Shown here: one piece after another, positions 1 through 64,000 of the stretch
Position numbering within the stretch: the first letter of the stretch is position 1
How the letters are laid out: the number at the start of each line of letters is the position of its first letter
Assembly (NCBI RefSeq): GCF_058153355.1
Contig: NZ_CM177019.1
Direction: 5' to 3' (one strand)
Length of the DNA: 64,000 nt
Notes under the pieces: generated by a model
Database searches by the model: none
What the model saw: the letters and a program-made list of their open reading frames with translations, nothing else
What the model was told of the DNA's origin: nothing
Made by a program: the position numbers and the translations under genes

Positions 1-1
1 A

Positions 2-445
2 TTGCGCGTCTGGCTGAAGTTTGCCTTTGGCTTACTGCTGATGGCTTGTGGCTTTATGTTGCTGGCATTTGATGCCCGACATGCAGCGGCTGGCGGTCAA
101 GCGTCAATGGGCGTGATGATATCCGGGCTGGCGCTAATGGGCTTTGCTGAACTCTTTATTGACCCGGTGGCGATTGCGCAAATCACGCGTCTGAAAATGT
201 CTGGCGTATTAACCGGTATTTATATGCTGGCAACAGGCGCGGTCGCCAACTGGCTGGCAGGCGTCGTGGCACAGCAGACGACAGAGTCGCAAATTAGCGG
301 TATGGCAATTGCAGCTTACCAGCGATTCTTTTCTCAGATGGGAGAGTGGACGTTGGCTTGTGTCGCGATCATCGTGGTATTGGCCTTTGCTGTCCGTTTT
401 CTGTTTAGCACGCCGACGAATATGATACAGGAGAGCAACGATTAA
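2..445 (+). CDS. dtpC: Dipeptide/tripeptide:H+ permease DtpC (YjdL), C-terminal part; 5' end lies outside the window
   Basis: ORF runs off the window start; hydrophobic transporter C-terminus ending ...STPTNMIQESND; position immediately upstream of lysU as in E. coli. Confidence 0.8.
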   Translation: MRVWLKFAFGLLLMACGFMLLAFDARHAAAGGQASMGVMISGLALMGFAELFIDPVAIAQITRLKMSGVLTGIYMLATGAVANWLAGVVAQQTTESQISGMAIAAYQRFFSQMGEWTLACVAIIVVLAFAVRFLFSTPTNMIQESND

Positions 446-681
446 CTGTCGTAAAAACAATTGGTTATGAATAAATTAACTTTCAGTTTATCACACTAAT
501 AAATCGAGATTAATAAGTCATTTAAACCATTTTGATGGTTATTTATTAGTGATATCAACTTGAGGTAAGCGTTAGTTTCGATAAGATAAACTGAGTTATT
601 AATAGTCGAGGCAGATAATACAGTGTACCGATCTGTCTCTTTATCTACGCTAAATTGAAAGCTGGATTTAGAGGAACCAAA

Positions 682-2199
682 ATGTCTGAACGAGAAACAC
701 GGGGAGCCAATGAGGCTATTGATTTTAACGATGAACTGAGAAATCGCCGCGAAAAACTGGCGGCACTGCGTCAGCAAGGTGTGGCGTTTCCTAATGATTT
801 TCGCCGCGACCATACCTCTGACCAGTTGCACGAAGAGTTTGATGCGAAGGATAACCAGGAACTGGAATCCTTAAACATTGAAGTCTCGGTTGCTGGCCGA
901 ATGATGACCCGTCGTATCATGGGGAAAGCCTCCTTTGTAACGTTGCAGGATGTCGGTGGCCGTATTCAACTGTACGTTGCACGAGATAGCCTGCCAGAAG
1001 GTGTTTATAACGATCAGTTTAAAAAATGGGACCTCGGCGACATTATCGGTGCCCGCGGTACGCTGTTTAAGACGCAAACTGGTGAGCTTTCCATTCACTG
1101 TACTGAGTTACGCCTGCTGACTAAGGCACTGCGTCCATTGCCGGATAAATTCCATGGCTTACAGGATCAGGAAGTCCGTTATCGTCAACGTTATCTGGAC
1201 CTCATCGCTAACGATAAATCCCGTCAAACGTTTGTTGTCCGTTCAAAAATTCTGGCCGCTATCCGTCAGTTCATGGTCGCTCGCGGTTTTATGGAAGTAG
1301 AAACCCCAATGATGCAGGTAATTCCAGGTGGGGCATCTGCTCGCCCGTTTATTACCCATCATAATGCTCTGGATTTGGATATGTACCTGCGTATTGCGCC
1401 GGAGCTATATCTGAAACGTCTGGTTGTAGGTGGTTTTGAACGGGTATTCGAAATCAACCGTAACTTCCGTAATGAAGGTATTTCTGTTCGTCATAATCCT
1501 GAGTTCACGATGATGGAACTCTACATGGCGTATGCGGATTACCACGATTTGATTGAACTGACGGAATCACTGTTCCGCACTCTGGCACAAGAGGTACTGG
1601 GTACCACTAAAGTCACTTATGGCGAGCATGTGTTTGATTTCGGCAAACCGTTTGAAAAACTCACCATGCGCGAAGCAATCAAAAAATATCGTCCAGAAAC
1701 CGATATGGCGGACCTGGATAATTTTGATGCTGCTAAAGCATTAGCTGAATCTATCGGAATTACGGTAGAGAAAAGCTGGGGGCTGGGACGCATTGTCACG
1801 GAGATCTTTGATGAAGTGGCAGAAGCACATCTGATTCAGCCAACCTTTATCACGGAATATCCGGCAGAAGTGTCACCGCTGGCGCGCCGTAATGATGTTA
1901 ACCCGGAAATCACCGACCGTTTTGAATTCTTCATCGGTGGTCGTGAAATCGGTAATGGTTTTAGCGAATTAAACGACGCAGAAGATCAGGCTGAACGTTT
2001 CCAGGAACAGGTTAACGCTAAAGCTGCAGGTGACGACGAAGCCATGTTCTATGACGAAGATTACGTGACTGCGCTGGAATATGGTCTGCCGCCAACCGCG
2101 GGTCTGGGTATTGGTATCGACCGAATGATTATGCTGTTTACTAACAGTCATACTATTCGCGACGTTATTCTCTTCCCGGCGATGCGTCCACAGAAATAA
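682..2199 (+). CDS. lysU: Lysine--tRNA ligase, inducible isoform (505 aa)
   Basis: Translation [33 protein letters not shown]... is class II LysRS; start chosen at the ATG with upstream GAGGAA, not the longer ORF start at 655. Confidence 0.93.
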
Positions 2200-2209
2200 A
2201 TTTCATTTT

Positions 2210-2244
2210 AACGAACGAAGCAGTCAGACGACTGCTTCGTTCGT
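2210..2244. terminator. Inverted repeat (aacgaacgaagcagtc / gactgcttcgttcgt) between convergent lysU and ghoT; likely shared terminator
   Basis: 15-bp perfect stem seen in sequence 11 nt after the lysU stop; A/T-rich flank on the minus-strand side. Confidence 0.45.
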
Positions 2245-2317
2245 CGTTCCACAAATCCAGTTTCGAGGAGAGACGCTTCGTTTCAAGATAACCAGCGGGT
2301 CCACTCAACTACAGCTC

Positions 2318-2416
2318 CTAAAAGAGAGAAAAAAGTAATGCCACAGGCAGGCTCATTGGCCAGGTTATTCCGACCAGGAATGCACTAAGTAAACGAATAT
2401 GTGTTTTCTCATGTGA
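2318..2416 (-). pseudogene. ghoT: ghoT 3' fragment (codons 26-57 plus stop), separated from its 5' part by an IS66-family insertion
   Basis: Minus-strand translation continues F-I-S-H-E-K-T-H ... V-A-L-L-F-S-L-F-stop in frame with the 5' fragment at 4894-4968 once the IS and one target-duplication copy are removed. Confidence 0.85.
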
Positions 2417-2423
2417 GATAAAC
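2416..2423. repeat. Target site duplication AGATAAAC (left copy) of the IS66-family element
   Basis: Identical 8-mer directly flanks both IS ends (2416-2423 and 4893-4900). Confidence 0.85.
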
Positions 2424-2498
2424 GTAAGCGTCTTATCAGGACCGTCTGGCAAATTCCCGATGCTTTGGACAAAGTATCCACCACTAAATTAATAGTGG

Positions 2499-2927
2499 GT
2501 GATAAAAATGTCAGATATACAAAAAAATGCCTCTCCGGGAAGGCCTAAAGGGTGCCTGAATTATCCTCCTGAATTCAAACAACGACTCATAGAAGCATCA
2601 TTCCAGCCAGGTGTTTCAATTTCCAGACTGGCCCTGGACAATGGTATTAATGCCAATCTGTTGTTCAAATGGCGTCAGAAATGGCGGCAGGGGAAGATAA
2701 AATTGCCATCATCAGAATCAGGCAGAGAATCTCAGTTAATTCCTGTCACTATTGATGCCCAACTCCCAACTGCTCCGGCTAATGAGCCACTGACCGCAAG
2801 ACCGTCAGTAACACCGGAAATACACAGCATCTCCTGTGAGATTACGTTCAGAAACGGCACCCTTCGGTTGAACGGGGCAGTGAATGAAAATCTGCTGTCC
2901 TTGCTTATACAGGAGCTGAGACGGTGA
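2499..2927 (+). CDS. IS66-family accessory protein TnpA (orf1, 142 aa)
   Basis: First ORF of the element, small helix-turn-helix-like protein; stop overlaps the next ORF start (ATGA). Confidence 0.85.
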   Translation: MIKMSDIQKNASPGRPKGCLNYPPEFKQRLIEASFQPGVSISRLALDNGINANLLFKWRQKWRQGKIKLPSSESGRESQLIPVTIDAQLPTAPANEPLTARPSVTPEIHSISCEITFRNGTLRLNGAVNENLLSLLIQELRR

Positions 2928-3271
2928 TATCTCTCCCTGCAGGTTCGCGTATCTGGCTGGTTGCAGGTATCACCGATATGCGAAATGGCTTTAACGGCCT
3001 GGCCTCAAAAGTTCAGAACGTCCTGAAGGATGACCCGTTCTCCGGGCATCTGTTCATCTTCCGCGGACGCCGGGGTGACCAGATAAAAGTGTTGTGGGCT
3101 GACAGTGACGGACTGTGCCTCTTCACCAGACGCCTGGAGCGGGGCCGCTTCGTCTGGCCGGTCACCCGTGACGGCAAGGTGCACCTTACTCCGGCCCAGT
3201 TATCCATGCTTCTTGAGGGCATCGACTGGAAACACCCGAAACGAACGGAACGCGCTGGCATCCGCATATAA
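2924..3271 (+). CDS. IS66-family TnpB (orf2, 115 aa)
   Basis: Second ORF, translationally coupled to orf1, size and position typical of IS66 orf2. Confidence 0.85.
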   Translation: MISLPAGSRIWLVAGITDMRNGFNGLASKVQNVLKDDPFSGHLFIFRGRRGDQIKVLWADSDGLCLFTRRLERGRFVWPVTRDGKVHLTPAQLSMLLEGIDWKHPKRTERAGIRI

Positions 3272-3290
3272 CCCGTTGTAAAGTGAGGAT

Positions 3291-4862
3291 ATGGACACCT
3301 CACTTGCTCATGAGAATGCCCGCCTGCGGGCACTGTTGCAGACGCAACAGGACACCATCCGCCAGATGGCGAAATACAACCGCCTGCTCTCACAGCGGGT
3401 GGCGGCTTATGCTTCCGAAATCAACCGGCTGAAGGCGCTGGTTGCAAAACTGCAGCGCATGCAGTTCGGTAAAAGCTCAGAAAAACTTCGTGCAAAAACC
3501 GAACGGCAGATACAGGAAGCACAGGAGCGAATCAGCGCTCTTCAGGAAGAAATGGCGGAAACGCTGGGTGAGCAATATGACCCGGTACTGCCATCTCCCC
3601 TGCGCCAGTCTTCAGCCCGTAAACCGTTACCTGCCTCACTTCCCCGTGAAACCCGGGTCATCCGTCCGGAAGAGGAATGCTGCCCGGCCTGTGGTGGCGA
3701 ACTCAGTTCTCTGGGATGTGATGTGTCAGAGCAACTGGAGCTTATCAGCAGCGCCTTTAAGGTTATCGAAACACAACGTCCGAAACTGGCCTGTTGCCGG
3801 TGCGACCATATCGTGCAGGCTCCGGTGCCTTCAAAACCCATTGCACGCAGTTATGCCGGAGCGGGGCTTCTGGCCCATGTTGTCGCTGGAAAATATGCAG
3901 ACCATCTGCCGTTATACCGCCAGTCAGAAATATACCGTCGTCAGGGCGTGGAGCTGAGCCGTGCCACACTGGGGCGCTGGACAGGTGCTGTTGCTGAACT
4001 GCTGGAACCGCTGTATGACATCCTGCGCCAGTATGTGCTGATGCCCGGTAAAGTCCATGCCGATGATATCCCCGTTCCGGTCCAGGAGCCGGGCAGCGGT
4101 AAAACAAGGACTGCCCGGCTGTGGGTCTACGTTCGTGATGACCGTAACGCCGGTTCGGAAATGCCTCCGGCGGTCTGGTTCGCGTACAGCCCGGACCGGA
4201 AAGGTATCCATCCACAGAATCATCTGGCCGGTTACAGCGGAGTGCTTCAGGCCGATGCTTACGGTGGTTACCGGGCGTTGTACGAATCCGGCAGAATAAC
4301 GGAAGCCGCATGTATGGCTCATGCCCGGAGAAAAATCCACGATGTGCATGCAAGAGTGCCCACCGACATCACCACGGAAGCCCTGCAGCGTATCGGTGAA
4401 CTGTATGCCATCGAGGCAGAGGTCCGGGGCTGTTCAGCAGAACAGCGTCTGGCGGCAAGAAAAGCCAGAGCCGCGCCACTGATGCAGTCACTGTATGACT
4501 GGATACAGCAACAGATGAAAACACTGTCGCGTCACTCGGACACGGCAAAAGCGTTCGCATACCTGCTGAAACAGTGGGATGCACTGAACGTGTACTGCAG
4601 TAATGGCTGGGTGGAAATCGACAACAACATCGCAGAGAACGCCTTACGGGGAGTGGCCGTAGGCCGGAAAAACTGGCTCTTCGCGGGTTCTGACAGCGGT
4701 GGTGAACATGCTGCGGTGTTGTACTCGCTGATCGGCACATGCCGTCTGAACAATGTGGAGCCAGAAAAGTGGCTGCGTTACGTCATTGAACATATCCAGG
4801 ACTGGCCGGCAAACCGGGTACGCGATCTGTTGCCCTGGAAAGTTGATCTGAGCTCTCAGTAA
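3291..4862 (+). CDS. IS66-family transposase TnpC (orf3, 523 aa)
   Basis: Long ORF with N-terminal coiled-coil/leucine-zipper-like segment, CxxC...CxxC zinc-finger-like motif and DDE-type core, typical of IS66 transposases. Confidence 0.88.
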
Positions 4863-4892
4863 ATATCAATACGGTTCTGGCGAGCCGCTTAC

Positions 4893-4968
4893 AGATAAAC
4901 CAGATAATGACAAAGTATATGTTCACACCAATCACATAAAAAATTAATATTTTAGAGAATAGTGCCAT
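4893..4968 (-). pseudogene. ghoT: ghoT 5' fragment (codons 1-25, MALFSKILIFYVIGVNIYFVIIWFI) reading into the IS right end to give a 61-codon chimeric ORF (4783-4968)
   Basis: N-terminus matches the GhoT small membrane toxin; sequence after codon 25 is IS-derived; native continuation is found at 2318-2416. Confidence 0.85.
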
Positions 4969-4995
4969 TTTTTATGTTCTTCTTATCCTTCCTGA

Positions 4996-5292
4996 CTACT
5001 TGTAAAACTGACGGAAATAGTCATCAACTGTCATAATGTTGAGGTCAAAATCAATATCCGGTAAGTCTAAGCATTTGAGCCTGATTAAATCTTCGATTTC
5101 ACTTGCGGCTAACGATGTCGTTATTGCGAAGGAATTTTCATTCAATTGTCGTGGTATCCCATATTCATCAGCCACGATAGAGGAGAAATTCATATCATAC
5201 ATCAATGATCTTAACCTTAAGAACACTGAGGAATAAGATGATGGATAATCAAAAGAAACAACATAAGTATTGAACTTGTTTTTACCTTCCAT
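4996..5292 (-). CDS. ghoS: Type V antitoxin GhoS (YjdK), 98 aa
   Basis: Translation MEGKNKFNTYVVSFDYPSSYSSVFLRLRSLMYDMNF...; located immediately upstream of ghoT on the same strand. Confidence 0.85.
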   Translation of the reverse strand: MEGKNKFNTYVVSFDYPSSYSSVFLRLRSLMYDMNFSSIVADEYGIPRQLNENSFAITTSLAASEIEDLIRLKCLDLPDIDFDLNIMTVDDYFRQFYK

Positions 5293-5518
5293 AATATGAC
5301 TCCTATCAATATTAAACGCTCTGGGGACGCACAACTTATTAACCCCGATCGATGATTCTCATATAGGAGATATTCTTTTTTTTGCTCAGTAAAGGGGATG
5401 ACTTGGGACAAGAAAACGCTCTCTCTGACCATTCTTTGTGCATCCCCCTACCCTTCAGATGCTCTCCTGCATCACACCGCGGAGAGCATGAAAAATATCG
5501 TGACTCTGTACTCTCCCA

Positions 5519-5791
5519 TCAACTGCGAATATCATCATACTCCCGTGTTTTATCAAATTCGTGTTTCGCAAATGGACATAATGGGATAATTTTTCGTTTT
5601 TCCCGACGCATTTTTTCCACGACTTTCGCAACCAGCTGTTTACCAATCCCTTGTCCTTTCAGGCTTTCATCGACATCGGTATGTTCGATAATCGCTAAAT
5701 TCTCTCCGGTCGGCACAAAGACAATTTCAGCGATTTGCTTGCCCTGTTCGTCATTAATGTAAAATTTATTGTGGCCTTCGTGTATTTCCAT
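5519..5791 (-). CDS. yjdJ: GNAT-family N-acetyltransferase YjdJ (90 aa)
   Basis: Translation [27 protein letters not shown]...; conserved E. coli neighbour of yjdI. Confidence 0.85.
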
Positions 5792-5802
5792 TTTACCCTC
5801 GC

Positions 5803-6033
5803 TTATTTATGACGGTATTTCAGCGCGCCGCTCGGGCACGTATCAATCACTTTAACCACAGTGGCAACGTCGACTTCATCCGGCATGATCCACGGCTTTC
5901 GTTTGAGATTAAATAACTTGCCGTTGCCACGTACGCAATTGCCAGAATGCTGACATATCGCAGTGTTGAAATAGACATCGATCTTTTCGCCGGTATAACA
6001 GCGATAACCCCCGTCCAGTAGCGCCTGATCCAT
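5803..6033 (-). CDS. yjdI: Small Cys-rich protein YjdI (76 aa)
   Basis: Translation [39 protein letters not shown]...; divergent from dcuS. Confidence 0.85.
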
Positions 6034-6213
6034 GACCTTCCCTCTCTCATCAGTATGGTTTTCACTATAAGCATAGCCCTGGAATCTTCATACAGCACTG
6101 GCAGTTTCCGTTGCCAGAGTCTCTTCCCCTATATAGCCAATCATTCTTACTCCCTTTGAATTACCCGCCTCATCAGAGATAATGCTTAAGAAATTTGTCA
6201 CACAAGGAAGCTG

Positions 6214-7845
6214 ATGAGACATTCATTGCCCTACCGCATATTACGCAAACGTCCGATGAAATTGAGTACCACTGTGATCTTAATGGTCAGCGCGGTACTG
6301 TTCTCGGTGCTATTGGTGGTGCATCTGATTTACTTCTCGCAAATCAGTGATATGACGCGAGACGGGCTAGCCAACAAGGCACTGGCAGTGGCGCGTACTC
6401 TCGCCGACTCGCCGGAAATCCGTCAGGGCTTGCAGAAAAAACCGCAGGAGAGCGGCATCCAGGCCATCGCGGAAGCCGTGCGCAAACGCAACGATCTGCT
6501 GTTTATTGTCGTTACCGATATGCAAAGTCTTCGCTACTCGCATCCTGAAGCCCAGCGTATTGGTCAGCCATTTAAAGGTGATGACATCCTTAAAGCGCTG
6601 AATGGCGAAGAAAATGTCGCTATCAATCGCGGTTTTCTGGCGCAGGCTTTACGCGTATTTACCCCCATCTACGATGAAAATCATAAACAAATTGGCGTGG
6701 TGGCGATCGGCCTTGAGTTAAGTCGCGTGACCCAACAGATCAATGACAGTCGCTGGAGCATCATCTGGTCGGTATTATTTGGCATGCTGGTCGGGCTGAT
6801 TGGCACCTGCATTCTGGTTAAGGTACTGAAAAAAATCCTTTTCGGCCTGGAACCCTACGAAATCTCCACGCTGTTTGAGCAACGCCAGGCCATGTTGCAG
6901 TCGATCAAAGAAGGCGTCGTTGCCGTGGACGATCGCGGCGAGGTCACGCTGATCAACGATGCCGCACAAGAATTGCTGAATTACCGTAAGTCGCAGGACG
7001 ATGAGAAACTGTCGACGCTAAGCCACTCGTGGTCACAGGTGGTAGATGTCTCGGAAGTGTTACGCGACGGTACCCCGCGGCGCGACGAAGAGATTACGAT
7101 TAAAGACCGGCTATTACTGATCAACACCGTTCCGGTGCGCAGTAATGGCGTTATCATCGGTGCCATTTCAACCTTCAGGGACAAAACTGAAGTACGTAAA
7201 CTGATGCAGCGACTCGATGGTCTGGTCAACTATGCTGACGCACTTCGTGAACGATCCCACGAATTTATGAATAAATTGCATGTGATTCTCGGATTATTGC
7301 ATCTGAAGAGTTATAAGCAGTTGGAAGATTACATTCTCAAAACAGCCAATAACTATCAGGAAGAGATTGGCTCTCTGCTGGGTAAGATCAAATCTCCGGT
7401 TATCGCTGGTTTTTTAATCAGCAAGATTAACCGCGCGACCGATTTAGGCCATACGCTGATTTTAAACAGTGAAAGCCAGCTGCCAGACAGCGGCAGTGAG
7501 GACCAGGTCGCGACGCTGATTACCACGTTGGGAAATCTGATAGAAAACGCGCTGGAAGCATTAGGGCCGGAACCCGGTGGCGAAATTAGCGTAACATTGC
7601 ACTACCGTCACGGCTGGCTGCACTGTGAAGTTAACGATGATGGACCGGGGATCGCACCCGACAAAATCGATCACATTTTTGACAAAGGTGTCTCGACAAA
7701 AGGAAGCGAGCGAGGCGTCGGTTTAGCACTTGTCAAACAACAGGTAGAAAATCTCGGCGGCAACATCGCCGTGGAATCGGAACCCGGGATTTTCACACAA
7801 TTTTTTGTCCAGATACCCTGGGACGGGGAGAGGTCGAACAGATGA
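6214..7845 (+). CDS. dcuS: C4-dicarboxylate sensor histidine kinase DcuS (543 aa)
   Basis: Two transmembrane segments flanking a periplasmic sensor domain, PAS and HATPase regions; recognised sequence. Confidence 0.93.
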   Translation: MRHSLPYRILRKRPMKLSTTVILMVSAVLFSVLLVVHLIYFSQISDMTRDGLANKALAVARTLADSPEIRQGLQKKPQESGIQAIAEAVRKRNDLLFIVVTDMQSLRYSHPEAQRIGQPFKGDDILKALNGEENVAINRGFLAQALRVFTPIYDENHKQIGVVAIGLELSRVTQQINDSRWSIIWSVLFGMLVGLIGTCILVKVLKKILFGLEPYEISTLFEQRQAMLQSIKEGVVAVDDRGEVTLINDAAQELLNYRKSQDDEKLSTLSHSWSQVVDVSEVLRDGTPRRDEEITIKDRLLLINTVPVRSNGVIIGAISTFRDKTEVRKLMQRLDGLVNYADALRERSHEFMNKLHVILGLLHLKSYKQLEDYILKTANNYQEEIGSLLGKIKSPVIAGFLISKINRATDLGHTLILNSESQLPDSGSEDQVATLITTLGNLIENALEALGPEPGGEISVTLHYRHGWLHCEVNDDGPGIAPDKIDHIFDKGVSTKGSERGVGLALVKQQVENLGGNIAVESEPGIFTQFFVQIPWDGERSNR

Positions 7846-8561
7846 TCAATGTATTAATTATCGATGACGACGCAATGGTCGCGGAGCTGAATCGCCGATA
7901 CGTGGCACAAATCCCAGGCTTTCAATGCTGTGGAACAGCCTCGACGCTGGAGAAAGCCAAAGAGATTATCTTCAATAGCGATACGCCTATCGACCTGATA
8001 TTGCTCGATATCTATATGCAAAAAGAGAACGGGCTCGATTTACTGCCTGTCCTGCATAACGCGCGTTGCAAAAGTGATGTGATTGTCATCTCCTCCGCAG
8101 CCGATGCGGCAACCATTAAAGATTCGCTGCATTACGGTGTCGTGGATTACCTGATCAAACCCTTCCAGGCTTCCCGCTTTGAAGAGGCGCTCACCGGCTG
8201 GCGGCAAAAGAAAATGGCGCTGGAAAAACATCAGTATTATGACCAGGCCGAGCTTGATCAGCTAATCCACGGCAGCAGCTCCAACGAGCAGGATCCTCGT
8301 CGCTTGCCAAAAGGCTTAACGCCGCAGACGTTACGCACGCTGTGCCAGTGGATTGACGCGCATCAGGACTATGAGTTTTCAACCGACGAGCTGGCTAACG
8401 AGGTTAACATCTCGCGTGTTTCCTGCCGTAAATACCTCATTTGGCTGGTCAACTGCCACATCTTGTTCACCAGTATCCATTATGGCGTCACGGGGCGTCC
8501 AGTTTACCGTTACCGTATTCAGGCAGAACACTACTCACTACTGAAACAATATTGCCAATAA
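7842..8561 (+). CDS. dcuR: Response regulator DcuR (239 aa)
   Basis: Receiver domain (ILLDIYM...) plus C-terminal helix-turn-helix; start overlaps the dcuS stop (ATGA). Confidence 0.93.
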   Translation: MINVLIIDDDAMVAELNRRYVAQIPGFQCCGTASTLEKAKEIIFNSDTPIDLILLDIYMQKENGLDLLPVLHNARCKSDVIVISSAADAATIKDSLHYGVVDYLIKPFQASRFEEALTGWRQKKMALEKHQYYDQAELDQLIHGSSSNEQDPRRLPKGLTPQTLRTLCQWIDAHQDYEFSTDELANEVNISRVSCRKYLIWLVNCHILFTSIHYGVTGRPVYRYRIQAEHYSLLKQYCQ

Positions 8562-9131
8562 CGGATCGCTGGTTATCTGTAAGTAATAATTATTACCGTA
8601 ATGCAAAATACCCCTGGCACAAGTTACATCGTTCATCAGTAAAACTTGTGCCAGATCAAATATAATTATCCCTCCATCATCGCTAAAAATTAATATCTCT
8701 TCAGGTGAACGGTGTTTTTAATTTCAAAACGCTAACAAAAGTTAATTAACTATTATGTCACCCACATTATGTATATTTTTACCCACAAATGGGTAGATCA
8801 GATTAATCTATAAACCTAATGATATCTGCCCTGAGAACAAAAAACAGACCGATAAATATCAATAAGATAACAGCAAACAAAACATTAACATCTGCGTAGT
8901 ACAAACTATAAACCCATCGCCAGAGAGTATTTCTCTCTGAAAAAACCGCTTATCACAGTGCATAAATTTGCCGCTGCTTTAATCAGCCAATATTCACTGT
9001 GAGGTATTTACTCAAGCCGGTAACGACCAAACGGATATTTAGTCAAGCTCTGAAAACAGTTCATACAAAACAGAACGTGACTGTGATCTATTCAGCAAAA
9101 ATTTAAATAGGATTATCGCGAGGGTTTACAC

Positions 9132-10472
9132 ATGTTATTTACTATCCAACTTATCATAATACTGATATGTCTGTTTTATGGTGCCAGAAAGGGCGGTATC
9201 GCGCTGGGTTTATTAGGCGGTATCGGCCTGGTCATTCTGGTCTTCGTCTTCCACCTTCAGCCAGGTAAACCACCGGTTGATGTCATGCTGGTTATCATTG
9301 CGGTGGTGGCGGCCTCGGCGACCTTGCAAGCTTCGGGCGGTCTTGATGTCATGCTGCAAATTGCCGAGAAGCTGCTGCGCCGCAATCCGAAATATGTCTC
9401 CATTGTCGCACCGTTTGTAACCTGCACGCTGACCATTCTTTGCGGTACGGGCCACGTGGTTTACACCATTCTGCCGATCATCTACGACGTTGCTATTAAG
9501 AACAACATCCGTCCGGAACGTCCGATGGCGGCAAGTTCTATCGGTGCACAGATGGGGATTATCGCAAGCCCAGTGTCGGTTGCGGTCGTATCTCTGGTTG
9601 CGATGCTGGGTAATGTCACCTTTGATGGTCGCCATCTTGAGTTCCTCGACCTGCTGGCAATCACCATTCCATCGACGTTAATCGGTATCCTGGCGATCGG
9701 TATCTTCAGTTGGTTCCGCGGTAAAGATCTGGATAAAGATGAAGAGTTCCAGAAATTCATCTCCGTACCGGAAAACCGTGAGTATGTTTACGGTGATACC
9801 GCGACGCTGCTGGATAAAAAACTGCCGAAAAGCAACTGGCTGGCAATGTGGATCTTCCTCGGGGCAATCGCTGTAGTTGCACTTCTTGGTGCTGATTCGG
9901 ACCTGCGTCCATCCTTCGGTGGCAAACCGCTGTCGATGGTACTGGTTATTCAGATGTTTATGCTGCTAACCGGGGCGCTGATTATTATCCTGACCAAAAC
10001 CAATCCTGCGTCTATCTCAAAAAACGAAGTCTTCCGTTCCGGTATGATCGCCATCGTGGCGGTGTACGGTATCGCATGGATGGCGGAAACCATGTTCGGT
10101 GCGCATATGTCTGAAATTCAGGGCGTACTGGGTGAAATGGTGAAAGAGTATCCGTGGGCCTATGCCATTGTTCTGCTGCTGGTTTCCAAGTTTGTAAACT
10201 CTCAGGCCGCGGCGCTAGCGGCGATTGTTCCGGTCGCGCTGGCGATCGGCGTTGACCCGGCATACATCGTGGCTTCAGCACCGGCTTGCTATGGTTATTA
10301 CATCCTGCCGACTTATCCGAGCGACCTGGCAGCGATTCAGTTTGACCGTTCCGGCACCACCCACATCGGTCGCTTCGTCATCAACCACAGCTTTATTCTG
10401 CCGGGGTTGATTGGTGTGAGCGTATCGTGCGTCTTCGGCTGGATCTTCGCTGCGATGTACGGGTTCTTATAA
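9132..10472 (+). CDS. dcuB: Anaerobic C4-dicarboxylate antiporter DcuB (446 aa)
   Basis: Polytopic membrane protein; recognised DcuB sequence; upstream of fumB. Confidence 0.93.
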
Positions 10473-10481
10473 ATGCACTTT

Positions 10482-10517
10482 GCGTGCCGCCCGTGACTGC
10501 GCGGCACGCCATTTTCG
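10482..10517 (+). terminator. Stem-loop gcgtgccgc...gcggcacgc followed by cattttcg, after dcuB
   Basis: 9-bp GC-rich inverted repeat plus T-rich tail seen in sequence; may attenuate, not fully terminate, since fumB follows. Confidence 0.4.
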
Positions 10518-10549
10518 AATAACAAATACAGAGTTACAGGCTGGAAGCT

Positions 10550-12196
10550 ATGTCAAACAAACCCTTTATCTACCAGGCACCTTTCCCGATGGGGAAAGAC
10601 AATACCGAATACTATCTACTCACGTCCGATTACGTTAGCGTTGCCGACTTCGACGGCGAAACCATCCTGAAAGTGGAACCAGAAGCCCTGACCTTGCTGG
10701 CGCAGCAAGCCTTCCACGACGCTTCTTTCATGCTCCGCCCGGCACACCAGAAACAGGTCGCGGCTATTCTTCAAGATCCAGAAGCCAGCGAAAACGACAA
10801 GTACGTGGCGCTGCAATTCTTAAGAAACTCAGAAATCGCCGCCAAAGGCGTGCTGCCGACCTGCCAGGACACCGGCACCGCGATCATCGTCGGTAAAAAA
10901 GGTCAGCGCGTGTGGACCGGTGGCGGCGATGAAGAAGCGCTGTCGAAAGGTGTCTATAACACCTATATCGAAGATAACCTACGTTACTCACAAAACGCGC
11001 CGCTGGACATGTACAAAGAGGTCAACACCGGCACGAACCTGCCTGCGCAAATCGACCTGTACGCGGTAGATGGCGACGAATACAAATTCCTCTGCGTCGC
11101 CAAAGGCGGTGGCTCTGCCAATAAAACGTATCTCTACCAGGAAACCAAAGCTTTGCTGACTCCCGGCAAACTGAAAAACTTCCTCGTCGAGAAAATGCGT
11201 ACACTCGGTACTGCAGCCTGCCCGCCGTACCATATCGCGTTTGTGATTGGCGGTACGTCTGCGGAAACCAACCTGAAAACCGTCAAGTTAGCAAGCGCTC
11301 ACTATTACGATGAACTGCCGACCGAAGGGAACGAACATGGTCAGGCGTTCCGCGATGTCCAGCTGGAACAGGAACTGCTGGAAGAGGCCCAGAAACTCGG
11401 CCTTGGCGCGCAGTTTGGCGGTAAATACTTCGCGCACGACATCCGCGTGATCCGTCTGCCACGTCACGGCGCATCCTGCCCGGTAGGTATGGGCGTCTCC
11501 TGCTCCGCTGACCGTAACATTAAAGCGAAAATCAACCGCGAAGGTATCTGGATCGAAAAACTGGAACACAATCCAGGCCAGTACATTCCACAAGAACTGC
11601 GTCAGGCCGGTGAAGGCGAAGCGGTGAAAGTCGACCTTAACCGCCCGATGAAAGAGATCCTCGCCCAGCTTTCGCAATACCCGGTATCCACCCGCTTGTC
11701 GCTCACCGGCACTATTATCGTGGGTCGCGATATTGCACATGCCAAGCTGAAAGAGCTGATTGACGCCGGTAAAGAGCTGCCGCAGTACATCAAAGATCAC
11801 CCGATCTACTACGCGGGTCCGGCGAAAACGCCTGCCGGTTATCCATCAGGTTCACTTGGCCCAACCACCGCAGGTCGTATGGACTCCTACGTGGATCTGC
11901 TGCAATCCCACGGCGGCAGCATGATCATGCTGGCGAAAGGTAACCGCAGTCAGCAGGTTACCGACGCGTGTCATAAACACGGCGGCTTCTACCTCGGTAG
12001 TATCGGCGGCCCGGCGGCGGTACTGGCGCAGCAGAGCATCAAGCATCTGGAATGCGTCGCTTATCCGGAGCTGGGTATGGAAGCTATCTGGAAAATCGAA
12101 GTAGAAGATTTCCCGGCGTTTATCCTGGTCGATGACAAAGGCAACGACTTCTTCCAGCAAATCGTCAACAAACAGTGCGCGAACTGCACTAAGTAA
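10550..12196 (+). CDS. fumB: Class I fumarate hydratase FumB (548 aa)
   Basis: Recognised FumB sequence [31 protein letters not shown]...; Fe-S fumarase family. Confidence 0.93.
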
Positions 12197-12318
12197 CCTC
12201 TTCGGCCCAGCGCCTGGCAGCATGCTGCCAGGTGATCCCCCTGGGCCACCTCTTTTGCGATTGTAATTTCACGCTTGCTGGTGAATAGTCAGTATTTTCC
12301 CTGACTTGCGAACTCACC

Positions 12319-12969
12319 ATGACCCGCACACTCAAGCCGTTAATTCTTAACACCGGCGCACTGGCGCTAACGTTAATCCTGATTTATACCGGCATTTCGG
12401 CCAATGACAAACTCACCTGGCTGATGGAAGTGACACCGGTGATTATTGTCGTGCCGCTACTGCTTGCCACCGCCAGACGTTACCCGTTAACGCCGCTGCT
12501 CTATACGCTCATTTTCTTTCATGCCATCATCCTGATGGTCGGCGGGCAATACACCTACGCGAAAGTCCCCGTTGGTTTTGAGGTGCAGGAATGGCTGGGG
12601 TTGAGCCGTAATCCGTATGACAAGCTGGGGCATTTTTTCCAGGGGCTGGTGCCTGCACTGGTGGCGCGAGAAATTCTCGTTCGCGGGATGTACGTGCACG
12701 GACGTAAAATGGTGGCGTTTCTGGTCTGCTGCGTGGCGCTGGCGATAAGCGCGATGTATGAATTAATCGAGTGGTGGGCAGCGCTGGCAATGGGTCAGGG
12801 AGCGGATGATTTTCTCGGCACCCAGGGCGACCAGTGGGACACACAATCCGATATGTTCTACGCGCTACTTGGTGCATTAACTACGGTGATATTCCTTGCT
12901 CGCTTTCATTGCCGCCAGCTACGGCGCTATGGCTTAATCACCAGAGCGCCGGAAGCGATTACCTCTTAA
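12319..12969 (+). CDS. yjdF: Inner membrane protein YjdF
   Basis: Hydrophobic ORF in conserved position after fumB; start codon not verified. Confidence 0.8.
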   Translation: MTRTLKPLILNTGALALTLILIYTGISANDKLTWLMEVTPVIIVVPLLLATARRYPLTPLLYTLIFFHAIILMVGGQYTYAKVPVGFEVQEWLGLSRNPYDKLGHFFQGLVPALVAREILVRGMYVHGRKMVAFLVCCVALAISAMYELIEWWAALAMGQGADDFLGTQGDQWDTQSDMFYALLGALTTVIFLARFHCRQLRRYGLITRAPEAITS

Positions 12970-14321
12970 CGGTGTAACCAGCCTGGCAGCCAGTCGCCGT
13001 GGGCGGCAATCAGGTCGTCAACAAGAGCATATATTTCGTCAATGCCCAGCACGGCGGCAGTATGCGGGTCCATCATCGCGGCGTGGTAAACACGGTCGCG
13101 ATTTTCTGTGAGAATGGCTTCCGTCAGCAGTGTCTGTACGTTGATATTGGTTTGCATCAGGGCGGCCAGATGCGAAGGTAGCGTACCGACTTTGGTCGGC
13201 TGAATGCCATTAGCATCAACCAGACAGGCCACTTCCACACAACATCCTTGTGGCAGGTTATCAATCAAACCATCGTTACGGACGTTGCCATAAATCACAC
13301 TCGGCTCGCCAGTCCAGATAGCGTTCATGATTGTGCTGGCATATTCCCGTGACGGTTTAATATCAATCCGGGAGGCGTTCTTATACTCCTCCAGCTCTTT
13401 ATGCCAGTTCGCCAGCTGCTCGACGCAGCGTTTCGGGTACTCATCCAGCGGTACTTTATAACGCTCAATCAAATCCTCACGACCTGGCTTAATAAACCAC
13501 GGTGTGTACTCAGCAAAATGTTCTGACGATTCCGTGACGAAGTAGCCCAGCTTTTTGAACATTTCGTAACGCACAATATTCTGGCAGCGAGTATTACCAT
13601 GAATATTTGGCTTCGGTGCCTGCCCTGCTTCATAAGCCGCCAGCAGTTCCGGGTAGAGATTCACGTAACTGCCGTCGGCGGTTTTGCGCTCCAGTTCCAG
13701 GTAAAACGCCATATGGTTGATACCCGCACAACGGTAACGCAGCGTAGCCGGGTCGATATTGAGGTCACGCGCCAGCTCTTCCGCCGTTCCCTGCACCGAA
13801 TGACACAGCCCTACCTGTTTGATATGCGGATAACGGGCATACATCGCCCAGGTATTCATCGCCATTGGGTTAACATAGTTGAGCATGGTGGCATCGGGGC
13901 AGACTTCCGTCATGTCCTCGCAAATTTGCCACAGGTGAGGAATGGTACGTAGCGCGCGCATAATACCGCCCGGCCCCAGCGTATCGGCAATGGTTTGTTC
14001 CAGACCGTGGCGCTTACAGACCTCGAAATCAGTCACCGTGCAAGGTTCATAACCGCCAATCTGAAATGCCACCACGACAAAATCGGCATCCTGTAAGGCT
14101 TCTTTCTGTTGGGTGTGGCAGGTGATTTTGCCGCTGGCCCCTGCTGAATCCATCAGCTTGCGCACCACAATATGCGACTCTTCCAGGCGGGTGGGATCAA
14201 TGTCCATCAGGGCAATATGCGCCGTTTTCAGCGCCTCGCGATGGAACACATCACCAAGAATATTTTTAACGAAAATCGTCGAACCAGCGCCGATAAATGT
14301 AATTTTGGGTGCAGACATCAT
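12966..14321 (-). CDS. melA: Alpha-galactosidase MelA (451 aa, NAD/Mn-dependent GH4 family)
   Basis: Recognised MelA sequence MMSAPKITFIGAGSTIFVKNILGDVF...; divergent from melR; stop codon overlaps the yjdF stop. Confidence 0.93.
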   Translation of the reverse strand: MMSAPKITFIGAGSTIFVKNILGDVFHREALKTAHIALMDIDPTRLEESHIVVRKLMDSAGASGKITCHTQQKEALQDADFVVVAFQIGGYEPCTVTDFEVCKRHGLEQTIADTLGPGGIMRALRTIPHLWQICEDMTEVCPDATMLNYVNPMAMNTWAMYARYPHIKQVGLCHSVQGTAEELARDLNIDPATLRYRCAGINHMAFYLELERKTADGSYVNLYPELLAAYEAGQAPKPNIHGNTRCQNIVRYEMFKKLGYFVTESSEHFAEYTPWFIKPGREDLIERYKVPLDEYPKRCVEQLANWHKELEEYKNASRIDIKPSREYASTIMNAIWTGEPSVIYGNVRNDGLIDNLPQGCCVEVACLVDANGIQPTKVGTLPSHLAALMQTNINVQTLLTEAILTENRDRVYHAAMMDPHTAAVLGIDEIYALVDDLIAAHGDWLPGWLHR

Positions 14322-14397
14322 GCAGATCTCCTGGCTTGCTTGAATAACTTCATCATGGCAGGCGAATCTGCAGAAAACCTCCGGCTTCCAGGTTGAG

Positions 14398-14454
14398 CAT
14401 TCCCATAAACTCAGATCCTGCGTGAAGTGTCAGTAAATCTGAGTTTATGGGAAT
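14398..14454. promoter_or_regulatory. Inverted pair of MelR operator sequences (cattcccataaactcagat ... atctgagtttatgggaat) in the melR-melA divergent promoter region
   Basis: Two near-identical 18-bp sequences in inverted orientation seen directly; agrees with the known MelR site architecture at the melAB promoter. Confidence 0.6.
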
Positions 14455-14603
14455 AAATTACCTGAAAAGCAGAGTTTTCGGCCTCATGGTACTCGGATGA
14501 TCCCTTCGCCCCTCTGGCAAGAGGGCGAAAACCGTGCTCCCACTCGCAGTCATCCTCCCTCACTCCTGCCATAATTCTGATATTCCAGGAAAGAGAGTCA
14601 TCC

Positions 14604-15512
14604 ATGAATACAGATACGTTTATGTGCAGCAGCGACGAAAAACAGACCCGCAGCCCGCTGTCGCTGTATTCGGAATACCAGCGGATGGAGATTGAGTTTC
14701 GCGCACCGCATATCATGCCCACCAGCCACTGGCATGGTCAGGTCGAAGTGAATGTGCCTTTCGATGGCGATGTGGAATACCTGATCAACAATGAAAAAGT
14801 GAGTATCAATCAGGGACATATCACGCTGTTCTGGGCCTGTACACCGCACCAACTAACAGATACCGGAACCTGTCAGAGCATGGCGATTTTTAATCTGCCG
14901 ATGCATCTGTTTCTCTCCTGGCCGCTGGATAAAGACCTGATTAACCACGTCACTCACGGCATGGTGATCAAATCACTGGCGACACAGCAACTTAGCCCGT
15001 TTGAAGTGCGCCGCTGGCAGCAGGAATTGAACAGTCCGAACGAGCAAATTCGCCAGCTCGCCATTGATGAAATTGGCCTGATGCTCAAGCGATTTAGCCT
15101 CTCTGGCTGGGAACCGATTCTGGTCAATAAAACCTCGCGCACACACAAAAACAGCGTCTCGCGCCATGCGCAATTTTATGTCAGCCAGATGCTGGGCTTT
15201 ATTGCCGAAAACTATGATCAGGCGCTGACCATCAACGATGTGGCTGAGCACGTCAAACTTAACGCCAACTATGCAATGGGGATATTCCAGCGGGTCATGC
15301 AATTGACGATGAAACAGTACATTACTGCGATGCGCATCAACCACGTTCGTGCGTTACTGAGCGATACCGATAAAAGTATTCTCGATATTGCCCTGACGGC
15401 AGGCTTTCGTTCGAGTAGCCGTTTTTACAGCACGTTCGGCAAATATGTCGGCATGTCACCGCAACAATACCGCAAACTTAGCCAACAGCGCCGCCAGACG
15501 TTTCCCGGCTAA
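14604..15512 (+). CDS. melR: AraC-family melibiose operon activator MelR (302 aa)
   Basis: Recognised sequence MNTDTFMCSSDEKQTRSPLSLYSEY...; C-terminal AraC-type helix-turn-helix. Confidence 0.93.
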   Translation: MNTDTFMCSSDEKQTRSPLSLYSEYQRMEIEFRAPHIMPTSHWHGQVEVNVPFDGDVEYLINNEKVSINQGHITLFWACTPHQLTDTGTCQSMAIFNLPMHLFLSWPLDKDLINHVTHGMVIKSLATQQLSPFEVRRWQQELNSPNEQIRQLAIDEIGLMLKRFSLSGWEPILVNKTSRTHKNSVSRHAQFYVSQMLGFIAENYDQALTINDVAEHVKLNANYAMGIFQRVMQLTMKQYITAMRINHVRALLSDTDKSILDIALTAGFRSSSRFYSTFGKYVGMSPQQYRKLSQQRRQTFPG

Positions 15513-15710
15513 AGACGATATCAGTATCAGCCAAAAAAATAGTTTAGCCGTCGATAATAAGCAGTGAAAATAAATCAAAATAATCACATAACATATTGTT
15601 TATAAAAATGAATATTTAAAAAATGTTTGTTTTTCATGCGCTTTACAGCCCGAAAAGGCCGGAAGATACTTGCCCGCAACGAAGATTCCTTCATAACCGG
15701 GTAAGCAATG

Positions 15711-17978
15711 ATGAAAGTATTAATTGTTGAAAGCGAGTTTCTCCATCAGGACACCTGGGTCGGTAACGCCGTTGAGCGTCTGGCAGATGCTTTAAGCCAG
15801 CAAAATGTTACCGTGATTAAATCCACCTCCTTTGATGATGGCTTTGCCATTCTCTCTTCAAACGAAGCCATTGACTGCCTGATGTTCAGCTATCAAATGG
15901 AACATCCGGACGAACATCAAAACGTCAGACAATTGATCGGTAAGCTTCATGAGCGCCAACAAAACGTGCCGGTCTTCCTGTTGGGCGATCGGGAAAAAGC
16001 CCTCGCCGCAATAGACCGAGATCTGCTGGAGCTTGTCGATGAATTCGCCTGGATTCTGGAAGATACCGCCGACTTTATCGCCGGACGCGCCGTTGCCGCA
16101 ATGACCCGCTACCGCCAGCAGCTGTTGCCGCCACTGTTCAGCGCGCTGATGAAATATAGCGACATCCATGAATATTCCTGGGCAGCGCCAGGCCACCAGG
16201 GCGGCGTTGGCTTTACCAAAACACCCGCCGGACGTTTCTACCATGACTACTATGGTGAAAATCTGTTCCGCACCGACATGGGCATCGAACGGACTTCCCT
16301 CGGTTCTTTGCTTGACCATACTGGCGCATTTGGCGAAAGCGAAAAATATGCCGCACGCGTATTTGGTGCCGATCGCTCCTGGTCGGTAGTCGTCGGTACT
16401 TCCGGCTCTAACCGTACCATCATGCAGGCTTGCATGACCGATAACGATGTAGTGGTCGTTGACCGTAACTGCCATAAATCCATCGAACAAGGCTTGATGC
16501 TGACAGGCGCGAAACCGGTCTACATGGTGCCAAGCCGCAACCGCTACGGCATTATCGGGCCAATTTATCCGCAGGAAATGCAACCTGAAACCTTGCAGAA
16601 GAAAATCAGTGAAAGCCCGCTGACCAAAGACAAAGCCGGGCAAAAACCGTCTTACTGCGTGGTAACCAACTGCACCTATGACGGCGTGTGTTATAACGCT
16701 AAAGAAGCGCAGGATCTGCTGGAAAAAACTTCCGATCGTCTGCACTTTGACGAAGCCTGGTACGGCTATGCACGTTTCAACCCGATCTATGCCGATCACT
16801 ATGCCATGCGCGGTGAACCTGGCGATCACAACGGTCCTACCGTTTTCGCCACCCACTCAACCCACAAACTGCTGAATGCGCTGTCACAGGCCTCTTACAT
16901 TCATGTGCGTGAAGGTCGTGGGGCGATTAACTTCTCCCGCTTCAACCAGGCATACATGATGCATGCCACCACCTCCCCGCTGTATGCCATCTGTGCATCT
17001 AACGACGTGGCGGTGTCGATGATGGACGGCAACAGCGGCCTGTCACTGACCCAGGAAGTGATCGACGAAGCGGTTGATTTCCGTCAAGCGATGGCACGGC
17101 TGTATAAAGAGTTCACCCATGACGGTAGCTGGTTCTTCAAACCGTGGAACAAAGAAGTGGTCACCGATCCACAAACCGGCAAAACCTACGACTTTGCTGA
17201 CGCGCCAACCAAACTGCTGACCACCGTTCAGGACTGCTGGGTAATGCATCCGGGCGAAAGCTGGCACGGCTTCAAAGATATTCCGGATAACTGGAGTATG
17301 CTCGACCCAATTAAAGTCAGCATTCTCGCACCAGGAATGGGTGAAGATGGTGAACTGGAAGAAACCGGTGTTCCGGCGGCGCTGGTCACTGCCTGGCTTG
17401 GTCGCCACGGCATTGTGCCTACCCGCACCACTGACTTCCAAATTATGTTCCTGTTCTCTATGGGCGTAACCCGTGGGAAATGGGGAACTCTGGTTAACAC
17501 CCTTTGCTCCTTCAAACGCCACTACGACGCCAACACACCGCTGGCGCAGGTGATGCCGGAACTTGTTGAACAATATCCTGACACTTACGCGAATATGGGG
17601 ATTCACGATCTGGGTGACACCATGTTTGCCTGGCTAAAAGAAAATAACCCTGGCGCACGGTTGAACGAAGCCTATTCCGGCCTGCCGGTGGCGGAAATCA
17701 CCCCGCGTGAAGCGTACAACGCAATTGTCGATAACAATGTCGAACTGGTATCCATTGAAAATCTGCCTGGACGCATCGCGGCAAACTCAGTTATCCCGTA
17801 TCCGCCAGGAATCCCGATGCTACTGTCTGGTGAAAACTTCGGCGATAAAAACAGTCCACAGGTAAGTTATTTACGCTCCCTGCAATCCTGGGACCATCAT
17901 TTCCCTGGATTTGAACACGAAACTGAAGGGACTGAAATTATTGACGGTATTTACCACGTCATGTGTGTGAAAGCGTAA
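15711..17978 (+). CDS. adiA: Biodegradative (acid-inducible) arginine decarboxylase AdiA (755 aa)
   Basis: Recognised PLP-dependent decarboxylase sequence; the ORF has tandem ATGs at 15708 and 15711 and the second is chosen. Confidence 0.93.
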   Translation: MKVLIVESEFLHQDTWVGNAVERLADALSQQNVTVIKSTSFDDGFAILSSNEAIDCLMFSYQMEHPDEHQNVRQLIGKLHERQQNVPVFLLGDREKALAAIDRDLLELVDEFAWILEDTADFIAGRAVAAMTRYRQQLLPPLFSALMKYSDIHEYSWAAPGHQGGVGFTKTPAGRFYHDYYGENLFRTDMGIERTSLGSLLDHTGAFGESEKYAARVFGADRSWSVVVGTSGSNRTIMQACMTDNDVVVVDRNCHKSIEQGLMLTGAKPVYMVPSRNRYGIIGPIYPQEMQPETLQKKISESPLTKDKAGQKPSYCVVTNCTYDGVCYNAKEAQDLLEKTSDRLHFDEAWYGYARFNPIYADHYAMRGEPGDHNGPTVFATHSTHKLLNALSQASYIHVREGRGAINFSRFNQAYMMHATTSPLYAICASNDVAVSMMDGNSGLSLTQEVIDEAVDFRQAMARLYKEFTHDGSWFFKPWNKEVVTDPQTGKTYDFADAPTKLLTTVQDCWVMHPGESWHGFKDIPDNWSMLDPIKVSILAPGMGEDGELEETGVPAALVTAWLGRHGIVPTRTTDFQIMFLFSMGVTRGKWGTLVNTLCSFKRHYDANTPLAQVMPELVEQYPDTYANMGIHDLGDTMFAWLKENNPGARLNEAYSGLPVAEITPREAYNAIVDNNVELVSIENLPGRIAANSVIPYPPGIPMLLSGENFGDKNSPQVSYLRSLQSWDHHFPGFEHETEGTEIIDGIYHVMCVKA

Positions 17979-18094
17979 CCACTATTCCGCTGAAGGCGTA
18001 ATTGTTAAATAACATTACGCCGCCTGGCTTGAGGCCTTTTTAGTATGGCAACGTTTTCATAAAAATTGCTGCAAACAAAAATGTCATACTTTTT

Positions 18095-18121
18095 GCGCGG
18101 TCCCACCCCGCGCTTTTTTTC
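18095..18121 (+). terminator. Rho-independent terminator after adiA (gcgcgg-tcccacc-ccgcgc then TTTTTTT)
   Basis: GC stem followed by a 7-T run seen in sequence. Confidence 0.7.
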
Positions 18122-18301
18122 GCCTGTTATTTATCCTGTAAAAAAATATGTACATGAGAAATTACTATAAAAATTTGTAATATTAGTAAAACTCGTTATT
18201 TTTATGCATGTTTATATTCATCATACAATTATATAACCATTTCCCGGTATCGCTTTGCTTTAGCGAGAACTGGTCTTTTATTCGCACTCAGGAGTACATG
18301 T

Positions 18302-19063
18302 ATGAGGATTTGCAGCGACCAACCTTGTATTGTCTTATTGACTGAAAAAGATGTCTGGATAAGGGTGAATGGGAAAGAACCTATTAGCCTTAAAGCTAAC
18401 CATATGGCGTTATTAAATTGTGAAAATAATATTATCGACGTCTCCTCTCTTAATAACACTTTGGTTGCTCATATTAGTCACGACATCATCAAAGATTACC
18501 TCCGGTTTCTGAATAAAGATCTCTCGCAAATACCAGTATGGCAACGTAGTGCTACGCCCATCCTCACCCTGCCATGCCTGACGCCAGACGTCTTTCGCGT
18601 TGCCGCGCAACATAGCATGATGCCCGCTGAAACTGAGTCAGAAAAGGAACGAACACGTGCATTATTATTCACTGTGCTATCCCGTTTTCTCGACAGTAAA
18701 AAATTCCTTTCATTAATGATGTATATGTTACGTAATTGTGTAAGTGACAGCGTTTATCAAATTATTGAAAGCGATATCCACAAAGACTGGAATCTTAGTA
18801 TGGTAGCCAGTTGTTTATGTCTTAGCCCAAGTCTGTTAAAGAAAAAGCTGAAAAGCGAAAACACCAGTTATAGCCAAATAATCACCACCTGCCGCATGCG
18901 TTATGCCGTCAATGAATTAATGATGGACGGTAAAAATATCTCTCAGGTCTCACAGTCGTGTGGCTACAACAGTACGTCGTACTTTATTTCTGTCTTTAAA
19001 GACTTCTACGGTATGACGCCTCTGCATTATGTTAGTCAGCACAGAGAACGCACTGTCGCCTGA
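18302..19063 (+). CDS. adiY: AraC-family regulator AdiY (253 aa)
   Basis: Recognised sequence MRICSDQPCIVLLTEKDVWIRVNGKEP...; low-GC gene between adiA and adiC. Confidence 0.92.
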   Translation: MRICSDQPCIVLLTEKDVWIRVNGKEPISLKANHMALLNCENNIIDVSSLNNTLVAHISHDIIKDYLRFLNKDLSQIPVWQRSATPILTLPCLTPDVFRVAAQHSMMPAETESEKERTRALLFTVLSRFLDSKKFLSLMMYMLRNCVSDSVYQIIESDIHKDWNLSMVASCLCLSPSLLKKKLKSENTSYSQIITTCRMRYAVNELMMDGKNISQVSQSCGYNSTSYFISVFKDFYGMTPLHYVSQHRERTVA

Positions 19064-19199
19064 TTTTTAACCTTAACGAAGAGCTATATTAATAACGGCA
19101 TCAGCGATAACCCGGTCGATAATAATTCAACTATCGAATGCAGGCGTATGATATGACGTAATTTATTGTCACGAAGCTCGCCTTCGCAGGAGTTTAATT

Positions 19200-20537
19200 A
19201 TGTCTTCGGATGCTGATGCTCACAAAGTGGGCTTAATCCCCGTCACCCTGATGGTGTCGGGGAATATTATGGGGTCAGGTGTTTTTCTGTTACCTGCAAA
19301 CCTGGCCTCCACTGGCGGGATTGCCATTTATGGATGGTTGGTGACGATTATCGGTGCGCTGGGGCTCTCGATGGTATACGCCAAAATGTCGTTCCTCGAC
19401 CCAAGTCCTGGTGGTTCTTACGCTTACGCCCGCCGCTGCTTTGGCCCGTTTCTCGGTTATCAAACCAACGTCCTCTACTGGCTGGCCTGCTGGATCGGCA
19501 ATATCGCCATGGTGGTCATTGGCGTTGGATATTTAAGTTACTTCTTCCCGATTCTGAAAGATCCACTGGTATTAACCATCACCTGCGTCGTGGTGCTGTG
19601 GATCTTCGTCCTGCTGAACATTGTCGGTCCGAAAATGATCACCCGCGTGCAGGCCGTTGCCACCGTGCTGGCGCTGATCCCCATCGTCGGGATTGCCGTA
19701 TTTGGCTGGTTCTGGTTCCGTGGTGAAACCTATATGGCGGCATGGAACGTCAGCGGCCTGGGCACCTTCGGCGCGATTCAAAGTACCCTTAACGTTACGC
19801 TGTGGTCGTTCATCGGTGTGGAAAGTGCCTCCGTTGCCGCAGGTGTGGTGAAAAACCCGAAACGCAACGTCCCTATCGCCACCATTGGTGGGGTATTGAT
19901 TGCCGCCGTTTGCTATGTGCTCTCCACCACCGCGATTATGGGGATGATCCCTAATGCCGCACTGCGCGTTTCTGCCTCGCCATTCGGTGATGCCGCACGG
20001 ATGGCGTTGGGTGACACCGCCGGGGCCATTGTTTCCTTCTGCGCAGCTGCGGGTTGCTTAGGTTCACTGGGCGGCTGGACGTTGCTGGCGGGTCAAACGG
20101 CGAAAGCCGCTGCCGATGACGGGCTGTTCCCACCGATTTTTGCCCGTGTAAACAAAGCGGGTACGCCAGTGGCAGGGCTGATTATCGTCGGTATTTTGAT
20201 GACCATCTTCCAGCTCAGTAGCATTTCGCCAAACGCGACTAAAGAGTTCGGTCTGGTTTCTTCCGTGTCGGTCATCTTTACACTGGTGCCATATCTTTAC
20301 ACCTGTGCGGCGTTACTGCTGCTCGGCCACGGTCACTTTGGTAAAGCACGCCGGGCATATCTGGCAGTTACTACCATTGCCTTCCTCTACTGCATCTGGG
20401 CCGTGGTGGGGTCCGGGGCGAAAGAGGTTATGTGGTCATTTGTCACCCTGATGGTCATCACCGCCATGTATGCGCTGAATTACAACCGGCTGCATAAAAA
20501 CCCGTATCCCTTAGATGCACCAATAAGCAAAGATTAA
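19200..20537 (+). CDS. adiC: Arginine:agmatine antiporter AdiC (445 aa)
   Basis: Recognised APC-family transporter sequence [37 protein letters not shown]... Confidence 0.93.
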
Positions 20538-20578
20538 TTCCCCTTAATCCAGCAAACATAAAAGCCAACCTTAAGAAC

Positions 20579-20595
20579 TTAAGGTTGGCTTAATT
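20579..20595 (+). promoter_or_regulatory. PmrA (BasR) box-like direct repeat CTTAAG-GTTGG-CTTAAT upstream of eptA; overlaps a hairpin that may also terminate adiC
   Basis: Two hexamers with a 5-bp spacer seen in sequence, about 45 bp upstream of the eptA ATG; matches the published YTTAAK-N5-YTTAAK pattern. Confidence 0.55.
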
Positions 20596-20640
20596 TTGCT
20601 TTGCGAGCATATGCGCACTTTGTTCGATGGAAACACCGTG

Positions 20641-22284
20641 ATGTTGAAGCGCCTACTAAAAAGACCCTCTTTGAATTTACTCGCCTGGCTATTGTTGGCC
20701 GCTTTTTATATCTCTATCTGCCTGAATATTGCCTTTTTTAAACAGGTGTTGCAGGCGCTGCCGCTGGACTCGCTGCATAACGTACTGGTTTTCTTGTCGA
20801 TGCCGGTCGTCGCTTTCAGCGTGATTAATATTGTCCTGACACTAAGCTCTTTCTTATGGCTTAATCGACCGCTGGCCTGCCTGTTTATTCTGGTTGGCGC
20901 GGCTGCACAATATTTCATAATGACTTACGGCATCGTCATCGACCGCTCGATGATTGCCAATATTATTGATACCACCCCAGCAGAAAGTTATGCGCTGATG
21001 ACACCGCAAATGTTATTAACGCTGGGATTCAGCGGCGTGCTTGCTGCGCTGATTGCCTGCTGGATTAAAATCAAACCTGCCACCTCGCGCCTGCGCAGTG
21101 TTCTTTTCCGTGGAGCCAATATTCTGGTTTCTGTGCTCCTGATTCTGCTGGTCGCCGCACTGTTTTATAAAGACTACGCCTCGCTGTTTCGCAACAACAA
21201 AGAGCTGGTGAAGTCCTTAAGCCCCTCTAACAGCATTGTTGCCAGCTGGTCATGGTACTCCCATCAGCGACTGGCAAATCTGCCGCTGGTGCGAATTGGT
21301 GAAGACGCGCACCGCAACCCGTTAATGCAGAACGAGAAACGTAAAAATTTGACCATTTTGATTGTCGGCGAAACCTCGCGGGCGGAGAACTTCTCCCTCA
21401 ACGGCTACCCGCGTGAAACTAACCCGCGGCTGGCGAAAGATAACGTGGTCTATTTCCCTAATACCGCATCTTGCGGCACGGCAACGGCAGTTTCAGTACC
21501 GTGCATGTTCTCGGATATGCCGCGTGAGCATTACAAAGAAGAGTTGGCACAGCACCAGGAAGGCGTGCTGGATATCATTCAGCGAGCGGGCATCAACGTG
21601 CTGTGGAATGACAACGATGGTGGCTGCAAAGGTGCCTGCGATCGCGTGCCTCACCAGAACGTCACTGCGCTGAACCTGCCTGGTCAGTGTATCAACGGCG
21701 AATGTTATGACGAAGTGCTTTTCCACGGGCTGGAAGAGTACATCAATAACCTGCAAGGTGATGGCGTAATTGTCTTACACACCATCGGCAGTCACGGCCC
21801 GACCTATTACAATCGCTATCCGCCACAGTTCAGGAAATTTACCCCTACCTGCGACACCAACGAGATCCAGACCTGTACCCAAGAGCAACTGGTGAACACT
21901 TACGACAACACGCTGGTCTACGTCGACTATATTGTTGATAAAGCGATTAATCTACTGAAAGAACATCAGGATAAATTTACCACCAGCCTGGTTTATCTTT
22001 CTGACCACGGTGAATCGTTAGGTGAAAATGGCATCTATCTGCACGGTTTGCCTTATGCCATCGCCCCGGATAGCCAAAAACAGGTGCCGATGCTGCTGTG
22101 GCTGTCTGAGGATTATCAAAAACGGTATCAGGTTGACCAAAGTTGCCTACAGAAACAGGCGCAAACGCAACACTATTCACAAGACAATTTATTCTCCACG
22201 CTATTGGGATTAACTGGCGTTGAGACGAAGTATTACCAGGCTGCGGATGATATTCTGCAAACTTGCAGGAGAGTGAGTGAATGA
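20641..22284 (+). CDS. eptA: Lipid A phosphoethanolamine transferase EptA (PmrC), 547 aa
   Basis: Recognised sequence [29 protein letters not shown]...; start chosen downstream of the PmrA box, not at the longer ORF start; stop overlaps the basR start. Confidence 0.9.
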
Positions 22285-22949
22285 AAATTCTGATTGTTGA
22301 AGACGATACGCTGTTATTGCAGGGATTGATTCTGGCGGCGCAAACCGAAGGCTACGCGTGCGATGGCGTGACAACCGCGCGGATGGCGGAACAAAGCCTT
22401 GAGACCGGTCATTACAGCCTGGTGGTACTGGATTTAGGGTTACCCGACGAAGATGGGCTGCATTTTCTCGCCCGAATCCGGCAGAAAAAATACACCCTGC
22501 CGGTGTTAATTCTCACCGCCCGCGATACCCTTACCGACAAAATCGCCGGGCTGGATGTCGGTGCCGATGACTACCTGGTGAAGCCTTTTGCGCTGGAAGA
22601 GTTACATGCCCGTATCCGCGCCCTGCTACGACGCCATAATAATCAGGGTGAAAGTGAGCTGATTGTTGGCAATCTGACGCTGAATATGGGTCGCCGTCAG
22701 GTATGGATGGGCAGTGAAGAGTTGATTCTGACGCCCAAAGAATATGCTCTGCTATCACGGTTAATGCTCAAAGCAGGCAGTCCGGTGCATCGGGAAATTC
22801 TCTACAACGACATCTATAACTGGGACAATGAACCCTCGACCAACACCCTGGAAGTGCATATCCACAATCTGCGCGACAAAGTGGGCAAAGCCCGTATCCG
22901 CACCGTGCGCGGCTTTGGCTATATGCTGGTCGCGAATGAGGAAAACTAA
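22281..22949 (+). CDS. basR: Response regulator BasR (PmrA), 222 aa
   Basis: OmpR-family receiver plus winged-helix domains; recognised sequence. Confidence 0.93.
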
Positions 22950-22958
22950 TTGAATCTG

Positions 22959-24050
22959 ATGCGTTTTCTGCGCCGACCAATATCGCTGCGCCAACGGCTG
23001 ATATTGACCATCGGGGCCATTTTGTTGGTGTTTGAGCTGATCAGCGTCTTCTGGCTATGGCATGAAAGTACCGAGCAGATTCAGCTGTTTGAGCAGGCGC
23101 TACGCGACAATCGTAACAACGATCGCCACATCATGCGTGAGATCCGCGAGGCGGTCGCCAGCCTGATTGTCCCTGGCGTCTTTATGGTCAGCCTGACGCT
23201 ATTTATCTGCTATCAGGCGGTACGCCGCATCACCCGCCCGCTGGCGGAGCTGCAAAAAGAGCTGGAAGCGCGCACCGCCGACAACTTAACGCCCATTGCC
23301 ATTCACAGCGCCACCCTCGAAATCGAAGCGGTGGTTTCAGCGTTAAACGATCTGGTCAGTCGCCTGACCAACACGCTGGATAACGAAAGGTTGTTTACCG
23401 CTGACGTCGCGCACGAACTGCGAACGCCACTGGCGGGGGTGCGTTTGCATCTGGAACTGCTGGCGAAAACGCATCACATTGATGTAGCACCGTTAGTGGC
23501 ACGACTTGATCAGATGATGGAGAGTGTCTCCCAGCTACTGCAACTGGCGCGTGCCGGACAGTCATTTTCTTCCGGTAATTATCAACATGTAAAACTGCTG
23601 GAAGATGTCATTCTCCCCTCGTATGACGAACTCAGTACCATGCTCGACCAGCGCCAGCAAACCCTGCTATTGCCAGAGAGCGCCGCCGACATCACCGTTC
23701 AGGGTGATGCAACCCTGCTGCGGATGTTATTGCGAAACCTGGTAGAAAACGCCCATCGTTACAGCCCGCAAGGCAGCAACATTATGATTAAGCTGCAAGA
23801 CGATGGCGGAGCGGTCATGGCCGTTGAAGATGAAGGGCCGGGTATTGATGAGAGTAAATGTGGAGAGTTGAGTAAAGCGTTTGTACGAATGGACAGCCGT
23901 TATGGCGGGATTGGTCTGGGGTTAAGTATTGTCAGCCGCATTACACAGTTGCATCACGGGCAGTTTTTCCTGCAAAACCGGCAAGAGACTTCTGGCACAC
24001 GGGCCTGGATACGGCTGAAAAAAGATCAGTACGTGGCAAACCAGATATAA
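22959..24050 (+). CDS. basS: Sensor histidine kinase BasS (PmrB), 363 aa
   Basis: Recognised sequence M(R)FLRRPISLRQRLILTIGAILLVFELISVFW...; ATG at 22959 chosen over the in-frame TTG at 22950. Confidence 0.9.
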   Translation: MRFLRRPISLRQRLILTIGAILLVFELISVFWLWHESTEQIQLFEQALRDNRNNDRHIMREIREAVASLIVPGVFMVSLTLFICYQAVRRITRPLAELQKELEARTADNLTPIAIHSATLEIEAVVSALNDLVSRLTNTLDNERLFTADVAHELRTPLAGVRLHLELLAKTHHIDVAPLVARLDQMMESVSQLLQLARAGQSFSSGNYQHVKLLEDVILPSYDELSTMLDQRQQTLLLPESAADITVQGDATLLRMLLRNLVENAHRYSPQGSNIMIKLQDDGGAVMAVEDEGPGIDESKCGELSKAFVRMDSRYGGIGLGLSIVSRITQLHHGQFFLQNRQETSGTRAWIRLKKDQYVANQI

Positions 24051-24115
24051 AGAAAGCTGCTGACCACCAGCACGCTGAACACGGTAGTTAAACTTTCATA
24101 AACACGGTTTTTCAT
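24026..24115 (-). CDS. pmrR: Small membrane protein PmrR (29 aa, MKNRVYESLTTVFSVLVVSSFLYIWFATY), antisense to the last codons of basS
   Basis: Short minus-strand ORF translated by hand (below the ORF-track length cutoff); GGAGGAGAG Shine-Dalgarno upstream; PmrA box further upstream. Confidence 0.7.
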   Translation of the reverse strand: MKNRVYESLTTVFSVLVVSSFLYIWFATY

Positions 24116-24159
24116 TGCACTCTCCTCCGTTAACCTGGAGGAGAGTATGCGCGTCAGAG

Positions 24160-24176
24160 ATTAAGTGAACCTTAAG
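24160..24176 (-). promoter_or_regulatory. PmrA box-like repeat (minus strand CTTAAG-GTTCA-CTTAAT) upstream of pmrR
   Basis: Hexamer direct repeat with 5-bp spacer seen on the minus strand about 45 nt upstream of the pmrR start. Confidence 0.5.
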
Positions 24177-24226
24177 AGTTCAATTGGCCTAATAAGACAG
24201 CGTCACATCAGGCCATCCGTTTCAGC

Positions 24227-25729
24227 TTATTCATCAATTCGCGGATGCTGCTGCACCAGGCGGGTACGTTTCGCCTGCAAATCGGCAATCTCGTGGTCAA
24301 TATCATCGATTTTCTGCTCGATATTATCGTAATGCTCGACGAGAATTTCCTTCGCTTCCTGTATATCTGACGCCGCCGGTGTCGCACCTTTCAACGGACG
24401 ATTCGCCGTCTCTTTCATGGTTACGCCGGTGATTAAACCAACCACCGCCACTACCATCAGGTAATAGGCAGGCATCATCAGATTCTGCGAGCTTTCGACC
24501 AGCCAGGCCGCCAACGTTGGCGTCAGACCGGCAACCAGCACCGAAATATTAAATGCCGCCGCCAGCGCGCTGTATCGGATATGCGTCGGGAACATCGCTG
24601 GCAAGGTAGAAGCCATAACGCCCGTAAAGCAGTTAAGGATCACCGCCAGCATCAGTAACCCGGCAAAAATCAGGCCGATGACGTTACTGTTAATCAGAAT
24701 AAACGCCGGGATCGCCAACACAAACAGTGCAACACTACCAAGTAGCACAAACGGACGACGGCCAAAACGGTCACTCAGCAAGCCCATCACCGGCTGGACA
24801 AACAGCATACCGATCATAATGGCGATAATAATCAGCACCCCGTGGTCTTCGGAGTAATGCAGGTTATGCGACAAATAACTCGGCATATAGGTCAGCAACA
24901 TGTAGTAAGTCACGTTGGTGGCAATTACCAGACCAATACATGTCAACAGGCTGCGCCAGTATTTAGTGGCAATCTCTTTAAACGAGACTTTCGGGCCATC
25001 CTGCAAACCTTCGCGGTCGCCCTGTTCCAGTTTATCAACATGCTGCTGGAACGCCGGAGTTTCTTCCAGCGCATGGCGCAGGTAAAGCCCGATAATCCCT
25101 AACGGCAGAGCAATAAAGAACGGAATACGCCAGCCCCAGTCGAGGAAGTTCGCTTCGCCGACAATGGTCGAAATTAACACCACCACGCCCGCACCCAGCA
25201 CAAACCCGGCAATAGAACCGAAGTCCAGCCAGCTGCCCATAAAGCCACGTTTACGGTCAGGGGAGTATTCCGCAACAAATATCGACGCCCCGGTATATTC
25301 ACCGCCGACCGAGAAACCTTGTGCCATCTTACAGATCAACAGCAGAATCGGTGCCCAAATACCAATCGTGTCGTAGGACGGTATTAAGCCAATACAGAAC
25401 GTACTGATCGACATAATCACAATAGTGATAGCGAGGATCTTCTGGCGACCATATTTATCGCCCAACATACCAAAGAAGAGTCCGCCAAGCGGTCGAATCA
25501 GAAAGGGAACGGAGAAAGTGGCAAGTGCAGCAACCATCTGCACGCTGGGGTCAGCCCCCGGGAAAAAAACTTTACCTAATGCGTAAGCAACAAAACCATA
25601 AACACCAAAATCGAACCATTCCATTGCATTACCCAGTGATGCTGCGGTAATGGCTTTACGCAGTTTACCGTCATCAATAATAGTGACATCACGAAGGGTA
25701 ATCGGTTTTACTTTTTTCCTTTTCAGCAT
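24227..25729 (-). CDS. proP: Proline/glycine betaine:H+ symporter ProP (500 aa)
   Basis: Recognised MFS transporter with C-terminal coiled-coil (…DIDHEIADLQAKRTRLVQQHPRIDE); start at MLKRKKVKPITLRD. Confidence 0.92.
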   Translation of the reverse strand: MLKRKKVKPITLRDVTIIDDGKLRKAITAASLGNAMEWFDFGVYGFVAYALGKVFFPGADPSVQMVAALATFSVPFLIRPLGGLFFGMLGDKYGRQKILAITIVIMSISTFCIGLIPSYDTIGIWAPILLLICKMAQGFSVGGEYTGASIFVAEYSPDRKRGFMGSWLDFGSIAGFVLGAGVVVLISTIVGEANFLDWGWRIPFFIALPLGIIGLYLRHALEETPAFQQHVDKLEQGDREGLQDGPKVSFKEIATKYWRSLLTCIGLVIATNVTYYMLLTYMPSYLSHNLHYSEDHGVLIIIAIMIGMLFVQPVMGLLSDRFGRRPFVLLGSVALFVLAIPAFILINSNVIGLIFAGLLMLAVILNCFTGVMASTLPAMFPTHIRYSALAAAFNISVLVAGLTPTLAAWLVESSQNLMMPAYYLMVVAVVGLITGVTMKETANRPLKGATPAASDIQEAKEILVEHYDNIEQKIDDIDHEIADLQAKRTRLVQQHPRIDE

Positions 25730-25992
25730 AGCTTTCCTCGCAGAGTTGGCCCATTTCCGCAAACGCCAGAAAAATCAGCGCGACGGCCGCAAAAGGGGAG
25801 CGGGAATTGCAGGATGCAATCTCTGTAACAAGCGTAGCGGGTTTGCTTACACCCTCCGGTTAAGGAATGTACAATCAAACCAGTTGACGCCTGAATTGGG
25901 CAGTTAATGAGCTTTTTACCCTACCAGTGTTTAAATTTGTGATCAACTTCACACATGATTTTCGTTTAGGAGTCATTGATGTAACTGATTAT

Positions 25993-26871
25993 TTACACCA
26001 AATTTACAGAGAAGATTTCCTCGACCATTGCCCCCGCCAGACGCTGCGCTGAACAGAGTCGTGGCATCCCCAGTGCGACAGTTTGCCAGCGTTGGGTCAC
26101 TGACCAGCAAACGGGTTGTTTATCTGCCGTGGTCCACTTTCCCAGCCAACTTAAAAAATCAGCATGATCCCCACCCGTCGGGGCGGTTGAATAGGTAAAC
26201 CACTGATGGTAATAGTGACGAGTGGTCGTTGCCGCATTAATACTCTCTGCCAGATGTTGTGTCGCTTTCACGCGCAAATCATCAAGCAACAACGCCACCG
26301 CTTGCGGGCTTCCCAGACGGCAGGCATCGCCAAATGCCCCCCAGCGCAACTCCTCCAGAACGATAAAACAGCGCCCAGGCAACGACCAGGCGTTATACGC
26401 CCCAGCACGCCAGCGGGTAAAAATTTGCTCACTCTGATCACCGGCCTGTACCAGTAATCCTCGTTGCGTTAACGCCTTTTCCTTCCAGCGACAACGGGCT
26501 GAAAACAACTCATACAAGGCGGCAATTTGCTGGGGGAGCTCCGGGAAAGCAGAGTGCTGGCGGTGATCCATTTTTTGCAACAGCGCCAAATGTTGCGCGA
26601 TCTGCGTCAGCGCCAGATGACCGGGATCCAGCATCGACGCCAGTTTTTCCACCAATGTCAGACGCAGGCTAAGCGGCGCATTTAACATGCCGCCGTTCGT
26701 CCATGCCTGAAGCTGCACGCGCGCAAGAAGTTCCTGCATCAGTCGTTCACGAAACTGCTGCTGATGGGCTTGTGGATGGCGGGCATCATCGCCCTGCGCC
26801 AGATCCACTAAAAAGCGGGAATGAATCGACTCCAGCACGCGACCGGGGCCGTCCAGTAACGTCTTGGTCAA
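25993..26871 (-). CDS. yjcZ: YjcZ (292 aa), partner protein of CrfC
   Basis: Conserved E. coli ORF downstream of and overlapping crfC (ATGA coupling). Confidence 0.85.
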   Translation of the reverse strand: MTKTLLDGPGRVLESIHSRFLVDLAQGDDARHPQAHQQQFRERLMQELLARVQLQAWTNGGMLNAPLSLRLTLVEKLASMLDPGHLALTQIAQHLALLQKMDHRQHSAFPELPQQIAALYELFSARCRWKEKALTQRGLLVQAGDQSEQIFTRWRAGAYNAWSLPGRCFIVLEELRWGAFGDACRLGSPQAVALLLDDLRVKATQHLAESINAATTTRHYYHQWFTYSTAPTGGDHADFLSWLGKWTTADKQPVCWSVTQRWQTVALGMPRLCSAQRLAGAMVEEIFSVNLV

Positions 26872-29096
26872 TATCGTTCTGCCGTGAAAAGTGTTTGAAT
26901 ATCATCGCGTAACAGCTGAGCGTCGATGTAAATCCAGCCATGAGTCATCACAGTCTGCTGCAATTGCTGCTGCATCAGCCTGACCACCGATTCATTTTGT
27001 TGACGCAGAGCCAGACTTTCGCGTAAACGCGTCTGTAATTCCGTCAAACATGAAGCGAACTCAGCGAAAAAAGTATTCATGCCTGCCGTAACAGATTCAT
27101 CGACCTGCTCTGCCAGAACTTTAGCCATTTGTTGGCAATAAAGATCGACTTCTGCGCTTAATGCTCGTTGCAACGCACTGTAATCAACCGTCTCTATCGG
27201 GGATTTCTCATTTCCCCGTCCCCAGTCGGGCTGATTCAACCAGCGCGAAAAAGTCTCACGCACAACGCCTAAACGCGTGCTCTGCTCGTCCATTGCGTCC
27301 TGGCGCGAAATGACTTCACTGAACAGCTGGCGAGTGTTGAAGTGGGGAACTGCGCCGTGAAAAACAGGAAAATGAAACCCAGGACGAAACCCTGACTCGC
27401 TCAATTCCATTTTGACTTGTTGCTCAATGGGCCGAATAACATCGGTTAACACCCGGCAAAGAGTGGATTCAAGCTCGGCAAAACGCAGCGTAAAGTCGCG
27501 ACTGATGGTGTTCTGCGCCGTCTGTAACAGTGTCTCACAGCAGGTACGAATCTCGCTTAATGACCCCGAATCATCCTGAAACAACGCGGCTAACTGGGCA
27601 TTCACCGCATCTTGCTGTTGACGCAGAAAGAGGTTGGCGGAGGTCAGGGCCAGCTCGATTTCATGTTTAATCTCGCCGCTCACCTGAGCCTGATTGAGTT
27701 GAAATAGCTGCAAACTTTCTTCGATCTGGTGGATATTTTGCCGCAATTGTTCACAAGCGACGTTTAACCCGTGCGCACGAAAATCCAGGTATTCCCGCGC
27801 CTGCTGCGCGTAATTCAACAGTTTATGCGCGGCAGATCGCAGAGCATACAACGAGGCGTTAGCGTAAGCGGCATGAAGCAACGCCTGAATTGGCTGGGCG
27901 AACAGCGAATCTTCCCACAACTGATCGGCAGCATGACGAATATGTTCGAGGTCCGCCAGGTCGGCATGACGCCAGCGCCTGCCGAGCGCGGCATGGGCAA
28001 AATCCTCCACCCAGCGTTGTTGCTCTGGCGCGGGTAACTTACCGTTGTTGGCTAACTCATTACGCGCCCGATTCGCCAGGTAGCCCCACATCGACGACAC
28101 TGGAAATATCTGCTGTGGCGTAATACAGCCTTTCATCAGCGTCCCGGAAATCAGTGCCCGCACCTGGTCGGCGTCGTCACTGTTACGATCCTGTTGATCG
28201 AACTTATTGACCAGCACATACAGCGGCACCGATTGCCCCACCGCCAAAATCGCCTCACGGACCTCTTCATCGGAGATCGATTTCAGTTGCGTATAATCCA
28301 GCACCGCCAGTACCGCCGAGGCGCGAGCCAGCTGCTGGTTAAGCATTTTTTGCAGATGCGGTTGCCCGGCTTCATTTGGCCCAGGGGTATCCAGTAACGT
28401 CAACTGACCGGGATAACTCTCCAGCCCCGCCAGATGGACAAACTCCACTTCAATCACGGGAATATGCTCAATGGCGGCGTAAGCAGAAAAAGGAAAATCG
28501 ACGTCCAGCGCCTTCGCCAGTCGCACCAAATCATTCAAACTTTTCAGACAATGAAAAATAGGCTGGGCACCCAGATAATATTTTTCGAAAGCGACGCCAT
28601 TTTCGATCCGCAGCATAAGCGCACGCATATCTTTATCTATTTCCAGCACATCGGTCAGATGCTTAATATCGCAGTCACGCAGGCGCTGTTGTAATTGTTG
28701 AATTAAACAGTCGATTGGCGCGACATGTGAAAAATGCAGTACCGGTTCTTTTTGCCCGGGCGTATGGCGAATAAGCGTCGGCAGCGCAGTCATTGGGCGA
28801 TTGCGATTAGGCAGAACCTCCGTACCAACAATGGCATTAATGGTGGTTGATTTCCCTGCTTTCATAGTACCGACAATCGCCAGCACCATTTCCAGTCGGG
28901 AAATTTTACGCAACTCATTATTCAGCATCGCGTGACGTTCGGCGATATTAGGCTGACTCCAGGGTAAAGCCAGTTGTGGCGCATCGTCTCCGGGTACAGA
29001 GAGAGGCATTTTTTCCAGTAACTGCAACTGTTGGCGAGAAAGCTGTAACAGGCGTTCAGCCTCCTGACTTAACTCATACAGGGTCTGTGTGTACAT
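26868..29096 (-). CDS. crfC: Dynamin-like GTPase CrfC (YjdA), 742 aa
   Basis: N-terminal P-loop GTPase motif (GTMKAGKST), long coiled-coil C-terminal region; recognised sequence. Confidence 0.9.
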   Translation of the reverse strand: MYTQTLYELSQEAERLLQLSRQQLQLLEKMPLSVPGDDAPQLALPWSQPNIAERHAMLNNELRKISRLEMVLAIVGTMKAGKSTTINAIVGTEVLPNRNRPMTALPTLIRHTPGQKEPVLHFSHVAPIDCLIQQLQQRLRDCDIKHLTDVLEIDKDMRALMLRIENGVAFEKYYLGAQPIFHCLKSLNDLVRLAKALDVDFPFSAYAAIEHIPVIEVEFVHLAGLESYPGQLTLLDTPGPNEAGQPHLQKMLNQQLARASAVLAVLDYTQLKSISDEEVREAILAVGQSVPLYVLVNKFDQQDRNSDDADQVRALISGTLMKGCITPQQIFPVSSMWGYLANRARNELANNGKLPAPEQQRWVEDFAHAALGRRWRHADLADLEHIRHAADQLWEDSLFAQPIQALLHAAYANASLYALRSAAHKLLNYAQQAREYLDFRAHGLNVACEQLRQNIHQIEESLQLFQLNQAQVSGEIKHEIELALTSANLFLRQQQDAVNAQLAALFQDDSGSLSEIRTCCETLLQTAQNTISRDFTLRFAELESTLCRVLTDVIRPIEQQVKMELSESGFRPGFHFPVFHGAVPHFNTRQLFSEVISRQDAMDEQSTRLGVVRETFSRWLNQPDWGRGNEKSPIETVDYSALQRALSAEVDLYCQQMAKVLAEQVDESVTAGMNTFFAEFASCLTELQTRLRESLALRQQNESVVRLMQQQLQQTVMTHGWIYIDAQLLRDDIQTLFTAERY

Positions 29097-29497
29097 AGAA
29101 AATTTTTCCTTAAAGCAAATTTTATTACTTTTATTTAGCCAGATTGTTTTTGAGTTCTGTTTTCGGCTTTTATAATTACTGCAAGAAATAATTTTATATT
29201 TAGAGTGTTGTTTTTTATTAGAATAAATAACGTCTTCCGATACGTTTAAAATGTCAGAAAGATAAAAATATCATTTGAATTAAAAAAAGAACAAGTAGAG
29301 CATTAACCTTATCTTAAATAATAAATGGAGGCAAAAAGATTATTTTCTTTTTGCGTTTCCTTTCAAATGAAAACGATCGTCGTCTAAAATCAGCAGTACC
29401 CCCGACAAACTCAGGGATTTTGTGTATAATTGCGGCCTTTTTCGGCAATCTGCCGTTTTTTGGCGCTTTTGCCCTGCTGACTTTTGAGGAAATCCAC

Positions 29498-29833
29498 ATG
29501 TCATTACCACACTGCCCAAAATGCAACTCCGAATACACCTACGAAGATAACGGCATGTACATCTGCCCGGAATGTGCCTACGAATGGAACGACGCAGAAC
29601 CTGCACAGGAAAGCGATGAACTGATCGTTAAAGATGCAAACGGCAATCTTCTGGCTGATGGCGACAGCGTTACCATCATTAAAGATCTGAAGGTGAAAGG
29701 TAGCTCTTCGATGCTGAAGATCGGTACCAAAGTGAAAAACATTCGCCTGGTTGAAGGCGACCACAACATCGATTGCAAAATCGACGGTTTTGGTCCGATG
29801 AAACTGAAATCTGAGTTTGTGAAAAAGAACTGA
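29498..29833 (+). CDS. yjdM: Zn-ribbon protein YjdM (PhnA), 111 aa
   Basis: Translation [30 protein letters not shown]...; CxxC...CxxC motifs. Confidence 0.9.
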
Positions 29834-29867
29834 TTGTATTGCTCAATGTAATATTGGCACATGATCG

Positions 29868-31170
<1,303 letters not shown>

Positions 31171-31200
31171 CATGCCTGCAATCTGGGAAACCGGGGTAGA

Positions 31201-31289
<89 letters not shown>

Positions 31290-31352
31290 CCCGCTCATCT
31301 GTATAATTTTCGAACTACACTTAACTGGCTTCTCTTAACTGAGGTCACCATC

Positions 31353-31796
31353 ATGCCGTTAAGTCCCTACCTCTCTTTTGCCGGTAACTGTTCCGACGCG
31401 ATTGCCTATTATCAACGTACGTTGGGCGCGGAACTGCTCTATAAAATCAGCTTCGGCGAAATGCCGAAATCAGCGCAGGACAGCGCCGAGAACTGCCCTT
31501 CCGGTATGCAATTTCCCGATACCGCTATCGCCCATGCTAACGTGCGTATTGCCGGAAGCGATATCATGATGAGCGATGCCATACCGTCAGGAAAAGCCAG
31601 CTACTCCGGTTTTACACTGGTACTCGATTCGCAACAGGTCGAAGAAGGAAAACGCTGGTTTGACAACCTTGCCGCTAACGGAAAAATCGAAATGGCCTGG
31701 CAGGAAACTTTCTGGGCGCATGGCTTCGGCAAAGTCACCGATAAATTTGGCGTACCGTGGATGATTAATGTCGTCAAACAACAACCAACGCACTAA
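31353..31796 (+). CDS. yjdN: PhnB-like/glyoxalase-fold protein YjdN (147 aa)
   Basis: Translation MPLSPYLSFAGNCSDAIAYYQRTLGAELL... Confidence 0.88.
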   Translation: MPLSPYLSFAGNCSDAIAYYQRTLGAELLYKISFGEMPKSAQDSAENCPSGMQFPDTAIAHANVRIAGSDIMMSDAIPSGKASYSGFTLVLDSQQVEEGKRWFDNLAANGKIEMAWQETFWAHGFGKVTDKFGVPWMINVVKQQPTH

Positions 31797-31928
31797 CCCG
31801 CCGGGAGGCCCGCCCTCCCGCACTGTCATCGAATTCCCGTTAACTCTTCATCTGTTAGTCACTTTTAGTTAACAAAATCGTCACGATAATCCGCCACGAT
31901 GGAGCCACTTTTTTAGGGAGGCTGCATC

Positions 31929-32717
31929 ATGCAAACGATTATCCGTGTCGAGAAGCTCGCCAAAACCTTCAATCAGCATCAGGCGCTGCACGCGGTTGAT
32001 TTGAACATTCATCACGGTGAAATGGTGGCTCTGCTTGGGCCGTCGGGTTCCGGCAAATCCACCCTTTTACGTCATTTAAGCGGTTTGATTACCGGCGATA
32101 AATCTGCCGGTAGCCATATCGAGCTGCTGGGCCGCACAGTCCAGCGCGAAGGCCGCCTGGCCCGCGATATCCGCAAAAGCCGCGCCAACACCGGCTACAT
32201 CTTCCAACAATTCAACCTGGTGAATCGCCTGAGCGTACTGGAGAACGTGCTGATTGGCGCGCTCGGCAGCACGCCATTCTGGCGCACCTGTTTTAGCTGG
32301 TTCACCCGCGAGCAGAAACAGCGCGCGTTACAGGCGCTGACCCGCGTTGGCATGGTGCACTTTGCCCATCAGCGCGTTTCCACCCTCTCCGGCGGGCAAC
32401 AGCAGCGTGTGGCGATTGCCCGCGCGCTGATGCAGCAGGCGAAGGTGATTCTGGCCGATGAACCCATCGCCTCGCTGGACCCGGAATCGGCGCGCATCGT
32501 GATGGACACCCTGCGCGACATTAACCAGAACGACGGCATTACCGTGGTCGTCACGCTGCATCAGGTGGATTACGCCCTGCGCTATTGCGAACGCATCGTC
32601 GCCCTGCGTCAGGGGCACGTCTTTTACGACGGCAGCAGCCAACAGTTTGATAACGAACGTTTTGACCATCTCTACCGCAGCATTAATCGCATCGAAGAGA
32701 ACGCGAAAGCTGCCTGA
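31929..32717 (+). CDS. phnC: Phosphonate ABC transporter ATP-binding protein PhnC
   Basis: Walker [13 protein letters not shown] signature LSGGQQQR; first gene of the phn operon. Confidence 0.93.
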
Positions 32718-32741
32718 CATCCCCATCATTGAGGAAAACGA

Positions 32742-33758
32742 ATGAACGCTAAGATAATTGCCTCGCTGGCCTTCACCAGCATGTTCAGCCTCAGCACCCT
32801 GTTAAGTCCGGCGCACGCCGAAGAGCAGGAAAAGGCGCTGAATTTCGGCATTATTTCAACGGAATCACAGCAAAACCTGAAACCGCAATGGACGCCGTTC
32901 TTACAGGATATGGAGAAGAAGCTGGGCGTAAAGGTCAACGCCTTCTTTGCCCCGGACTACGCGGGCATTATCCAGGGGATGCGCTTCAATAAAGTGGATA
33001 TCGCCTGGTACGGCAATCTATCGGCGATGGAAGCGGTGGATCGCGCCAACGGTCAGGTCTTCGCCCAGACGGTCGCGGCGGATGGATCGCCGGGTTACTG
33101 GAGCGTGTTGATCGTCAACAAAGACAGTCCGATCAACAACCTGAACGATCTGCTGGCGAAGCGTAAAGATCTCACCTTTGGCAATGGCGATCCTAACTCC
33201 ACCTCTGGCTTCCTCGTCCCCGGCTACTACGTCTTCGCCAAAAACAATATCTCCGCCAGCGACTTCAAGCGCACCGTCAACGCCGGGCATGAAACCAACG
33301 CGCTGGCCGTCGCCAACAAGCAGGTGGATGTGGCGACCAACAACACCGAGAACCTCGACAAGCTGAAAACCTCCGCACCGGAGAAGCTCAAAGAACTGAA
33401 GGTGATCTGGAAATCGCCGCTGATCCCAGGCGATCCGATCGTCTGGCGCAAAAATCTTTCCGAAACCACCAAAGACAAGATCTACGACTTCTTTATGAAC
33501 TACGGCAAAACGCCGGAAGAGAAAGCGGTGCTGGAGCGCCTGGGCTGGGCCCCGTTCCGCGCCTCCAGCGACCTGCAACTGGTGCCGATTCGCCAGCTCG
33601 CGCTGTTTAAAGAGATGCAGGGCGTGAAAGGCAATAAAGGGCTGAATGAGCAGGACAAGCTGGCAAAAACCAGCGCCATTCAGGCGCAACTGGATGACCT
33701 GGACCGCCTGAACAACGCGTTAAGCGCGATGAGTTCGGTGAGTAAAGCGGTGCAGTAA
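32742..33758 (+). CDS. phnD: Phosphonate ABC transporter periplasmic binding protein PhnD
   Basis: Signal peptide plus binding-protein fold; recognised sequence. Confidence 0.93.
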   Translation: MNAKIIASLAFTSMFSLSTLLSPAHAEEQEKALNFGIISTESQQNLKPQWTPFLQDMEKKLGVKVNAFFAPDYAGIIQGMRFNKVDIAWYGNLSAMEAVDRANGQVFAQTVAADGSPGYWSVLIVNKDSPINNLNDLLAKRKDLTFGNGDPNSTSGFLVPGYYVFAKNNISASDFKRTVNAGHETNALAVANKQVDVATNNTENLDKLKTSAPEKLKELKVIWKSPLIPGDPIVWRKNLSETTKDKIYDFFMNYGKTPEEKAVLERLGWAPFRASSDLQLVPIRQLALFKEMQGVKGNKGLNEQDKLAKTSAIQAQLDDLDRLNNALSAMSSVSKAVQ

Positions 33759-33772
33759 TGTGCTCGATCGGT

Positions 33773-33862
33773 CCCCTCTCCCTTGAGGGAGAGGGTTAGG
33801 GTGAGGGGGGAAATACGCACGCTGATGCCCTCACCCCGGCCCTCTCCCACAGGGAGAGGGAG
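33773..33862. repeat. GC-rich compound palindromic intergenic element between phnD and phnE
   Basis: Nested inverted repeats ccctctccc/gggagaggg (twice) flanking ttagggtgagggg...gccctcacccc. Confidence 0.7.
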
Positions 33863-33884
33863 AAAACATTAAACGGAGCCAAAC

Positions 33885-34664
33885 ATGCAAACCATCACCA
33901 TCGCCCCACCCAAGCGCAGCTGGTTCTCGCTTCTGAGCTGGGCCATTGTTCTCGCCGTGCTGGTCGTCTCGTGGCAGGGCGCGGAAATGGCCCCGCTCAC
34001 GCTGATTAAAGACGGCGGCAACATGGCGACGTTCGCCGCCGACTTCTTCCCGCCCGATTTCAGCCAGTGGCAGGATTACCTCACCGAAATGGCCGTCACG
34101 CTGCAAATCGCCGTCTGGGGCACCGCGCTGGCAGTCGTTCTCTCCATCCCCTTCGGCCTGATGAGCGCCGAAAACCTGGTGCCGTGGTGGGTGTACCAGC
34201 CCGTGCGCCGTCTGATGGACGCCTGCCGCGCCATTAACGAAATGGTCTTCGCCATGCTGTTCGTGGTCGCCGTCGGTCTCGGGCCGTTCGCTGGCGTGCT
34301 GGCGCTGTTTATTCACACCACCGGCGTGCTTTCCAAACTGCTTTCCGAAGCGGTGGAAGCGATTGAACCCGGCCCGGTGGAAGGTATTCGCGCCACTGGT
34401 GCCAACAAGCTCGAAGAGATCCTCTACGGCGTGCTGCCGCAGGTGATGCCGCTGCTGATCTCCTACTCCCTCTATCGCTTCGAATCCAACGTCCGTTCGG
34501 CCACCGTTGTTGGCATGGTCGGCGCTGGCGGGATCGGCGTCACGCTGTGGGAAGCGATTCGCGGTTTCCAGTTCCAGCAAACCTGCGCCCTGATGGTGCT
34601 GATTATCGTCACGGTCAGCCTGCTGGATTTCCTCTCTCAACGGTTGCGTAAGCACTTTATCTGA
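33885..34664 (+). CDS. phnE: Phosphonate ABC transporter permease PhnE, intact (259 aa)
   Basis: Single uninterrupted ORF with permease features. Confidence 0.9.
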
Positions 34665-34684
34665 TAAGCGAGGCATTGATATCT

Positions 34685-35410
34685 ATGCACTTGTCTACAC
34701 ATCCGACCAGCTACCCAACACGCTATCAGGAGATAGCCGCAAAACTTGAGCAGGAGCTTCGTCAACACTACCGCTGCGGCGACTATCTTCCCGCCGAGCA
34801 GCAACTGGCAGCGCGCTTTGAGGTGAATCGCCACACCCTGCGCCGTGCCATCGACCAACTGGTGGAAAAAGGCTGGGTACAGCGCCGTCAGGGCGTCGGC
34901 GTGCTGGTGCTGATGCGCCCGTTCGATTACCCGCTCAACGCTCAGGCGCGTTTTAGCCAGAACCTGCTGGATCAGGGTAGCCATCCCACCAGCGAAAAAC
35001 TGCTGTCCGTGCTGCGCCCGGCCTCCGGTCACGTCGCTGACGCGCTGGGGATAACCGAGGGCGAGAACGTTATCCACCTGCGCACCCTGCGCCGGGTCAA
35101 CGGCGTCGCGCTCTGTTTAATCGACCACTACTTTGCGGACCTCACCCTCTGGCCGACGCTGCAACGCTTCGACAGCGGCTCGCTGCACGATTTTCTGCGT
35201 GAGCAAACGGGGATTGCGCTGCGCCGCAGCCAGACGCGGATCAGCGCCCGCCGCGCCCAGGCCAAAGAGTGCCAGCGTCTTGAAATCCCGAATATGTCGC
35301 CGCTGCTGTGCGTGCGCACCCTTAACCACCGTGACGGTGAAAGCAGCCCGGCGGAGTACTCCGTCAGCCTGACGCGCGCCGACATGATTGAATTCACTAT
35401 GGAGCACTGA
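34685..35410 (+). CDS. phnF: GntR-family repressor PhnF (241 aa)
   Basis: N-terminal winged HTH, UTRA-like C-terminal domain; start at MHLSTHPTSYPTRYQEIAAKLE. Confidence 0.9.
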   Translation: MHLSTHPTSYPTRYQEIAAKLEQELRQHYRCGDYLPAEQQLAARFEVNRHTLRRAIDQLVEKGWVQRRQGVGVLVLMRPFDYPLNAQARFSQNLLDQGSHPTSEKLLSVLRPASGHVADALGITEGENVIHLRTLRRVNGVALCLIDHYFADLTLWPTLQRFDSGSLHDFLREQTGIALRRSQTRISARRAQAKECQRLEIPNMSPLLCVRTLNHRDGESSPAEYSVSLTRADMIEFTMEH

Positions 35411-35863
35411 ATGCACGCAGATACCGCGACCCGCCAGCACTGGATGTCCGTGCTGGCGCACAGCCAACCGGCTGAACTGGCTAACCGCCTTAAAGCGCTA
35501 AACATCACCGCCGACTATGACATTATCCGCGCCGCCGAAACCGGCCTGGTACAGATTCAGGCGCGGATGGGTGGCACCGGCGAACGCTTTTTTGCCGGCG
35601 ACGCCACGCTCACCCGCGCCGCCATACGCCTGACTGACGGCACGCTCGGCTACAGCTGGGTGCTGGGGCGCGACAAACAGCACGCCGAACGCTGCGCGCT
35701 GATTGACGCGCTGATGCAGCAATCTCGCCACTTTCAAAACTTATCAGAAACCCTTATTGCCCCGCTGGACGCTGACCGTATGGCACGCATTGCCGCACGC
35801 CAGGCCGAAGTGAACGCCAGTCGGGTCGACTTCTTTACGATGGTTCGCGGAGACAACGCATGA
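35411..35863 (+). CDS. phnG: C-P lyase core complex subunit PhnG
   Basis: Recognised sequence; operon position. Confidence 0.92.
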
Positions 35864-36444
35864 CCCTGGAAACCGCTTTTATGCTTCCCGTGCAGGATGC
35901 CCAGCACAGTTTTCGTCGCCTGTTAAAGGCCATGAGCGAGCCGGGCGTGATTGTCGCCCTACATCAACTCAAACGCGGCTGGCAGCCGCTGAATATTGCC
36001 TCTACCAGCGTATTGCTGACGCTGGCTGATAACGACACGCCGGTGTGGCTTTCCGCGCCATTAAGTAACGATATCGTCAGCCAGAGCCTGCGTTTTCATA
36101 CCAACGCCCCGCTGGTCAATCAGCCGGAACAGGCGACCTTCGCAGTGACGGATGAGGCGATTGCCAGCGAGCAGCTCAACGCCCTTTCCACCGGCACCGC
36201 CGTTGCGCCGGAAGCCGGTGCGACGTTGATTTTACAGGTCACCAGCCTGAGCGGCGGACGCATGCTGCGCCTCACCGGCGCGGGTATTGCCGAAGAACGG
36301 ATGATCGCCCCGCAACTGCCGGAGTGCATTCTGCACGAACTCACCGAGCGCCCGCACCCGTTCCCGCTCGGCATCGACCTGATCCTGACCTGCGGCGAGC
36401 GCCTGCTGGCTATTCCGCGAACCACTCATGTGGAGGTGTGCTGA
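35860..36444 (+). CDS. phnH: C-P lyase core complex subunit PhnH
   Basis: Recognised sequence; overlaps neighbours by 4/1 nt. Confidence 0.92.
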
Positions 36445-37508
36445 TGTACGTTGCCGTGAAAGGGGGCGAGAAGGCGATCGACGCCGCCCACGCCCTGCAA
36501 GAGAGCCGACGCCGGGGCGATACCGATTTGCCTGAACTGAGCGTCGCCCAGATTGAACAGCAGCTTAATCTCGCGGTGGATCGCGTGATGACCGAAGGCG
36601 GCATTGCCGACCGCGAACTGGCCGCACTGGCGCTGAAACAGGCCAGTGGCGATAACGTTGAAGCAATTTTCCTGCTGCGCGCCTACCGCACGACGCTGGC
36701 AAAACTGGCGGTAAGCGAGCCGCTCGACACCACCGGGATGCGTCTCGAACGCCGTATCTCCGCCGTTTATAAAGACATTCCTGGCGGCCAGCTGCTTGGC
36801 CCGACCTACGACTACACCCATCGCCTGCTGGATTTCACCCTGCTGGCGAATGGCGAAGCGCCGACGCTGACCACCGCCGACAGCGAGCAAGCCCCATCGC
36901 CGCACGTTTTCAGCCTGCTGGCGCGTCAGGGGCTGGCGAAGTTTGAAGAGGATAGCGGCGCACAGCCGGATGACATCACCCGTACACCGCCGGTTTACCC
37001 TTGCTCTCGCGCCTCCCGCCTGCAACAGCTCATGCGCGGCGACGAAGGCTACTTGCTGGCGCTGGCCTACTCCACCCAGCGCGGATATGGTCGCAATCAC
37101 CCCTTCGCAGGTGAAATCCGCAGCGGCTATATCGACGTGTCGATTGTGCCAGAAGAGCTGGGATTTTCAGTAAACGTCGGCGAACTGCTGATGACCGAGT
37201 GTGAAATGGTCAACGGTTTTATCGACCCGCCGGATGAGCCGCCGCACTTCACGCGCGGCTACGGGCTGGTGTTCGGCATGAGCGAGCGCAAAGCGATGGC
37301 AATGGCGCTGGTTGACCGTGCGTTGCAGGCTCCGGAGTACGGCGAGCACGCGACAGGCCCGGCGCAGGATGAAGAGTTCGTGCTGGCGCATGCCGACAAC
37401 GTCGAAGCCGCAGGCTTTGTCTCGCACCTCAAACTCCCGCACTACGTCGATTTCCAGGCCGAGCTGGAGCTACTCAAACGTCTGCAACAGGAGCAGAACC
37501 ATGGCTAA
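36444..37508 (+). CDS. phnI: C-P lyase subunit PhnI (354 aa)
   Basis: Start [19 protein letters not shown] chosen inside the longer ORF at the phnH stop overlap. Confidence 0.92.
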   Translation: MYVAVKGGEKAIDAAHALQESRRRGDTDLPELSVAQIEQQLNLAVDRVMTEGGIADRELAALALKQASGDNVEAIFLLRAYRTTLAKLAVSEPLDTTGMRLERRISAVYKDIPGGQLLGPTYDYTHRLLDFTLLANGEAPTLTTADSEQAPSPHVFSLLARQGLAKFEEDSGAQPDDITRTPPVYPCSRASRLQQLMRGDEGYLLALAYSTQRGYGRNHPFAGEIRSGYIDVSIVPEELGFSVNVGELLMTECEMVNGFIDPPDEPPHFTRGYGLVFGMSERKAMAMALVDRALQAPEYGEHATGPAQDEEFVLAHADNVEAAGFVSHLKLPHYVDFQAELELLKRLQQEQNHG

Positions 37509-38346
37509 TCTGAGCGGCTACAACTTTGCCTACCTCGACGAGCAGACCAAACGCATGATCCGCCGCGCCATCTTAAAAGCGGTGGCGATCCCCGGCTATC
37601 AGGTGCCGTTTGGCGGGCGCGAGATGCCGATGCCATACGGCTGGGGAACCGGCGGCATACAGCTTACCGCCAGCGTGATTGGCGAAAGCGACGTGTTGAA
37701 GGTGATTGACCAGGGCGCGGATGACACCACCAACGCCGTATCAATTCGCAACTTTTTCAAGCGCGTGACCGGGGTAAACACCACTGAACGTACGGATGAT
37801 GCGACGCTTATCCAGACGCGCCACCGCATCCCCGAAACGCCGCTGACCGAAGATCAGATCATTATTTTCCAGGTGCCCATCCCCGAACCGCTGCGCTTTA
37901 TCGAGCCGCGCGAAACGGAGACCCGCACTATGCACGCGCTGGAGGAGTACGGCGTGATGCAGGTGAAACTGTATGAAGATATCGCCCGCTTCGGTCATAT
38001 CGCCACCACCTACGCCTATCCGGTGAAGGTGAACGGACGCTACGTAATGGACCCATCGCCGATCCCGAAATTTGATAACCCGAAAATGGACATGATGCCC
38101 GCCCTGCAACTGTTCGGCGCGGGGCGCGAAAAGCGTATTTATGCGGTGCCGCCGTTTACCCGCGTGGAAAGCCTCGATTTCGACGATCATCCGTTCACCG
38201 TTCAGCAGTGGGATGAACCCTGCGCGATTTGCGGATCAACCCACAGCTATCTTGATGAAGTGGTGCTGGATGACGCCGGAAACCGCATGTTTGTCTGCTC
38301 CGATACCGATTATTGCCGCCAACAGAGCGAGGCGAAAAGCCAATGA
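37501..38346 (+). CDS. phnJ: C-P lyase catalytic subunit PhnJ (281 aa)
   Basis: Start MANLSGYNFAYLDEQTKRMIRRAILKAV; four-Cys motif near the C-terminus (CAICGS...CSDTDYC). Confidence 0.92.
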   Translation: MANLSGYNFAYLDEQTKRMIRRAILKAVAIPGYQVPFGGREMPMPYGWGTGGIQLTASVIGESDVLKVIDQGADDTTNAVSIRNFFKRVTGVNTTERTDDATLIQTRHRIPETPLTEDQIIIFQVPIPEPLRFIEPRETETRTMHALEEYGVMQVKLYEDIARFGHIATTYAYPVKVNGRYVMDPSPIPKFDNPKMDMMPALQLFGAGREKRIYAVPPFTRVESLDFDDHPFTVQQWDEPCAICGSTHSYLDEVVLDDAGNRMFVCSDTDYCRQQSEAKSQ

Positions 38347-39101
38347 ATCAACCGTTACTTTCGGTCAATAACCTGACCCACCTCTACGCGCCGGGCAAAG
38401 GCTTTAGCGATGTCTCTTTTGATTTATGGCCGGGGGAAGTGCTGGGCATCGTCGGGGAATCCGGCTCCGGGAAGACCACGCTGCTGAAATCAATCTCCGC
38501 GCGCCTGACGCCGCAGCAGGGGGAGATTCGCTATGAAAACCGCTCCCTCTATGGCATGAGCGAAGCCGACCGCCGCCGTTTGCTGCGCACCGAATGGGGC
38601 GTGGTGCATCAGCATCCGCTCGACGGCCTGCGCCGTCAGGTGTCAGCAGGCGGCAATATCGGCGAACGGCTGATGGCGACCGGGGCGCGTCATTACGGCG
38701 ACATTCGCGCCACCGCGCAGAAGTGGCTGGAAGAGGTGGAGATTCCCGCCAACCGTATCGACGATCTGCCGACCACTTTTTCCGGCGGCATGCAGCAGCG
38801 TTTGCAGATTGCCCGCAACCTGGTGACGCATCCGAAGCTGGTGTTTATGGACGAGCCAACCGGCGGGCTGGATGTGTCAGTGCAGGCACGCCTGCTCGAC
38901 CTGCTGCGCGGTCTGGTGGTGGAGCTGAACCTGGCAGTGGTGATTGTCACCCATGATCTGGGTGTCGCACGCCTGTTGGCAGACCGTTTGCTGGTGATGA
39001 AACAGGGGCAAGTGGTGGAGAGTGGCTTAACCGACCGCGTGCTCGACGACCCGCATCACCCGTATACCCAGTTGCTGGTGTCATCGGTTTTGCAGAATTG
39101 A
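38343..39101 (+). CDS. phnK: C-P lyase-associated ABC ATPase PhnK (252 aa)
   Basis: Walker A GESGSGKTT; start MNQPLLSVNNLTHLY. Confidence 0.92.
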   Translation: MNQPLLSVNNLTHLYAPGKGFSDVSFDLWPGEVLGIVGESGSGKTTLLKSISARLTPQQGEIRYENRSLYGMSEADRRRLLRTEWGVVHQHPLDGLRRQVSAGGNIGERLMATGARHYGDIRATAQKWLEEVEIPANRIDDLPTTFSGGMQQRLQIARNLVTHPKLVFMDEPTGGLDVSVQARLLDLLRGLVVELNLAVVIVTHDLGVARLLADRLLVMKQGQVVESGLTDRVLDDPHHPYTQLLVSSVLQN

Positions 39102-39104
39102 GCC

Positions 39105-39252
39105 GGTGCCGGATGCGGCGTAAACGCCTTATCCGGCTTTTCAGGCCGCAACGCCTGATGGCGCTTCGCTTATCAGGCCTACAAAACCATCGTAATACGT
39201 TGATATTGATTCATTTGTAGGCCGGATAAGGCGCAGCCGCCATCCGGCAAAA
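39105..39252. repeat. REP/BIME cluster between phnK and phnL
   Basis: Several REP units (gccggatgcggcgtaaacgccttatccggc; gcctgatggcgcttcgcttatcaggcctac; tgtaggccggataaggcgcagccgccatccggca); contains an ATCAGGCCTAC 11-mer at about 39172-39182. Confidence 0.85.
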
Positions 39253-39268
39253 ACACGAAGAGGCCAAA

Positions 39269-39949
39269 ATGATCCGCGTCGAAAACGTCAGTAAAACCTT
39301 CATCCTGCACCAGCAAAACGGCGTGCGCCTGCCCGTCTTACAACGCGCCTCGCTCACCGTCAACGCGGGCGAATGCGTGGTGCTCCACGGTCACTCCGGC
39401 AGCGGCAAATCAACTCTGCTACGCTCGCTGTACGCCAACTATCTGCCCGACGAAGGGCAAATTCAGATCAAACATGGTGACGAGTGGGTAGACCTGGTCA
39501 CCGCGCCAGCGCGCAAAGTGGTGGAAATCCGCAAAACCACCGTCGGCTGGGTGAGCCAGTTTCTGCGGGTCATCCCGCGTATTTCAGCGCTGGAAGTGGT
39601 AATGCAGCCGCTGCTCGATACCGGCGTTTCGCGTGATGCCTGCGCCGCTAAAGCCGCGCGTCTGCTCACCCGCCTGAACGTGCCGGAACGTCTGTGGCAC
39701 CTGGCGCCATCGACCTTCTCCGGCGGCGAACAGCAGCGCGTCAACATCGCGCGCGGCTTTATCGTCGATTACCCCATTCTGCTGCTCGACGAACCTACTG
39801 CCTCGCTGGACGCCAAAAACAGCGCCGCGGTGGTGGAACTGATCCGCGAAGCTAAAACCCGCGGCGCAGCCATCGTCGGCATCTTCCACGACGAAGCCGT
39901 ACGCAATGACGTCGCCGACCGCCTCCACCCAATGGGAGCCTCTGCATGA
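39269..39949 (+). CDS. phnL: C-P lyase-associated ABC ATPase PhnL
   Basis: Walker [10 protein letters not shown]; operon position. Confidence 0.92.
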
Positions 39950-41082
39950 TTATCAATAACGTCAAACTGGTGCTGGAAAACGAAGTGGTACACGGTTCGC
40001 TGGAGGTGCAGGACGGCGAAATTCGCGCCTTTGCCGAAAGCCAGAGCCGCCTGCCAGAGGCGATGGACGGCGAAGGCGGCTGGCTGCTGCCGGGGCTGAT
40101 TGAGCTGCATACCGACAACCTCGATAAATTCTTCACTCCGCGCCCAAAAGTGGACTGGCCTGCCCACTCGGCGATGAGCAGCCACGATGCGCTGATGGTG
40201 GCGAGCGGCATCACCACCGTGCTGGACGCCGTGGCGATTGGCGACGTGCGCGACGGCGGCGATCGGCTGGAGAATCTGGAAAAGATGATCAACGCCATCG
40301 AAGAGACGCAGAAACGCGGCGTCAACCGCGCCGAGCACCGCCTGCACCTGCGCTGCGAACTGCCGCATCACACTACGCTGCCGCTGTTTGAAAAACTGGT
40401 GCAGCGCGAGCCGGTCACGCTGGTGTCGCTAATGGACCACTCACCGGGCCAGCGCCAGTTCGCCAATCGCGAGAAATATCGCGAATATTATCAGGGCAAA
40501 TACTCGCTCACCGATGCGCAGATGCAGCAGTATGAAGGGGAACAACTGGCGCTTGCCGCACGCTGGTCGCAGCCGAATCGCGAAACCATCGCCGCAATGT
40601 GCCGCGCGCGACAAATTGCCCTCGCCAGCCACGATGACGCCACGCACGCGCACGTTGCCGAATCCCACCAGCTTGGCAGCGTAATCGCCGAATTTCCCAC
40701 CACGTTCGAAGCGGCGGAAGCTTCGCGCAAGCATGGCATGAATGTATTGATGGGCGCGCCGAATATTGTGCGCGGCGGTTCGCACTCCGGCAACGTGGCG
40801 GCCAGTGAACTGGCACAGCTTGGTCTGCTGGATATCCTCTCTTCCGACTACTACCCCGCCAGCCTGCTCGATGCGGCATTTCGCGTCGCCGATGACGAGA
40901 GCAACCGCTTTACGCTGCCGCAGGCGGTGAAGCTGGTGACTAAAAATCCGGCCCAGGCGCTTAATCTTCAGGATCGCGGGGTGATTGGCGAGGGCAAACG
41001 CGCCGACCTGGTGCTGGCGCATCGCAAGGGCAACCACATTCATATCGATCACGTCTGGCGTCAGGGTAAAAGGGTGTTCTGA
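39946..41082 (+). CDS. phnM: Ribose-triphosphate diphosphohydrolase PhnM (amidohydrolase fold)
   Basis: Recognised sequence; metal-dependent hydrolase motifs. Confidence 0.92.
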
Positions 41083-41639
41083 TGACGGGAAAACTGATTT
41101 GGTTAATGGGGGCCTCTGGCTCCGGAAAAGACAGTCTGTTGACGGAACTCCGCCAGCGGGAACAAACTCAGCTACTGGTAGCGCATCGCTACATCACGCG
41201 CGCCGCCAGCGCCGGAAGTGAAAACCATATCGCCCTGAGCGAGCAGGAGTTTTTTACCCGCGCGGGGCAGAACCTTCTGGCCTTAAGCTGGCACGCCAAC
41301 GGCCTGTATTATGGCATCGGCGTCGAGATTGACCTCTGGCTGCACGCTGGATTTGACGTGGTGGTCAACGGCTCACGCGCCCATCTACCGCAGGCGCGGG
41401 CGCGCTATCAATCGGCGCTGCTGCCCATCTGTTTACAGGTTTCGCCAGAGATCCTGCGCCAGCGCCTGGAAAACCGTGGCCGTGAAAACGCCAGTGAAAT
41501 TAACGCCCGCCTGGCGCGCGCCGCCCGCTATACTCCTCAGGATTGTCTTACGCTCAATAATGACGGCAGCCTGCGCCAGTCGGTCGACAAGCTGCTGACG
41601 CTGATTCATCAGAAGGAGAAACACCATGCCTGCTTGTGA
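41082..41639 (+). CDS. phnN: Ribose 1,5-bisphosphate phosphokinase PhnN
   Basis: P-loop GASGSGKDS; operon position. Confidence 0.92.
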
Positions 41640-42060
41640 GCTTCGCCCGGCCACGCAGTACGACACCGACGCAGTTTACGCGCTGATTTGTGAGCTAAAA
41701 CAGGCGGAGTTTGACCACCACGCGTTTCGCGTGGGGTTTAACGCCAATCTGCGCGACCCGAACATGCGCTACCATCTGGCGCTGCTGGATGGCGAAGTTG
41801 TCGGCATGATCGGCCTGCATTTGCAGTTTCATCTGCATCATGTCAACTGGATCGGCGAAATTCAGGAACTGGTGGTGATGCCGCAGGCGCGCGGTCTGAA
41901 CGTCGGCAGTAAATTACTGGCATGGGCCGAAGAAGAAGCCCGCCAGGCCGGGGCCGAAATGACCGAGCTTTCCACCAACGTCAAGCGCCACGACGCGCAC
42001 CGTTTCTATCTGCGCGAAGGCTACGAGCAGAGCCACTTCCGCTTCACCAAGGCGCTGTAA
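41626..42060 (+). CDS. phnO: Aminoalkylphosphonate N-acetyltransferase PhnO (GNAT)
   Basis: GNAT fold; operon position. Confidence 0.92.
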
Positions 42061-42061
42061 C

Positions 42062-42820
42062 ATGAGCCTGACCCTCACACTTACTGGCACTGGCGGCGCA
42101 CAGGGCGTTCCCGCATGGGGCTGTGAGTGTGCGGCCTGCGCCAGAGCGCAGCGCTCACCGCAGTATCGCCGCCAGCCATGCAGCGGCGTCGTGAAGTTTA
42201 ACGAGGCGATCACCCTGATCGACGCCGGGCTGCACGATCTCGCCGATCGCTGGTCGCCCGGATCGTTCCAGCAGTTTTTGCTGACGCACTACCATATGGA
42301 TCACGTGCAGGGGCTGTTTCCGCTGCGCTGGGGCGTGGGCGATTCTATCCCGGTCTACGGCCCGCCGGATGAACAGGGCTGCGACGATCTGTTTAGACAT
42401 CCGGGCCTGCTTGATTTCAGCCACACGGTGGAGCCATTTGTGATGTTTGATTTGCAGGGATTACAGGTCACGCCGCTGCCGCTCAACCATTCGAAACTCA
42501 CTTTCGGCTATCTACTGGAAACGGCACATAGCCGGGTGGCGTGGCTGTCTGACACCGCAGGCCTGCCGGAAAAAACGGTGAAATTTTTACGCAATAATCA
42601 GCCGCAGGTGATGGTGATTGATTGCAGCCACCCACCGCGCGCGAATTCGCCACGCAATCACTGTGATTTAAACACCGTGCTGGCGCTGAATGAAGTTATC
42701 CGCTCGCCGCGCGTGGTTCTGACACATATCAGCCATCAGCTTGATGTGTGGCTGATGGAGAACGTACTGCCGTCAGGGTTTGAGGCGGGGTTTGATGGGA
42801 TGGAGATTGGGGTGGAGTAA
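42062..42820 (+). CDS. phnP: Phosphoribosyl cyclic phosphodiesterase PhnP (metallo-beta-lactamase fold)
   Basis: HYHMDH motif; last gene of the phn operon. Confidence 0.92.
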
Positions 42821-42854
42821 TGGGTGAGGGGCGATGCCTGCTCTAAACTCAACA

Positions 42855-43184
42855 TCACCGCCCATACTCATCTTCCATTCTCCGCTCTTCATCTTCTAGC
42901 TGCCGACGCTCCTGATCCAGCTGGCGCTGGCGATCGTCCAGCTGCCTGCGGCGATCTTCAAACTGGCGGCGGCGATCGTCATATTGTCTGCGCCGATCGT
43001 CGTTCACTTCACGCTGCCAGCCGTCGTCGCGCGAATCTTCATAGTCTCGCCCACGGTCAGGGTTATAAGCATCGTTAATCGCCTGCTGAATATTGCCAAT
43101 GGTGTCGTCGATAATATCGGCCTGGGCCGGAACGGTGGACAGCGTGAGCAGGGTGAATAAAAGAAATAGCGGAAAACGTTTCAT
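42855..43184 (-). CDS. yjdP: Secreted Arg/Asp/Glu-rich repeat protein YjdP (109 aa)
   Basis: Signal peptide followed by low-complexity DDRRRQ.. repeats. Confidence 0.85.
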   Translation of the reverse strand: MKRFPLFLLFTLLTLSTVPAQADIIDDTIGNIQQAINDAYNPDRGRDYEDSRDDGWQREVNDDRRRQYDDRRRQFEDRRRQLDDRQRQLDQERRQLEDEERRMEDEYGR

Positions 43185-43252
43185 TAGCCAACCTCAAAAA
43201 GAAACTCTATCCACATTAGTCATTACTCATCCATGCAAGTAGTGGATGAATC

Positions 43253-43570
43253 TCAATTTTTCCGCTGCTCTATTGCCGTAATCGCCTCCACGCGTTGTTG
43301 ATGACGACCGCCTTCGTACTGCGCGCCCAGCCACGCATCCACAATCATTTTTGCCAGTTCGAGGCCAACCACTCGTGAACCAAAAGCCAGTGCAACTTCA
43401 CTGGCGTAATGCGGATAATCAGTGCGCTCTGACGACCTGGTTTCTTTATCAATCCCCTCACTCATTGACCATGAATAAAAGGCTGGCACAGCAACGCAGA
43501 ATCCTGCGGTGCCAGCGACATGACCGCCCATTGCTCCGGTACGTTTTTTAATAAGAAATACCGGTTGCAT
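43253..43570 (-). pseudogene. rpiB: rpiB-derived remnant: C-terminal region of ribose-5-phosphate isomerase B retained, internal segment missing, N-terminal part unrecognisable
   Basis: ORF contains ...SSERTDYPHYAS.VALA then FGSRVVGLELAKMIVDAWLGAQYEGGRHQQRVEAITAIEQR.N, which matches RpiB as I recall it, but about 50 central residues including the catalytic Cys region are absent. Confidence 0.55.
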
Positions 43571-43822
43571 TGATTAATTGTGCTCAGTATTTGCCGAAGT
43601 ACAATATATATAATAAATATATAAAACACCTCATATTATTTACAGAGATAATAAATTCGCGTACTTTTCCCTCTTCAGCACAAATGCCTAATAAAATGGC
43701 TCGTTCCGCTCACACTTCCACTTATTAAAATCGCAATTTCCCAATTATGATAACGCCAGCTTTAAATGACGTATTTTGCATGGATTACATATTTACGACA
43801 CAAATGATAAATGGAGATTTAT

Positions 43823-45808
43823 ATGAATAACTCTCGGTTATTCCGTTTGAGCAGGATTGTTATTGCGTTAACTGCCGCCAGCGGCATGATGGTAAATACC
43901 GCTCACGCAACAGATGAAGCGAAAGCCGCCACTCAATATACCCAACAGGTTAATCAGAATTACGCCAAATCATTACCGTTTAGCGATCGTCAGGATTTTG
44001 ACGATGCCCAGCGTGGATTTATCGCTCCGCTGCTGGATGAAGGTATTCTGCGTGATGCGAATGGCAAAATTTACTACCGCGCGGATGATTACAAATTTGA
44101 TATTAATGCCGCTGCGCCGGAAACCGTAAACCCCAGCCTGTGGCGTCAGTCGCAGATCAACGGCATTTCTGGCCTGTTCAAAGTCACCGATAAAATGTAT
44201 CAGGTGCGCGGCCAGGATATCTCTAACATTACATTCGTTGAGGGCGAGAAAGGCATTATTGTTATCGACCCACTGGTGACGCCGCCTGCCGCAAAAGCCG
44301 CACTTGACCTTTACTTCCAGCATCGTCCGCAAAAACCGATTGTTGCTGTTATTTACACCCACAGCCACGCCGACCATTATGGCGGTGTGAAAGGCATTAT
44401 CTCTGAAGCGGATGTTAAATCTGGCAAAGTGCAGGTGATCGCTCCGGCAGGCTTTATGGACGAAGCCATCAGCGAAAACGTGCTGGCGGGTAACATCATG
44501 AGCCGCCGTGCACTTTACTCTTACGGCCTGTTACTGCCGCACAACGCGCAAGGTAACGTGGGCAATGGGCTTGGCGTGACGCTGGCAACGGGCGACCCGA
44601 GCATTATTGCGCCAACCAAAACGATTGTCAGAACTGGCGAGAAGATGGTCATCGACGGTCTGGAGTTTGACTTTCTGATGACTCCGGGTAGCGAAGCTCC
44701 AGCCGAAATGCACTTCTATATTCCGGCCCTGAAAGCCCTGTGTACCGCCGAAAACGCCACGCATACCTTGCACAACTTCTACACCCTGCGCGGCGCGAAA
44801 ACCCGCGACACCAGCAAGTGGACAGAGTATCTGAACGAAACGCTGGATATGTGGGGTAACGACGCGGAAGTACTGTTTATGCCGCACACCTGGCCGGTCT
44901 GGGGCAATAAGCATATCAATGATTATATTGGTAAATATCGCGATACTATCAAATACATTCACGACCAGACCCTGCACCTGGCGAACCAGGGTTACACCAT
45001 GAATGAAATCGGCGACATGATTAAGCTGCCACCTGCGCTTGCCAATAACTGGGCCAGCCGCGGCTATTACGGTTCTGTTAGCCACAACGCCCGTGCAGTG
45101 TATAACTTCTATCTCGGCTATTATGACGGCAATCCAGCTAACCTACATCCGTACGGTCAGGTGGAGATGGGCAAACGTTACGTGAAAGCGCTGGGCGGTT
45201 CCGCCCGTGTCATCAACCTGGCGCAAGAAGCGAACAAGCAAGGGGATTACCGCTGGTCAGCAGAGTTGCTGAAACAGGTGATTGCTGCCAATCCGGGTGA
45301 CCAGGTGGCGAAGAATCTGCAAGCGAATAACTTTGAGCAGTTGGGTTATCAGGCCGAGTCCGCCACCTGGCGCGGTTTCTACCTGACCGGCGCAAAAGAG
45401 CTGCGCGAAGGGGTGCATAAGTTCAGCCACGGCACCACCGGTTCTCCGGACACCCTTCGCGGGATGTCGGTCGAAATGCTGTTCGACTTTATGGCCGTTC
45501 GCCTCGATAGCGCGAAAGCCGCAGGTAAGAATATCAGCCTGAACTTCAATATGAGCAACGGCGATAACCTCAACCTGACGCTGAACGATAGCGTGCTTAA
45601 CTACCGTAAAACGCTGCAACCTGAAGCCAACGCCTCTTTCTACATCAGCCGTGAAGATCTGCACGCCGTGCTGACCGGACAAGCCAAAATGGCCGATCTG
45701 GTGAAAACGAAGAAAGCCAAAATTATTGGCAATGGCGCGAAACTGGAAGAAATTATTGCCTGTCTGGATAATTTTGATTTGTGGGTGAATATCGTAACCC
45801 CAAATTAA
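43823..45808 (+). CDS. yjcS: Alkyl/aryl-sulfatase YjcS (661 aa; metallo-beta-lactamase plus SCP2-like domains)
   Basis: Signal peptide [29 protein letters not shown]; HSHADH motif. Confidence 0.9.
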
Positions 45809-45818
45809 TGCCACTCAC

Positions 45819-45855
45819 TTTTGGGGGCGCTTAAGCCCCCAAAAGCATTTATTTT
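45819..45855 (+). terminator. Rho-independent terminator after yjcS (ttttgggggc-gcttaa-gcccccaaaa then T-rich tail)
   Basis: 10-bp perfect stem with T-rich tail seen in sequence. Confidence 0.7.
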
Positions 45856-46016
45856 AAAAATACATACAACAAATTAATACATAAAATATATAAGTTATGA
45901 ATGCGGTGGCTGAATATAGCTATTTTTATTCATCGAGAAAATAGCCATACTGACGCCTTCAATGGATATTGATATTCACTACAGATATTGTTCGCAGCAG
46001 ACAGGATGTATTTAAT

Positions 46017-46292
46017 ATGCCAACAGTTCTCTCTCGCATGGCGATGCAACTAAAAAAAACAGCCTGGATAATTCCCGTCTTCATGGTTTCGGGATGCTCA
46101 TTATCTCCGGCAATCCCGGTGATCGGCGCTTATTATCCCTGCTGGTTTTTCTGCGCCATTGCCAGCCTTATTTTGACGCTCATCACGAGGCGAATTATTC
46201 AGCGGGCAAATATCAATCTGGCATTTGTCGGAATTATTTATACCGCCCTTTTTGCTCTCTACGCCATGCTGTTCTGGCTGGCATTTTTCTAA
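46017..46292 (+). CDS. ytcA: Small lipoprotein YtcA (91 aa)
   Basis: Lipobox ...MVSGC; start MPTVLSRMAMQLKK chosen inside the longer ORF; directly upstream of mdtN. Confidence 0.8.
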   Translation: MPTVLSRMAMQLKKTAWIIPVFMVSGCSLSPAIPVIGAYYPCWFFCAIASLILTLITRRIIQRANINLAFVGIIYTALFALYAMLFWLAFF

Positions 46293-46310
46293 TCTATTTG
46301 AGACGCGCTC

Positions 46311-47342
46311 ATGGAAAGTACGCCGAAAAAAGCTCCTCGCAGTAAATTCCCTGCTCTGTTAGTGGTTGCGTTGGCGCTGGTTGCCCTTGTTTTCGTTATC
46401 TGGCGCGTAGACAGTGCGCCATCAACTAATGACGCCTACGCGTCAGCAGATACCATTGATGTGGTGCCGGAAGTCAGCGGTCGCATTGTAGAACTGGCGG
46501 TCACCGACAACCAGGCGGTGAAACAGGGCGATTTGCTGTTCCGCATCGACCCGCGCCCGTACGAAGCCAATCTGGCGAAAGCCGAAGCCTCCCTCGCGGC
46601 GCTGGATAAGCAAATTATGCTCACCCAGCGTAGCGTTGACGCACAACAGTTTGGTGCCGACTCGGTTAATGCCACGGTAGAAAAAGCCCGTGCCGCCGCG
46701 AAACAGGCCAGTGATACATTACGCCGCACCGAGCCATTACTGAAAGAAGGTTTCGTCTCAGCGGAAGACGTTGACCGCGCAAGAACCGCACAGCGTGCGG
46801 CAGAAGCCGATCTTAACGCCGTATTGTTACAGGCGCAGTCAGCCGCCAGCGCTGTCAGCGGCGTTGATGCACTCGTTGCCCAACGTGCAGCTGTTGAAGC
46901 GGATATCGCCCTGACCAAGTTGCATCTGGAAATGGCAACCGTTCGCGCGCCGTTTGATGGCCGAGTCATTTCCCTCAGAACTTCGGTTGGGCAATTTGCT
47001 TCTGCCATGCGCCCTATTTTCACCCTAATCGACACCCGTCACTGGTACGTGATCGCCAACTTCCGCGAAACCGATCTGAAAAATATTCGCTCGGGTACAC
47101 CCGCAACGATTCGCCTGATGAGCGACAGCGGCAAAACCTTTGCAGGTAAAGTGGATTCGATTGGCTACGGCGTGCTACCGGATGACGGCGGCCTGGTACT
47201 GGGCGGCCTGCCGAAAGTGTCTCGTTCTATTAACTGGGTCCGCGTTGCCCAGCGTTTTCCGGTCAAAATCATGGTTGAAAAACCTGACCCGGAAATGTTC
47301 CGCATCGGCGCTTCGGCAGTCGCTAATCTTGAGCCGCAATAA
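46311..47342 (+). CDS. mdtN: Multidrug efflux membrane fusion protein MdtN
   Basis: HlyD/EmrA-like periplasmic adaptor with single N-terminal TM segment. Confidence 0.9.
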   Translation: MESTPKKAPRSKFPALLVVALALVALVFVIWRVDSAPSTNDAYASADTIDVVPEVSGRIVELAVTDNQAVKQGDLLFRIDPRPYEANLAKAEASLAALDKQIMLTQRSVDAQQFGADSVNATVEKARAAAKQASDTLRRTEPLLKEGFVSAEDVDRARTAQRAAEADLNAVLLQAQSAASAVSGVDALVAQRAAVEADIALTKLHLEMATVRAPFDGRVISLRTSVGQFASAMRPIFTLIDTRHWYVIANFRETDLKNIRSGTPATIRLMSDSGKTFAGKVDSIGYGVLPDDGGLVLGGLPKVSRSINWVRVAQRFPVKIMVEKPDPEMFRIGASAVANLEPQ

Positions 47343-49393
47343 TGAGCGCGCTCAACTCCCTGCCATTACCGGTGGTCAGGCTGCTGGCGTTCTTTCATGA
47401 AGAGTTAAGCGAGCGGCGACCAGGCCGCGTGCCGCAGACTATGCAACTCTGGGTAGGCTGCTTGCTGGTGATTCTGATCTCGATGACTTTTGAGATCCCT
47501 TTTGTGGCGTTATCACTGGCAGTGCTGTTTTACGGTATTCAGTCGAACGCGTTTTACACCAAATTTGTCGCGATCTTGTTTGTGGTCGCCACGATGCTGG
47601 AAATCGCCAGCCTGTTTTTGATCTACAAATGGTCATATGGCGAACCGTTGATCCGATTGATCATTGCCGGACCGATCCTGATGGGCTGTATGTTTTTGAT
47701 GCGCACCCATCGGTTGGGGCTGGTTTTTTTCGCCGTCGCCATTGTCGCCATTTACGGGCAAACCTTCCCCGCCATGCTCGACTATCCGGAAGTGGTCGTG
47801 CGCTTAACCCTGTGGTGTATCGTTGTCGGCCTCTACCCGACGTTATTGATGACGTTAATCGGCGTGCTGTGGTTTCCCAGCCGCGCTATCACGCAGATGC
47901 ATCAGGTGCTTAATGATCGGCTTGATGATGCCATTAGCCACCTGACGGACAGCCTCGCACCGCTACCCGAAACGCGGATTGAAAGAGAGGCGCTGGCGCT
48001 GCAAAAACTCAATGTCTTTTGCCTCGCGGACGATGCCAACTGGCGAACTCAGAGCGCATGGTGGCAAAGCTGCGTGGCAACGGTAACCTACATTTACTCG
48101 ACGCTGAATCGCTACGATCCCACCTCTTTTGCTGATTCTCAGGCAATTATTGAATTTCGGCAAAAATTAGCCTCAGAAATCAACAAACTGCAGCATGCCA
48201 TTGCCGAAGGTCAGTGCTGGCAAAGCGACTGGCGGATCACTGAAAGTGAAGCGATGGCGGCACGGGAATGTAACCTGGAGAATATCTGCCAGACATTGTT
48301 GCAACTGGGTCAGATGGACCCGAATACGCCGCCAACGCCCGCCGCCAAACCGCCATCAATGGTCGCCGATGCTTTTACCAATCCAGACTATATGCGCTAC
48401 GCGGTAAAAACGCTGCTCGCCTGTTTGATCTGTTACACCTTTTACAGCGGCGTGGACTGGGAAGGCATTCACACCTGTATGCTGACCTGCGTGATCGTCG
48501 CTAACCCCAATGTCGGTTCGTCGTACCAGAAGATGGTGTTGCGTTTTGGCGGGGCTTTTTGCGGCGCAATTCTGGCGCTGTTATTCACGTTACTGGTCAT
48601 GCCCTGGCTGGACAATATTGTCGAATTGCTATTTGTGCTGGCACCGATTTTCCTGTTGGGCGCATGGATTGCCACCAGCTCTGAACGCTCTTCTTATATC
48701 GGCACACAGATGGTGGTCACCTTCGCGCTCGCCACGCTCGAAAACGTTTTTGGCCCGGTGTACGACCTGGTGGAAATTCGCGATCGCGCCCTGGGTATCA
48801 TCATTGGTACCGTGGTGTCCGCGGTGATTTACACCTTTGTCTGGCCTGAAAGTGAAGCGCGCACACTGCCGCAAAAACTGGCTGGCGCGCTGGGTATGTT
48901 GAGTAAAGTAATGCGGATCCCACGCCAGCAGGAAGTCACGGCTCTGCGCACTTATCTGCAAATTCGTATAGGTCTGCATGCGGCGTTTAATGCCTGTGAA
49001 GAGATGTGCCAACGCGTGGCGCTGGAGCGTCAACTGGACAGCGAAGAACGCGCGTTACTGATTGAACGTTCGCAAACGGTTATTCGTCAGGGCCGCGATA
49101 TTCTTCACGCCTGGGATGCAACCTGGAACTCGGCGCAGGCGCTGGATAACGCACTACAGCCGGACAGAGCAGGCCTGTTTGCCGACGCACTGGAGAAATA
49201 CGCCGCCGGCCTGGCAAGCGCATTCAGTCGTTCTCCTCAAATAACGCTTGAAGAAACACCCGCCTCGCAGGCCATTCTGCCGACCTTATTAAAACAGGAG
49301 CAACACGTCTGCCAGCTTTTCGCCCGCTTGCCAGACTGGACAGCCCCGGCATTAACGCCCGCCACGGAACAGGCACAAGGAGCCACGCAATGA
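47342..49393 (+). CDS. mdtO: Multidrug efflux inner membrane component MdtO
   Basis: Large polytopic membrane protein translationally coupled to mdtN and mdtP. Confidence 0.9.
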   Translation: MSALNSLPLPVVRLLAFFHEELSERRPGRVPQTMQLWVGCLLVILISMTFEIPFVALSLAVLFYGIQSNAFYTKFVAILFVVATMLEIASLFLIYKWSYGEPLIRLIIAGPILMGCMFLMRTHRLGLVFFAVAIVAIYGQTFPAMLDYPEVVVRLTLWCIVVGLYPTLLMTLIGVLWFPSRAITQMHQVLNDRLDDAISHLTDSLAPLPETRIEREALALQKLNVFCLADDANWRTQSAWWQSCVATVTYIYSTLNRYDPTSFADSQAIIEFRQKLASEINKLQHAIAEGQCWQSDWRITESEAMAARECNLENICQTLLQLGQMDPNTPPTPAAKPPSMVADAFTNPDYMRYAVKTLLACLICYTFYSGVDWEGIHTCMLTCVIVANPNVGSSYQKMVLRFGGAFCGAILALLFTLLVMPWLDNIVELLFVLAPIFLLGAWIATSSERSSYIGTQMVVTFALATLENVFGPVYDLVEIRDRALGIIIGTVVSAVIYTFVWPESEARTLPQKLAGALGMLSKVMRIPRQQEVTALRTYLQIRIGLHAAFNACEEMCQRVALERQLDSEERALLIERSQTVIRQGRDILHAWDATWNSAQALDNALQPDRAGLFADALEKYAAGLASAFSRSPQITLEETPASQAILPTLLKQEQHVCQLFARLPDWTAPALTPATEQAQGATQ

Positions 49394-50856
49394 TCAATCG
49401 TCAACTTTCACGCCTGCTGTTGTGCAGCATTCTCGGCAGCACGACGCTGATTTCGGGCTGTGCCCTGGTACGTAAGGATTCTGCCCCGCATCAACAGCTC
49501 AAACCGGAACAAATCAAACTGGCCGATGATATTCATCTTGCCAGCTCCGGTTGGCCGCAGGCGCAGTGGTGGAAACAACTCAATGACCCGCAGTTGGATG
49601 CTTTGATCCAACGGACGCTAAGTGGTTCACACACCCTCGCCGAAGCGAAACTGCGGGAAGAAAAAGCGCAGTCGCAGGCCGATTTGTTAGATGCCGGTTC
49701 ACAATTACAGGTCGCAGCGTTAGGGATGCTCAACCGCCAACGTGTCTCGGCGAACGGCTTTTTAAGCCCTTATGCTATGGATGCGCCAGCACTGGGTATG
49801 GACGGGCCGTACTATACGGAAGCCACAGTCGGTTTGTTTGCCGGACTGGATCTTGATTTGTGGGGTGTGCATCGCTCAGCGGTTGCCGCCGCCATTGGCG
49901 CGCATAATGCAGCGCTGGCAGAAACCGCAGCAGTAGAGCTATCGCTGACCACGGGCGTAGCGCAGCTTTATTACAGTATGCAGGCCAGCTATCAGATGCT
50001 CGATCTGTTAGAACAAACACGCGATGTTATTGATTACGCGGTGAAAGCGCATCAGAGTAAAGTGGCGCACGGTCTGGAAGCGCAAGTGCCTTTCCACGGC
50101 GCGCGGGCACAGATTCTGGCGGTCGATAAACAAATTGCTACCGTTAAAGGGCAAATCACCGAAACGCGAGAATCTCTGCGCGCATTAATGGGTGCTGGAG
50201 CCAGCGATATGCCGGAGATCAAACCGGTGGCATTACCGCAAGTCCAGACCGGTATTCCGGCGACACTCTCTTATGAGTTGCTCGCCAGACGCCCGGATCT
50301 GCAAGCCATGCGCTGGTATGTTCAGGCGTCATTAGATCAGGTGGATTCCGCGCGGGCGCTGTTCTATCCGAGCTTTGATATCAAAGCGTTTTTCGGCCTG
50401 GATTCTATCCACCTGGATACCTTATTCAAAAAAACCAGTCGCCAGTTCAACTTCATTCCTGGTCTGAAATTGCCGCTGTTTGACGGTGGACGGTTGAATG
50501 CCAATCTCGAAGGCACGCGCGCCGCCAGCAACATGATGATTGAACGTTACAACCAGTCAGTGCTGAATGCGGTGCGCGACGTTGCCGTCAACGGCACGCG
50601 TCTGCAAACGCTCAACGACGAGCGAGAGATGCAGGCTGAACGCGTGGAAGCAACGCGCTTCACCCAGCGCGCTGCCGACGCCGCCTACCAACGAGGCTTA
50701 ACCAGTCGCTTACAGGCCACCGAAGCCCAGTTGCCGGTGCTTGCCGAAGAGATGTCATTACTGATGCTGGACAGCCGCCGGGTGATCCAAAGCATTCAGT
50801 TGATGAAATCGCTGGGTGGCGGGTATCAGGCAGGTCCGGTCGTCGAGAAAAAATAA
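49390..50856 (+). CDS. mdtP: Outer membrane efflux channel MdtP (TolC family lipoprotein)
   Basis: Lipobox LISGCA; OMF family. Confidence 0.9.
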   Translation: MINRQLSRLLLCSILGSTTLISGCALVRKDSAPHQQLKPEQIKLADDIHLASSGWPQAQWWKQLNDPQLDALIQRTLSGSHTLAEAKLREEKAQSQADLLDAGSQLQVAALGMLNRQRVSANGFLSPYAMDAPALGMDGPYYTEATVGLFAGLDLDLWGVHRSAVAAAIGAHNAALAETAAVELSLTTGVAQLYYSMQASYQMLDLLEQTRDVIDYAVKAHQSKVAHGLEAQVPFHGARAQILAVDKQIATVKGQITETRESLRALMGAGASDMPEIKPVALPQVQTGIPATLSYELLARRPDLQAMRWYVQASLDQVDSARALFYPSFDIKAFFGLDSIHLDTLFKKTSRQFNFIPGLKLPLFDGGRLNANLEGTRAASNMMIERYNQSVLNAVRDVAVNGTRLQTLNDEREMQAERVEATRFTQRAADAAYQRGLTSRLQATEAQLPVLAEEMSLLMLDSRRVIQSIQLMKSLGGGYQAGPVVEKK

Positions 50857-50864
50857 AATGTCAG

Positions 50865-50898
50865 CCGCGTGATGGCTGTCACGCGGTATTTCGTTTCG
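50865..50898 (+). terminator. Stem-loop ccgcgtga-tggctg-tcacgcgg then T-rich tail, after mdtP
   Basis: 8-bp stem followed by tatttcgtttcg. Confidence 0.55.
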
Positions 50899-51053
50899 TC
50901 ACGTCAAAACTGACGACAGCCTGTTTTTCGTCAGAGTTTTGAATAAATAGTGCCCGTAATATCAGGGAATGACCCCAAATAAAATGTGGCATAAAAGATG
51001 CATACTGTAGTCGAGAGCGCGTATGCGTGATTTGATTAACTGGAGCGAGACCG

Positions 51054-53201
51054 ATGAAAAAAGTCGTCACGGTTTGCCCCTATTGCGCATCAGGTTGCAA
51101 AATCAACCTGGTCGTCGATAACGGCAAAATCGTCCGGGCGGAGGCAGCGCAGGGCAAAACCAACCAGGGTACCCTGTGTCTGAAGGGGTATTATGGCTGG
51201 GATTTCATTAACGATACCCAGATCCTGACCCCGCGCCTGAAAACCCCCATGATTCGTCGCCAGCGTGGCGGCAAACTCGAACCTGTTTCCTGGGATGAGG
51301 CACTGAATTACGTTGCCGAGCGCCTGAGCGCCATCAAAGAGAAGTACGGTCCGGATGCCATCCAGACGACCGGCTCCTCGCGTGGTACGGGTAACGAAAC
51401 CAACTATGTAATGCAAAAATTTGCGCGCGCCGTTATTGGTACCAATAACGTTGACTGCTGCGCTCGCGTCTGACACGGCCCATCGGTTGCAGGTCTGCAC
51501 CAATCGGTCGGTAATGGCGCAATGAGCAATGCTATTAACGAAATTGATAATACCGATTTAGTGTTCGTTTTCGGGTACAACCCGGCGGATTCCCACCCTA
51601 TCGTGGCGAATCACGTAATTAACGCTAAACGTAACGGGGCGAAAATTATCGTCTGCGATCCGCGCAAAATTGAAACCGCGCGCATTGCTGACATGCACAT
51701 TGCACTGAAAAACGGCTCGAATATCGCGCTGTTGAATGCGATGGGCCATGTCATTATTGAAGAAAATCTGTACGACAAAGCGTTCGTCGCTTCCCGTACA
51801 GAAGGCTTTGAAGAGTATCGTAAAATCGTTGAAGGCTACACGCCGGAGTCGGTTGAAGATATCACCGGCGTCAGCGCCAGTGAGATTCGTCAGGCGGCGC
51901 GGATGTATGCCCAGGCGAAAAGCGCCGCCATCCTGTGGGGCATGGGTGTAACCCAGTTCTACCAGGGCGTGGAAACCGTGCGTTCTCTGACCAGCCTCGC
52001 GATGCTGACTGGTAACCTCGGTAAGCCGCATGCGGGTGTAAACCCGGTTCGTGGTCAAAACAACGTGCAGGGGGCCTGCGATATGGGCGCACTGCCAGAT
52101 ACTTACCCTGGCTACCAGTATGTGAAAGATCCGGCTAACCGCGAGAAATTCGCCAAAGCCTGGGGTGTAGAGAGTCTGCCTGCTCATACCGGTTATCGCA
52201 TCAGCGAGCTGCCGCACCGCGCAGCGCATGGTGAAGTGCGTGCCGCGTACATTATGGGCGAAGATCCGCTACAAACTGACGCGGAGCTGTCGGCAGTACG
52301 TAAAGCCTTTGAAGATCTGGAACTGGTCATCGTTCAGGACATCTTTATGACCAAAACCGCGTCGGCGGCGGATGTCATTTTACCGTCAACGTCGTGGGGC
52401 GAGCATGAAGGCGTGTTTACTGCGGCTGACCGTGGCTTCCAGCGTTTCTTCAAAGCAGTTGAACCGAAATGGGATCTGAAAACGGACTGGCAGATTATCA
52501 GTGAAATCGCCACCCGTATGGGTTATCCGATGCACTACAACAACACCCAGGAGATCTGGGATGAGTTGCGTCATCTGTGCCCGGATTTCTACGGTGCGAC
52601 TTACGAGAAAATGGGCGAACTGGGCTTCATTCAGTGGCCTTGTCGCGATACTTCAGATGCCGATCAGGGGACTTCTTATCTGTTTAAAGAGAAGTTTGAT
52701 ACTCCGAACGGTCTGGCGCAGTTCTTCACCTGCGACTGGGTAGCGCCAATCGACAAACTCACCGACGAGTATCCGATGGTACTGTCAACGGTGCGTGAAG
52801 TCGGTCACTACTCTTGCCGTTCGATGACCGGTAACTGTGCGGCACTGGCGGCGCTGGCTGATGAACCTGGCTACGCACAAATCAATACCGAAGACGCCAA
52901 ACGTCTGGGTATTGAAGATGAGGCATTGGTTTGGGTGCACTCGCGTAAAGGCAAAATTATCACCCGTGCGCAGGTCAGCGATCGTCCGAACAAAGGGGCG
53001 ATTTACATGACCTACCAGTGGTGGATTGGTGCCTGTAACGAGCTGGTTACCGAAAACTTAAGCCCGATTACGAAAACGCCGGAATACAAATACTGCGCCG
53101 TGCGCGTCGAGCCGATCGCCGATCAGCGCGCCGCCGAGCAGTACGTGATTGACGAGTACAACAAGTTGAAAACTCGCCTGCGCGAAGCGGCATTGGCGTA
53201 A
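51054..53201 (+). CDS. fdhF: Formate dehydrogenase H, selenopolypeptide FdhF (715 aa) with in-frame UGA (Sec140) at 51471-51473
   Basis: The two ORF-track pieces (51054-51473, 51522-53201) are in the same frame, separated only by TGA; N-terminal Cys cluster CPYCASGC; Mo-bisPGD enzyme family. Confidence 0.92.
51471..51520 (+). promoter_or_regulatory. Selenocysteine insertion stem-loop immediately 3' of the fdhF UGA
   Basis: Sequence TGACACGGCCCATCGGTTGCAGGTCTGCACCAATCGGTCGG matches the fdhF SelB-binding hairpin as I recall it. Confidence 0.8.
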
Positions 53202-53214
53202 TACAGTCCTTTCT

Positions 53215-53244
53215 ACAGCCTCCTGTCGGAGGCTGTTTTTTTAT
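53215..53244 (+). terminator. Rho-independent terminator after fdhF (acagcctcc-tgtc-ggaggctgt then TTTTTTT)
   Basis: 9-bp perfect stem and 7-T run seen in sequence. Confidence 0.8.
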
Positions 53245-53294
53245 CCATTCGAACTCTTTATACTGGTCACTCCCTACCCAATCGTATTATCAAA

Positions 53295-53984
53295 ATGAAA
53301 AAAATTATCGCATTGATGTTGTTTTTGACATTCTTTGCCCATGCGAACGGCTCCGAGCCTGGCAGTCAGTATCTCAAGGCTGCAGAGGCTGGAGACCGAC
53401 GCGCACAATATTTTCTTGCCGACAGCTGGTTTAGCTCCGGCGATTTGAGCAAAGCCGAATATTGGGCACAGAAAGCCGCCGACAGCGGTGATGCTGATGC
53501 CTGCGCGCTGTTGGCGCAGATCAAAATCACCAATCCGGTCAGTCTGGACTATCCACAAGCAAAAGTTCTTGCAGAGAAAGCGGCGCAAGCGGGCAGTAAA
53601 GAAGGTGAAGTGACGCTGGCGCATATTCTGGTGAATACTCAAGCGGGTAAACCGGATTATCCAAAGGCGATTTCGCTGTTAGAAAACGCCTCGGAAGATC
53701 TGGAGAACGACTCCGCCGTCGATGCCCAAATGCTGCTTGGTTTGATTTACGCCAACGGCGTGGGCATTAAGGCCGACGATGACAAGGCAACCTGGTATTT
53801 CAAACGCAGCTCTGCGATTTCACGAACCGGTTATTCCGAGTACTGGGCGGGAATGATGTTCTTAAATGGTGAAGAAGGTTTTATCGAGAAGAACAAACAG
53901 AAGGCGCTGCACTGGCTGAACCTGAGCTGTATGGAAGGGTTTGATACCGGGTGTGAAGAGTTTGAAAAATTAACTAACGGTTAA
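53295..53984 (+). CDS. yjcO: Sel1-repeat periplasmic protein YjcO (229 aa)
   Basis: Signal peptide; Sel1/TPR-like repeats. Confidence 0.88.
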   Translation: MKKIIALMLFLTFFAHANGSEPGSQYLKAAEAGDRRAQYFLADSWFSSGDLSKAEYWAQKAADSGDADACALLAQIKITNPVSLDYPQAKVLAEKAAQAGSKEGEVTLAHILVNTQAGKPDYPKAISLLENASEDLENDSAVDAQMLLGLIYANGVGIKADDDKATWYFKRSSAISRTGYSEYWAGMMFLNGEEGFIEKNKQKALHWLNLSCMEGFDTGCEEFEKLTNG

Positions 53985-53985
53985 T

Positions 53986-54250
53986 GTAGGCCTGATAAGA
54001 CGCGGTAAGCGTCGCATCAGATATTAATGTCGGATGCGGCGTAAACGCCTTATCCGACCTACAAAATCACCCTAAATCAAGCTATTGCGCAGTCTGGCGT
54101 AGGCCTGATAAGACGCGGCAAGCGTCGCATCAGGCATTGATGTCGGATGCGGCGTAAACGCCTTATCCGACCTACAAAATCACGCTAAATCAGGCTATTG
54201 CGCAGTCTGGCGTAGGCCTGATAAGACGCGGCAAGCGTCGCATCAGGCAT
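53986..54250. repeat. Tandem BIME array: about 2.3 copies of a roughly 114-bp unit built from inverted REP pairs
   Basis: Unit gtaggcctgataagacgcggcaagcgtcgcatcag...gtcggatgcggcgtaaacgccttatccgacctacaaaatcac... recurs at about 53986, 54100 and 54213. Confidence 0.9.
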
Positions 54251-54288
54251 CCACACATTGCCGGGTGTATGTCCCCGGCAATCCTCAA

Positions 54289-55602
54289 TTATTGATCCGC
54301 AGTTTTATCAAATTTGCCCAGCACTTCGCGCTCATAAGCCAGCGCTTTCTTACGGTCAAATTTGTGTTCCCACTTGGCAATCACCAGCACCGCCAGCGCA
54401 TTACCCACCACGTTCAGCGCAGTACGCGCCATGTCGAGGATACGGTCAACACCGGCAATAAACGCCAGACCTTCCAGCGGGATCCCTACGCTGCCCAGCG
54501 TTGCCAGCAACACCACAAACGACACGCCCGGCACGCCAGCAATCCCTTTCGAGGTCACCATCAGCGTCAGCACCAGAATGATTTCCTGCCAGATGGACAG
54601 GTCAATACCATACAGTTGAGCGATGAAGATAGCGGCAATACTTTGATATAGCGTTGAACCATCAAGGTTAAAAGAGTAACCGGTCGGCACCACGAAACTG
54701 GTGATCGACGCCGGTGCACCGTAGGCTTCCATCTTCTCAATAATTCGCGGCAGCACGCTTTCAGAACTGGCAGTGGAGTACGCCAGAATCAGCTCATCTT
54801 TCAGAATACGAATCAGGATCCAGACGCTTAACCCGCACAGGCGCGCCACAATTCCCAGCACTACCAGCGCGAAGAACAGAATGGCGAAATGCACCAGCAG
54901 CACCAGTTTCGCCAGTGGCCACAGAGACGAGAAACCAAAGTTAGCCACCGTCACCGCAATCAGCGCAAACACACCTACCGGCGCGTAACGCATCACCATG
55001 TGAGTCACTTTAAACATGGTTTCAGAAATGGAGCGGAACACGGTCACCAGCGGTTCACGATGCGTTGCGGGCAGGGAGGAAAGCCCCAGACCAAACAGTA
55101 CCGAGAAGAAGATGATCGGTAACATTTCGCCTTTCGCCATCGACGCCACAATATTCGTCGGCACCAGAGACAAAATCGTGCCCATAATACCGTGGGAACT
55201 GCTCTGTACCGCTTCTGTAGTGCTCTGATATTTCGAGATATCGACGGTCGCCAGCTGCGACATATCCACCCCGGCACCGGGCTGGAAGACGTTCGCCAGG
55301 GTGATCCCCAGAATGATGGCGACAGTGGTGATCACCTCGAAATAGATAATGGTTTTCGCGCCAATACGCCCGAGCTGTTTGGCATCACCAACACCCGCGA
55401 TACCCACCACCAGCGTGGAGATCACAATCGGCACAACAATCATTTTGATCAGATGGATGAAGATATCACCCGCCGGAGAGAGCAAATTGACGACCAGCCA
55501 TTCGCGACTGTCGCTATGGTAGTGCAGGTAGCTTCCCAGGAGAATGCCCAGCACCATAGCAAACAGAATCTGCCAGGCCAGGCTGAATTTTATATTTTTC
55601 AT
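54289..55602 (-). CDS. gltP: Glutamate/aspartate:H+ symporter GltP (437 aa)
   Basis: Recognised DAACS-family transporter sequence MKNIKFSLAWQILFAMVLGILLGSYLHYHS... Confidence 0.93.
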   Translation of the reverse strand: MKNIKFSLAWQILFAMVLGILLGSYLHYHSDSREWLVVNLLSPAGDIFIHLIKMIVVPIVISTLVVGIAGVGDAKQLGRIGAKTIIYFEVITTVAIILGITLANVFQPGAGVDMSQLATVDISKYQSTTEAVQSSSHGIMGTILSLVPTNIVASMAKGEMLPIIFFSVLFGLGLSSLPATHREPLVTVFRSISETMFKVTHMVMRYAPVGVFALIAVTVANFGFSSLWPLAKLVLLVHFAILFFALVVLGIVARLCGLSVWILIRILKDELILAYSTASSESVLPRIIEKMEAYGAPASITSFVVPTGYSFNLDGSTLYQSIAAIFIAQLYGIDLSIWQEIILVLTLMVTSKGIAGVPGVSFVVLLATLGSVGIPLEGLAFIAGVDRILDMARTALNVVGNALAVLVIAKWEHKFDRKKALAYEREVLGKFDKTADQ

Positions 55603-55943
55603 CAGAATAACTTCCTCAATGGAGCGCCGTTCCCCGTTCAGAAACGCGAGAACGTGACATACTGCCAGGGCATGAATTGTGTTGCGTTGGTTTGTAGATT
55701 TTTTTAACGCTTATGATCAGTATCATTTGCGCGGTATGTTGCGCAACCCTTTAACAACAGAGCTTTTCGCTGCATTAATGCATAATAACGCGAGTTTATG
55801 GCAGGATTAATGAATAACCATTTGTTATGGAAAGATTTTTATTTGTTTAACCTGCAATAATACTGATTAGTGATTATTTTGGGCATATGTTCATTCGATT
55901 ATTTTTTATGCAGCTCAATAACATAATCTTCATCACCAGATGA

Positions 55944-56540
55944 TTAATCTGATCTCCGCTGCAACAGTTTCGCCAAATTAATCGACTCGACCAGCTGTGT
56001 CCGGTTGATCCGGGGTGAGTTGAGATCCATCACTTTTTGCCATAGTTCGATGGCTTGCGCGTAATTCGCCTGCATAAACGCATCGGAAGCCAGCAGCATC
56101 AGAGCGGTGATTTCGTTAGAGTCCAGCGCGAGGGCTTTGTCGATCATTGCGCGAGTCTGGACGGTCATATGCTGGCTGCCCTGGTAATACAGCACCGTCG
56201 CCAGCGCCGCATACAGTTCAGCGTTATCGCCACGTAGTTGCAACGCCTGACGGTACGCCAGCAGCGAATTACTGTAATCGTTTTGCCACAAATAGTACTC
56301 ACCCAGTAACGCCCACTGTTCGCTGTTTTGTGGATAAGCGCGGATTTTATCCTGCAATGCCTGAAGCTGCGCTTCCGGGGTTTGCTGGCTGGCAAACTGA
56401 TATAGCGGATCGCGCTGACGCTGATACTCCGCACGTACCGCCTGCCATTTTGGGCTTAACAGATAACTGCCGACACAGAGAAATACCATCAATATCGTGA
56501 GTGTTGTCAGCATTTTCACCGGTATTTGAGGCTGTTTCAT
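55944..56540 (-). CDS. nrfG: Formate-dependent nitrite reductase assembly protein NrfG (TPR; 198 aa)
   Basis: Start [17 protein letters not shown] chosen within the longer ORF at the overlap with the nrfF stop; TPR repeats. Confidence 0.88.
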
Positions 56541-56920
56541 CGCTTCGCCCTTACCCGCCAGAGGATCAGTATCATCAGCAGTAACAACACCACTGGCAGC
56601 GCCCACAACACCAACGTCTGACCGGTTAACGGTGGGTTATAGCGAACAAAATCTCCGTAGCGTTCGGTCATCCAGCCAATGATTTCGACTTCACTTTTCC
56701 CCTCCGCCACCATGCTGTAAACCTGATGGCGCATACTGACTGCCACCGGCGCATTGGATTCCAGTAAGTTCTGATTCTGGCACTGCGGGCAGCGTAACTG
56801 GCTGGCAATAGTTAACGCCTGTTCCTGTTGTTGCGGATTGGCGAATTGCCAGGTGTCTACAACCTGAGCGCGCGCAAAACAGGTAAATAACAGCAGTAGC
56901 GTGAGAAGCCCTTTATTCAT
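56537..56920 (-). CDS. nrfF: NrfF (CcmH-like heme lyase component)
   Basis: Signal peptide and CPQC motif. Confidence 0.9.
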
Positions 56921-58571
56921 CGCGCTTCCTCCCCCGCCATCCGCTTAACAATGCGCCCGCAATCATCAACAATCCTCCCCCCCAGATCCAGCGCACACCG
57001 CGTTGTACATACAAACGAAAAGCGTAACGATCCGCTCCGGTTTTCTCGCCCATGACCGCATACCAGTCATGGATGCCGTTCCAGCGAATTGCCGGTTCCA
57101 TCATTTGCTGACGACGTGCTTCGTAAAAACGCCGCTCCGGCGTCAGTTCACCAATGCGTTGCTGATGGTCAAACAGCGCCACTATCGCTTTTTCGCTGGT
57201 GTAATTACCTTTGGCTTGCAGATCGAGGCGCTCAAAACGGAAGGTATATCCTGCCAGAGTCACCTGCTGACCCGGCTGTAAATTCAGGCTGCTCTCCTGA
57301 CGGCTGACGCTTGAAACCACGATCCCCGCGGCAAATAACAGCACGCCCGCATGAGCCAGCAGCGCCGGAAGCTGCACGCGTTTGCCAGAGACAAACGTCG
57401 CCAGCACAATCACCACCAGCATCAACAGACCAAACGGTAACGTCGCGCGGTTAAAATACGGCGCGCCAACGGAGAGGCGTCCCCAGCCCAGCAGGCCGTA
57501 AATCATCGGATAAAGCGTTCCCACCAGCACTATCAGTAGCACTGCGCAAAACAGCAACAGCGTAGCGAGGATTAACATTTCCCGCGATAACCCCGAAAAA
57601 CGCACCGCCGGGCCACCGTCCCGCGCTCGCCAGCCATACAGAGCCAGAGACGCAAGGCTAATCAGTGCAAACAGGCTGAACAACGGCACGGCGCGGACGT
57701 TATCCAGTGCGAACGCATGAACCGAAACCAGAATGCCAGAACGGACAATTAAGGTGCCCAGCAGCGACAGCATCAGAGTAACTATCGCCAGTAACAGCGA
57801 CCAGTGGCGGAAAATCCCCCGCTGGCGTGTCAGGGACAAACTGTGCAGCAGCGCAGTGGCAGAAAGCCAGGGTAATAAAGAGGCGTTTTCCACCGGGTCC
57901 CAGAACCACCAGCCGCCCCAGCCCAGTTCGCAATAGGCCCACCAGGAACCAAGGATGATCCCCGCCGTTAATGCGCTCCAGCCAGGTAGTGCCCAACGCC
58001 AGCAAATTCGGGCGTTGACACCATCAAACTCGCCGCGCAGTAGACTCGCCAGCGCCACGCTCGCCGCTACCATCAAACCGCCATAGCCAAGATAAAGCAG
58101 CGGTGGATGAAAGATAAGACCGGGATGTTGCAGCATCGGATTGAGATCTCGGCCTTCGATTGCTGGTGGAAATATCCGCACGAAGGGATCGGACCACAGC
58201 ACCACAAACAGTAGCAGTGCGGCGAGCATGAGAGATAAAACGGCTAGCGTCAGCGGAAATAGCGGATCGGTTTGCTGCCGATAATGCCAGGCAAACAGCG
58301 CGCTCCACGCGGAAAGGAGTAGCACCCAAAGTAGCAGCGAACCTTCATGCCCTCCCCACACTGCCGCCAGTTTGAGTTCCCACGACAGCAGGCTGTAGCT
58401 ATGTTGGGCGACATAAATGACCGAGAAATCGCTGATGAGAAAACAATACGTCAGTACGCCAAAGGCGAGCAGCAGGAGCGCGAACTGCGCCAGAATGCCG
58501 ATGCAAGTGAGTCGCATCATGGCAGGCCAGCGCAACCGCACTCCCGCAAAGGTTGTCAACGGGGTCAACAC
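56913..58571 (-). CDS. nrfE: NrfE (CcmF-like cytochrome c heme lyase); start codon uncertain (GTG at 58571 or TTG at 58595)
   Basis: Large polytopic CcmF-family protein; 552-aa length obtained with the GTG start. Confidence 0.85.
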   Translation of the reverse strand: MLTPLTTFAGVRLRWPAMMRLTCIGILAQFALLLLAFGVLTYCFLISDFSVIYVAQHSYSLLSWELKLAAVWGGHEGSLLLWVLLLSAWSALFAWHYRQQTDPLFPLTLAVLSLMLAALLLFVVLWSDPFVRIFPPAIEGRDLNPMLQHPGLIFHPPLLYLGYGGLMVAASVALASLLRGEFDGVNARICWRWALPGWSALTAGIILGSWWAYCELGWGGWWFWDPVENASLLPWLSATALLHSLSLTRQRGIFRHWSLLLAIVTLMLSLLGTLIVRSGILVSVHAFALDNVRAVPLFSLFALISLASLALYGWRARDGGPAVRFSGLSREMLILATLLLFCAVLLIVLVGTLYPMIYGLLGWGRLSVGAPYFNRATLPFGLLMLVVIVLATFVSGKRVQLPALLAHAGVLLFAAGIVVSSVSRQESSLNLQPGQQVTLAGYTFRFERLDLQAKGNYTSEKAIVALFDHQQRIGELTPERRFYEARRQQMMEPAIRWNGIHDWYAVMGEKTGADRYAFRLYVQRGVRWIWGGGLLMIAGALLSGWRGRKRDE

Positions 58572-58650
58572 GTTGACCCCAAGACTTAACAACAACGCCA
58601 GAAAACCGACTTCAGGAAGGAATACGTCCAGAAACCACCTCTTTTCTGGC

Positions 58651-59607
58651 TTACGCCACCGTCAACTGCCCAGCGTAGAGAATGAAAAAGCGCAGCATCA
58701 ACACCCCGACCAGGCTGGCCCCACACGCTGCCAGCACGGCAGGAATTCCGGAACTGCGATTGACCCACGGTTTGAGCAACATTGGCACAATCAGCCCCAA
58801 CCCGGCGACACCAAGCCAGAACCACCACGTCCAGAAACCACCGCCCAATGCTGCCACCAGCGCACGCACTTTGCCGTCATCGCCCAGCGCCAGTCCAACA
58901 AAAAACGCCACCAGCAAGAAGATTTCGCCCCATACCACAGGGATTTCCATACGGTGAACAAAGTGCGCTTCCGTGGAATGCGGGTTACTGCGTTGGCGTA
59001 TCGCCATAGCGATCAACGCCACCGCCGCACCGGACGAAATGCCGGAGAAGAGGAATAGCACCGGTAAAATCGGATTATTGAGGAACGGATATGATTTCAG
59101 CGCAGACAGCAGAAAGCCGGTATAAGCCCCCAGCAACACCGCCAGCACCAGCATTAGCGTTTCCAGTCCGCGGTGAACGGGCGTCAGCAGGCTCAGAACC
59201 TTTTGCACAATTCCCAGCTTCGGCAACCAGCGTTGTTGCAGGGCAAGCAAATCGTGTTCAAAGATTTTCGCCAGCCACAACACCAGCACCACCATGTAGA
59301 GCTGAAACAGCATCACCCCCATCGACATCACCGAGGTAAAACTGTAATGGAACATCAGCTTCCAGAAGGTCCACGGTCTTGTCAGGTGGAAGACGAGAAT
59401 CAACAGACCGAGGATCACCGCGCCAGGCCCGACAATCAGCGTGGTTCGCAGCAACGTACTGTCTGCACCACCCGCCTGCGGGTAGAAGCGACGTAACAGC
59501 ACGGCCAGCGTCACCAGACCGGCAGAAATACCAATCAAAAACAGGTAGATGGCAATCGGCCAGTCCCACACCAGCGATTCAAAATGAAATGCGGAAGTCT
59601 GCGTCAT
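58651..59607 (-). CDS. nrfD: NrfD membrane quinol dehydrogenase subunit
   Basis: Polytopic NrfD/PsrC-family protein; overlaps nrfC stop. Confidence 0.92.
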   Translation of the reverse strand: MTQTSAFHFESLVWDWPIAIYLFLIGISAGLVTLAVLLRRFYPQAGGADSTLLRTTLIVGPGAVILGLLILVFHLTRPWTFWKLMFHYSFTSVMSMGVMLFQLYMVVLVLWLAKIFEHDLLALQQRWLPKLGIVQKVLSLLTPVHRGLETLMLVLAVLLGAYTGFLLSALKSYPFLNNPILPVLFLFSGISSGAAVALIAMAIRQRSNPHSTEAHFVHRMEIPVVWGEIFLLVAFFVGLALGDDGKVRALVAALGGGFWTWWFWLGVAGLGLIVPMLLKPWVNRSSGIPAVLAACGASLVGVLMLRFFILYAGQLTVA

Positions 59608-60275
59608 TGGCTCACCTCCCCGTATTTAAACGGTACGCGGTACAGCTTCGGTTTGGTTCCCAGCGCCAGCTTGTAGCGGTAAGTGGGCTTCTGGCGTAGC
59701 AGTTGTGAAATCTCACTGTTGGGATCGTCCAGATTGCCAAACGTCAGCGCCTTCGTCGGGCAAGCCTCAACGCACGCGGGGAGCTTACCGGCCTGCAAAT
59801 TGGTCTTACGGCAGAAATCGCATTTGTCCGCCGTCTTCGTGACCGGATGGATAAAGCGCACACGGTACGGACAGGCGGCGATGCAGTACTGACAACCGAC
59901 GCAGAGATCCGGGTTAACATCGACAATCCCGCTGGCAGCATCGCGAAAAGACGCACCCGTTGGGCAGACGTCAACGCACGGTGCATGGTCGCAGTGCTGG
60001 CAAGACTTACGAAAGAAGCGATATTTCACATCAGGAAATTCGCCCTGCGGCTCGCTACGAATAATTGTCAGGCGCGAGACGCCTTCCGGCACCTTGTTCA
60101 CTTCCCGACAAGCATCCATACAGGCAGTACAGCCGATGCATAACGACTCGTCATGCACCATGCCGTAACGCACCCCATTGATATTCAACGTTTTCGCCAC
60201 CACGCGTCCTGCGGTGCCGCTGACGGCTGCCAGCACGCCGACGCCGGTGAGAAACTGGCGACGAGACCAGGTCAT
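59604..60275 (-). CDS. nrfC: NrfC 4Fe-4S ferredoxin-type subunit with Tat signal
   Basis: RRQFL twin-arginine motif; multiple CxxCxxCxxxCP clusters. Confidence 0.92.
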
Positions 60276-60838
60276 GGCTGCTCCTTAAGCAACGGAACAG
60301 ACGCTGGGTTAAAGTTCGGATTGGTGCGCTGATCGCTGTGGCAATCGACGCAAATCTTAATCCGTCCTTTGTCACTTAACGTCTGCATCGTATCTTGCTG
60401 TGGATGCAGGGAATGGCAGCTGGCGCACGCCACTTTGGTTACGTGGACATCGTGCGGCCAGAACGCTTTTTGCAACTGTTCCGGCAGATGGCAGGACATA
60501 CAGACGCTGTTCTGCTCTCCAACCTTGTACATCGGCTCGTTAAAGCGCATCACATCTTTCACCCCTTCGCGGTGTTGCGGTGATGGCTGGCCGTGACAGT
60601 TGGTGCAGGTGACCGGCAGTTTGTTATTCGGGTTGATAACGGAAGCATGTTTGCCATGCATACCTTCGGTATCTGGTTTATGACAGTCCAGACAGGCGGC
60701 ATCCGGGTTACGCTGCTGGGTAACTTCGTAGCGATCACCAGATGCCTGCGACGCAGGGGTAGCGGTAATTCCGTTCAGGCTCCACAACAGGCCCGACGCC
60801 AGCACCCCGGCAGTTAATAACGAACGTAATACGCTCAT
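60272..60838 (-). CDS. nrfB: NrfB pentaheme cytochrome c (188 aa)
   Basis: Five CxxCH motifs; start [16 protein letters not shown] chosen. Confidence 0.9.
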
Positions 60839-60882
60839 ATTCACTCCATTGTGTTTTCCGCCCCTTGCGAGGCGGAACGGGG

Positions 60883-62711
<1,829 letters not shown>

Positions 62712-64000
62712 ATGAGTCAAATTCACAAACACACCATTCCTGCCAACATCGCAGACCGTTGCCTGATAAACCCTCAGCAGTACGAGGCGATGTATCAACA
62801 ATCTATTAACGCACCAGATACCTTCTGGGGCGAACAGGGAAAAATTCTCGACTGGATCAAACCGTACCAGAAGGTGAAAAACACCTCCTTTGCCCCCGGT
62901 AATGTGTCCATTAAATGGTACGAGGACGGCACGCTGAATCTGGCGGCAAACTGCCTTGACCGCCATCTGCAAGAAAACGGCGATCGTACCGCCATCATCT
63001 GGGAAGGCGACGACGCCAGCCAGAGCAAACATATCAGCTATAAAGAGCTGCACCGCGACGTCTGCCGCTTCGCCAATACCCTGCTCGGGCTGGGCATTAA
63101 AAAAGGTGACGTGGTGGCGATTTATATGCCGATGGTGCCGGAAGCTGCGGTCGCAATGCTGGCCTGCGCCCGCATTGGCGCGGTGCATTCGGTAATTTTC
63201 GGCGGCTTCTCGCCGGAAGCCGTTGCCGGACGCATTATCGATTCTAACTCACGACTGGTGATCACTTCCGACGAAGGCGTGCGTGCCGGGCGTAGTATTC
63301 CGCTGAAGAAAAACGTTGATGACGCGCTGAAAAACCCGAACGTCACCAGCATTGAACATGTGGTGGTACTGAAGCGTACTGGCGGAAAAATTGACTGGCA
63401 GGAAGGGCGCGACCTCTGGTGGCACGACCTGGTTGAGCAAGCCAGCGATCAGCACCAGGCGGAAGAGATGAACGCCGAAGATCCGCTGTTTATTCTCTAT
63501 ACCTCCGGTTCTACCGGTAAGCCGAAAGGCGTGCTGCACACTACCGGCGGTTATCTGGTGTACGCGGCGCTGACCTTTAAATATGTCTTTGATTATCATC
63601 CTGGCGATATCTACTGGTGCACCGCCGATGTGGGCTGGGTTACCGGGCACAGTTATTTGCTGTATGGCCCGCTGGCCTGCGGCGCGACCACGTTGATGTT
63701 TGAAGGCGTACCGAACTGGCCGACGCCTGCCCGTATGGCCCAGGTGGTGGACAAGCATCAGGTCAATATTCTCTATACCGCGCCCACGGCGATCCGCGCG
63801 CTGATGGCAGAAGGCGATAAAGCGATCGAAGGCACTGACCGTTCGTCGCTGCGCATTCTCGGTTCCGTAGGCGAGCCAATCAACCCGGAAGCGTGGGAGT
63901 GGTACTGGAAGAAGATCGGCAACGAGAAATGTCCGGTAGTCGACACCTGGTGGCAGACCGAAACTGGCGGTTTCATGATCACGCCGCTGCCTGGCGCTAC
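62712..64000 (+). CDS. acs: Acetyl-CoA synthetase Acs, N-terminal 429 codons; 3' end lies outside the window
   Basis: Translation [44 protein letters not shown]...[11 protein letters not shown]...; absent from the ORF track because no stop occurs before the window end. Confidence 0.92.

Follow-up and report, generated by a model that had tools for sequence, protein, structure and literature searches.

A recent IS66-family insertion splits ghoT, probably inactivating the type V toxin gene beside an intact ghoS

Type V toxin-antitoxin modules are known from the GhoT/GhoS pair of K-12, where GhoS cleaves ghoT mRNA and GhoT is toxic at the membrane (PMC4010927, PMC4344625). In the window analysed here (the whole 64,000-nucleotide stretch of contig NZ_CM177019.1, assembly GCF_058153355.1) ghoT lies in two pieces on either side of a mobile element and ghoS is complete. 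The locus thus raises the question of what has become of the module: whether the toxin was lost, converted into something else or removed to advantage, and whether the surviving antitoxin signifies anything. We consider it very likely that the recent insertion of an intact IS66-family element produced a loss-of-function ghoT pseudogene beside an intact ghoS, and that the event was a neutral or nearly neutral accident. The features on which this reading is based are collected in Table 1, and all coordinates of the initial annotation agree with them.

Table 1. Features of the interrupted ghoS-ghoT locus and of the inserted element, in window positions
Feature	Position	Strand	Detail
ghoT 3' fragment	2318..2416	-	Codons 26-57 plus stop (32 codons); second transmembrane helix including F38; SHEKTHIRLLSAFLVGITWPMSLPVALLFSLF, then stop
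Target-site duplication, left copy	2416..2423		8 bp, AGATAAAC; ghoT nt 69-76
IS66-family insertion sequence, complete	2424..4892	+	2,469 bp; ends set by empty-site alignment
Left terminal inverted repeat (IRL)	2424..2447	+	GTAAGCGTCTTATCAGGACCGTCT
tnpA, IS66 accessory protein	2508..2927	+	139 aa; NCBIfam NF047595 IS66-like TnpA
tnpB, IS66 accessory protein	2924..3271	+	115 aa; NCBIfam NF033819 IS66_TnpB
tnpC, IS66-family DDE transposase, intact	3291..4862	+	523 aa; NCBIfam NF033517 transpos_IS66
Chimeric ORF	4783..4968	-	61 aa; GhoT residues 1-25 plus 36 IS-derived residues
Right terminal inverted repeat (IRR)	4869..4892	-	Minus-strand reading GTAAGCGGCTCGCCAGAACCGTAT
Target-site duplication, right copy	4893..4900		8 bp, AGATAAAC
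ghoT 5' fragment	4894..4968	-	Codons 1-25; first transmembrane helix; MALFSKILIFYVIGVNIYFVIIWFI
ghoS, type V antitoxin endoribonuclease, intact	4996..5292	-	98 aa; 100% identical to K-12 GhoS

Several lines of evidence establish how the locus was built. The initial annotation had proposed that ghoT is split between codons 25 and 26 and that removal of the element together with one copy of an 8-bp duplication restores the gene, and both proposals are borne out. Excision of the IS and one AGATAAAC copy yields an uninterrupted 57-codon ghoT and aligns without gaps to two empty sites, that of K-12 MG1655 and that of the closer E. coli 2020CK-00188; both have a single AGATAAAC at the insertion position. 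Gene order, spacing and sequences of the excised locus match K-12, and with Pfam domains recorded on the equivalent genes of another locus, the ghoS-ghoT operon of a type V module, GhoS (PF11080) upstream of GhoT (PF10753), is recovered. The two AGATAAAC copies are identical and form a perfect 8-bp duplication, the length reported for IS66 (PMC6778807); the probability of an 8-bp match by chance is about 1.5e-5. Because the empty sites hold one copy, and because two other copies of the element have the same ends and 8-bp duplications of their own, the pair is a true target-site duplication, as had been claimed.

The restored GhoT has 57 residues, 56 of them identical to K-12 GhoT, the sole change being S18Y. 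Decay after inactivation was considered as the origin of this substitution and rejected: the same 57-aa S18Y protein, a rare variant, has an intact gene on 5 further contigs (ENA, Logan assemblies), and S18Y is thus no evidence of decay.

Since assemblies notoriously go wrong at IS elements, a copy from elsewhere might have been wrongly collapsed into the lysU-ghoS interval. A misjoin, however, would not give a perfect 8-bp duplication together with exact restoration of the frame on excision, and both junctions fall exactly at the element termini as defined by the two other copies. We regard an assembly artefact as highly improbable.

Assignment of the inserted element to the IS66 family, made initially from the letters of the sequence, is upheld by its proteins and its ends. 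Each of the three proteins exceeds the curated cutoff of its NCBIfam model: TnpA at 88.9 bits against NF047595 (cutoff 74), TnpB at 127.8 bits against NF033819 (cutoff 50) and TnpC at 479 bits against NF033517 (cutoff 180). The identical proteins in E. coli GCA_047897835.1 carry Pfam HTH_Tnp_1 (TnpA), PF05717 (TnpB) and four IS66 domains, LZ_Tnp_IS66, zf-IS66, DDE_Tnp_IS66 and DDE_Tnp_IS66_C (TnpC). The genes are read in the orientation opposite to ghoST. The GTG start of tnpB (2924) overlaps the TGA stop of tnpA (2925-2927) as GTGA, the kind of stop-start coupling that Han et al. in 2001 are said to have described as typical of the family. Consecutive tnpA, tnpB and tnpC with a DDE transposase are the arrangement of three ORFs described for classical IS66 elements, and inverted repeats beginning GTAAGCG are reported for other members (both PMC12888890). 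Here IRL and IRR match at 18 of the 24 outermost positions and begin GTAAGCG at both ends, in keeping with the terminal repeats of about 20-30 bp starting 5'-GTAA(GCG) that mark the family.

The element appears to be mobile, occurring at two further sites with different 8-bp duplications. GCA_047897835.1 holds a copy 99.8% identical over the full 2,469 bp, flanked by CACCGGAC and situated beside a serine-protease autotransporter gene; IncF plasmids of Escherichia albertii (e.g. NZ_CP070285.2) hold one 95.9% identical over the full 2,469 bp, flanked by GAATAAGG and beside a Tn3-family transposase. Both have the same length and the same three genes as the copy in ghoT, and each confirms the element ends independently. 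An 8-bp target duplication is thus found at all three copies (AGATAAAC, CACCGGAC and GAATAAGG), and with all ORFs intact the IS appears to be active. Its left end has no exact match in the GTDB species representatives. Self-comparison found no second copy of the IS and no other long repeat in the window. A single further IS, an IS110-family element, was found there. Shigella was considered as the origin of the DNA, since IS66-type elements and pseudogenes abound in that group, but was rejected on these grounds and because the flanks share 98-99.7% identity with ordinary E. coli.

The closest named relatives share the family architecture of the element but differ from it in part. ISCro1-family copies (a PGAP label; E. 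coli and Citrobacter) are about 97% identical to IS positions 502-2469, that is, tnpB-tnpC-IRR, whereas the left 500 bp, comprising IRL and tnpA, belong to another lineage and do not align to those copies. TnpA has 139 aa here, whereas strain A34 has an ISCro1-family copy whose TnpA is 216 aa long, and ISCro1 is 2,824 bp long (PMC8764528) as against 2,469 bp. Judged against PGAP-labelled copies and the published length, the element falls short of ISCro1 identity (at least 95% over the whole element, at the same length). Its short tnpA/IRL module is joined to a tnpB-tnpC-IRR part that resembles ISCro1. Few complete E. coli genomes carry the element, and it may deserve a check against ISfinder and a name.

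How old is the insertion? A megablast search with the left junction found it in 0 of 5,426 complete E. coli genomes, and the exact junction was found in 0 GTDB species representatives and 0 JGI metagenome contigs. Given its absence from all genomes and contigs searched, a perfect duplication and an intact IS, the insertion is apparently recent and private to this strain.

Interruptions of the locus as a class are infrequent too: among the complete genomes that carry the locus it is uninterrupted in 5,271 of 5,283 and interrupted in at most 12 (0.23%). With a rough IS load per genome, about 0.2% of genomes are expected to be hit by chance in a 300-bp target. One of the interrupted genomes was looked at, E. 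coli EC21Z-101 (NZ_CP101240.1), and it carries an independent ghoT::IS2 insertion, also with ghoS intact. The element there is IS2 (IS3 family) with a 5-bp ATGAC duplication, compared with an IS66-family element and 8 bp here; its duplication covers ghoT nt 58-62 against nt 69-76, 7 bp apart; and the strain background differs, with flanks about 97.5-98% identical. PGAP annotates the EC21Z-101 gene as two partial ghoT pseudogene fragments. The present case is an ordinary pseudogenisation, and events of the same kind are routinely annotated by PGAP.

That two independent insertions struck ghoT within 7 bp of each other, both sparing ghoS, might point to a hotspot for insertion or to GhoT being selected against. 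Loss of ghoT might have relieved the cell of a self-harming toxin, with ghoS kept for other targets or against incoming ghoT copies; about 20 further mRNAs, concerned with purine/pyrimidine transport and biosynthesis, are reported as targets of GhoS cleavage (PMC4010927). However, the frequency of interrupted loci lies near the roughly estimated random-insertion rate for 300 bp, and because ghoT is 3' in the operon any insertion into it spares ghoS automatically. Furthermore, a perfect duplication and an intact IS give the event no visible age, so that time has not put any retention of ghoS to the proof. The argument for neutrality is itself one from frequency, and its chance expectation uses a rough IS load. 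On balance we think it unlikely that loss of ghoT was selected; the insertion would instead have been neutral or nearly so.

The consequences for the toxin follow from where the element landed. The IS66-family element transposed into chromosomal ghoT, duplicating 8 bp and splitting the 57-codon gene after codon 25, and left untouched the promoter of the ghoS-ghoT operon, ghoS itself and the ribosome-binding site and start codon of ghoT. Both the spacer between ghoS and ghoT and the original ribosome-binding site remain with the 5' fragment, and translation from the ghoT start would give a 61-aa peptide made up of the first helix and 36 non-hydrophobic IS-derived residues. The second helix (residues ~34-54, including F38) is cut off from any start codon, and the 3' fragment that encodes it is now separated from promoter and start codon. 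Counts of sigma-70-like promoters that could drive the 3' fragment, or of terminators that could halt read-through from ghoS, were not clearly above shuffled expectation, and the same scan found no promoter-like site on the minus strand. The locus no longer encodes a GhoT of the full 57 aa that has both of its transmembrane helices. OrtT, 63% identical to GhoT, has predicted transmembrane domains at residues 6-26 and 34-54, 'like GhoT'; the substitution F38R in the second of these abolishes GhoT toxicity, and a contact between Phe38 and Ile21 is thought to stabilise the protein (PMC4344625). With the second helix and its F38 removed, GhoT toxicity has most likely been lost. Of the two outcomes first suggested, a toxin inactivated or altered, inactivation is the better supported, in view of the published F38R and second-helix results, and alteration is left as a minor rival.

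That rival turns on the 61-codon chimeric ORF, which is present as initially described. Its 36-residue tail is an antisense reading of the right end of the IS and the 3' end of tnpC. Fused to GhoT(1-25), it might form a new small membrane peptide, attenuated, altered or dominant-negative, whose mRNA would be an MqsR substrate, unlike that of native ghoT. Translation is plausible because the insertion spared the native ribosome-binding site, the start codon and the first transmembrane helix, and a GhoT fragment of one helix bearing the basic juxtamembrane stretch CKRLAR could still enter the membrane and be active to some degree, a point that counts against complete loss of function. The IS-derived tail also adds two GCU sites; the reconstructed ghoT has none, in agreement with what is published for ghoT mRNA (PMC4344625). 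On the other hand, the tail was never selected as coding sequence, it is not hydrophobic, with hydropathy falling after about residue 35, and one substitution in helix 2 already suffices to abolish toxicity (PMC4344625). The allele is private, and a protein search found no record of the exact 61-aa product. Pfam Toxin_GhoT_OrtT matches the chimera at residues 4-28 only, and since the gene is split as well, we conclude that the locus is a disrupted type V module that is probably not functional. A rewired peptide is, in our judgment, improbable. Functional novelty of one sort or the other, be it a 61-aa MqsR-sensitive membrane peptide or a ghoT that is a preferred or selected IS target with GhoS kept for those roughly 20 mRNAs, likewise has little probability.

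The status of the antitoxin is simpler. As initially reported, ghoS is intact, and genes matching it in other E. coli genomes are annotated ghoS. Since the promoter and ghoS are untouched, GhoS is presumably still made, and because its sequence is identical to that of K-12 its activity would be retained, though the insertion would leave it without its cognate target. The initial annotation spoke of an orphan antitoxin that is retained. As a description this stands; as evidence of selection it does not, because the insertion is recent and there was no time for decay. Retention of ghoS was probably passive. In sum, there is no sign of selection, adaptation, new function or a new system at this locus.

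Beyond correct annotation the case has little significance. The strain should be scored ghoT-negative but ghoS-positive. In its annotation the split ghoT belongs among the pseudogenes, and the label of toxin should be withheld from the 61-codon ORF. As a natural ghoT knockout with ghoS intact, it is a possible background for GhoT-independent roles of GhoS, but the genotype is easily engineered.

Placed beside K-12 GhoT/GhoS (b4559/b4128), the locus likewise lies between lysU and yjdJ, with ghoS preceding ghoT, and it differs in the S18Y substitution and in the 2,469-bp IS after codon 25 of ghoT. That components of this family can occur unpaired is shown by OrtT (YdcX), an orphan GhoT-like toxin that counts as a GhoT-family remnant or variant with a single component (PMC4344625). 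OrtT is the mirror case, a toxin without an antitoxin. In the present locus it is the antitoxin that remains and the toxin that has probably lost its function, and the unpaired state of ghoS was brought about by a fresh insertion rather than by evolution of the arrangement.

The window is a stretch of E. coli chromosome reaching from the end of dtpC across lysU, ghoT, ghoS, yjdJ, yjdI, dcuSR, dcuB, fumB and beyond, and in it ghoT, which lies downstream of ghoS in the ghoS-ghoT operon, is split by an insertion sequence (IS) lying between two copies of an 8-bp direct repeat. Rechecking the window confirmed every coordinate that the initial annotation had assigned to ghoT, the IS and ghoS (see the table). 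In-silico excision of 2424-4900, which removes the IS and one repeat copy, gave a product that was aligned to the empty loci of E. coli 2020CK-00188 (one of the complete genomes nearest to the window over the ghoS-dcuS flank, at 99.7% identity) and K-12 MG1655. There is no gap over the junction in either alignment, and each reference has a single AGATAAAC at that point. As had been proposed, excision yields an uninterrupted ghoT of 57 codons, the 57-aa product of which differs from K-12 GhoT solely by S18Y; ghoS is indeed intact, and its product is identical to K-12 GhoS. Exact look-up of the 523-aa transposase found it in one other place, the E. coli draft assembly GCA_047897835.1, where a 2,469-bp copy of the element (99.8% identical) adjoins a serine-protease autotransporter gene and has its own flanking 8-bp repeat, CACCGGAC. 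The only other full-length relatives seen are on E. albertii IncF plasmids (2,469 bp, 95.9% identical), flanked by GAATAAGG. Because the termini agree at three sites while the 8-bp duplication differs at each, the boundaries of the element are settled and its mobility is shown, and the single copy at empty sites, together with the separate repeats at two other IS copies, bears out the repeats at ghoT as a true target duplication. Misassembly is very improbable, since a perfect duplication and exact restoration of the reading frame are not expected from one.

Coordinates of the interrupted ghoT locus, the inserted element and other features of the window
Feature	Position	Strand	Size	Remarks
ghoS	5292..4996	-	98 aa	
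ghoT start	4968	-	25 codons	frame then enters the foreign segment
ghoT 3' part	2416..2318	-	remaining 32 codons and stop	
IS in ghoT	2424-4892		2,469 bp	starts GTAAGCGTC..., ends ...GCCGCTTAC
Direct repeat	2416-2423 and 4893-4900		8 bp	AGATAAAC; flanks IS on both sides
tnpA	2508-2927	+	139 aa	intact
tnpB	2924-3271	+	115 aa	intact; GTG start overlaps tnpA stop
tnpC	3291-4862	+	523 aa	intact
TTG-initiated ORF	2318-2452	-	44 codons	begins inside IS left inverted repeat; LPDGPDKTLTFI + SHEKTHIRLL...SLF
ghoT codon 18	4915-4917			TCC -> TAC
yjdF	12319-12969	+		
melA	12966-14321	-		
IS110-family element	29949-31226		1,278 bp	
IS110 transposase ORF	30141-31121	+	326 aa	intact

The assignment of the element to the IS66 family held on every feature tested. 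TnpA, TnpB and TnpC each score over the NCBIfam curated cutoff (IS66 TnpA, IS66 TnpB and IS66 family transposase, respectively), and a TnpC identical to this one carries four IS66 Pfam domains (leucine zipper, zinc finger, DDE and C-terminal domain). The ends match at 18 of their first 24 positions and both open with GTAAGCG, a start also known in other IS66 members (PMC12888890), and an 8-bp duplication is a hallmark of the family (PMC6778807). Positions 502-2469 of the element are ~97% identical to many copies labelled 'ISCro1 family' by PGAP. ISCro1 proper was nonetheless rejected as its identity, because those copies differ at the left end and encode a TnpA of 216 aa, and because ISCro1 is reported to be longer, at 2,824 bp (PMC8764528). 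The element is modular, with window positions 2424-2925 (IRL and tnpA) from another lineage and 2925-4892 (tnpB-tnpC-IRR) ISCro1-like. Judged by these alignments, the element is a shorter ISCro1 relative with a different IRL-tnpA module, and apparently an unnamed but typical IS66-family member. Against the GCA_047897835.1 copy the element shows five differences, every one of them synonymous and confined to a 94-bp stretch of tnpB (3046-3139), a pattern suggestive of a short gene-conversion patch contributed by another IS66 relative.

The window holds other structural differences from 2020CK-00188. An unrelated IS110-family element, whose transposase matches 'IS110 family RNA-guided transposase' (NF033542, at 253 bits), is inserted in a REP/naRNA4 repeat of the yjdM-yjdN interval, at a site that is empty in that genome; we take it to resemble IS621, a REP-targeting bridge-RNA recombinase. 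The transposase gene of the IS110-family element is preceded by ~190 non-coding bp, which matched no Rfam family. Rfam naRNA4 (REP/BIME-derived nucleoid-associated RNA) has three matches, within 53986-54250 and 29871-29947; two are tandem copies, offset by 113 bp, in the yjcO-gltP interval, where the window appears to exceed 2020CK-00188 by about one repeat unit. Between phnK and phnL, 39102-39260 (~157 bp) does not align to the ~167 bp of 2020CK-00188 while both flanks do, and is probably a different REP-type spacer. The melibiose permease gene melB is absent: where 2020CK-00188 has 1,665 bp between yjdF and melA, the window has ~20 bp in their place, at 12945-12966. Of 5,413 complete E. coli genomes, 1,264 share this yjdF-melA junction, so the absence is not a private deletion but a structural polymorphism that is common.

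The insertion lies downstream of the operon promoter, of ghoS, of the ribosome-binding site between the two genes and of the start codon of ghoT, all of which are essentially unaltered, and GhoS production should continue. Translation from the ghoT start would give MALFSKILIFYVIGVNIYFVIIWFI followed by 36 residues that are an antisense reading of the IS right end. This fusion matches the Pfam GhoT/OrtT model at residues 4-28 only, and its IS-derived tail is not hydrophobic. GhoT, like its homologue OrtT, is described as a two-transmembrane-domain inner-membrane protein; residues 6-26 and 34-54 are the predicted segments of OrtT and not GhoT coordinates (PMC4344625). Toxicity of GhoT is abolished by F38R, and the protein is believed to be stabilised by contact between Phe38 and Ile21 (PMC4344625). 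Since the whole second helix is gone, the insertion should abolish GhoT toxicity, which favours the first of the two outcomes, inactivated or altered, that had been offered for the toxin. The 3' fragment has no in-frame ATG and is covered only by a mechanical TTG-initiated ORF, and a scan of its strand (-) found no promoter-like sites. The rebuilt ghoT contains no MqsR GCU sites, as reported for the native mRNA (PMC4344625), whereas the IS-derived tail brings two into the fusion ORF.

The initial annotation also described the antitoxin as retained. The gene is intact, but its retention says nothing about selection, because any insertion into the downstream ghoT spares ghoS and because the insertion is by every sign recent: the duplication is perfect, the IS is intact, a near-identical copy exists elsewhere and no other genome searched has the junction. 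GhoS is reported to cleave ~20 other mRNAs (PMC4010927), so that a GhoT-independent role is conceivable. It is very improbable that the fusion peptide is functional, or that ghoT was inactivated through selection or as a hotspot while GhoS was kept for such targets. The left IS-ghoT junction is present in none of 5,426 complete RefSeq E. coli genomes, the junction was not found in GTDB species representatives or JGI metagenome contigs, and exact look-up of the 61-aa fusion product returned no record. Of the 5,426 genomes, 5,283 carry the rebuilt 300-bp ghoT region, and in 5,271 of these it is uninterrupted, leaving at most 12 (0.23%) with a split or partial region. A 5-Mb genome carries, roughly, some tens of IS copies, and a 300-bp target would be hit by chance in ~0.2% of genomes; no selection is therefore needed to explain the frequency observed.

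The S18Y substitution, relative to K-12 and the closest complete genomes, could be read as decay after inactivation. This was rejected, because the same intact 57-aa protein is encoded on five other contigs (ENA and Logan assemblies). The four of these that were retrieved have flanks only ~98% identical to the window, in different backgrounds, and S18Y is thus a rare standing allele. The insertion allele is new, and the event is an ordinary case of an IS turning a chromosomal toxin gene into a pseudogene. Among the at most 12 genomes with a split or partial region, the one examined, E. coli EC21Z-101 (NZ_CP101240.1, 3661-4992 of the retrieved locus), has an IS2 copy within ghoT and a 5-bp duplication, ATGAC, of ghoT nt 58-62; there too ghoS is undamaged, and the two parts of ghoT are annotated by PGAP as fragments of a pseudogene. 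Its duplication lies 7 bp from the one described here (nt 69-76), and the two insertions are independent events. Disruption of ghoT by an IS is thus a known kind of event, routine in annotation, of which the present allele appears to be an example private to its source strain.

Follow-up and report, generated by a model that had tools for sequence, protein, structure and literature searches.

Open reading frames and the RefSeq annotation place dcuS, dcuR, dcuB and fumB on the + strand of the window (the whole 64,000-nucleotide stretch of DNA analysed), with an intergenic region of exactly 570 bp (~35% GC) between dcuR and dcuB.

6214–7845, + strand: dcuS
7842–8561, + strand: dcuR
8562–9131: dcuR–dcuB intergenic region
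9132–10472, + strand: dcuB
10550–12196, + strand: fumB

The first-pass annotation had described an unusually long, AT-rich region upstream of dcuB, and both attributes hold. Of the 47 gaps between genes in the surrounding 50 kb, this one exceeds all others (the runner-up measures 401 bp), and its GC content in 200-nt windows is 0.31–0.39, compared with ~0.45–0.60 in the flanking genes. It is long in all genera that keep dcuR beside dcuB, including Intestinirhabdus (552–910 bp), and an alignment of four genera (Escherichia, Salmonella, Citrobacter and Trabulsiella) displays several conserved blocks common to all of them. Relative to K-12 MG1655, there are 12 differences and no indels over 601 nt (98% identity; K-12 coordinates are 4,357,876 minus the window position), and at least 80% of a 901-nt query spanning the gap (8400–9300) is present in 5407 of 5426 E. 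coli genomes. With dcuS and dcuR upstream, fumB downstream and near-identity to K-12, the region belongs to the characterised dcuB-fumB control region of E. coli, sharing the locus, the FNR site, the start geometry and the proximal 5' end with the K-12 region described earlier (Golby 1998, Abo-Amer 2004, Janausch 2004, Goh 2005, Myers 2013). The locus is already well studied and ordinary, and the new lead it offers is modest.

The DNA-level features of the upstream half of the gap, together with the transcript that starts there, are as follows.

8646–8659, no strand assigned: FNR site TTGTGCCAGATCAA of the TTGAT-N4-ATCAA type, centre 8652.5, at −132.5 from the distal start
8713–8757, no strand assigned: block C, TGTTTTTAATTTCAAAACGCTAACAAAAGTTAATTAAsTATTAT, near-invariant 45 bp at −72 to −28, presumed DcuR-P region
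8772–8779, + strand: −10 element of the distal promoter, TATATT or TATTTT, placed relative to 8785; the motif TGTrTATTTTTA is conserved
8780–8795, no strand assigned: NarL 7-2-7-like site TACCCAC-AA-ATGGGTA from a heptamer scan, spanning +1, a motif match only
8785, + strand: distal dcuB transcription start (K-12 NC_000913.3 4,349,091; FNR site centre + 132.5)
8785–9131, + strand: 5' leader of the distal dcuB transcript, 347 nt, before the ATG at 9132

The FNR site matches the consensus TTGAT-N4-ATCAA at 8 of 10 positions and is identical to the bound PWM site TTGATCTGGCACAA, its reverse complement, listed at 4347240 in U00096.2 coordinates (Myers 2013, Table S6). It lies beneath FNR ChIP-seq peaks at 4,347,216 and 4,347,259 (Myers 2013), and is thus occupied in vivo as expected of an FNR-regulated promoter. 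Activation of dcuB-fumB by FNR is documented in the same study, where the site is assigned to −132.5 and to category 1, directly activated (Table 1), and where an fnr mutant expresses dcuB at 0.028 and fumB at 0.055 of the wild-type level (Myers 2013). Across the four aligned genera the site is kept as TTG[TC]G[CT][CT]AGATCAA, and it is missing in Intestinirhabdus.

The position of this site is atypical. At −132.5 it occupies neither the class II (−41.5) nor the class I (~ −61.5) activating position, and 19 of 23 FNR-activated promoters with a known start carry their site at −41.5 ± 4, which counts against the completeness of the best explanation we can offer. The dcuB promoter resembles class II FNR promoters in the type of its site with 8/10 matches, in FNR-dependent anaerobic induction and in sigma70 dependence. 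In contrast to them, it has its site at −132.5 and no conserved −10 element at the class II distance, and its −35 region is taken by the presumed site of the co-activator DcuR. Other promoters near the FNR site were considered and rejected. A class II promoter directly downstream would lack a −10 element at the right distance; the conserved TAATAT at 8691–8696, taken as such an element, would place FNR near −50, with a spacing that varies by 31–35 nt among genera. A sigma54 promoter within the arms of the inverted repeat described below (TGGCAC-N5-TTGC) would have a wrong −12 element (TTAC or ACAT), and Salmonella (CTGACAC) and the C. freundii group (CTAACGC) no longer have its GG.

The distal start at 8785 was back-calculated from a published table, not taken from raw end data; a sigma70 ChIP peak that increases anaerobically maps to the same place, at ~8774–8784 (Myers 2013). 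The promoter has a weak −10 element and no −35 element, indicating that it depends on activators. Upstream of it, block C forms the best-conserved stretch of the four-genera alignment, with 1 of 45 positions variable in Escherichia. The DcuR footprint is said to extend from −359 to −400 relative to the proximal dcuB start, and in another account reportedly lies 27 bp upstream of a new dcuB +1; block C presumably coincides with both, and we presume it, from its conservation and placement, to be the DcuR-P binding region. FNR at −132.5 and DcuR-P presumed to bind at −72 to −28 would then together drive the start at 8785. The NarL-like site combines TACYYMT heptamers in the 7-2-7 arrangement with one mismatch and is partly conserved, reading TACCCAT-AA-AGGATTA in Citrobacter; a NarL site across the start would fit the known nitrate repression. 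The locus is reportedly activated by FNR and DcuR, repressed via NarL and subject to catabolite control. The earlier view of dcuB as a heavily regulated promoter is borne out by the ChIP-seq FNR site, which overlaps the right arm of the inverted repeat, by the expression drop in the fnr mutant, by the block that fits DcuR and by the NarL-like site. The motif scan proposed along with that view recovered the FNR site, the NarL 7-2-7-like site and a CRP-like site, and for DcuR it is the near-invariant block that fits.

With the start at 8785, ~60% of the gap is transcribed as leader. The first-pass annotation had left room for a long 5' leader, and this expectation agrees with both the spacing from the FNR site, which leaves 347 nt before the ATG, and the sigma70 peak. 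Leaders in the other genera measure 311–574 nt. The leader has a minimum free energy (MFE) of −76.6 kcal/mol (z = −4.0 relative to shuffled sequences). Conserved upstream ORFs were discarded, as the 26- and 35-aa candidates are broken by stops or frame changes within Escherichia. The following elements lie within the leader.

8913–8921, + strand: leader motif CCCAUCGCC, in which CCC(A)UCGC (8913–8920) is the predicted anti-Shine-Dalgarno (anti-SD) segment and C8921 the first hairpin base
8921–8939, + strand: covarying 7-bp hairpin CAGAGAG-UAUUU-CUCUCUG, with compensatory changes
8953–9002, + strand: second leader hairpin TCACAGTGCATA ... TATTCACTGTGA, part of the leader MFE structure, conserved within Escherichia only
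9082–9097, no strand assigned: CRP-like site TGTGATCTATTCAGCA from a motif scan
9112–9113, + strand: proximal dcuB 5' end "p1", −20/−19 from the ATG
9118–9125, + strand: 3' strand of the predicted long-range helix, GCGAGGGU, containing the SD GAGGG (9120–9124)

In the alignment, 90.7% of the cells of the 7-bp hairpin are paired, and both sides have changed in 5 of the 7 pairs; the observed value is reached in none of 500 shuffles, controls slid along the alignment give 36–65%, and RNAalifold concurs. The presence of G.U pairs among the changes assigns the conserved structure to the + strand, inside the dcuB leader. Together with the invariant CCCAUCGCC, the hairpin forms a conserved module at 8913–8939. 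A covariance model of this motif has one match in the 64-kb window, and its matches elsewhere are confined to loci where dcuR adjoins dcuB, with none at dcuB loci without dcuR.

The proximal 5' end suggests a different account of dcuB expression, in which a promoter at −20 yields a short leader, the upstream 550 bp serve only as spacer with remote activator sites, and structure in the leader RNA is incidental. This end has been mapped twice by independent methods, at −20 (Golby 1998) and at −19 (DMTSS), as tabulated in Mendoza-Vargas 2009. A CRP-like site and conserved sequence lie nearby, the former being closer to consensus in other genera (TGTGATCCATTTATCA); its centre at −22.5 from the proximal end is not a standard activating position. 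However, no good −10 element is found at the right distance and no promoter is called there. The only dcuB entry among the oxygen-responsive sigma70 peaks of Myers 2013 (Table S2), at ~8774–8784, lies ~330 bp upstream of the proximal end, and the table of that study places the start 132.5 bp from the FNR site. Furthermore, compensatory changes with G.U pairs at 8921–8939 make sense only if the + strand is transcribed there. We consider this account improbable, and the proximal end itself to reflect either weak initiation from a promoter of its own or processing of the transcript.

The distal transcript, which we favor as the source of the leader, carries its conserved module ~200 nt upstream of the ribosome-binding site (RBS). 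CCAUCGCC is invariant in 27 of 27 sequences from five genera, with the first C nearly so, and CCC(A)UCGC (8913–8920) is predicted to pair with GCGAGGG (9118–9124) with a probability of ~1.0 in both the window and K-12. Pairing between CCCAUCGC and the SD region is predicted at probabilities of 0.5–1.0 in 20 of 21 leaders from five genera, while the sequence separating anti-SD from SD in these 21 leaders is poorly conserved and 160–320 nt long. The dcuB leader thus possesses an upstream segment that is complementary to its SD and predicted to pair with it. Predicted SD accessibility is 0.00–0.02 in the native leaders and on average 0.21–0.37 when the upstream part is shuffled, with 3–10% of the shuffles as occluded at the SD as the native leaders; G-rich SDs often come out as paired in predictions for long AU-rich RNAs anyway. 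UCGyGAGGG is invariant across genera, the one variant being C9119 to U in two Escherichia species, which yields a G.U pair. As both strands of the helix are otherwise invariant, covariation cannot test it. In two Citrobacter lineages the anti-SD has changed without compensation, to GCCAUCGCC, for which pairing is not predicted, and to GCCAUCACC.

These folding predictions characterise the long dcuB leader as a predicted SD-sequestering translational riboregulator. The invariant CCCAUCGC, beside the covarying hairpin, would pair with GCGAGGG ~200 nt downstream, and we propose that translation of the long transcript would as a result stay low for as long as the helix is neither opened nor removed. 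The proximal 5' end lies just upstream of the 3' strand of the helix, and an mRNA beginning there would lack the inhibitory strand. The sequence at this end, GG|AUU, fits the RNase E motif RN|WUU.

Two systems offer a precedent for such an arrangement. In the rpoS mRNA leader, the SD is hidden by long-range pairing and opened by DsrA, RprA and ArcZ, and translation from the 5' UTR of the anaerobically induced adhE requires cleavage by RNase III. Like these, the dcuB leader is several hundred nucleotides long, has an upstream segment complementary to the RBS and comes with a shorter 5' end devoid of the inhibitory strand; like adhE, dcuB is anaerobically induced. In contrast to both, sequestration at dcuB is a prediction, and its helix is short, at 8 bp with a bulge; it does not vary, and two Citrobacter lineages have a degraded version.

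Upstream of the dcuB start, the FNR site overlaps an inverted repeat.

8614–8625, + strand: left arm CTGGCACAAGTT, 12 bp, Escherichia only
8643–8654, + strand: right arm AACTTGTGCCAG, overlapping the FNR site

The 12-bp repeat noted at first pass is real, perfect and non-random; the extent given for it, about 8615–8665, was slightly too wide, as the arms with the 17 nt separating them span 8614–8654. Perfect inverted repeats of at least 12 bp (loop 3–40) occur in 6 of 2000 dinucleotide-preserving shuffles of the region, indicating that the repeat exceeds chance. The 71-nt segment containing it occurs once in the genome, is found in 5400 of 5426 complete E. coli genomes and is neither a REP nor an IS repeat. 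A natural IS1 insertion within the repeat is found in one pig isolate. The right arm consists of the left half and the spacer of the FNR site. The left arm shows no variable position among its 12 in six Escherichia lineages, in which its flanks vary at 44–66% and the loop at 41% of positions, and it is missing or unalignable outside Escherichia, for instance in Salmonella, Citrobacter and Trabulsiella, where the FNR site is retained. Judged by this pattern, the left arm is a putative Escherichia-only addition under purifying selection. The sole change of the right arm within Escherichia, C to T in E. albertii, retains a G.U pair in the + strand RNA. Just downstream, a further 17 bp (8655–8671, including TATAAT) are likewise invariant in Escherichia. 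The literature searched, key older promoter papers aside, makes no mention of the FNR site as an arm of a 12-bp inverted repeat or of RNA structure in the 347-nt leader; the invariant, Escherichia-specific left arm and the conserved RNA module of the leader appear to be undescribed.

Because transcription of dcuB begins downstream of the repeat, the repeat enters RNA only at the 3' end of the dcuSR message, outside the dcuB leader. Its hairpin has a folding energy of −18.9 kcal/mol on the + strand and −19.3 kcal/mol on the − strand. It does not qualify as an intrinsic terminator, with a loop of 17 nt and a + strand tail, AUCAAAUAUAAU, that lacks a U-tract, and a simple scan of the gap calls neither terminator-like nor promoter-like sites on either strand. 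Stable stem-loops without a U-tract are described as marking and protecting the 3' ends of Rho-terminated E. coli mRNAs (Dar & Sorek 2018). The dcuSR hairpin resembles this class in its stability (~ −19 kcal/mol), in the missing U-tract and in its location 53–93 nt after the stop codon, and differs in its long loop (17 nt) and in a 3' arm that doubles as a transcription-factor site. The likeliest role of this hairpin, at somewhat less than even odds, would be to set or shield the 3' end of the dcuSR mRNA and to insulate it from the dcuB promoter.

Alternatively, the repeat might act as DNA. The left arm could contribute one more CACAA half-site or serve as operator for a different protein, dimeric or tetrameric, which would modulate FNR occupancy or assist FNR in acting from −132.5, through cooperative binding or looping for instance. 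The right arm is already a proven protein site, the distal FNR position demands an explanation, the arms are strictly conserved in Escherichia, and the invariant 17 bp that follow (8655–8671) suggest a larger DNA element. Against this, at N4 spacing the left arm offers no partner half-site for FNR (TACCC-CTGG-CACAA), only one FNR site is listed for dcuB (Myers 2013), and Salmonella, Citrobacter and Trabulsiella retain the FNR site without a left arm. The change in E. albertii, moreover, is the G.U-compatible transition that RNA pairing predicts. All this renders a DNA role unlikely. Even less likely is that the repeat arose by evolutionary accident and does nothing by itself, for example through a local palindromic duplication of the FNR half-site. 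Its absence outside Escherichia, where the FNR site and dcuB regulation are nonetheless conserved, would agree with an accident, as would the lack of a terminator-like tail. However, an inverted repeat of this length arises in only 0.3% of the shuffles, and no left-arm position varies across six Escherichia lineages, amid neighbouring positions that are 41–66% variable; twelve consecutive invariant sites have p ~0.002–0.02 at a background variable fraction of 0.27–0.4.

The first-pass annotation had also left room for a small RNA, and here the results point the other way. The proposed covariance-model search for known sRNAs (Rfam 15) gave best matches of 12–22 bits, compared with gathering scores of 39–110; the gap contains no promoter/terminator pair, and no ncRNA is annotated in it in K-12. 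Homology to STnc410 looked plausible when aligned but was dismissed, since 12.9 bits against a gathering score of 50 amounts to chance and the genuine STnc410 locus is found elsewhere, between STM3862 and STM3863. An independent small RNA, or a role of the repeat hairpin in terminating an antisense transcript on the − strand, would draw on the length and AT-richness of the gap and on the − strand hairpin (−19.3 kcal/mol), which is followed by the moderately U-rich GGGUAUUUUGCAUU. Spurious or antisense promoters are common in long AT-rich contexts. However, in addition to the absence of Rfam families near threshold, of promoter-like or terminator-like sites on either strand and of a K-12 ncRNA annotation in the gap, the E. 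albertii substitution would create an A.C mismatch on the − strand, and the G.U pairs of the covarying hairpin put RNA structure on the + strand. We regard such a transcript as highly improbable.

A further conserved element follows directly after the dcuR stop codon.

8572–8612, no strand assigned: block A, GTTAT-N6-GTAAyAATTATTAC..GTAATGmAAAAT, AT-rich, with the palindrome GTAATAATTATTAC at 8583–8596

Block A is conserved in sequence across Escherichia, Salmonella, Citrobacter and Trabulsiella. A Fur box is unlikely, as Fur has no effect on dcuB-fumB in Salmonella. A conserved long terminator hairpin in block A appears doubtful: RNAalifold yields −1.9 kcal/mol and no covariation, the named structure has 74.6% of cells paired compared with 71% in shuffles, and a simple scan calls no terminator there in Citrobacter.

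Overall, we interpret the gap as a composite control region of dcuB-fumB that operates on both the DNA and the RNA level, with a probability of roughly 0.8. A more ambitious joint reading is possible, though we hold it to be doubtful as a whole. Here, an undescribed module of CCCAUCGC and hairpin (8913–8939) would hide the RBS of a long FNR/DcuR-dependent transcript, and the "−20 promoter" would be an RNase E-like processing site (GG|AUU) releasing translatable mRNA. The FNR operator of Escherichia would at the same time form an arm of the RNA hairpin that ends the dcuSR message, such that one sequence would serve as a DNA site for one operon and as RNA structure for its neighbour.

In the gut, E. 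coli respires fumarate that DcuB takes up, and the same protein is the co-sensor that sets the activity of DcuS, so that its dosage matters. Adaptive IS insertions in the dcuR–dcuB gap arise repeatedly in the mouse gut, where they increase anaerobic expression of dcuB (PMC5094792). If the leader truly hides the RBS, a post-transcriptional layer of control would have escaped decades of work with transcriptional fusions, the status of the proximal "promoter" would need to be revisited, and the IS insertions might act partly via an altered leader.

The window comes from E. coli, and open reading frame calls, together with the RefSeq annotation of near-identical genomes, place four genes around the region of interest:

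6214-7845, + strand, dcuS
7842-8561, + strand, dcuR
9132-10472, + strand, dcuB
10550-12196, + strand, fumB

The dcuR-dcuB gap thus delimited (8562-9131, 570 bp) matches the first-pass annotation exactly, and its description as unusually long and AT-rich holds as well: of the 47 gaps between genes across the 50 kb around it, this is the longest, with a GC fraction of 0.31-0.39 versus ~0.45-0.60 in the flanking genes. Over 601 nt aligned with K-12 MG1655, the sequence shows 12 differences and no indels (K-12 coordinate = 4,357,876 minus window position). Further downstream, melB is absent in this strain; melA (12966-14321, - strand) and yjdF (12319-12969, + strand) overlap by 4 nt at a junction at 12966-12969, where K-12 carries melB (1422 bp) and spacers. 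Since yjdF encodes 216 aa here versus 209 aa in K-12, its C-terminus is altered by the deletion junction.

The 12-bp inverted repeat noted earlier in the gap is perfect, with a left arm CTGGCACAAGTT (8614-8625) and a right arm AACTTGTGCCAG (8643-8654) spaced by 17 nt. When the gap is shuffled with its dinucleotides preserved, only 6 of 2000 replicates yield perfect inverted repeats of at least 12 bp. The segment is single-copy and occurs in 5400 of the 5426 complete E. coli genomes searched. For dcuB-fumB, Myers et al. 2013 (PMC3688515) report FNR ChIP-seq peaks at 4,347,259 and 4,347,216 (U00096.2 coordinates), a single site both predicted and bound, TTGATCTGGCACAA at 4347240, located at -132.5 relative to the start site, and expression in an fnr mutant of 0.028 (dcuB) and 0.055 (fumB) of wild type. 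This 14-mer is the reverse complement of 8646-8659, which sets the offset between K-12 genome versions at +1977 and the ChIP peaks at ~8640 and ~8683. Hence, the right arm coincides with the left half-site plus spacer of the known FNR operator, and the proposed regulated dcuB promoter is borne out by a ChIP-bound, arm-overlapping FNR site and FNR-dependent expression.

Adding 132.5 to the FNR centre at 8652.5 yields a calculated distal start at 8785 (K-12 4,349,091). The one dcuB entry among sigma70 peaks changing with oxygen (aerobic 58.9, anaerobic 290.6, ~4.34712e6; Myers, PMC3688515) corresponds to 8774-8784. The best-conserved block of the alignment, TGTTTTTAATTTCAAAACGCTAACAAAAGTTAATTAAsTATTAT, spans 8713-8757 (-72 to -28). 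A DcuR-P footprint at -359 to -400, counted from the start known at the time, was reportedly obtained by Janausch et al. in 2004. Abo-Amer et al. in 2004 are said to have located the DcuR site 27 bp ahead of a newly assigned +1. Taking -20 relative to the ATG for the earlier start, these numbers convert to 8712-8753 and a +1 near 8785, in agreement, as a consistency check, with both the block and the distal start. A NarL 7-2-7-like motif match, TACCCAC-AA-ATGGGTA (8780-8795; TACCCAT-AA-AGGATTA in Citrobacter), spans this start. Nitrate represses dcuB, which a NarL site in this position would fit. A 21-nt tandem direct repeat (8745-8786, ATTAACTATTATGTCACCCAC / ATTATGTATATTTTTACCCAC, 71% identical, both copies ending ACCCAC) runs from the end of the DcuR block through the -10 region and over the start site.

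The proximal 5' end, mapped to -20 (Golby 1998) and to -19 by DMTSS (tabulated in PMC2760140), corresponds to 9112/9113. A CRP-like site within the leader, TGTGATCTATTCAGCA at 9082-9097 (TGTGATCCATTTATCA in other genera), lies at -22.5 relative to this end and at -42.5 relative to the first base of the ATG, a non-standard position for activation at either mapped 5' end.

The repeat lies 131 nt upstream of the distal start, so that, as RNA, only the dcuSR 3' region can carry it. The predicted hairpin is stable on both strands (-18.9 kcal/mol on +, -19.3 on -). An intrinsic terminator is ruled out by the 17-nt loop and the lack of a + strand U-tract. Dar & Sorek 2018 showed Rho-terminated E. coli mRNAs to end just past stable stem-loops lacking U-tracts, which shield these mRNAs from exonucleases. 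The repeat hairpin resembles these in being stable and U-tract-less, and by this analogy 3'-end protection of the dcuSR mRNA would be the best-fitting of the known roles. A possible alternative role at the DNA level, with the repeat acting as a second protein site or as a modulator of FNR binding, finds some support in the unusual -132.5 position for FNR and in the invariance of the 17 bp just downstream, TATAAT included.

That segment, ATCAAATATAATTATCC (8655-8671, perfect TATAAT at 8661-8666), does not vary within Escherichia, and a second -10-like element, TAATAT at 8691-8696 (TATAAT in Salmonella), is kept across genera; no -35 matches either of them, and no known start corresponds to them. 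In E. coli EP91B (L085, NZ_CP149810.1, 1748-2445), a natural IS1 insertion between dcuR and dcuB sits at ~8625/8626, at the border of left arm and loop, upstream of the FNR site. In strain S7 (match H12), the gap is broken near 8861, beside a phage gene. In the mouse gut, insertion of IS elements into this gap is a recurrent form of adaptive mutation (PMC5094792).

Scanning one genome per species, we found dcuR adjoining dcuB in Escherichia, Salmonella, Citrobacter, Trabulsiella and Intestinirhabdus, always across a long gap (552-910 bp). The FNR motif TTG[TC]G[CT][CT]AGATCAA is kept in the aligned sequences of the first four genera, with no match in Intestinirhabdus. Among the compared genera, the left arm is confined to Escherichia. 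Variable positions across six Escherichia lineages are distributed as follows:

left arm, 0 of 12
right arm, 1 of 12
loop, 7 of 17
upstream flank of the repeat, 4 of 9
downstream flank of the repeat, 27 of 41

The sole right-arm change, in E. albertii, retains a G.U pair on the + strand. Invariance of the left arm and its restriction to one genus indicate that the strand able to pair with the FNR site is a genus-specific addition on which purifying selection acts.

Directly after the dcuR stop, an AT-rich block at 8572-8612 (GTTAT-N6-GTAAyAATTATTAC-N-GTAATGmAAAAT) has a sequence shared by all four aligned genera; Fur is unlikely to be its binder. Read as a candidate hairpin, it pairs in 74.6% of cells versus 71% in shuffles, and RNAalifold gives -1.9 kcal/mol with no covariation. 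In loci L029-L082 (Klebsiella, Raoultella, Serratia, Proteus, Pectobacterium and others), DcuB orthologues are 87-95% identical. Most of these genera have an N-terminus MEF.. or MDF.. versus MLFT..; Serratia proteamaculans (L054), Edaphovirga (L053) and one metagenomic bin lack this alteration. There is no dcuR within 2.5 kb upstream, except a 54%-identical relative in Edaphovirga, and the upstream regions are unrelated, without FNR, DcuR or leader blocks.

The suggested long 5' leader is upheld: from the FNR-derived start, with the sigma70 peak at 8774-8784, it extends over 8785-9131 (347 nt). It is mostly poorly conserved, the standout being CCCAUCGCC (8913-8921, final eight bases invariant), followed by a hairpin:

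C8921 to G8939, + strand, leader hairpin stem, from covariation

Across 27 sequences from five genera, 90.7% of stem cells are paired, and 5 of 7 pairs show both-sided changes such as AU to GC. None of 500 column shuffles matched the observed pairing, sliding the partner strand by 1-3 columns lowered it to 36-65%, and RNAalifold recovered the identical stem. The frequent G.U pairs assign the hairpin to the + strand, i.e. the dcuB mRNA. A covariance model of the module (8913-8939) has one match in the 64-kb window and none in dcuB loci without adjacent dcuR, e.g. Klebsiella, Serratia and Proteus.

The whole leader folds at -76.6 kcal/mol (z = -4.0), with a predicted helix between CCC(A)UCGC (8913-8920) and GCGAGGG (9118-9124), which includes the Shine-Dalgarno (SD) sequence GAGGG. 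Pairing probability is ~1.0 in this strain and K-12, and the helix is predicted in 20 of 21 leaders (p 0.5-1.0) of 311-574 nt with divergent sequence between the strands. For the SD, the predicted accessibility in native leaders amounts to 0.00-0.02, versus a mean of 0.21-0.37 with the upstream part shuffled, 3-10% of shuffles being equally occluded. Covariation is silent on this helix because both strands are invariant; its sole change, one C to U, yields a G.U pair, and two Citrobacter lineages carry uncompensated anti-SD changes. The module is predicted to occlude the ribosome-binding site, by a long-range thermodynamic prediction of a fallible kind. The -20 5' end falls within GG|AUU, 5 nt upstream of the 3' strand of the helix. 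RNase E prefers RN|WUU, and this match makes it plausible that the end arises by processing that would free the ribosome-binding site.

Leaders of Salmonella and C. freundii-group Citrobacter (L007-L022) are ~130-170 nt longer than those of Escherichia, the extra sequence following the distal promoter and preceding the CCCAUCGCC module (alignment columns about 330-560). It includes a GTGAyyrTGATCACA palindrome and a hairpin-like GTAGCA..TGCTAC element, the latter shared with Trabulsiella and with most C. amalonaticus/C. sedlakii leaders. A second stem at 8953-9002, TCACAGTGCATA ... TATTCACTGTGA (12 nt, 92% complementary), is found in Escherichia only; it carries TCACA/TGTGA motifs, and an A to G change in E. 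albertii gives a would-be G.U pair.

A small RNA, also considered for the gap, is not supported: the Rfam search of the gap gave nothing near threshold, no promoter-like/terminator-like pair was called in it, and K-12 has no ncRNA annotated there. The weak match to STnc410 is chance, as this sRNA maps elsewhere in Salmonella. No conserved small ORF was found in the gap.

In the literature searched, of partial coverage, we found no description of the hairpin formed by repeat and FNR operator or of the leader structures. Reading the gap as the dcuB control region is in essence right, and the literature had established as much before. The present analysis adds a map of the region, given in window coordinates, and two leads that appear undescribed: an Escherichia-specific hairpin that incorporates the FNR operator, and a leader module, conserved and covarying, whose predicted effect is occlusion of the dcuB ribosome-binding site.

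Follow-up and report, generated by a model that had tools for sequence, protein, structure and literature searches.

Does the clean abutment of melA and yjdF in this DNA record a natural deletion, or does it betray a misassembled or engineered sequence? In the 64-kb stretch analysed here (the window), these two convergent genes end in overlapping stop codons, and the permease gene melB expected downstream of melA is missing. The sequence across the yjdF/melA junction at 12940–12972 is ACCAGAGCGCCGGAAGCGATTACCTCTTAACGG. yjdF, which encodes a DUF2238 inner-membrane protein, is a plus-strand open reading frame of 216 residues (12319–12969), and melA, which encodes a GH4 alpha-galactosidase of 451 residues, is intact on the minus strand (12966–14321). 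The convergent stops form a TTAA at 12966–12969: the minus-strand TAA of melA, read as TTA on the plus strand, occupies 12966–12968 and the plus-strand TAA of yjdF occupies 12967–12969. The stop codons have 2 nt in common (12967–12968) and the open reading frames overlap by 4 nt. As this is an exact structural feature, the question of chance does not arise. A preliminary description of the window had given the same coordinates and the same 2-nt overlap, which proved exact, and its statement that melB is absent holds as well, since a tblastn search with K-12 MelB as query (E ≤ 1e-3) returned no MelB homologue in the 64-kb window. At the same position K-12 has the 1422-bp melB gene, flanked by a 102-nt melA–melB spacer and a 138-nt, REP-bearing melB–yjdF spacer.

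The genes around the junction are in good order. melR (14604–15512, plus strand) is an intact open reading frame for an AraC-family activator of 302 residues (NCBIfam NF007693, 635 bits) with 99.7% amino acid identity to K-12, and the melA product (NF011657, 736 bits) is 99.6% identical to K-12 MelA over its full length. dcuB (9132–10472), fumB (10550–12196) and adiA (15708–17978) are also intact, and the family assignments of dcuB, fumB, yjdF, melA, melR and adiA were confirmed by NCBIfam. The divergent melA–melR regulatory region (14322–14603) is 96.5% identical to K-12 and contains the inverted motifs TTCCCATAAACTCAGATCC (14400–14418) and ATCTGAGTTTATGGGAA (14437–14453), which we take, from what is known of the mel promoter, to be putative MelR operator sites. 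Both motifs are invariant in six Escherichia (the window, K-12, Nissle, EC42405, E. whittamii, and E1V33), and the earlier reading of melA, melR, and their intergenic region as intact is borne out. The window thus resembles the canonical melR–melAB system of K-12 and Salmonella in its divergent melR, operator-like motifs, intact MelA and dcuB–fumB–yjdF ... melR–adiA context, but it is without the MFS_2 symporter gene melB, its leader, and the downstream REP region. Of the parts that make up a complete melR–melAB regulon, the divergent melR and melA are present, and melB directly 3′ of melA is the one that is missing.

We found that this junction is common. Among 5426 complete RefSeq E. coli genomes, 1264 match a 300-bp probe centred on it (12818–13117) without a break. 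In the remaining genomes the probe is split, the melA half matching from the exact melA stop and the yjdF half matching to ~12942. K-12 melB was found in 4136 of the 5426 genomes, and the junction genomes and melB genomes add up to 5400. The two sets are nearly complementary, which is consistent with mutual exclusion across E. coli. The junction is carried, among others, by the Nissle 1917 derivative SYNB1934 and H105, both of phylogroup B2, an O166:H15 strain with K-12-like flanks, and EC42405, the best match to the window. The melB-less junction is an ordinary natural allele present in about a quarter of sequenced E. coli. The preliminary description had considered a junction of this kind unusual for a natural deletion, a view that the genome counts contradict. 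It had also granted that its reading would fall if yjdF directly abutted melA as the common arrangement in relatives, and that is the state we found, since the same junction is common in related genomes, both in E. coli and in other Escherichia species. The tidy stop-to-stop junction is the normal state of the locus in a large share of Escherichia, and as such it is no flag for engineering or misassembly.

That melB can be lost was already known. Its loss from phylogroup B2 was reported by Gonzalez-Alba et al. (2019, PMC6896753), and we found little literature on melB loss at this locus beyond that study, which reports gene loss only, without the junction or the presence of the allele outside B2. 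What we describe is a known, ordinary gene-content polymorphism, refined here at the level of the junction. What may be new in print is the description of the junction itself, together with the finding of the allele in cryptic clades and of selection acting on melA and melR. For typing the deletion allele, ACCAGAGCGCCGGAAGCGATTAC provides a precise junction marker.

The lineage of the window is indicated by its closest relatives. It is 99.1–99.3% identical to EC42405, a bovine isolate, over 10–25 kb; identity is ~97.7% over 25 kb to the best other E. coli and 97.2–97.9% to K-12. EC42405 and 2013C-4282, the latter also among the top matches, are listed as cryptic clade I strains (PMC10100065). 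Because of its 99% identity to EC42405, a clade I strain, we assign the window on sequence grounds to the Escherichia cryptic clade I lineage (E. coli sensu lato). The B2 genomes SYNB1934 and H105 have the same locus and junction, with overlapping stops and a homologous filler between the two genes, but the window differs from them in several respects: it belongs with clade I, its melA–melR region is K-12-like whereas that of B2 is only 84–86% identical, and its yjdF is intact whereas that of the Nissle derivative is frameshifted.

The two sides of the junction and the filler between them reveal the anatomy of the deletion. Homology of yjdF to K-12 breaks after 12942. Codons 1–208 (12319–12942) are native, and NCBIfam NF007369 matches YjdF residues 1–208 of its 209-position profile. 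K-12 YjdF has 209 residues and ends in ...RRFGLITG*; in the window, codon 209 to the stop (12943–12969) is a fusion tail, RAPEAITS*, created by the deletion and read from the antisense of a spacer remnant. The question raised earlier, whether the YjdF C-terminus is native or a fusion product, is thereby answered in favor of a fusion. The corresponding tail is RAPEAITP in B2 and in the O166:H15 strain, and RAPEA[I/T]TP in the cryptic species. In the window yjdF antisense is joined at TCTG, where K-12 yjdF has TCCG (codon 209, GGA).

The 20-nt filler GCGCCGGAAGCGATTACCTC (12946–12965) is what is left of the ancestral melA–melB spacer at its melA-proximal end. Read in the melA sense, the K-12 spacer is TAA-AACGCGAC-TAAACGC-TACTGCGCCGGGGGATTTA-TTCCGGCG-CACAC-CTCTG-ACG..., and the window is TAA-GAGG-TAATCGC-TTCCGGCG-CTCTG-GTGATTAAGCC.... 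Global alignment of the filler with the K-12 spacer, carried out alongside a comparison of the melA–melB spacers of 11 melB+ taxa, pairs TAA..TAA[A/T]CGC, opens a 19-nt gap that corresponds to the 5′ arm and loop of the post-melA hairpin, and resumes at TTCCGGCG..CTCTG. The filler retains the beginning of the spacer together with the 3′ arm of that hairpin (CCGGCGC, melA sense). We also considered an origin of the filler from the REP of the K-12 yjdF–melB spacer and rejected it, as the alignment is poorer than that to the melA–melB spacer.

The alignment shows that an illegitimate deletion of ~1.6 kb took out most of the melA–melB spacer and all of melB, together with the REP-bearing melB–yjdF spacer; yjdF lost its stop and its final sense codon. 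The crossover is at a TC[T/C]G microhomology in yjdF codon 209. A further 19 nt, the 5′ arm of the former post-melA hairpin and its loop, are missing as well, in a two-step reconstruction that depends on the alignment of very short, diverged sequence. The product is the 20-nt spacer remnant, through which yjdF reads for eight codons until it reaches a TAA overlapping that of melA.

The allele extends beyond E. coli. In a scan with MelA of one genome per GTDB species, 80 loci were kept and then searched by tblastn with MelB, YjdF, MelR, and FumB. melA converges on yjdF without melB in E. whittamii, 'E. coli' SCPM-O-B-8794, and Escherichia sp. E1V33. In all three, the distance from YjdF codon 208 to the melA stop is 23 nt, as in the window, and each aligns with the window as a single 11-kb HSP across the junction at 91.7–92.9% identity; flank identity of E. 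whittamii and the two other Escherichia genomospecies is 92–94%. Their junctions are homologous, with the pattern GCGCCGGAAGC[G/A]A[T/C]TAC[C/A][T/C]CTTA[A/G]. B2, clade I, and all three species have homologous fillers, and both breakpoints (yjdF codon 209 and the melA stop) match, together with the filler, among Nissle, H105, O166:H15, EC42405, E. whittamii, SCPM-O-B-8794, and E1V33. All melB-less Escherichia examined keep the stop overlap, in the form TTAA or TTAG; the base that varies, the fourth, is the synonymous third position of the last Arg codon of melA. Because junction-proximal divergence matches that of the flanks, the deletion allele must be old and of a single origin. A recent cross-species transfer of the allele was considered and rejected, as junction-proximal identity between species (88–92%) is at the locus-wide level.

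melB is kept in Escherichia sp. MOD1-EC7003, most Citrobacter, Salmonella, Kluyvera, Cedecea, Buttiauxella, and Vibrionaceae. Five species of the Citrobacter youngae group resemble the window in keeping melR–melA without melB, such that melA and yjdF converge directly; they differ from it in having the native yjdF stop and a ~65-nt spacer with a REP-like palindrome. This melB loss is a separate event, because the junction differs from that of the Escherichia allele. Another natural loss that also affects melibiose fermentation is the mel deletion of O80:H2 (Bizot et al. 2022). As that work is related in PMC9962692, the whole mel operon is gone there and a 70-bp insertion, '70mel', is present, whereas the loss in the window is confined to melB and spares melR and melA.

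The explanation that we favor, and hold to be very probable, is that the mel locus of the window, from clade I, bears a deletion allele that is natural and ancient, that the allele has a single origin, that melR–melA remains under selection, and that another carrier presumably serves for alpha-galactosides. The alternative that survives best concerns the polarity of the change. Comparison across genera shows melB+ to be ancestral for Enterobacteriaceae. The melB-less junction may nevertheless be ancestral to E. coli and the cryptic clades, with melB regained by homologous recombination outside B2, or the two states may form a trans-species polymorphism; we regard this as possible but rather unlikely. 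In its favor, the non-coli Escherichia with melA in the species-representative scan are all melB-less except MOD1-EC7003, whose MelB is 100% identical to that of K-12. The deletion is also present in clade I and in B2, which branch most basally among lineages at the E. coli level, and melB-less clades surround the melB+ phylogroups on the species tree. Among melB+ E. coli, melB is also slightly less diverse than melA, with at least 99% identity to K-12 in 4127 of the 4136 genomes, and melA ranges down to ~98.4%.

Several observations speak against a regain of melB. The MelB/MelA divergence ratio is 2.4–3.4 for K-12 versus Citrobacter, Salmonella, and Kluyvera, and 2.0–4.3 in comparisons without E. 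coli. This ratio is normal and is what vertical descent would give, and melB must therefore have stayed within an Escherichia-level lineage throughout. On the same normal ratios we rejected the idea that E. coli had recently acquired melB from Citrobacter, Salmonella, or Kluyvera. Moreover, the K-12 flanks are E. coli-like up to the breakpoints, without a divergent import tract, and no donor species is known. The deletion allele also lies on a K-12-like background in the O166:H15 strain, evidence that the allele moves by recombination; the locus offers a small, clean case of how indel alleles move between Escherichia lineages in this way. Recombination is visible in the flanks as well, where E1V33 is 98–100% identical to K-12 in fumB and 91–92% in melA. 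Flank phylogeny is uninformative on polarity because the identity profile is mosaic. No MelA locus of E. albertii or E. fergusonii was among the 80 loci kept in the species scan; E. albertii is reported to be melibiose-negative.

Two scenarios come into question: the E. coli stem may have retained melB while recombination spread the deletion allele, or an early deletion may have been followed by regain. Only tentatively do we suggest that melB presence or absence is an ancient Escherichia polymorphism, kept or repeatedly exchanged across species, or that the deletion is ancestral to E. coli and the cryptic clades and melB was regained by the non-B2 phylogroups; in either case selection would have maintained melR–melA for a role independent of MelB, through a synonymous divergence of ~0.4.

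It is highly improbable that melB was deleted recently, in this strain or in clade I alone. Among the sequences compared, only EC42405 has the window's own filler variant (…TACCTC TTAA, tail ...ITS), but the breakpoints and a homologous filler occur also in B2, O166:H15, E. whittamii, SCPM-O-B-8794, and E1V33, and the fillers differ by substitutions that keep pace with the divergence of the species (flank dS up to 0.45). The suggestion of a lineage-specific event in the preliminary description was broadly right in kind, but the breakpoints common to B2, O166:H15, and other species argue against an event confined to the strain or to clade I.

Assembly error and engineering, both raised earlier, are effectively excluded, because the exact junction recurs in five independent assemblies and the allele has a natural spread. 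Deliberate construction of a melA+ ΔmelB strain, such as DW2 or a lambda-Red knockout, is brought to mind by the tidy stop-to-stop junction and by the existence of such laboratory strains (DW2; PMC10374971), but it has a negligible chance of being correct: the background is not that of a laboratory strain (~97.5% identity to K-12 near the locus versus 99% to EC42405), the junction has no FRT, loxP, cassette, or vector scar and only the 20-nt native spacer remnant, and the same junction is found in the 1264 natural isolates of E. coli, in E. whittamii and in two other genomospecies with matching divergence. DW2 itself (melA+ ΔmelB ΔlacZY, a transport host) is melA+ melB− as is the window (PMC10374971); it is, however, a K-12 derivative made in the laboratory, whereas the window is natural, ~2.5% diverged from K-12, and has a junction found in wild isolates. 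A collapse or mis-join that dropped melB during assembly, for which only the unusual look of the overlapping stops speaks, is scarcely credible given 1264 complete, mostly long-read genomes with the junction, five independent assemblies or sequencing runs that share the exact 216-residue YjdF, the gene order and the 35-nt junction string of the window (a string also found in EC42405), two intact reading frames, and no flanking repeats able to cause a collapse.

What remains of the mel system after the deletion is not decaying. Among melB-less lineages (dS 0.13–0.45), dN/dS is 0.010–0.026 for melA and 0.013–0.042 for melR, comparable to the 0.004–0.022 of the comparison gene fumB; for yjdF it is 0.06–0.09. 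melA and melR are kept by purifying selection in melB-less lineages, because dN/dS among these lineages is 0.01–0.04. A sugar hydrolase and its regulator thus stay under strong selection long after the dedicated permease is gone. MelR and melA remain as a selected module of regulator plus enzyme without the Na+/melibiose symporter.

How the substrate then enters the cell can be considered from work on other carriers. LacY also transports melibiose (PMC4308713), and in the K-12 strain DW2 melibiose fermentation is abolished only when both melB and lacY are inactive (PMC10374971). Melibiose uptake without MelB presumably proceeds via LacY or another carrier, and for alpha-galactosides at large LacY would be the most plausible route; the lacY gene itself lies outside the window. 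The selection seen on melA and melR lends this possible use of melibiose without MelB indirect support. The preliminary description was probably correct that MelB-mediated uptake is lost; a loss of all melibiose uptake does not follow, since LacY carries this sugar. Published phenotypes are in keeping with a pathway that has been weakened: melibiose-positive strains make up 75% of E. coli (PMC11546641), and E. ruysiae isolates are melibiose-negative by API 20E (PMC11997573). The melB-less allele probably accounts for much of the 75% figure, and the E. ruysiae results hint that uptake in the absence of MelB may be poor.

The deletion also changed the sequence that follows melA in its transcript. 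An inverted repeat, CGGCGCTATGG / CCAGAGCGCCG, spans the yjdF 3′ end and the filler (12922–12932 and 12941–12951), with 11-nt arms that are 91% complementary and an 8-nt loop, such that the retained filler arm now pairs with yjdF coding sequence. A pattern scan found no canonical intrinsic terminator at the junction; the only terminator-like match, at 13082–13100 (plus strand), lies inside melA, and the count is below the shuffle expectation. On the melA transcript the hairpin lies 15 nt past the stop, without a U-run. Having lost the old terminator, melA transcripts would run past this newly formed hairpin into antisense yjdF. RNA folding of the minus strand gives −31.3 kcal/mol (z = −2.1), and the E. 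whittamii homologue reaches z = −4.0. We infer a putative role for this hairpin in melA 3′-end formation, through termination or transcript stability. K-12 has an analogous post-melA hairpin, formed from different partner arms.

The arrangement of melR and melA without a neighbouring melB was also found outside Escherichia, at loci of the Citrobacter youngae group (L012, L020, L026, L027 and L068 in the scan for MelA across one genome per GTDB species) and of Raoultella and the Klebsiella oxytoca group (L040–L045). The C. youngae group junction to yjdF differs from the Escherichia junction and contains REP sequence. The loci of Raoultella and of the K. oxytoca group have a different genomic context, and there melA is followed by a DnaJ-domain ORF that we judged, from its N-terminal sequence, to be cbpA-like.

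Among the melB-less Escherichia strains, H105, the O166:H15 strain and clade I have an intact yjdF (216 aa); the annotation of the Nissle derivative SYNB1934 gives the gene as a pseudogene with a frameshift (L003 3002–3644). The two B2 strains, SYNB1934 and H105, share a divergent melA–melR intergenic region (L003 4997–5278, also in the H105 locus L091; homologous to window 14322–14603) with just 79–88% identity to each of the other Escherichia compared; the flanking genes of the same loci are 97–99% identical. Both motifs resembling MelR sites are kept in this B2 region despite its divergence.

Comparison with the clade I strain EC42405 revealed two insertions in the window. The first, 2469 bp at 2424–4892, is an IS66-type element with three ORFs (2499–2927, 2924–3271 and 3291–4862), the last of which encodes a 523-aa IS66-family transposase (NF033517, 479 bits). 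Its flanks overlap by 8 bp, which suggests a target-site duplication within or adjoining ghoT. The second, 1278 bp at 29949–31226, contains an ORF (30141–31121) whose 326-aa product is an RNA-guided transposase of the IS110 family (NF033542, 253 bits). This insertion directly adjoins a match to the REP-derived naRNA4 in Rfam (29871–29947), and thus has the appearance of an IS621-like bridge-RNA element that has entered a REP. Identity to EC42405 falls from 99.3% at 4893–29948 to 97.6% at 31227–50585, a tract that covers the phn, yjcS and mdtNOP region, and this fall suggests a recombination boundary close to the IS110 insertion.

Further Rfam matches in the window include the sRNA STnc630 downstream of pmrB (24019–24184, minus strand) and a SECIS_2 element (51466–51520, plus strand) immediately upstream of an ORF at 51522–53201, which is probably the post-UGA part of fdhF. 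Two more copies of the REP-derived naRNA4 lie at 53989–54172 on the minus strand.

Follow-up and report, generated by a model that had tools for sequence, protein, structure and literature searches.

pmrR beside basS: a known PmrA-regulon gene whose ribosome-binding site lies in a conserved hairpin

The short minus-strand open reading frame (ORF) that converges on basS in the 64 kb window (the whole stretch of DNA that was analysed) is pmrR, which is known to belong to the PmrA/BasR regulon, has already been annotated and studied experimentally, and is not new. We give a probability of roughly 0.93 to the joint explanation in which the gene has this identity, regulon and published function, its transcription would start at the loop of a hairpin, the hairpin would silence RNA arriving from the upstream gene, and the overlap with basS would be a by-product. 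Because the gene is published and present in the standard annotation, nothing new is added on the gene itself; the use made of the conserved hairpin over the ribosome-binding site is possibly the only new detail. The features are listed in Table 1.

Table 1. Positions of features at the pmrR locus and of the second PmrA box in the window.
Feature	Position	Strand	Remarks
pmrR coding sequence	24026..24115	-	29 aa + stop; small single-helix membrane protein, LpxT activity modulator
basS (pmrB) sensor kinase gene	22950..24050	+	convergent with pmrR; ORF list, RefSeq
pmrR/basS coding overlap	24026..24050		convergent, 25 nt; ORF list
pmrR transcript primary 3' end, published	23926 (K-12 4332305)	-	100 nt beyond pmrR stop, 125 nt into basS antisense; PMC10687069 Supplementary Data 2 and 4
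PmrA (BasR) box CTTAAG-GTTCA-CTTAAT	24160..24176	-	exact CTTAAG-N5-CTTAAT; CTTAAGGTTCACTTAAT at 24176..24160
Second PmrA box CTTAAGGTTGGCTTAAT	20578..20594	+	47 nt 5' of eptA ATG (20641); 10 nt later GAGCAT
Predicted -10 hexamer CATACT	24144..24149	-	10 nt 3' of PmrA box; overlaps first bases of hairpin 5' arm
Predicted PmrA-dependent transcription start	24136..24137	-	inference, not a mapped site; first loop nucleotide, 7 nt after -10 hexamer
Conserved hairpin ACTCTCCTCC / 8-nt loop / GGAGGAGAGT	24119..24146	-	folding, covariation, Rfam STnc630 consensus
Shine-Dalgarno sequence GGAGGAGAG	24120..24128	-	4 nt 5' of ATG; most of hairpin 3' arm; G55 and G56 invariant in 40 species
Published RNA 3' end, pmrR-sense	24113..24115 (K-12 4332116-4332118)	-	5 nt past hairpin; Term-seq (Adams 2021), TRS (PMC10687069)
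proP	24227..25729	-	upstream, co-directional with pmrR; mRNA passes through pmrR promoter and hairpin
Rfam RF02052 'STnc630' match	24019..24184	-	182 bits vs gathering score 55; model positions 1-166 of 166; spans box, hairpin and whole pmrR ORF

Identity, conservation and published function of PmrR

The ORF list contained the reading frame proposed by the initial annotation, with the translation MKNRVYESLTTVFSVLVVSSFLYIWFATY. The identification as pmrR was confirmed by the NCBIfam equivalog NF033224 (PmrR), which matched the peptide with 74.2 bits against a cut-off of 30 (residues 1-29 on profile positions 1-29), and by RefSeq, which labels the same position pmrR, 'LpxT activity modulator PmrR'. 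A comparison with the annotated E. coli gene had been proposed at the outset; K-12 pmrR is b4703, and positions 24026-24176, which hold the ORF, the hairpin and the box, were found to have 100% the same letters as K-12, with coordinates mapping without indels. The region was found in 5,411 of 5,426 complete E. coli genomes. The peptide contains one hydrophobic helix, with a best 15-residue Kyte-Doolittle mean of 2.18. As compared with the known PmrR (Salmonella PmrR of Kato et al. 2012; E. coli b4703), this is the same gene and nothing in the window differs; the convergent position with pmrB/basS, the PmrA box and the NCBIfam equivalog match are common to both.

To describe conservation, we used 80 basS-anchored loci, a set in which Salmonella was not included. 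The ORF, box and hairpin were conserved together in 54 of these loci, each with a hydrophobic ORF of 28-30 aa that is convergent just past basS and a box, at no more than one mismatch, 41-46 nt 5' of the ATG. The orthologues are 28-30 aa long (one has 33 aa) and share an F-x3-W motif in which F21 and W25 are invariant. As judged by synteny, box, hairpin and motif, the family reaches Klebsiella, Enterobacter, Kluyvera and their relatives, where the NCBIfam model recognises only about half of the peptides; this extension beyond the reach of the model is a smaller point that may be useful.

LpxT is the enzyme that puts the second phosphate on lipid A position 1, and PmrR inhibits LpxT (Salmonella biochemistry cited in PMC8129183; Xu et al.; PMC11429745); according to the literature, this inhibition leaves position 1 open to phosphoethanolamine from EptA. 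Deletion of the pmrR promoter's PmrA box in PmrA-constitutive E. coli restored LpxT activity, abolished polymyxin B resistance and brought back deoxycholate resistance, and this phenotype was suppressed by lpxT deletion and rescued by ectopic pmrR (PMC8129183). PmrR has its role in polymyxin and bile-salt resistance because it sets whether LpxT or EptA modifies lipid A position 1, all of which is published. In E. coli B adapted to iron, its expression rose along with that of eptA, arn and basR (PMC13405929). These experiments, and those on translation given below, concern a sequence identical to that of the window. When K-12 carried a transcriptional reporter for pmrR in single copy, low Mg2+ did not induce it, though the RNA-seq and Ribo-RET signals rose. 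The low-Mg2+ growth defect of a pmrR deletion was independent of lpxT (PMC11429745), which suggests further PmrR targets, and one PmrAB-dependent phenotype of colistin resistance did not require PmrR. Like MgrB, MgtS and the connector PmrD of the PhoPQ/PmrAB network, PmrR is a short peptide, induced by stress, whose action on a larger membrane protein is post-translational modulation; its target is the lipid A enzyme LpxT and not a sensor kinase or transporter.

The same nucleotides, with the same central hairpin, are filed by Rfam as an enterobacterial sRNA gene candidate, STnc630. The full-length match at 182 bits and the first recovery of the candidate by Hfq co-immunoprecipitation (PMC2515195) would suit a non-coding, Hfq-associated sRNA in which the ORF is incidental. 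We regard this reading as scarcely tenable, as it is already contradicted by the published translation data, namely Ribo-RET start-site reads, a His-tagged protein found in the membrane fraction, and start-codon-dependent complementation that was lost in an ATG-to-TAA pmrR mutant (PMC11429745). The conservation of ORF length and motif across genera also speaks against it, and the coordinates first given for the STnc candidates were those of entire intergenic regions (PMC2515195). The family boundaries come from the intergenic region, and the stretch is really a promoter and a small protein-coding gene.

PmrA boxes and the predicted promoter

The pattern CTTAAK-N5-CTTAAT has exactly two matches in the window, against 0.01 expected, and both lie at PmrA-regulon genes. 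With this rarity and its position, the repeat upstream of pmrR could be accepted as the gene's own PmrA box, as had been claimed. The parallel box-like repeat 5' of eptA was also present as described, but its position is 20578-20594 and not 20579-20595. The reachable literature yielded no direct data on binding of BasR to the pmrR box in E. coli. As a separate observation, the eptA promoter in the same window has a parallel layout, in which the PmrA box is the 3' arm of a terminator-like hairpin after adiC.

Sequence and comparison point to an arrangement in which phospho-BasR would bind the CTTAAG-N5-CTTAAT box 10 nt 5' of the weak -10 hexamer CATACT, in a class II, PhoB-like layout. The hexamer corresponds to alignment columns 35-40 (nAyACT), where T6 is invariant and A2, A4 and C5 are each at least 90% conserved. 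A2 was unpaired in 17 of 37 sequences, and pairing does not account for its conservation. The spacer 5' of the hexamer is not conserved. From the box to the ATG there is no other conserved -10-like hexamer, and this one overlaps the 5' arm of the hairpin. Because of this overlap, the PmrA-driven mRNA is predicted to start at the loop, with its ribosome-binding site free. Transcription would thus begin at about 24136, and the Shine-Dalgarno sequence would be unpaired in a 5' untranslated region (UTR) of about 21 nt. Across species, the predicted start nucleotide is A in 25 of 40, and the predicted 5' UTR measures 19-24 nt with an open Shine-Dalgarno sequence.

The supplements of Cappable-seq, SMRT-Cappable-seq and Adams 2021 contained no entry for a pmrR start at K-12 4332080-4332109. 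A sigma-70 consensus scan of 23700-24500 found no promoter, as would be expected of an activator-dependent promoter without a -35 element. We also mapped the ends of the truncations that Xu et al. made downstream of pmrB onto the window. The construct ending at 24136 was susceptible and contains none of the predicted promoter; that ending at 24153 had an MIC of 4 and contains the -10 hexamer only; that ending at 24176 had an MIC of 16 and contains the -10 hexamer and the whole box. The nesting of hairpin and promoter offers a reinterpretation of the effect of the 'pmrB 3'-downstream region' on colistin resistance, in which this region may simply be the pmrR promoter.

The hairpin over the ribosome-binding site

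The inverted repeat is a perfect 10 bp stem (24119-24128 with 24137-24146) around the loop, and its 5' arm includes CTCTCCTCC. The ribosome-binding sequence GGAGGAGAG does lie inside it, as the initial annotation had noticed, and occupies the 3' arm (24128..24120 on the minus strand). As RNA, the hairpin has a folding energy of about -20 to -23 kcal/mol (z = -3.8), and none of 200 shuffled sequences folded as well. In an alignment of 40 species, 84% of the cells were paired, against 35-51% when the partners were slid, and the eight core pairs contained 28 G.U as compared with 4 A.C on the pmrR-sense strand. The count over all 12 stem pairs was 37 G.U to 30 A.C, so only the eight core pairs discriminate between the strands. 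By these comparisons the hairpin shows covariation and forms best in RNA of the pmrR sense, and it is the same helix as that in the Rfam STnc630 consensus structure.

The strand bias bears on whether the element could be a protein-binding DNA palindrome, or a plus-strand terminator for basS. The basS-sense RNA folds too, and the position, 69 nt after the basS stop, would be suitable. However, the 28 core-pair G.U on the pmrR-sense strand are A.C mismatches on the basS-sense strand, with only 4 of the reverse kind; a U tract is found on neither strand, and the published tables searched (PMC10687069) contain no basS-sense 3' end. Such a role is therefore very unlikely. On the pmrR-sense strand, the features of a canonical intrinsic (Rho-independent) terminator are divided, with a stem present and a U tract absent (the tail is UGCAAUGAAAAACC), and a consensus scan did not report the site. 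Because the U tract is lacking, the hairpin is not a canonical intrinsic terminator.

Folding gave a median probability over the 40 species of 0.03 that the Shine-Dalgarno sequence is unpaired when the 5' arm is included, and 0.48 when it is not. That the ribosome-binding site is occluded by the inverted repeat, as had been suggested, is thus supported in part: this holds for RNA containing the 5' arm, but would not hold for the predicted PmrA-driven transcript, which would start at the loop and lack the arm, as the -10 hexamer overlaps it. This distinction makes it doubtful that the hairpin acts within pmrR's own mRNA as a regulated translational switch that keeps the ribosome-binding site closed until a signal arrives. 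The stable stem with a fully covered Shine-Dalgarno sequence, the covariation on the pmrR-sense strand and the inclusion of the stem by Rfam in the STnc630 RNA are what such a switch would lead one to expect, but the sole conserved -10-like hexamer overlaps the 5' arm behind a spacer that is not conserved, and the activator site 10 nt from the hexamer puts the start at the loop. Moreover, the RNA from the predicted start folds open, and the Rfam boundaries are those of the intergenic region and not of a transcript.

Upstream RNA and the convergent basS gene

In every locus examined, the gene upstream of pmrR is co-directional and is either proP or uvrB. The RNA 3' end after the stem was recorded in uninduced K-12, where the authors of the TRS study explain it by transcription of the upstream gene terminating there, as shown by SEnd-seq (PMC10687069); exonuclease trimming could also be its source. 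The hairpin would form only in RNA from upstream, that is, in proP mRNA in Escherichia and in uvrB mRNA in most other genera, and in such RNA it would both mark the 3' end and hide the pmrR ribosome-binding site. Given the overlap of the -10 hexamer with the 5' arm and the published 3' end 5 nt past the stem, the hairpin probably serves to end the read-through RNA of the upstream gene and to silence it, and is not a regulator of pmrR's own mRNA. We rejected a proP-specific terminator as the whole story, since loci with uvrB in place of proP conserve the hairpin equally well.

This layout resembles that of certain mobile elements. The transposase genes of IS10 and IS50 are reportedly protected from outside transcription by 'fold-back inhibition' (Davis, Simons and Kleckner 1985). 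In the IS10/IS50 arrangement, the ribosome-binding site is paired, through an inverted repeat, with sequence upstream of it, transcription from the gene's own promoter begins within that repeat, and only read-through RNA is silenced; the layout at pmrR matches by prediction. At pmrR, a repeat that sequesters the Shine-Dalgarno sequence is present in upstream RNA, and upstream transcripts reach the element, while a start inside the repeat is predicted only, from the -10 hexamer that overlaps the arm. In contrast to IS10/IS50, pmrR is a chromosomal regulon gene and not a transposase gene, its start within the repeat is a prediction, and the mRNA of the upstream gene has its 3' end at the same hairpin.

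We tentatively propose, at slightly less than even odds, that the hairpin is a dual-purpose element within the PmrA-dependent promoter. It would serve as the 3'-terminal stem-loop of proP or uvrB mRNA and hide the pmrR ribosome-binding site on read-through RNA, while BasR-driven initiation at the loop would yield an open mRNA, so that PmrR synthesis would be strictly BasR-dependent; this would be an IS10-like fold-back in an ordinary chromosomal regulon gene. Such nesting of hairpin and promoter gives a testable account of how a tiny gene, packed behind a neighbour with strong expression, is kept silent as long as BasR is inactive.

On its other side, pmrR shares 25 nt with the end of basS at 24050, as the initial annotation stated. 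The description of the gene as fully antisense to the 3' end of basS was overstated, as 25 of its 90 nt lie in the basS coding sequence and the other 65 nt lie past the basS stop codon. In the 80 basS loci, the coding overlap in other genera ranged from -7 to +57 nt. This variation between genera ruled out the overlap as a selected feature; it would be a by-product of tight convergent packing and not a conserved feature.

The main effect of pmrR transcription might also be antisense or excludon regulation of basS, with convergent transcription or RNA pairing lowering basS mRNA and the peptide being secondary. The pmrR-sense transcript ends inside basS, 100 nt past the pmrR stop codon, the pair is on a published list of convergent excludons (PMC12288877), and the pmrB mRNA level changed about 315-fold with how long the downstream region was in plasmid constructs (Xu et al.). 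We nevertheless consider this reading unlikely, because ectopic pmrR complements the defect and requires its start codon, the peptide sequence is conserved with F21 and W25 invariant, and the coding overlap runs from none to 57 nt between genera. An antisense effect on basS may be an additional layer to the function of the PmrR protein and not a replacement for it.

Identity and published function of pmrR

The ORF list contained the pmrR ORF proposed in the initial annotation, together with its 25-nt overlap with the basS coding sequence, although the description "fully antisense" to the basS 3' end was too strong, as only 25 of its 90 nt are antisense to that coding sequence. The name proved correct. 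The peptide and the NCBIfam equivalog NF033224 (PmrR) matched along their whole length (74.2 bits vs. a cut-off of 30). Of 5,426 complete E. coli genomes, 5,411 matched 80% or more of a 601-nt query around pmrR; among the matches listed, RefSeq annotated "pmrR: LpxT activity modulator PmrR" with proP and pmrB on either side. In K-12 MG1655 the gene is b4703 (K-12 4332116-4332205). Upon alignment with K-12, no indels were present and 24026-24176 was identical. We also observed that the annotated basS start differs: in the closest genome (locus L001), RefSeq PGAP places a 366-aa PmrB at the TTG at 22950, and K-12 basS is annotated at 1,092 nt (363 aa), with 22959 as the alternative start.

Additionally, the Rfam model RF02052 (STnc630) matched 24184..24019 on the minus strand (182 bits vs. 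a gathering score of 55). Because the STnc470-640 coordinates are whole intergenic regions in the paper naming the STnc candidates (PMC2515195), this "sRNA" model contains the promoter and the ORF, and one locus goes by two names, STnc630 in Rfam and pmrR in the annotation. The terminator-like stem within the ORF is also a helix of the STnc630 consensus; we found no published RNA 3' end at this stem.

The gene is thus already in annotation, has models in both NCBIfam and Rfam, and has been the subject of experiments, in each case with E. coli sequence identical to the window. It was described as overlapping the pmrB (basS) 3' end, with a PmrA box in its promoter; in a PmrA-constitutive strain, deletion of the box alone abolished polymyxin B resistance and restored deoxycholate resistance, the polymyxin effect was undone by lpxT deletion, and ectopic pmrR brought resistance back (PMC8129183). 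In a preprint, Ribo-RET start-site reads at pmrR rose 5-fold in low Mg2+, PmrR-6xHis was present in the membrane fraction, and complementation of a pmrR deletion was abolished by changing ATG to TAA (PMC11429745). Adaptation of E. coli B to iron(III) induced pmrR along with eptA, arnA-C, ugd and basR (PMC13405929). These three reports document the transcript and translation on which the initial annotation had let the gene stand or fall; for BasR (PmrA) binding, the sequence offers a candidate box. In contrast, low Mg2+ did not induce a pmrR transcriptional reporter, the growth defect of a pmrR deletion was independent of lpxT (PMC11429745), and one PmrAB-dependent colistin resistance did not require PmrR.

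The primary pmrR 3' end lies at K-12 4332305 (PMC10687069), corresponding to 23926, so that the transcript passes the pmrR stop by 100 nt and enters basS by 125 nt, and a list of convergent excludons includes pmrR-basS (PMC12288877). An effect of pmrR transcription on basS at the RNA level is possible but unproven. It cannot substitute for the peptide function, which requires the start codon (PMC11429745).

Features of the pmrR locus and end-points of the published pmrB constructs
Feature	Position	Strand	Remark
basS ORF	22950 to 24050	+	convergent with pmrR
pmrR ORF	24026-24115	-	encodes MKNRVYESLTTVFSVLVVSSFLYIWFATY
Terminator-like stem, TGCTGGTGGTCAGCA then GCTTTCTTTA	24058-24072	-	within pmrR ORF
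Shine-Dalgarno, GGAGGAGAG	4 nt upstream of pmrR ATG	-	in hairpin 3' arm
Hairpin	24119-24128 / 24137-24146	-	perfect 10-bp inverted repeat, 8-nt loop
pmrR PmrA box, CTTAAGGTTCACTTAAT	24176..24160	-	
Imperfect palindrome, TGGCCTAATAAGAC / GTCACATCAGGCCA	24185-24215		just past proP stop
+86 construct	end 24136		predicted pmrR start; promoter not included
+103 construct	end 24153		just beyond -10 hexamer and hairpin; without PmrA box
+126 construct	end 24176		exact distal edge of PmrA box

Comparison across Enterobacterales

Among 80 loci fetched with BasS, not PmrR, as the anchor, 54 contained a hydrophobic ORF of 28-30 aa (33 aa in one) convergent with basS; a PmrA box with no more than one mismatch preceded the ATG of this ORF by 41-46 nt. 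Genera with this arrangement include Escherichia, Citrobacter, Klebsiella, Raoultella, Enterobacter, Kosakonia, Kluyvera, Phytobacter, Pseudocitrobacter, Trabulsiella, Yokenella and Pluralibacter; among the 80 loci, we did not find it in Pectobacterium, Rahnella, Rouxiella, Ewingella, Chimaeribacter or the Serratia sp. locus. The peptides keep their length, an invariant F21 and W25, and the motif [G/A/S]F-x3-W-x2-[T/S]-[Y/F]. Because the extent of overlap with basS varies between -7 and +57 nt, the overlap as such is not under selection.

The gene upstream of pmrR was co-directional in all loci examined. Escherichia and Citrobacter amalonaticus have proP at this position; other loci encode a protein of ~672 aa (start MSKPFKLHSAF, end RELFIAAS), putatively UvrB. 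This uvrB-like gene replaces proP directly upstream of the PmrR-like ORF, box and hairpin in loci L008-L060 (Klebsiella, Raoultella, Enterobacter, Kosakonia, Kluyvera and relatives), as in Klebsiella pneumoniae locus L022, where the ORF occupies 5050-5142 on the minus strand. Such ORFs may often be left unannotated, because the NCBIfam PmrR model recognises only 13 of 28 peptides at E <= 0.01.

The hairpin, the predicted promoter and the upstream mRNA

As initially annotated, the ribosome-binding sequence lies within an inverted repeat, which is perfect. Folded as RNA, the repeat reached roughly -20 to -23 kcal/mol (z ~ -3.8), a stability matched by 0 of 200 shuffles. In an alignment of 40 species from the PmrA box through the ATG, the 12-pair stem was 84% paired, compared with 35-51% after the 3' partners had been shifted by 1-3 columns. 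The stem scored 0.263 for covariation, a value reached by 0 of 500 shuffles, and the shifted versions scored no higher than 0.124. In particular, one central pair was CG in 13 sequences, AU in 12, GC in 5, GU in 4 and UG in 1. On the pmrR-sense strand, the 8 core pairs showed 28 G.U wobbles and only 4 A.C mismatches, which points to an RNA structure on this strand, not on the basS-sense strand.

A hexamer, nAyACT, was kept 10 nt past the box (T6 invariant; A2, A4 and C5 at least 90%), and the 10-nt spacer was not conserved. Pairing does not account for A2, which was unpaired in 17 of 37 sequences. The hexamer looks like a -10 element in the class II, PhoB-type placement, which is established for the OmpR/PhoB family, and at the eptA promoter the box lies at the same distance from GAGCAT. 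The hairpin 5' arm opens with the final three bases of the hexamer, and the predicted start, 7 nt past the hexamer, is the first loop nucleotide (A in 25 of 40 species). RNA from this start was nearly unstructured in E. coli (-2.4 kcal/mol, vs. -20 kcal/mol with the 5' arm), and an unpaired Shine-Dalgarno had a median probability of 0.48 in the 40 species, vs. 0.03 with the arm. The proposed occlusion of the ribosome-binding site thus holds for arm-containing RNA but not for RNA from the predicted start.

In uninduced K-12, pmrR-sense 3' ends were mapped at 4332116 by Term-seq (Adams 2021) and at 4332117/8 by TRS (PMC10687069), corresponding to 24113-24115, 5 nt past the stem; the TRS authors placed upstream-gene termination within the pmrR coding sequence per SEnd-seq (PMC10687069). 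The proP 3' UTR from 24226 to 24114 folded at -42.9 kcal/mol (z = -4.25), with the palindrome at the proP stop as its first helix and the Shine-Dalgarno hairpin as its terminal helix. This palindrome is similar to a degenerate REP element. A canonical intrinsic terminator was ruled out because the hairpin has no U tract; the 3' end may arise instead from exonuclease trimming back to the stem. Our best reading is that the hairpin would end or stabilise the upstream mRNA and keep pmrR untranslated on it, and that BasR-driven RNA, from the predicted start, would escape the hairpin. This scheme resembles the self-protection of IS10 and IS50, which shield themselves against outside transcription.

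Colistin constructs and PmrA boxes

In the work of Xu et al., pmrB(G361A) conferred colistin resistance only with downstream sequence present: the +86 bp construct was susceptible, and the MIC was 4 with +103 bp and 16 with +126 bp (PMC8004244). We counted these lengths past the pmrB stop and converted them to window coordinates. Because the end-points match the predicted start, the -10 element and the box edge, the requirement tracks the predicted pmrR promoter. The effect ascribed to the "pmrB 3'-downstream region" may be no more than pmrR expression, and Xu et al. themselves bring up pmrR as a speculation; the 315-fold difference in pmrB mRNA (PMC8004244) is left unexplained by this reading.

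The hexamer repeat noted upstream of pmrR was confirmed, and the strict pattern CTTAAK-N5-CTTAAT occurred exactly twice in the 64-kb window (0.01 expected by chance). The looser YTTAAK-N5-YTTAAK with one mismatch gave 5 matches in the window vs. 2.4 expected, which is not above chance. The eptA repeat was also present, at 20578-20594, one base off its initial coordinates. Since adiC precedes eptA and proP precedes pmrR, each with a hairpin, both PmrA-dependent promoters in the window are nested in a 3'-end hairpin of a co-directional upstream gene.

A perfect 13-14-bp hairpin (20562-20591, plus strand; -23.2 kcal/mol, z = -5.1) lies 25 nt past the adiC stop and has the eptA box as its 3' arm; it is followed by AATTTTGCTT, with the tail reaching 20601, and is terminator-like in appearance. 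At pmrR, the box spacer GTTCA pairs with TGAAC just upstream (TGAAC-TCTTAAG-GTTCA; 24166-24183, minus strand), so that the predicted fold of the proP 3' UTR includes a small hairpin there.

Follow-up and report, generated by a model that had tools for sequence, protein, structure and literature searches.

The standard phnCDEFGHIJKLMNOP operon of Escherichia coli, very probably in its functional form, with an in-frame phnE

Introduction

In E. coli K-12, phnE is cryptic and carries an 8-bp insertion, as recounted in PMC6469041 with reference to Makino 1991 and Iqbal 2004. The K-12 PhnCDE transporter becomes active once the 8 bp are removed, it also imports phosphate, and phnE has already been stated to be functional in most E. 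coli (PMC6469041). Upstream of phnC, K-12 has an 18-nt PhoB site, ATTAACCAAATCGTCACA, that was mapped by ChIP-seq, and deletion of phoB causes phnC RNA to fall from 32,470 to 13 (PMC10294691, Table 1).

Here we describe the phn genes in a stretch of 64,000 nucleotides of contig NZ_CM177019.1 (assembly GCF_058153355.1), referred to as the window. An earlier note on this DNA, whose account of the K-12 allele agrees with that above, had described a complete phn operon with an uninterrupted phnE. Our analysis indicates that this is very probably a functional version of the standard E. coli phnCDEFGHIJKLMNOP operon, from which we infer expression and growth on phosphonates.

Results

The ORF analysis of the window revealed phnCDEFGHIJKLMNOP as 14 uninterrupted + strand reading frames in canonical order (Table 1), exactly where the earlier note had placed a complete operon (31929-42820). 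All 14 begin with ATG, have no internal stops and are equal in length to the MG1655 genes. Longer versions of phnI, phnJ, phnK and phnF with upstream GTG or TTG starts were dropped, as the ATG starts of K-12 and PGAP were preferred. Of the 14 proteins, 12 scored above the curated NCBIfam thresholds of their respective Phn families (for PhnL to PhnP, with TIGR02324, NF011981, NF007485, NF007530 and TIGR03307), and PhnI and PhnJ were matched via Pfam. Residue checks showed that PhnJ keeps G32, C241, C244, C266 and C272, residues with described roles in this protein, among them the 4Fe-4S cysteines C241, C244 and C266. PhnP has H76, H78, D80, H81, H143, D164, H200, H222 and C21/C23/C26 at the positions of its metal ligands and catalytic residues.

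Table 1. Features of the phn region, in window coordinates.
Feature	Position	Strand	Size	Product or description
IS621	29949-31226		~1.28 kb	bounds from empty site in Z0117EC0005, 2-nt overlap
PhoB binding site (Pho box), phnC promoter	31868-31885	+	18 nt	predicted; GTTAACAAAATCGTCACG; homologous to K-12 ChIP-seq site ATTAACCAAATCGTCACA
phnC	31929-32717	+	262 aa	ATP-binding subunit, phosphonate ABC transporter; NF007438 608 bits (cut-off 365); 98.5% aa identity with K-12
phnD	32742-33758	+	338 aa	periplasmic phosphonate-binding protein; TIGR03431 376 bits (cut-off 261); 99.1% aa identity with K-12
phnD-phnE spacer	33759-33884	+	126 nt	GC-rich palindromic dispersed repeat; RNA fold -70.2 kcal/mol, z -6.2
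phnE	33885-34664	+	259 aa	membrane permease subunit, intact; TIGR01097 311 bits (cut-off 217), profile positions 8-251 of 252
GCTGGCGT repeat tract	34290-34304	+	15 nt	GCTGGCGTGCTGGCG, in frame; location of K-12 +8 frameshift
phnF	34685-35410	+	241 aa	GntR-family regulator; NF007486 518 bits (cut-off 363); 100% aa identity with K-12
phnG	35411-35863	+	150 aa	C-P lyase core complex; TIGR03293/TIGR03292 matches cover phnG/phnH
phnH	35860-36444	+	194 aa	C-P lyase core complex; TIGR03293/TIGR03292 matches cover phnG/phnH
phnI	36444-37508	+	354 aa	C-P lyase core complex; PF05861 512 bits, end to end
phnJ	37501-38346	+	281 aa	C-P lyase core complex; PF06007 502 bits, end to end
phnK	38343-39101	+	252 aa	ATP-binding protein, C-P lyase system; TIGR02323 410 bits (cut-off 303)
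phnK-phnL spacer	39102-39268	+	167 nt	REP elements; K-12 spacer 57 nt shorter
phnL	39269-39949	+	226 aa	accessory ATPase
phnM	39946-41082	+	378 aa	RPnTP diphosphatase
phnN	41082-41639	+	185 aa	ribose 1,5-bisphosphokinase
phnO	41626-42060	+	144 aa	aminoalkylphosphonate N-acetyltransferase
phnP	42062-42820	+	252 aa	cyclic phosphodiesterase

Of the 13 junctions, seven have overlapping stop and start codons (-1 to -14 nt), and at two others the genes are separated by 0 or 1 nt. The description of the genes as contiguous with extensive overlaps holds for the overlaps, and contiguity has to be qualified by the two repeat-filled spacers, phnD-phnE (126 nt) and phnK-phnL (167 nt). The repeat in the former occurs at a median of five places per E. 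coli genome.

phnE is a single reading frame of 259 codons, as had been claimed, and its frame allows no longer ORF. Alignment revealed a sole indel relative to MG1655, one missing GCTGGCGT unit, and no other frameshift. As the tract is 23 nt long in MG1655 and 15 nt in the window, the window lacks the 8-bp insertion that shifts the frame in K-12. The in-frame tract is that of a functional-type phnE encoding the full-length permease, and the product is identical to K-12 PhnE at 258 of 259 positions after the extra 8-bp unit is taken out. A tract of 31 nt is found in YZ22PE244, and one of 15 nt in CP032679, a revertant MG1655 record.

Across 5,392 complete E. coli genomes, an in-frame tract like that of the window occurs in ~81% and the +8 allele in ~19%. 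Intact phnE is thus the majority state in E. coli, which makes the K-12 allele, rather than that of the window, the unusual one. Wild isolates of human, poultry and dog origin also carry the 23-nt allele. Proteins identical to PhnE, PhnC and PhnK of the window are each encoded by 1,000 or more public contigs, and the exact PhnP variant, with 16 differences from K-12, by only two. Codon comparison of the operon with K-12 gave 387 synonymous and 68 non-synonymous changes, which indicates purifying selection.

The 132-nt spacer between yjdN and phnC differs from that of MG1655 at only three bases (A/C/A in K-12, G/A/G in the window), all of them inside the 18-nt PhoB site. The TGTCA-type half-sites (TTAAC and GTCAC) are unchanged. 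The classical 18-nt Pho-box consensus CTGTCATAWAWCTGTCAY had no match within the window at up to three mismatches. The phnC site departs too far from that consensus, and a matrix built from 59 ChIP-seq sites was used instead. With this matrix the site scored 13.7 bits, compared to 12.7 in K-12, and weaker in-phase matches were observed at 31857 and 31846. Loss of Pho-box elements upstream of phnC, which the earlier note had named as evidence that would speak against its prediction, was not seen; the site is kept, with a score no lower than that of K-12. A sigma-70 promoter scan found none at phnC, as expected for a PhoB-dependent promoter without a -35 element. The exact 79-nt promoter variant is present in 20 of 5,384 records, and nearly all other listed E. 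coli keep the K-12 version over this length. To polarise the substitutions across Escherichia species, contigs were scanned for the PhoB site with its three variable positions set to N; there were no matches, and as even E. coli was missed, this outcome carries no information.

Two further observations concern the structure of the region. The alleles of the operon form a fine-scale mosaic. Sliding-window identity of the phnK 3' region drops to ~0.90 against four references, and its best identity to a complete genome is at most 95.7% over 588 nt; a strongly divergent, possibly imported phnK 3' half was therefore considered. When the coding part was aligned directly, only synonymous SNPs in scattered positions were seen, and mean column identity was 97%. 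The variable REP spacer accounts for most of the dip; the idea of import was given up and only the general remark on mosaic structure is kept. Upstream of yjdN, a complete IS621 (IS110 family) is inserted in a REP element. It encodes a 326-aa IS110-type recombinase (NF033542, 253 bits), has the CT core on both sides and is adjoined by a match to REP-derived naRNA4; the element is annotated as IS621-family in N96.

Discussion

Upon phosphate starvation, phosphorylated PhoB would bind the predicted site (31868-31885) and recruit RNA polymerase, and the resulting single transcript would encode four groups of products. PhnCDE would form an ABC importer and PhnF a repressor. The PhnGHIJKL proteins would act as the C-P lyase machinery, in which the phosphonate is joined to ribose triphosphate and the C-P bond is then cleaved by the radical SAM step of PhnJ, and the accessory enzymes PhnM, PhnN, PhnO and PhnP would bring the phosphorus back to metabolism as PRPP. 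As the phnE tract has 15 nt instead of 23, the full permease should be made and uptake, unlike that of K-12, should be independent of slippage reversion. It is therefore reasonable to predict from the sequence that phosphonates can be used with no prior reversion. Growth would need phoBR, which like pst lies outside the window, and we assume that the 68 amino acid differences from K-12 are all harmless.

A different reading of phnE is that it represents the "on" state of a contingency (phase-variable) locus, with the perfect GCTGGCGTGCTGGCG tract switching by slippage, rather than a fixed functional gene. Complete genomes hold tracts of 15, 23 and 31 nt, the 23-nt allele extends to wild isolates, and one MG1655 record is back at 15 nt. 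Slippage reversion is documented as well (PMC6469041, with reference to Iqbal 2004), and the window keeps a perfect repeat where its nearest relatives have the interrupted tract GCTGGCGTACTGGCG. However, slippage is far rarer with two copies than with three, and the 994 identical 23-nt alleles may be largely one clonal lineage (K-12-like phylogroup A) and not the product of repeated switching. We consider a switching locus somewhat unlikely, and it would add to the reading of phnE as functional rather than contradict it; slippage of a perfect 15-nt tract into the off state can still occur.

The promoter raises the question of whether this lineage could have a structurally intact operon that is silent or only weakly induced, as the PhoB-site substitutions would weaken activation of what is already the weakest tested Pho promoter. 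Among five promoters tested, that of phnC had the fastest PhoB~P off-rate and was the last to come on (PMC4447250), and both the confinement of the spacer differences to the PhoB site and the rarity of the three-substitution version are in line with this idea. Yet both half-site cores are intact, the C -> A change in the spacer of the site brings it closer to the A/T-rich consensus, and the score rises in the position weight matrix by which the effect of the substitutions was judged. In addition, EC42405, Z0117EC0005 and N96 have the identical variant ahead of intact operons, and strong purifying selection on the downstream genes is unexpected for a silent operon. We consider a silent or weakly induced operon very improbable. 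Both peculiarities could also be combined, with the lineage-specific triple substitution, in an otherwise nearly invariant phnC promoter, as an adaptive retuning of the onset of phosphonate use (e.g., earlier induction via higher PhoB affinity) and the slippage-prone tract keeping the importer phase-variable. We regard this combination as very doubtful; if true, the regulation of phosphonate uptake would be evolving locally in wild E. coli.

Overall, our data favor a standard operon with a functional phnE. Like most E. coli, the strain is best annotated as competent for phosphonate utilisation (Phn+), and the finding has little significance beyond correct annotation. An operon with intact phnE is already known, and the earlier note overrated its significance. 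Of wider relevance is that phnE is frameshifted in about one fifth of complete genomes, beyond laboratory strains, and that K-12 is the exception. PhnCDE is reportedly linked to the fosfomycin response (title of PMC7566553), and together with its import of phosphate this makes the on/off state of phnE worth recording in comparisons of strain phenotypes.

Among described systems, the operon is alike in its 14 genes, their order, lengths and overlaps to that of E. coli B and the phnE+ K-12 revertant (Stasi et al. 2019, PMC6469041, with reference to Makino et al. 1991 and Iqbal et al. 2004), and the revertant record CP032679 has the same tract length. With the cryptic operon of K-12 MG1655 (phnE pseudogene b4583) it shares the layout of the promoter and 13 intact genes, equal in length. 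The K-12 phnE, in contrast, with its 23-nt tract, shifts frame after about codon 140 and meets early stops. Nucleotide identity to K-12 is 92-97% per gene, and the two differ in three PhoB-site bases and in the repeats of the phnD-phnE and phnK-phnL spacers, the former of which holds REP/BIME in K-12 in place of the GC-rich palindromic repeat. K-12 also has the als operon beside phnP, where the window has none. The RefSeq complete genomes EC42405, Z0117EC0005 and N96 likewise have no als operon, and they resemble the window in gene order, intact phnE, PhoB-site variant and spacer elements. Their tracts are interrupted whereas that of the window is perfect, and only N96 has the IS621 insertion. 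Their flanks are ~99.5% identical to those of the window, but the operon itself only 97.0-97.7%, with identity swinging from ~0.90 to 1.00 in 500-nt windows.

Gene Content and Reading Frames

An ORF list over window positions 30500-44500 and a gene-by-gene scripted comparison with MG1655 (NC_000913.3) revealed that all 14 genes of the C-P lyase operon, phnCDEFGHIJKLMNOP, start with ATG, have no internal stops and match their K-12 counterparts exactly in length. PhnC, D, E, F, G, H, K, L, M, N, O and P had NCBIfam equivalog matches, all far over the curated cut-offs, and PhnI and PhnJ had full-length matches to Pfam PF05861 and PF06007, respectively. Genes overlap by 1-14 nt at 7 of the 13 junctions and are separated by 0 and 1 nt at 2 others; the remaining gaps are 24 nt (phnC/D), 20 nt (phnE/F) and two long spacers of 126 nt (phnD/E) and 167 nt (phnK/L). 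With the 14 genes in place, and with these family matches and junction sizes, the earlier note's coordinates and its description of a complete operon are therefore correct.

Features of the phn operon and its surroundings
Feature	Position	Strand	Length	Remark
STnc630 sRNA	24019-24184	-		Rfam, 182 bits
naRNA4 match	29871-29947			REP-derived
IS621, complete	29949-31226	+		IS110 family; between yjdM and yjdN
IS621 recombinase ORF	30141-31121	+	326 aa	
PhoB site	31868-31885			GTTAACAAAATCGTCACG
phn operon	31929-42820	+		
phnC			262 aa	
phnD			338 aa	
phnD-phnE spacer	33759-33884			
phnE			259 aa	
phnE repeat tract	34290-34304			GCTGGCGTGCTGGCG
phnF			241 aa	
phnG			150 aa	
phnH			194 aa	
phnI			354 aa	
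phnJ			281 aa	
phnK			252 aa	
phnK-phnL spacer	39102-39268			
phnL			226 aa	
phnM			378 aa	
phnN			185 aa	
phnO			144 aa	
phnP			252 aa	
yjdP	42855-43184	-		downstream of phnP
rpiB remnant	43253-43570	-	105 aa	C-terminal 37 residues only match PF02502
yjcS	43811-45808			
SECIS element	51466-51520	+		Rfam, 87.9 bits; directly upstream of fdhF ORF start 51522

Changed codons relative to K-12 comprised 387 synonymous and 68 non-synonymous, which is how genes under purifying selection behave. The K-12 PhnF and PhnO proteins are identical to those of the window, and PhnP is the most divergent (93.7%). Retained residues included G32, C241, C244, C266 and C272 of PhnJ and C21, C23, C26, H76, H78, D80, H81, H143, D164, H200 and H222 of PhnP, whose roles are presumably those described for these two proteins in structural and mechanistic work.

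The phnE Repeat Tract

Alignment of window positions 33740-34700 with MG1655 and EC42405, the closest complete genome, bore out the claim that phnE is one uninterrupted 259-codon ORF without the extra 8-bp unit of K-12. The sole length difference within phnE was a single GCTGGCGT unit that MG1655 has and the window lacks; bounded by two fixed flanks, CCGTTC and CTGTTTAT, the tract is 15 nt in the window versus 23 nt in MG1655. Translated from the same ATG, MG1655 phnE loses its frame after about residue 140 and then encounters stops, and removal of one unit from it produces a protein matching window PhnE at 258 of 259 residues. The window ORF is the maximum length possible in its frame and spans positions 8-251 of the 252-position TIGR01097 PhnE model. 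The tract is a perfect repeat in the window, whereas in the closest relatives, the complete E. coli genomes EC42405, Z0117EC0005 and N96, it is interrupted (GCTGGCGTACTGGCG).

A query of 67 nt, with the tract at its centre, matched a span of identical length in ~4,380 of 5,392 complete E. coli genomes and one of 75 nt (+8) in ~1,000. The reciprocal MG1655 75-mer query returned 994 records at ≥99% identity, 27 slightly below, and 4,373 in the band corresponding to the 67-nt span. From these counts, phnE is in frame in ~81% of complete genomes and carries the +8 allele in ~19%; the in-frame tract is not unusual in E. coli. Tract lengths were 15, 23 or 31 nt, the last in one genome, YZ22PE244. 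The +8 allele also occurs outside laboratory K-12, with listed hosts including people, chickens, ducks and dogs; in strain 300709 (human stool, Mozambique), which carries it, phnE is annotated as frameshifted, as it is in YZ22PE244. NZ_CP032679.1, a Brazilian record of MG1655, combines a 15-nt tract with an intact phnE and is presumably the revertant of Stasi et al. (PMC6469041). For each of the window proteins PhnE, PhnC and PhnK, an exact match is encoded by 1,000 or more public contigs; for PhnP, 2 E. coli contigs encode one.

The phnC Promoter

Loss of the Pho box upstream of phnC, which the earlier note named as evidence against its reading, was looked for, and the site was present. Within the 132-nt yjdN-phnC spacer just 3 positions differ between the window and MG1655, all inside the 18-nt PhoB site, which in K-12 is ATTAACCAAATCGTCACA by ChIP-seq; in that strain, phnC RNA falls from 32,470 to 13 upon phoB deletion (PMC10294691, Table 1). 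These substitutions affect positions 1, 7 and 18 of the motif and leave both half-site cores unchanged. On a log-odds matrix derived from the 58 remaining ChIP-seq sites, the window site scored 13.7 bits versus 12.7 for K-12, an increase due to the C to A substitution within its A/T-rich spacer. Judged by its cores and score, the PhoB site is present and, to the extent that a matrix can show it, not weakened. Two weaker matches, 11 nt and 22 nt further upstream, are also retained.

This 79-nt promoter variant is rare, an identical copy being present in just 20 of 5,384 E. coli records, and EC42405, Z0117EC0005 and N96, all with intact operons, have the PhoB-site variant in common with the window. 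Ten full-length records sampled among the others, with Nissle 1917, O157:H7 and K-12 in their number, all had an equal number of mismatches to the window promoter; outside its 3 substitutions, the stretch was nearly invariant among them. The PhoB-site pattern, with N at the 3 variable bases, had no match, to E. coli or any other species, in a 100,044-species genome collection, which is unexpected if that collection has an E. coli representative. As the phnC promoter had the lowest affinity and latest induction among 5 Pho promoters tested (PMC4447250), we speculate that a small affinity change there could shift induction timing.

Spacers, Divergence, and Neighbourhood

The phnD-phnE spacer contains a GC-rich palindromic dispersed repeat of ~110 nt (CCCCTCTCCC...GGGAGAGGG...GGGTGAGGGG and its mirror), with a predicted fold of -70 kcal/mol (z -6.2); the median E. 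coli genome carries it at 5 places. At this spot, MG1655 instead has a REP/BIME element. Classically, unequal expression in ABC-transporter operons goes with a hairpin between the binding-protein and permease genes. The phnK-phnL spacer (110 nt in MG1655) consists of REP elements whose arrangement differs in every strain compared; a block at the end of phnK that had looked strongly divergent was rejected, as it was mostly this variable spacer.

The window is E. coli DNA, with flanks that share 99.5% (14000-29500) and 98.4-98.8% (44000-56000) identity with complete genomes, EC42405 and Z0117EC0005 among them, whereas the best identity for the operon among 5,426 genomes was only 97.0-97.7%, with 2,046 genomes in the 90-95% band. 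The operon is thus more divergent than its surroundings, and its differences are almost all synonymous. In a 500-nt sliding comparison with four references, the best match switched every few hundred bases, which points to a fine-scale mosaic, as would be expected from recombination among alleles.

IS621 is oriented like phnC and lies ~700 nt upstream of it. Z0117EC0005 has the empty site, and comparison with it placed a CT dinucleotide at both sides of the element; the target, ...TTATCAGGCCT/CTACAAATT, is within a REP element, and the right end is ACAGTAT-CT. Among 5,426 complete genomes, N96 (Tibetan pig) alone has an IS in precisely that position. We take the 192-nt non-coding left end (29949-30140) to be the expected place of the guide ("bridge") RNA; an Rfam search of it found no family at threshold. 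Rfam matched two further naRNA4/REP325 copies outside the operon, with 53989-54172 (-) among the listed match coordinates. A SECIS element is expected at fdhF, which has an in-frame UGA selenocysteine codon. Downstream of phnP, K-12 has the als (D-allose) operon, which is absent from the window, EC42405, Z0117EC0005 and N96.

Pathway and Prediction

In the established pathway, PhoB~P switches on one phn transcript, and phosphonate is imported by PhnCDE. PhnGHIL together with PhnI transfer phosphonate to the ribose of ATP. Removal of pyrophosphate is the task of PhnM and radical SAM cleavage of the C-P bond that of PhnJ, and PhnP and PhnN make PRPP from the cyclic ribose phosphate. PhnCDE imports phosphate too (PMC6469041), and PhnO acetylates aminoalkylphosphonates (PMC3463581).

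Overall, our data establish which genes this operon contains, their reading frames and families, the state of the repeat and the presence of the PhoB site. The observation of an intact operon is confirmed, and its interpretation is supported: we infer that the source strain would grow on phosphonates without a reversion step. An intact phn operon with in-frame phnE is an already known and common state in E. coli.
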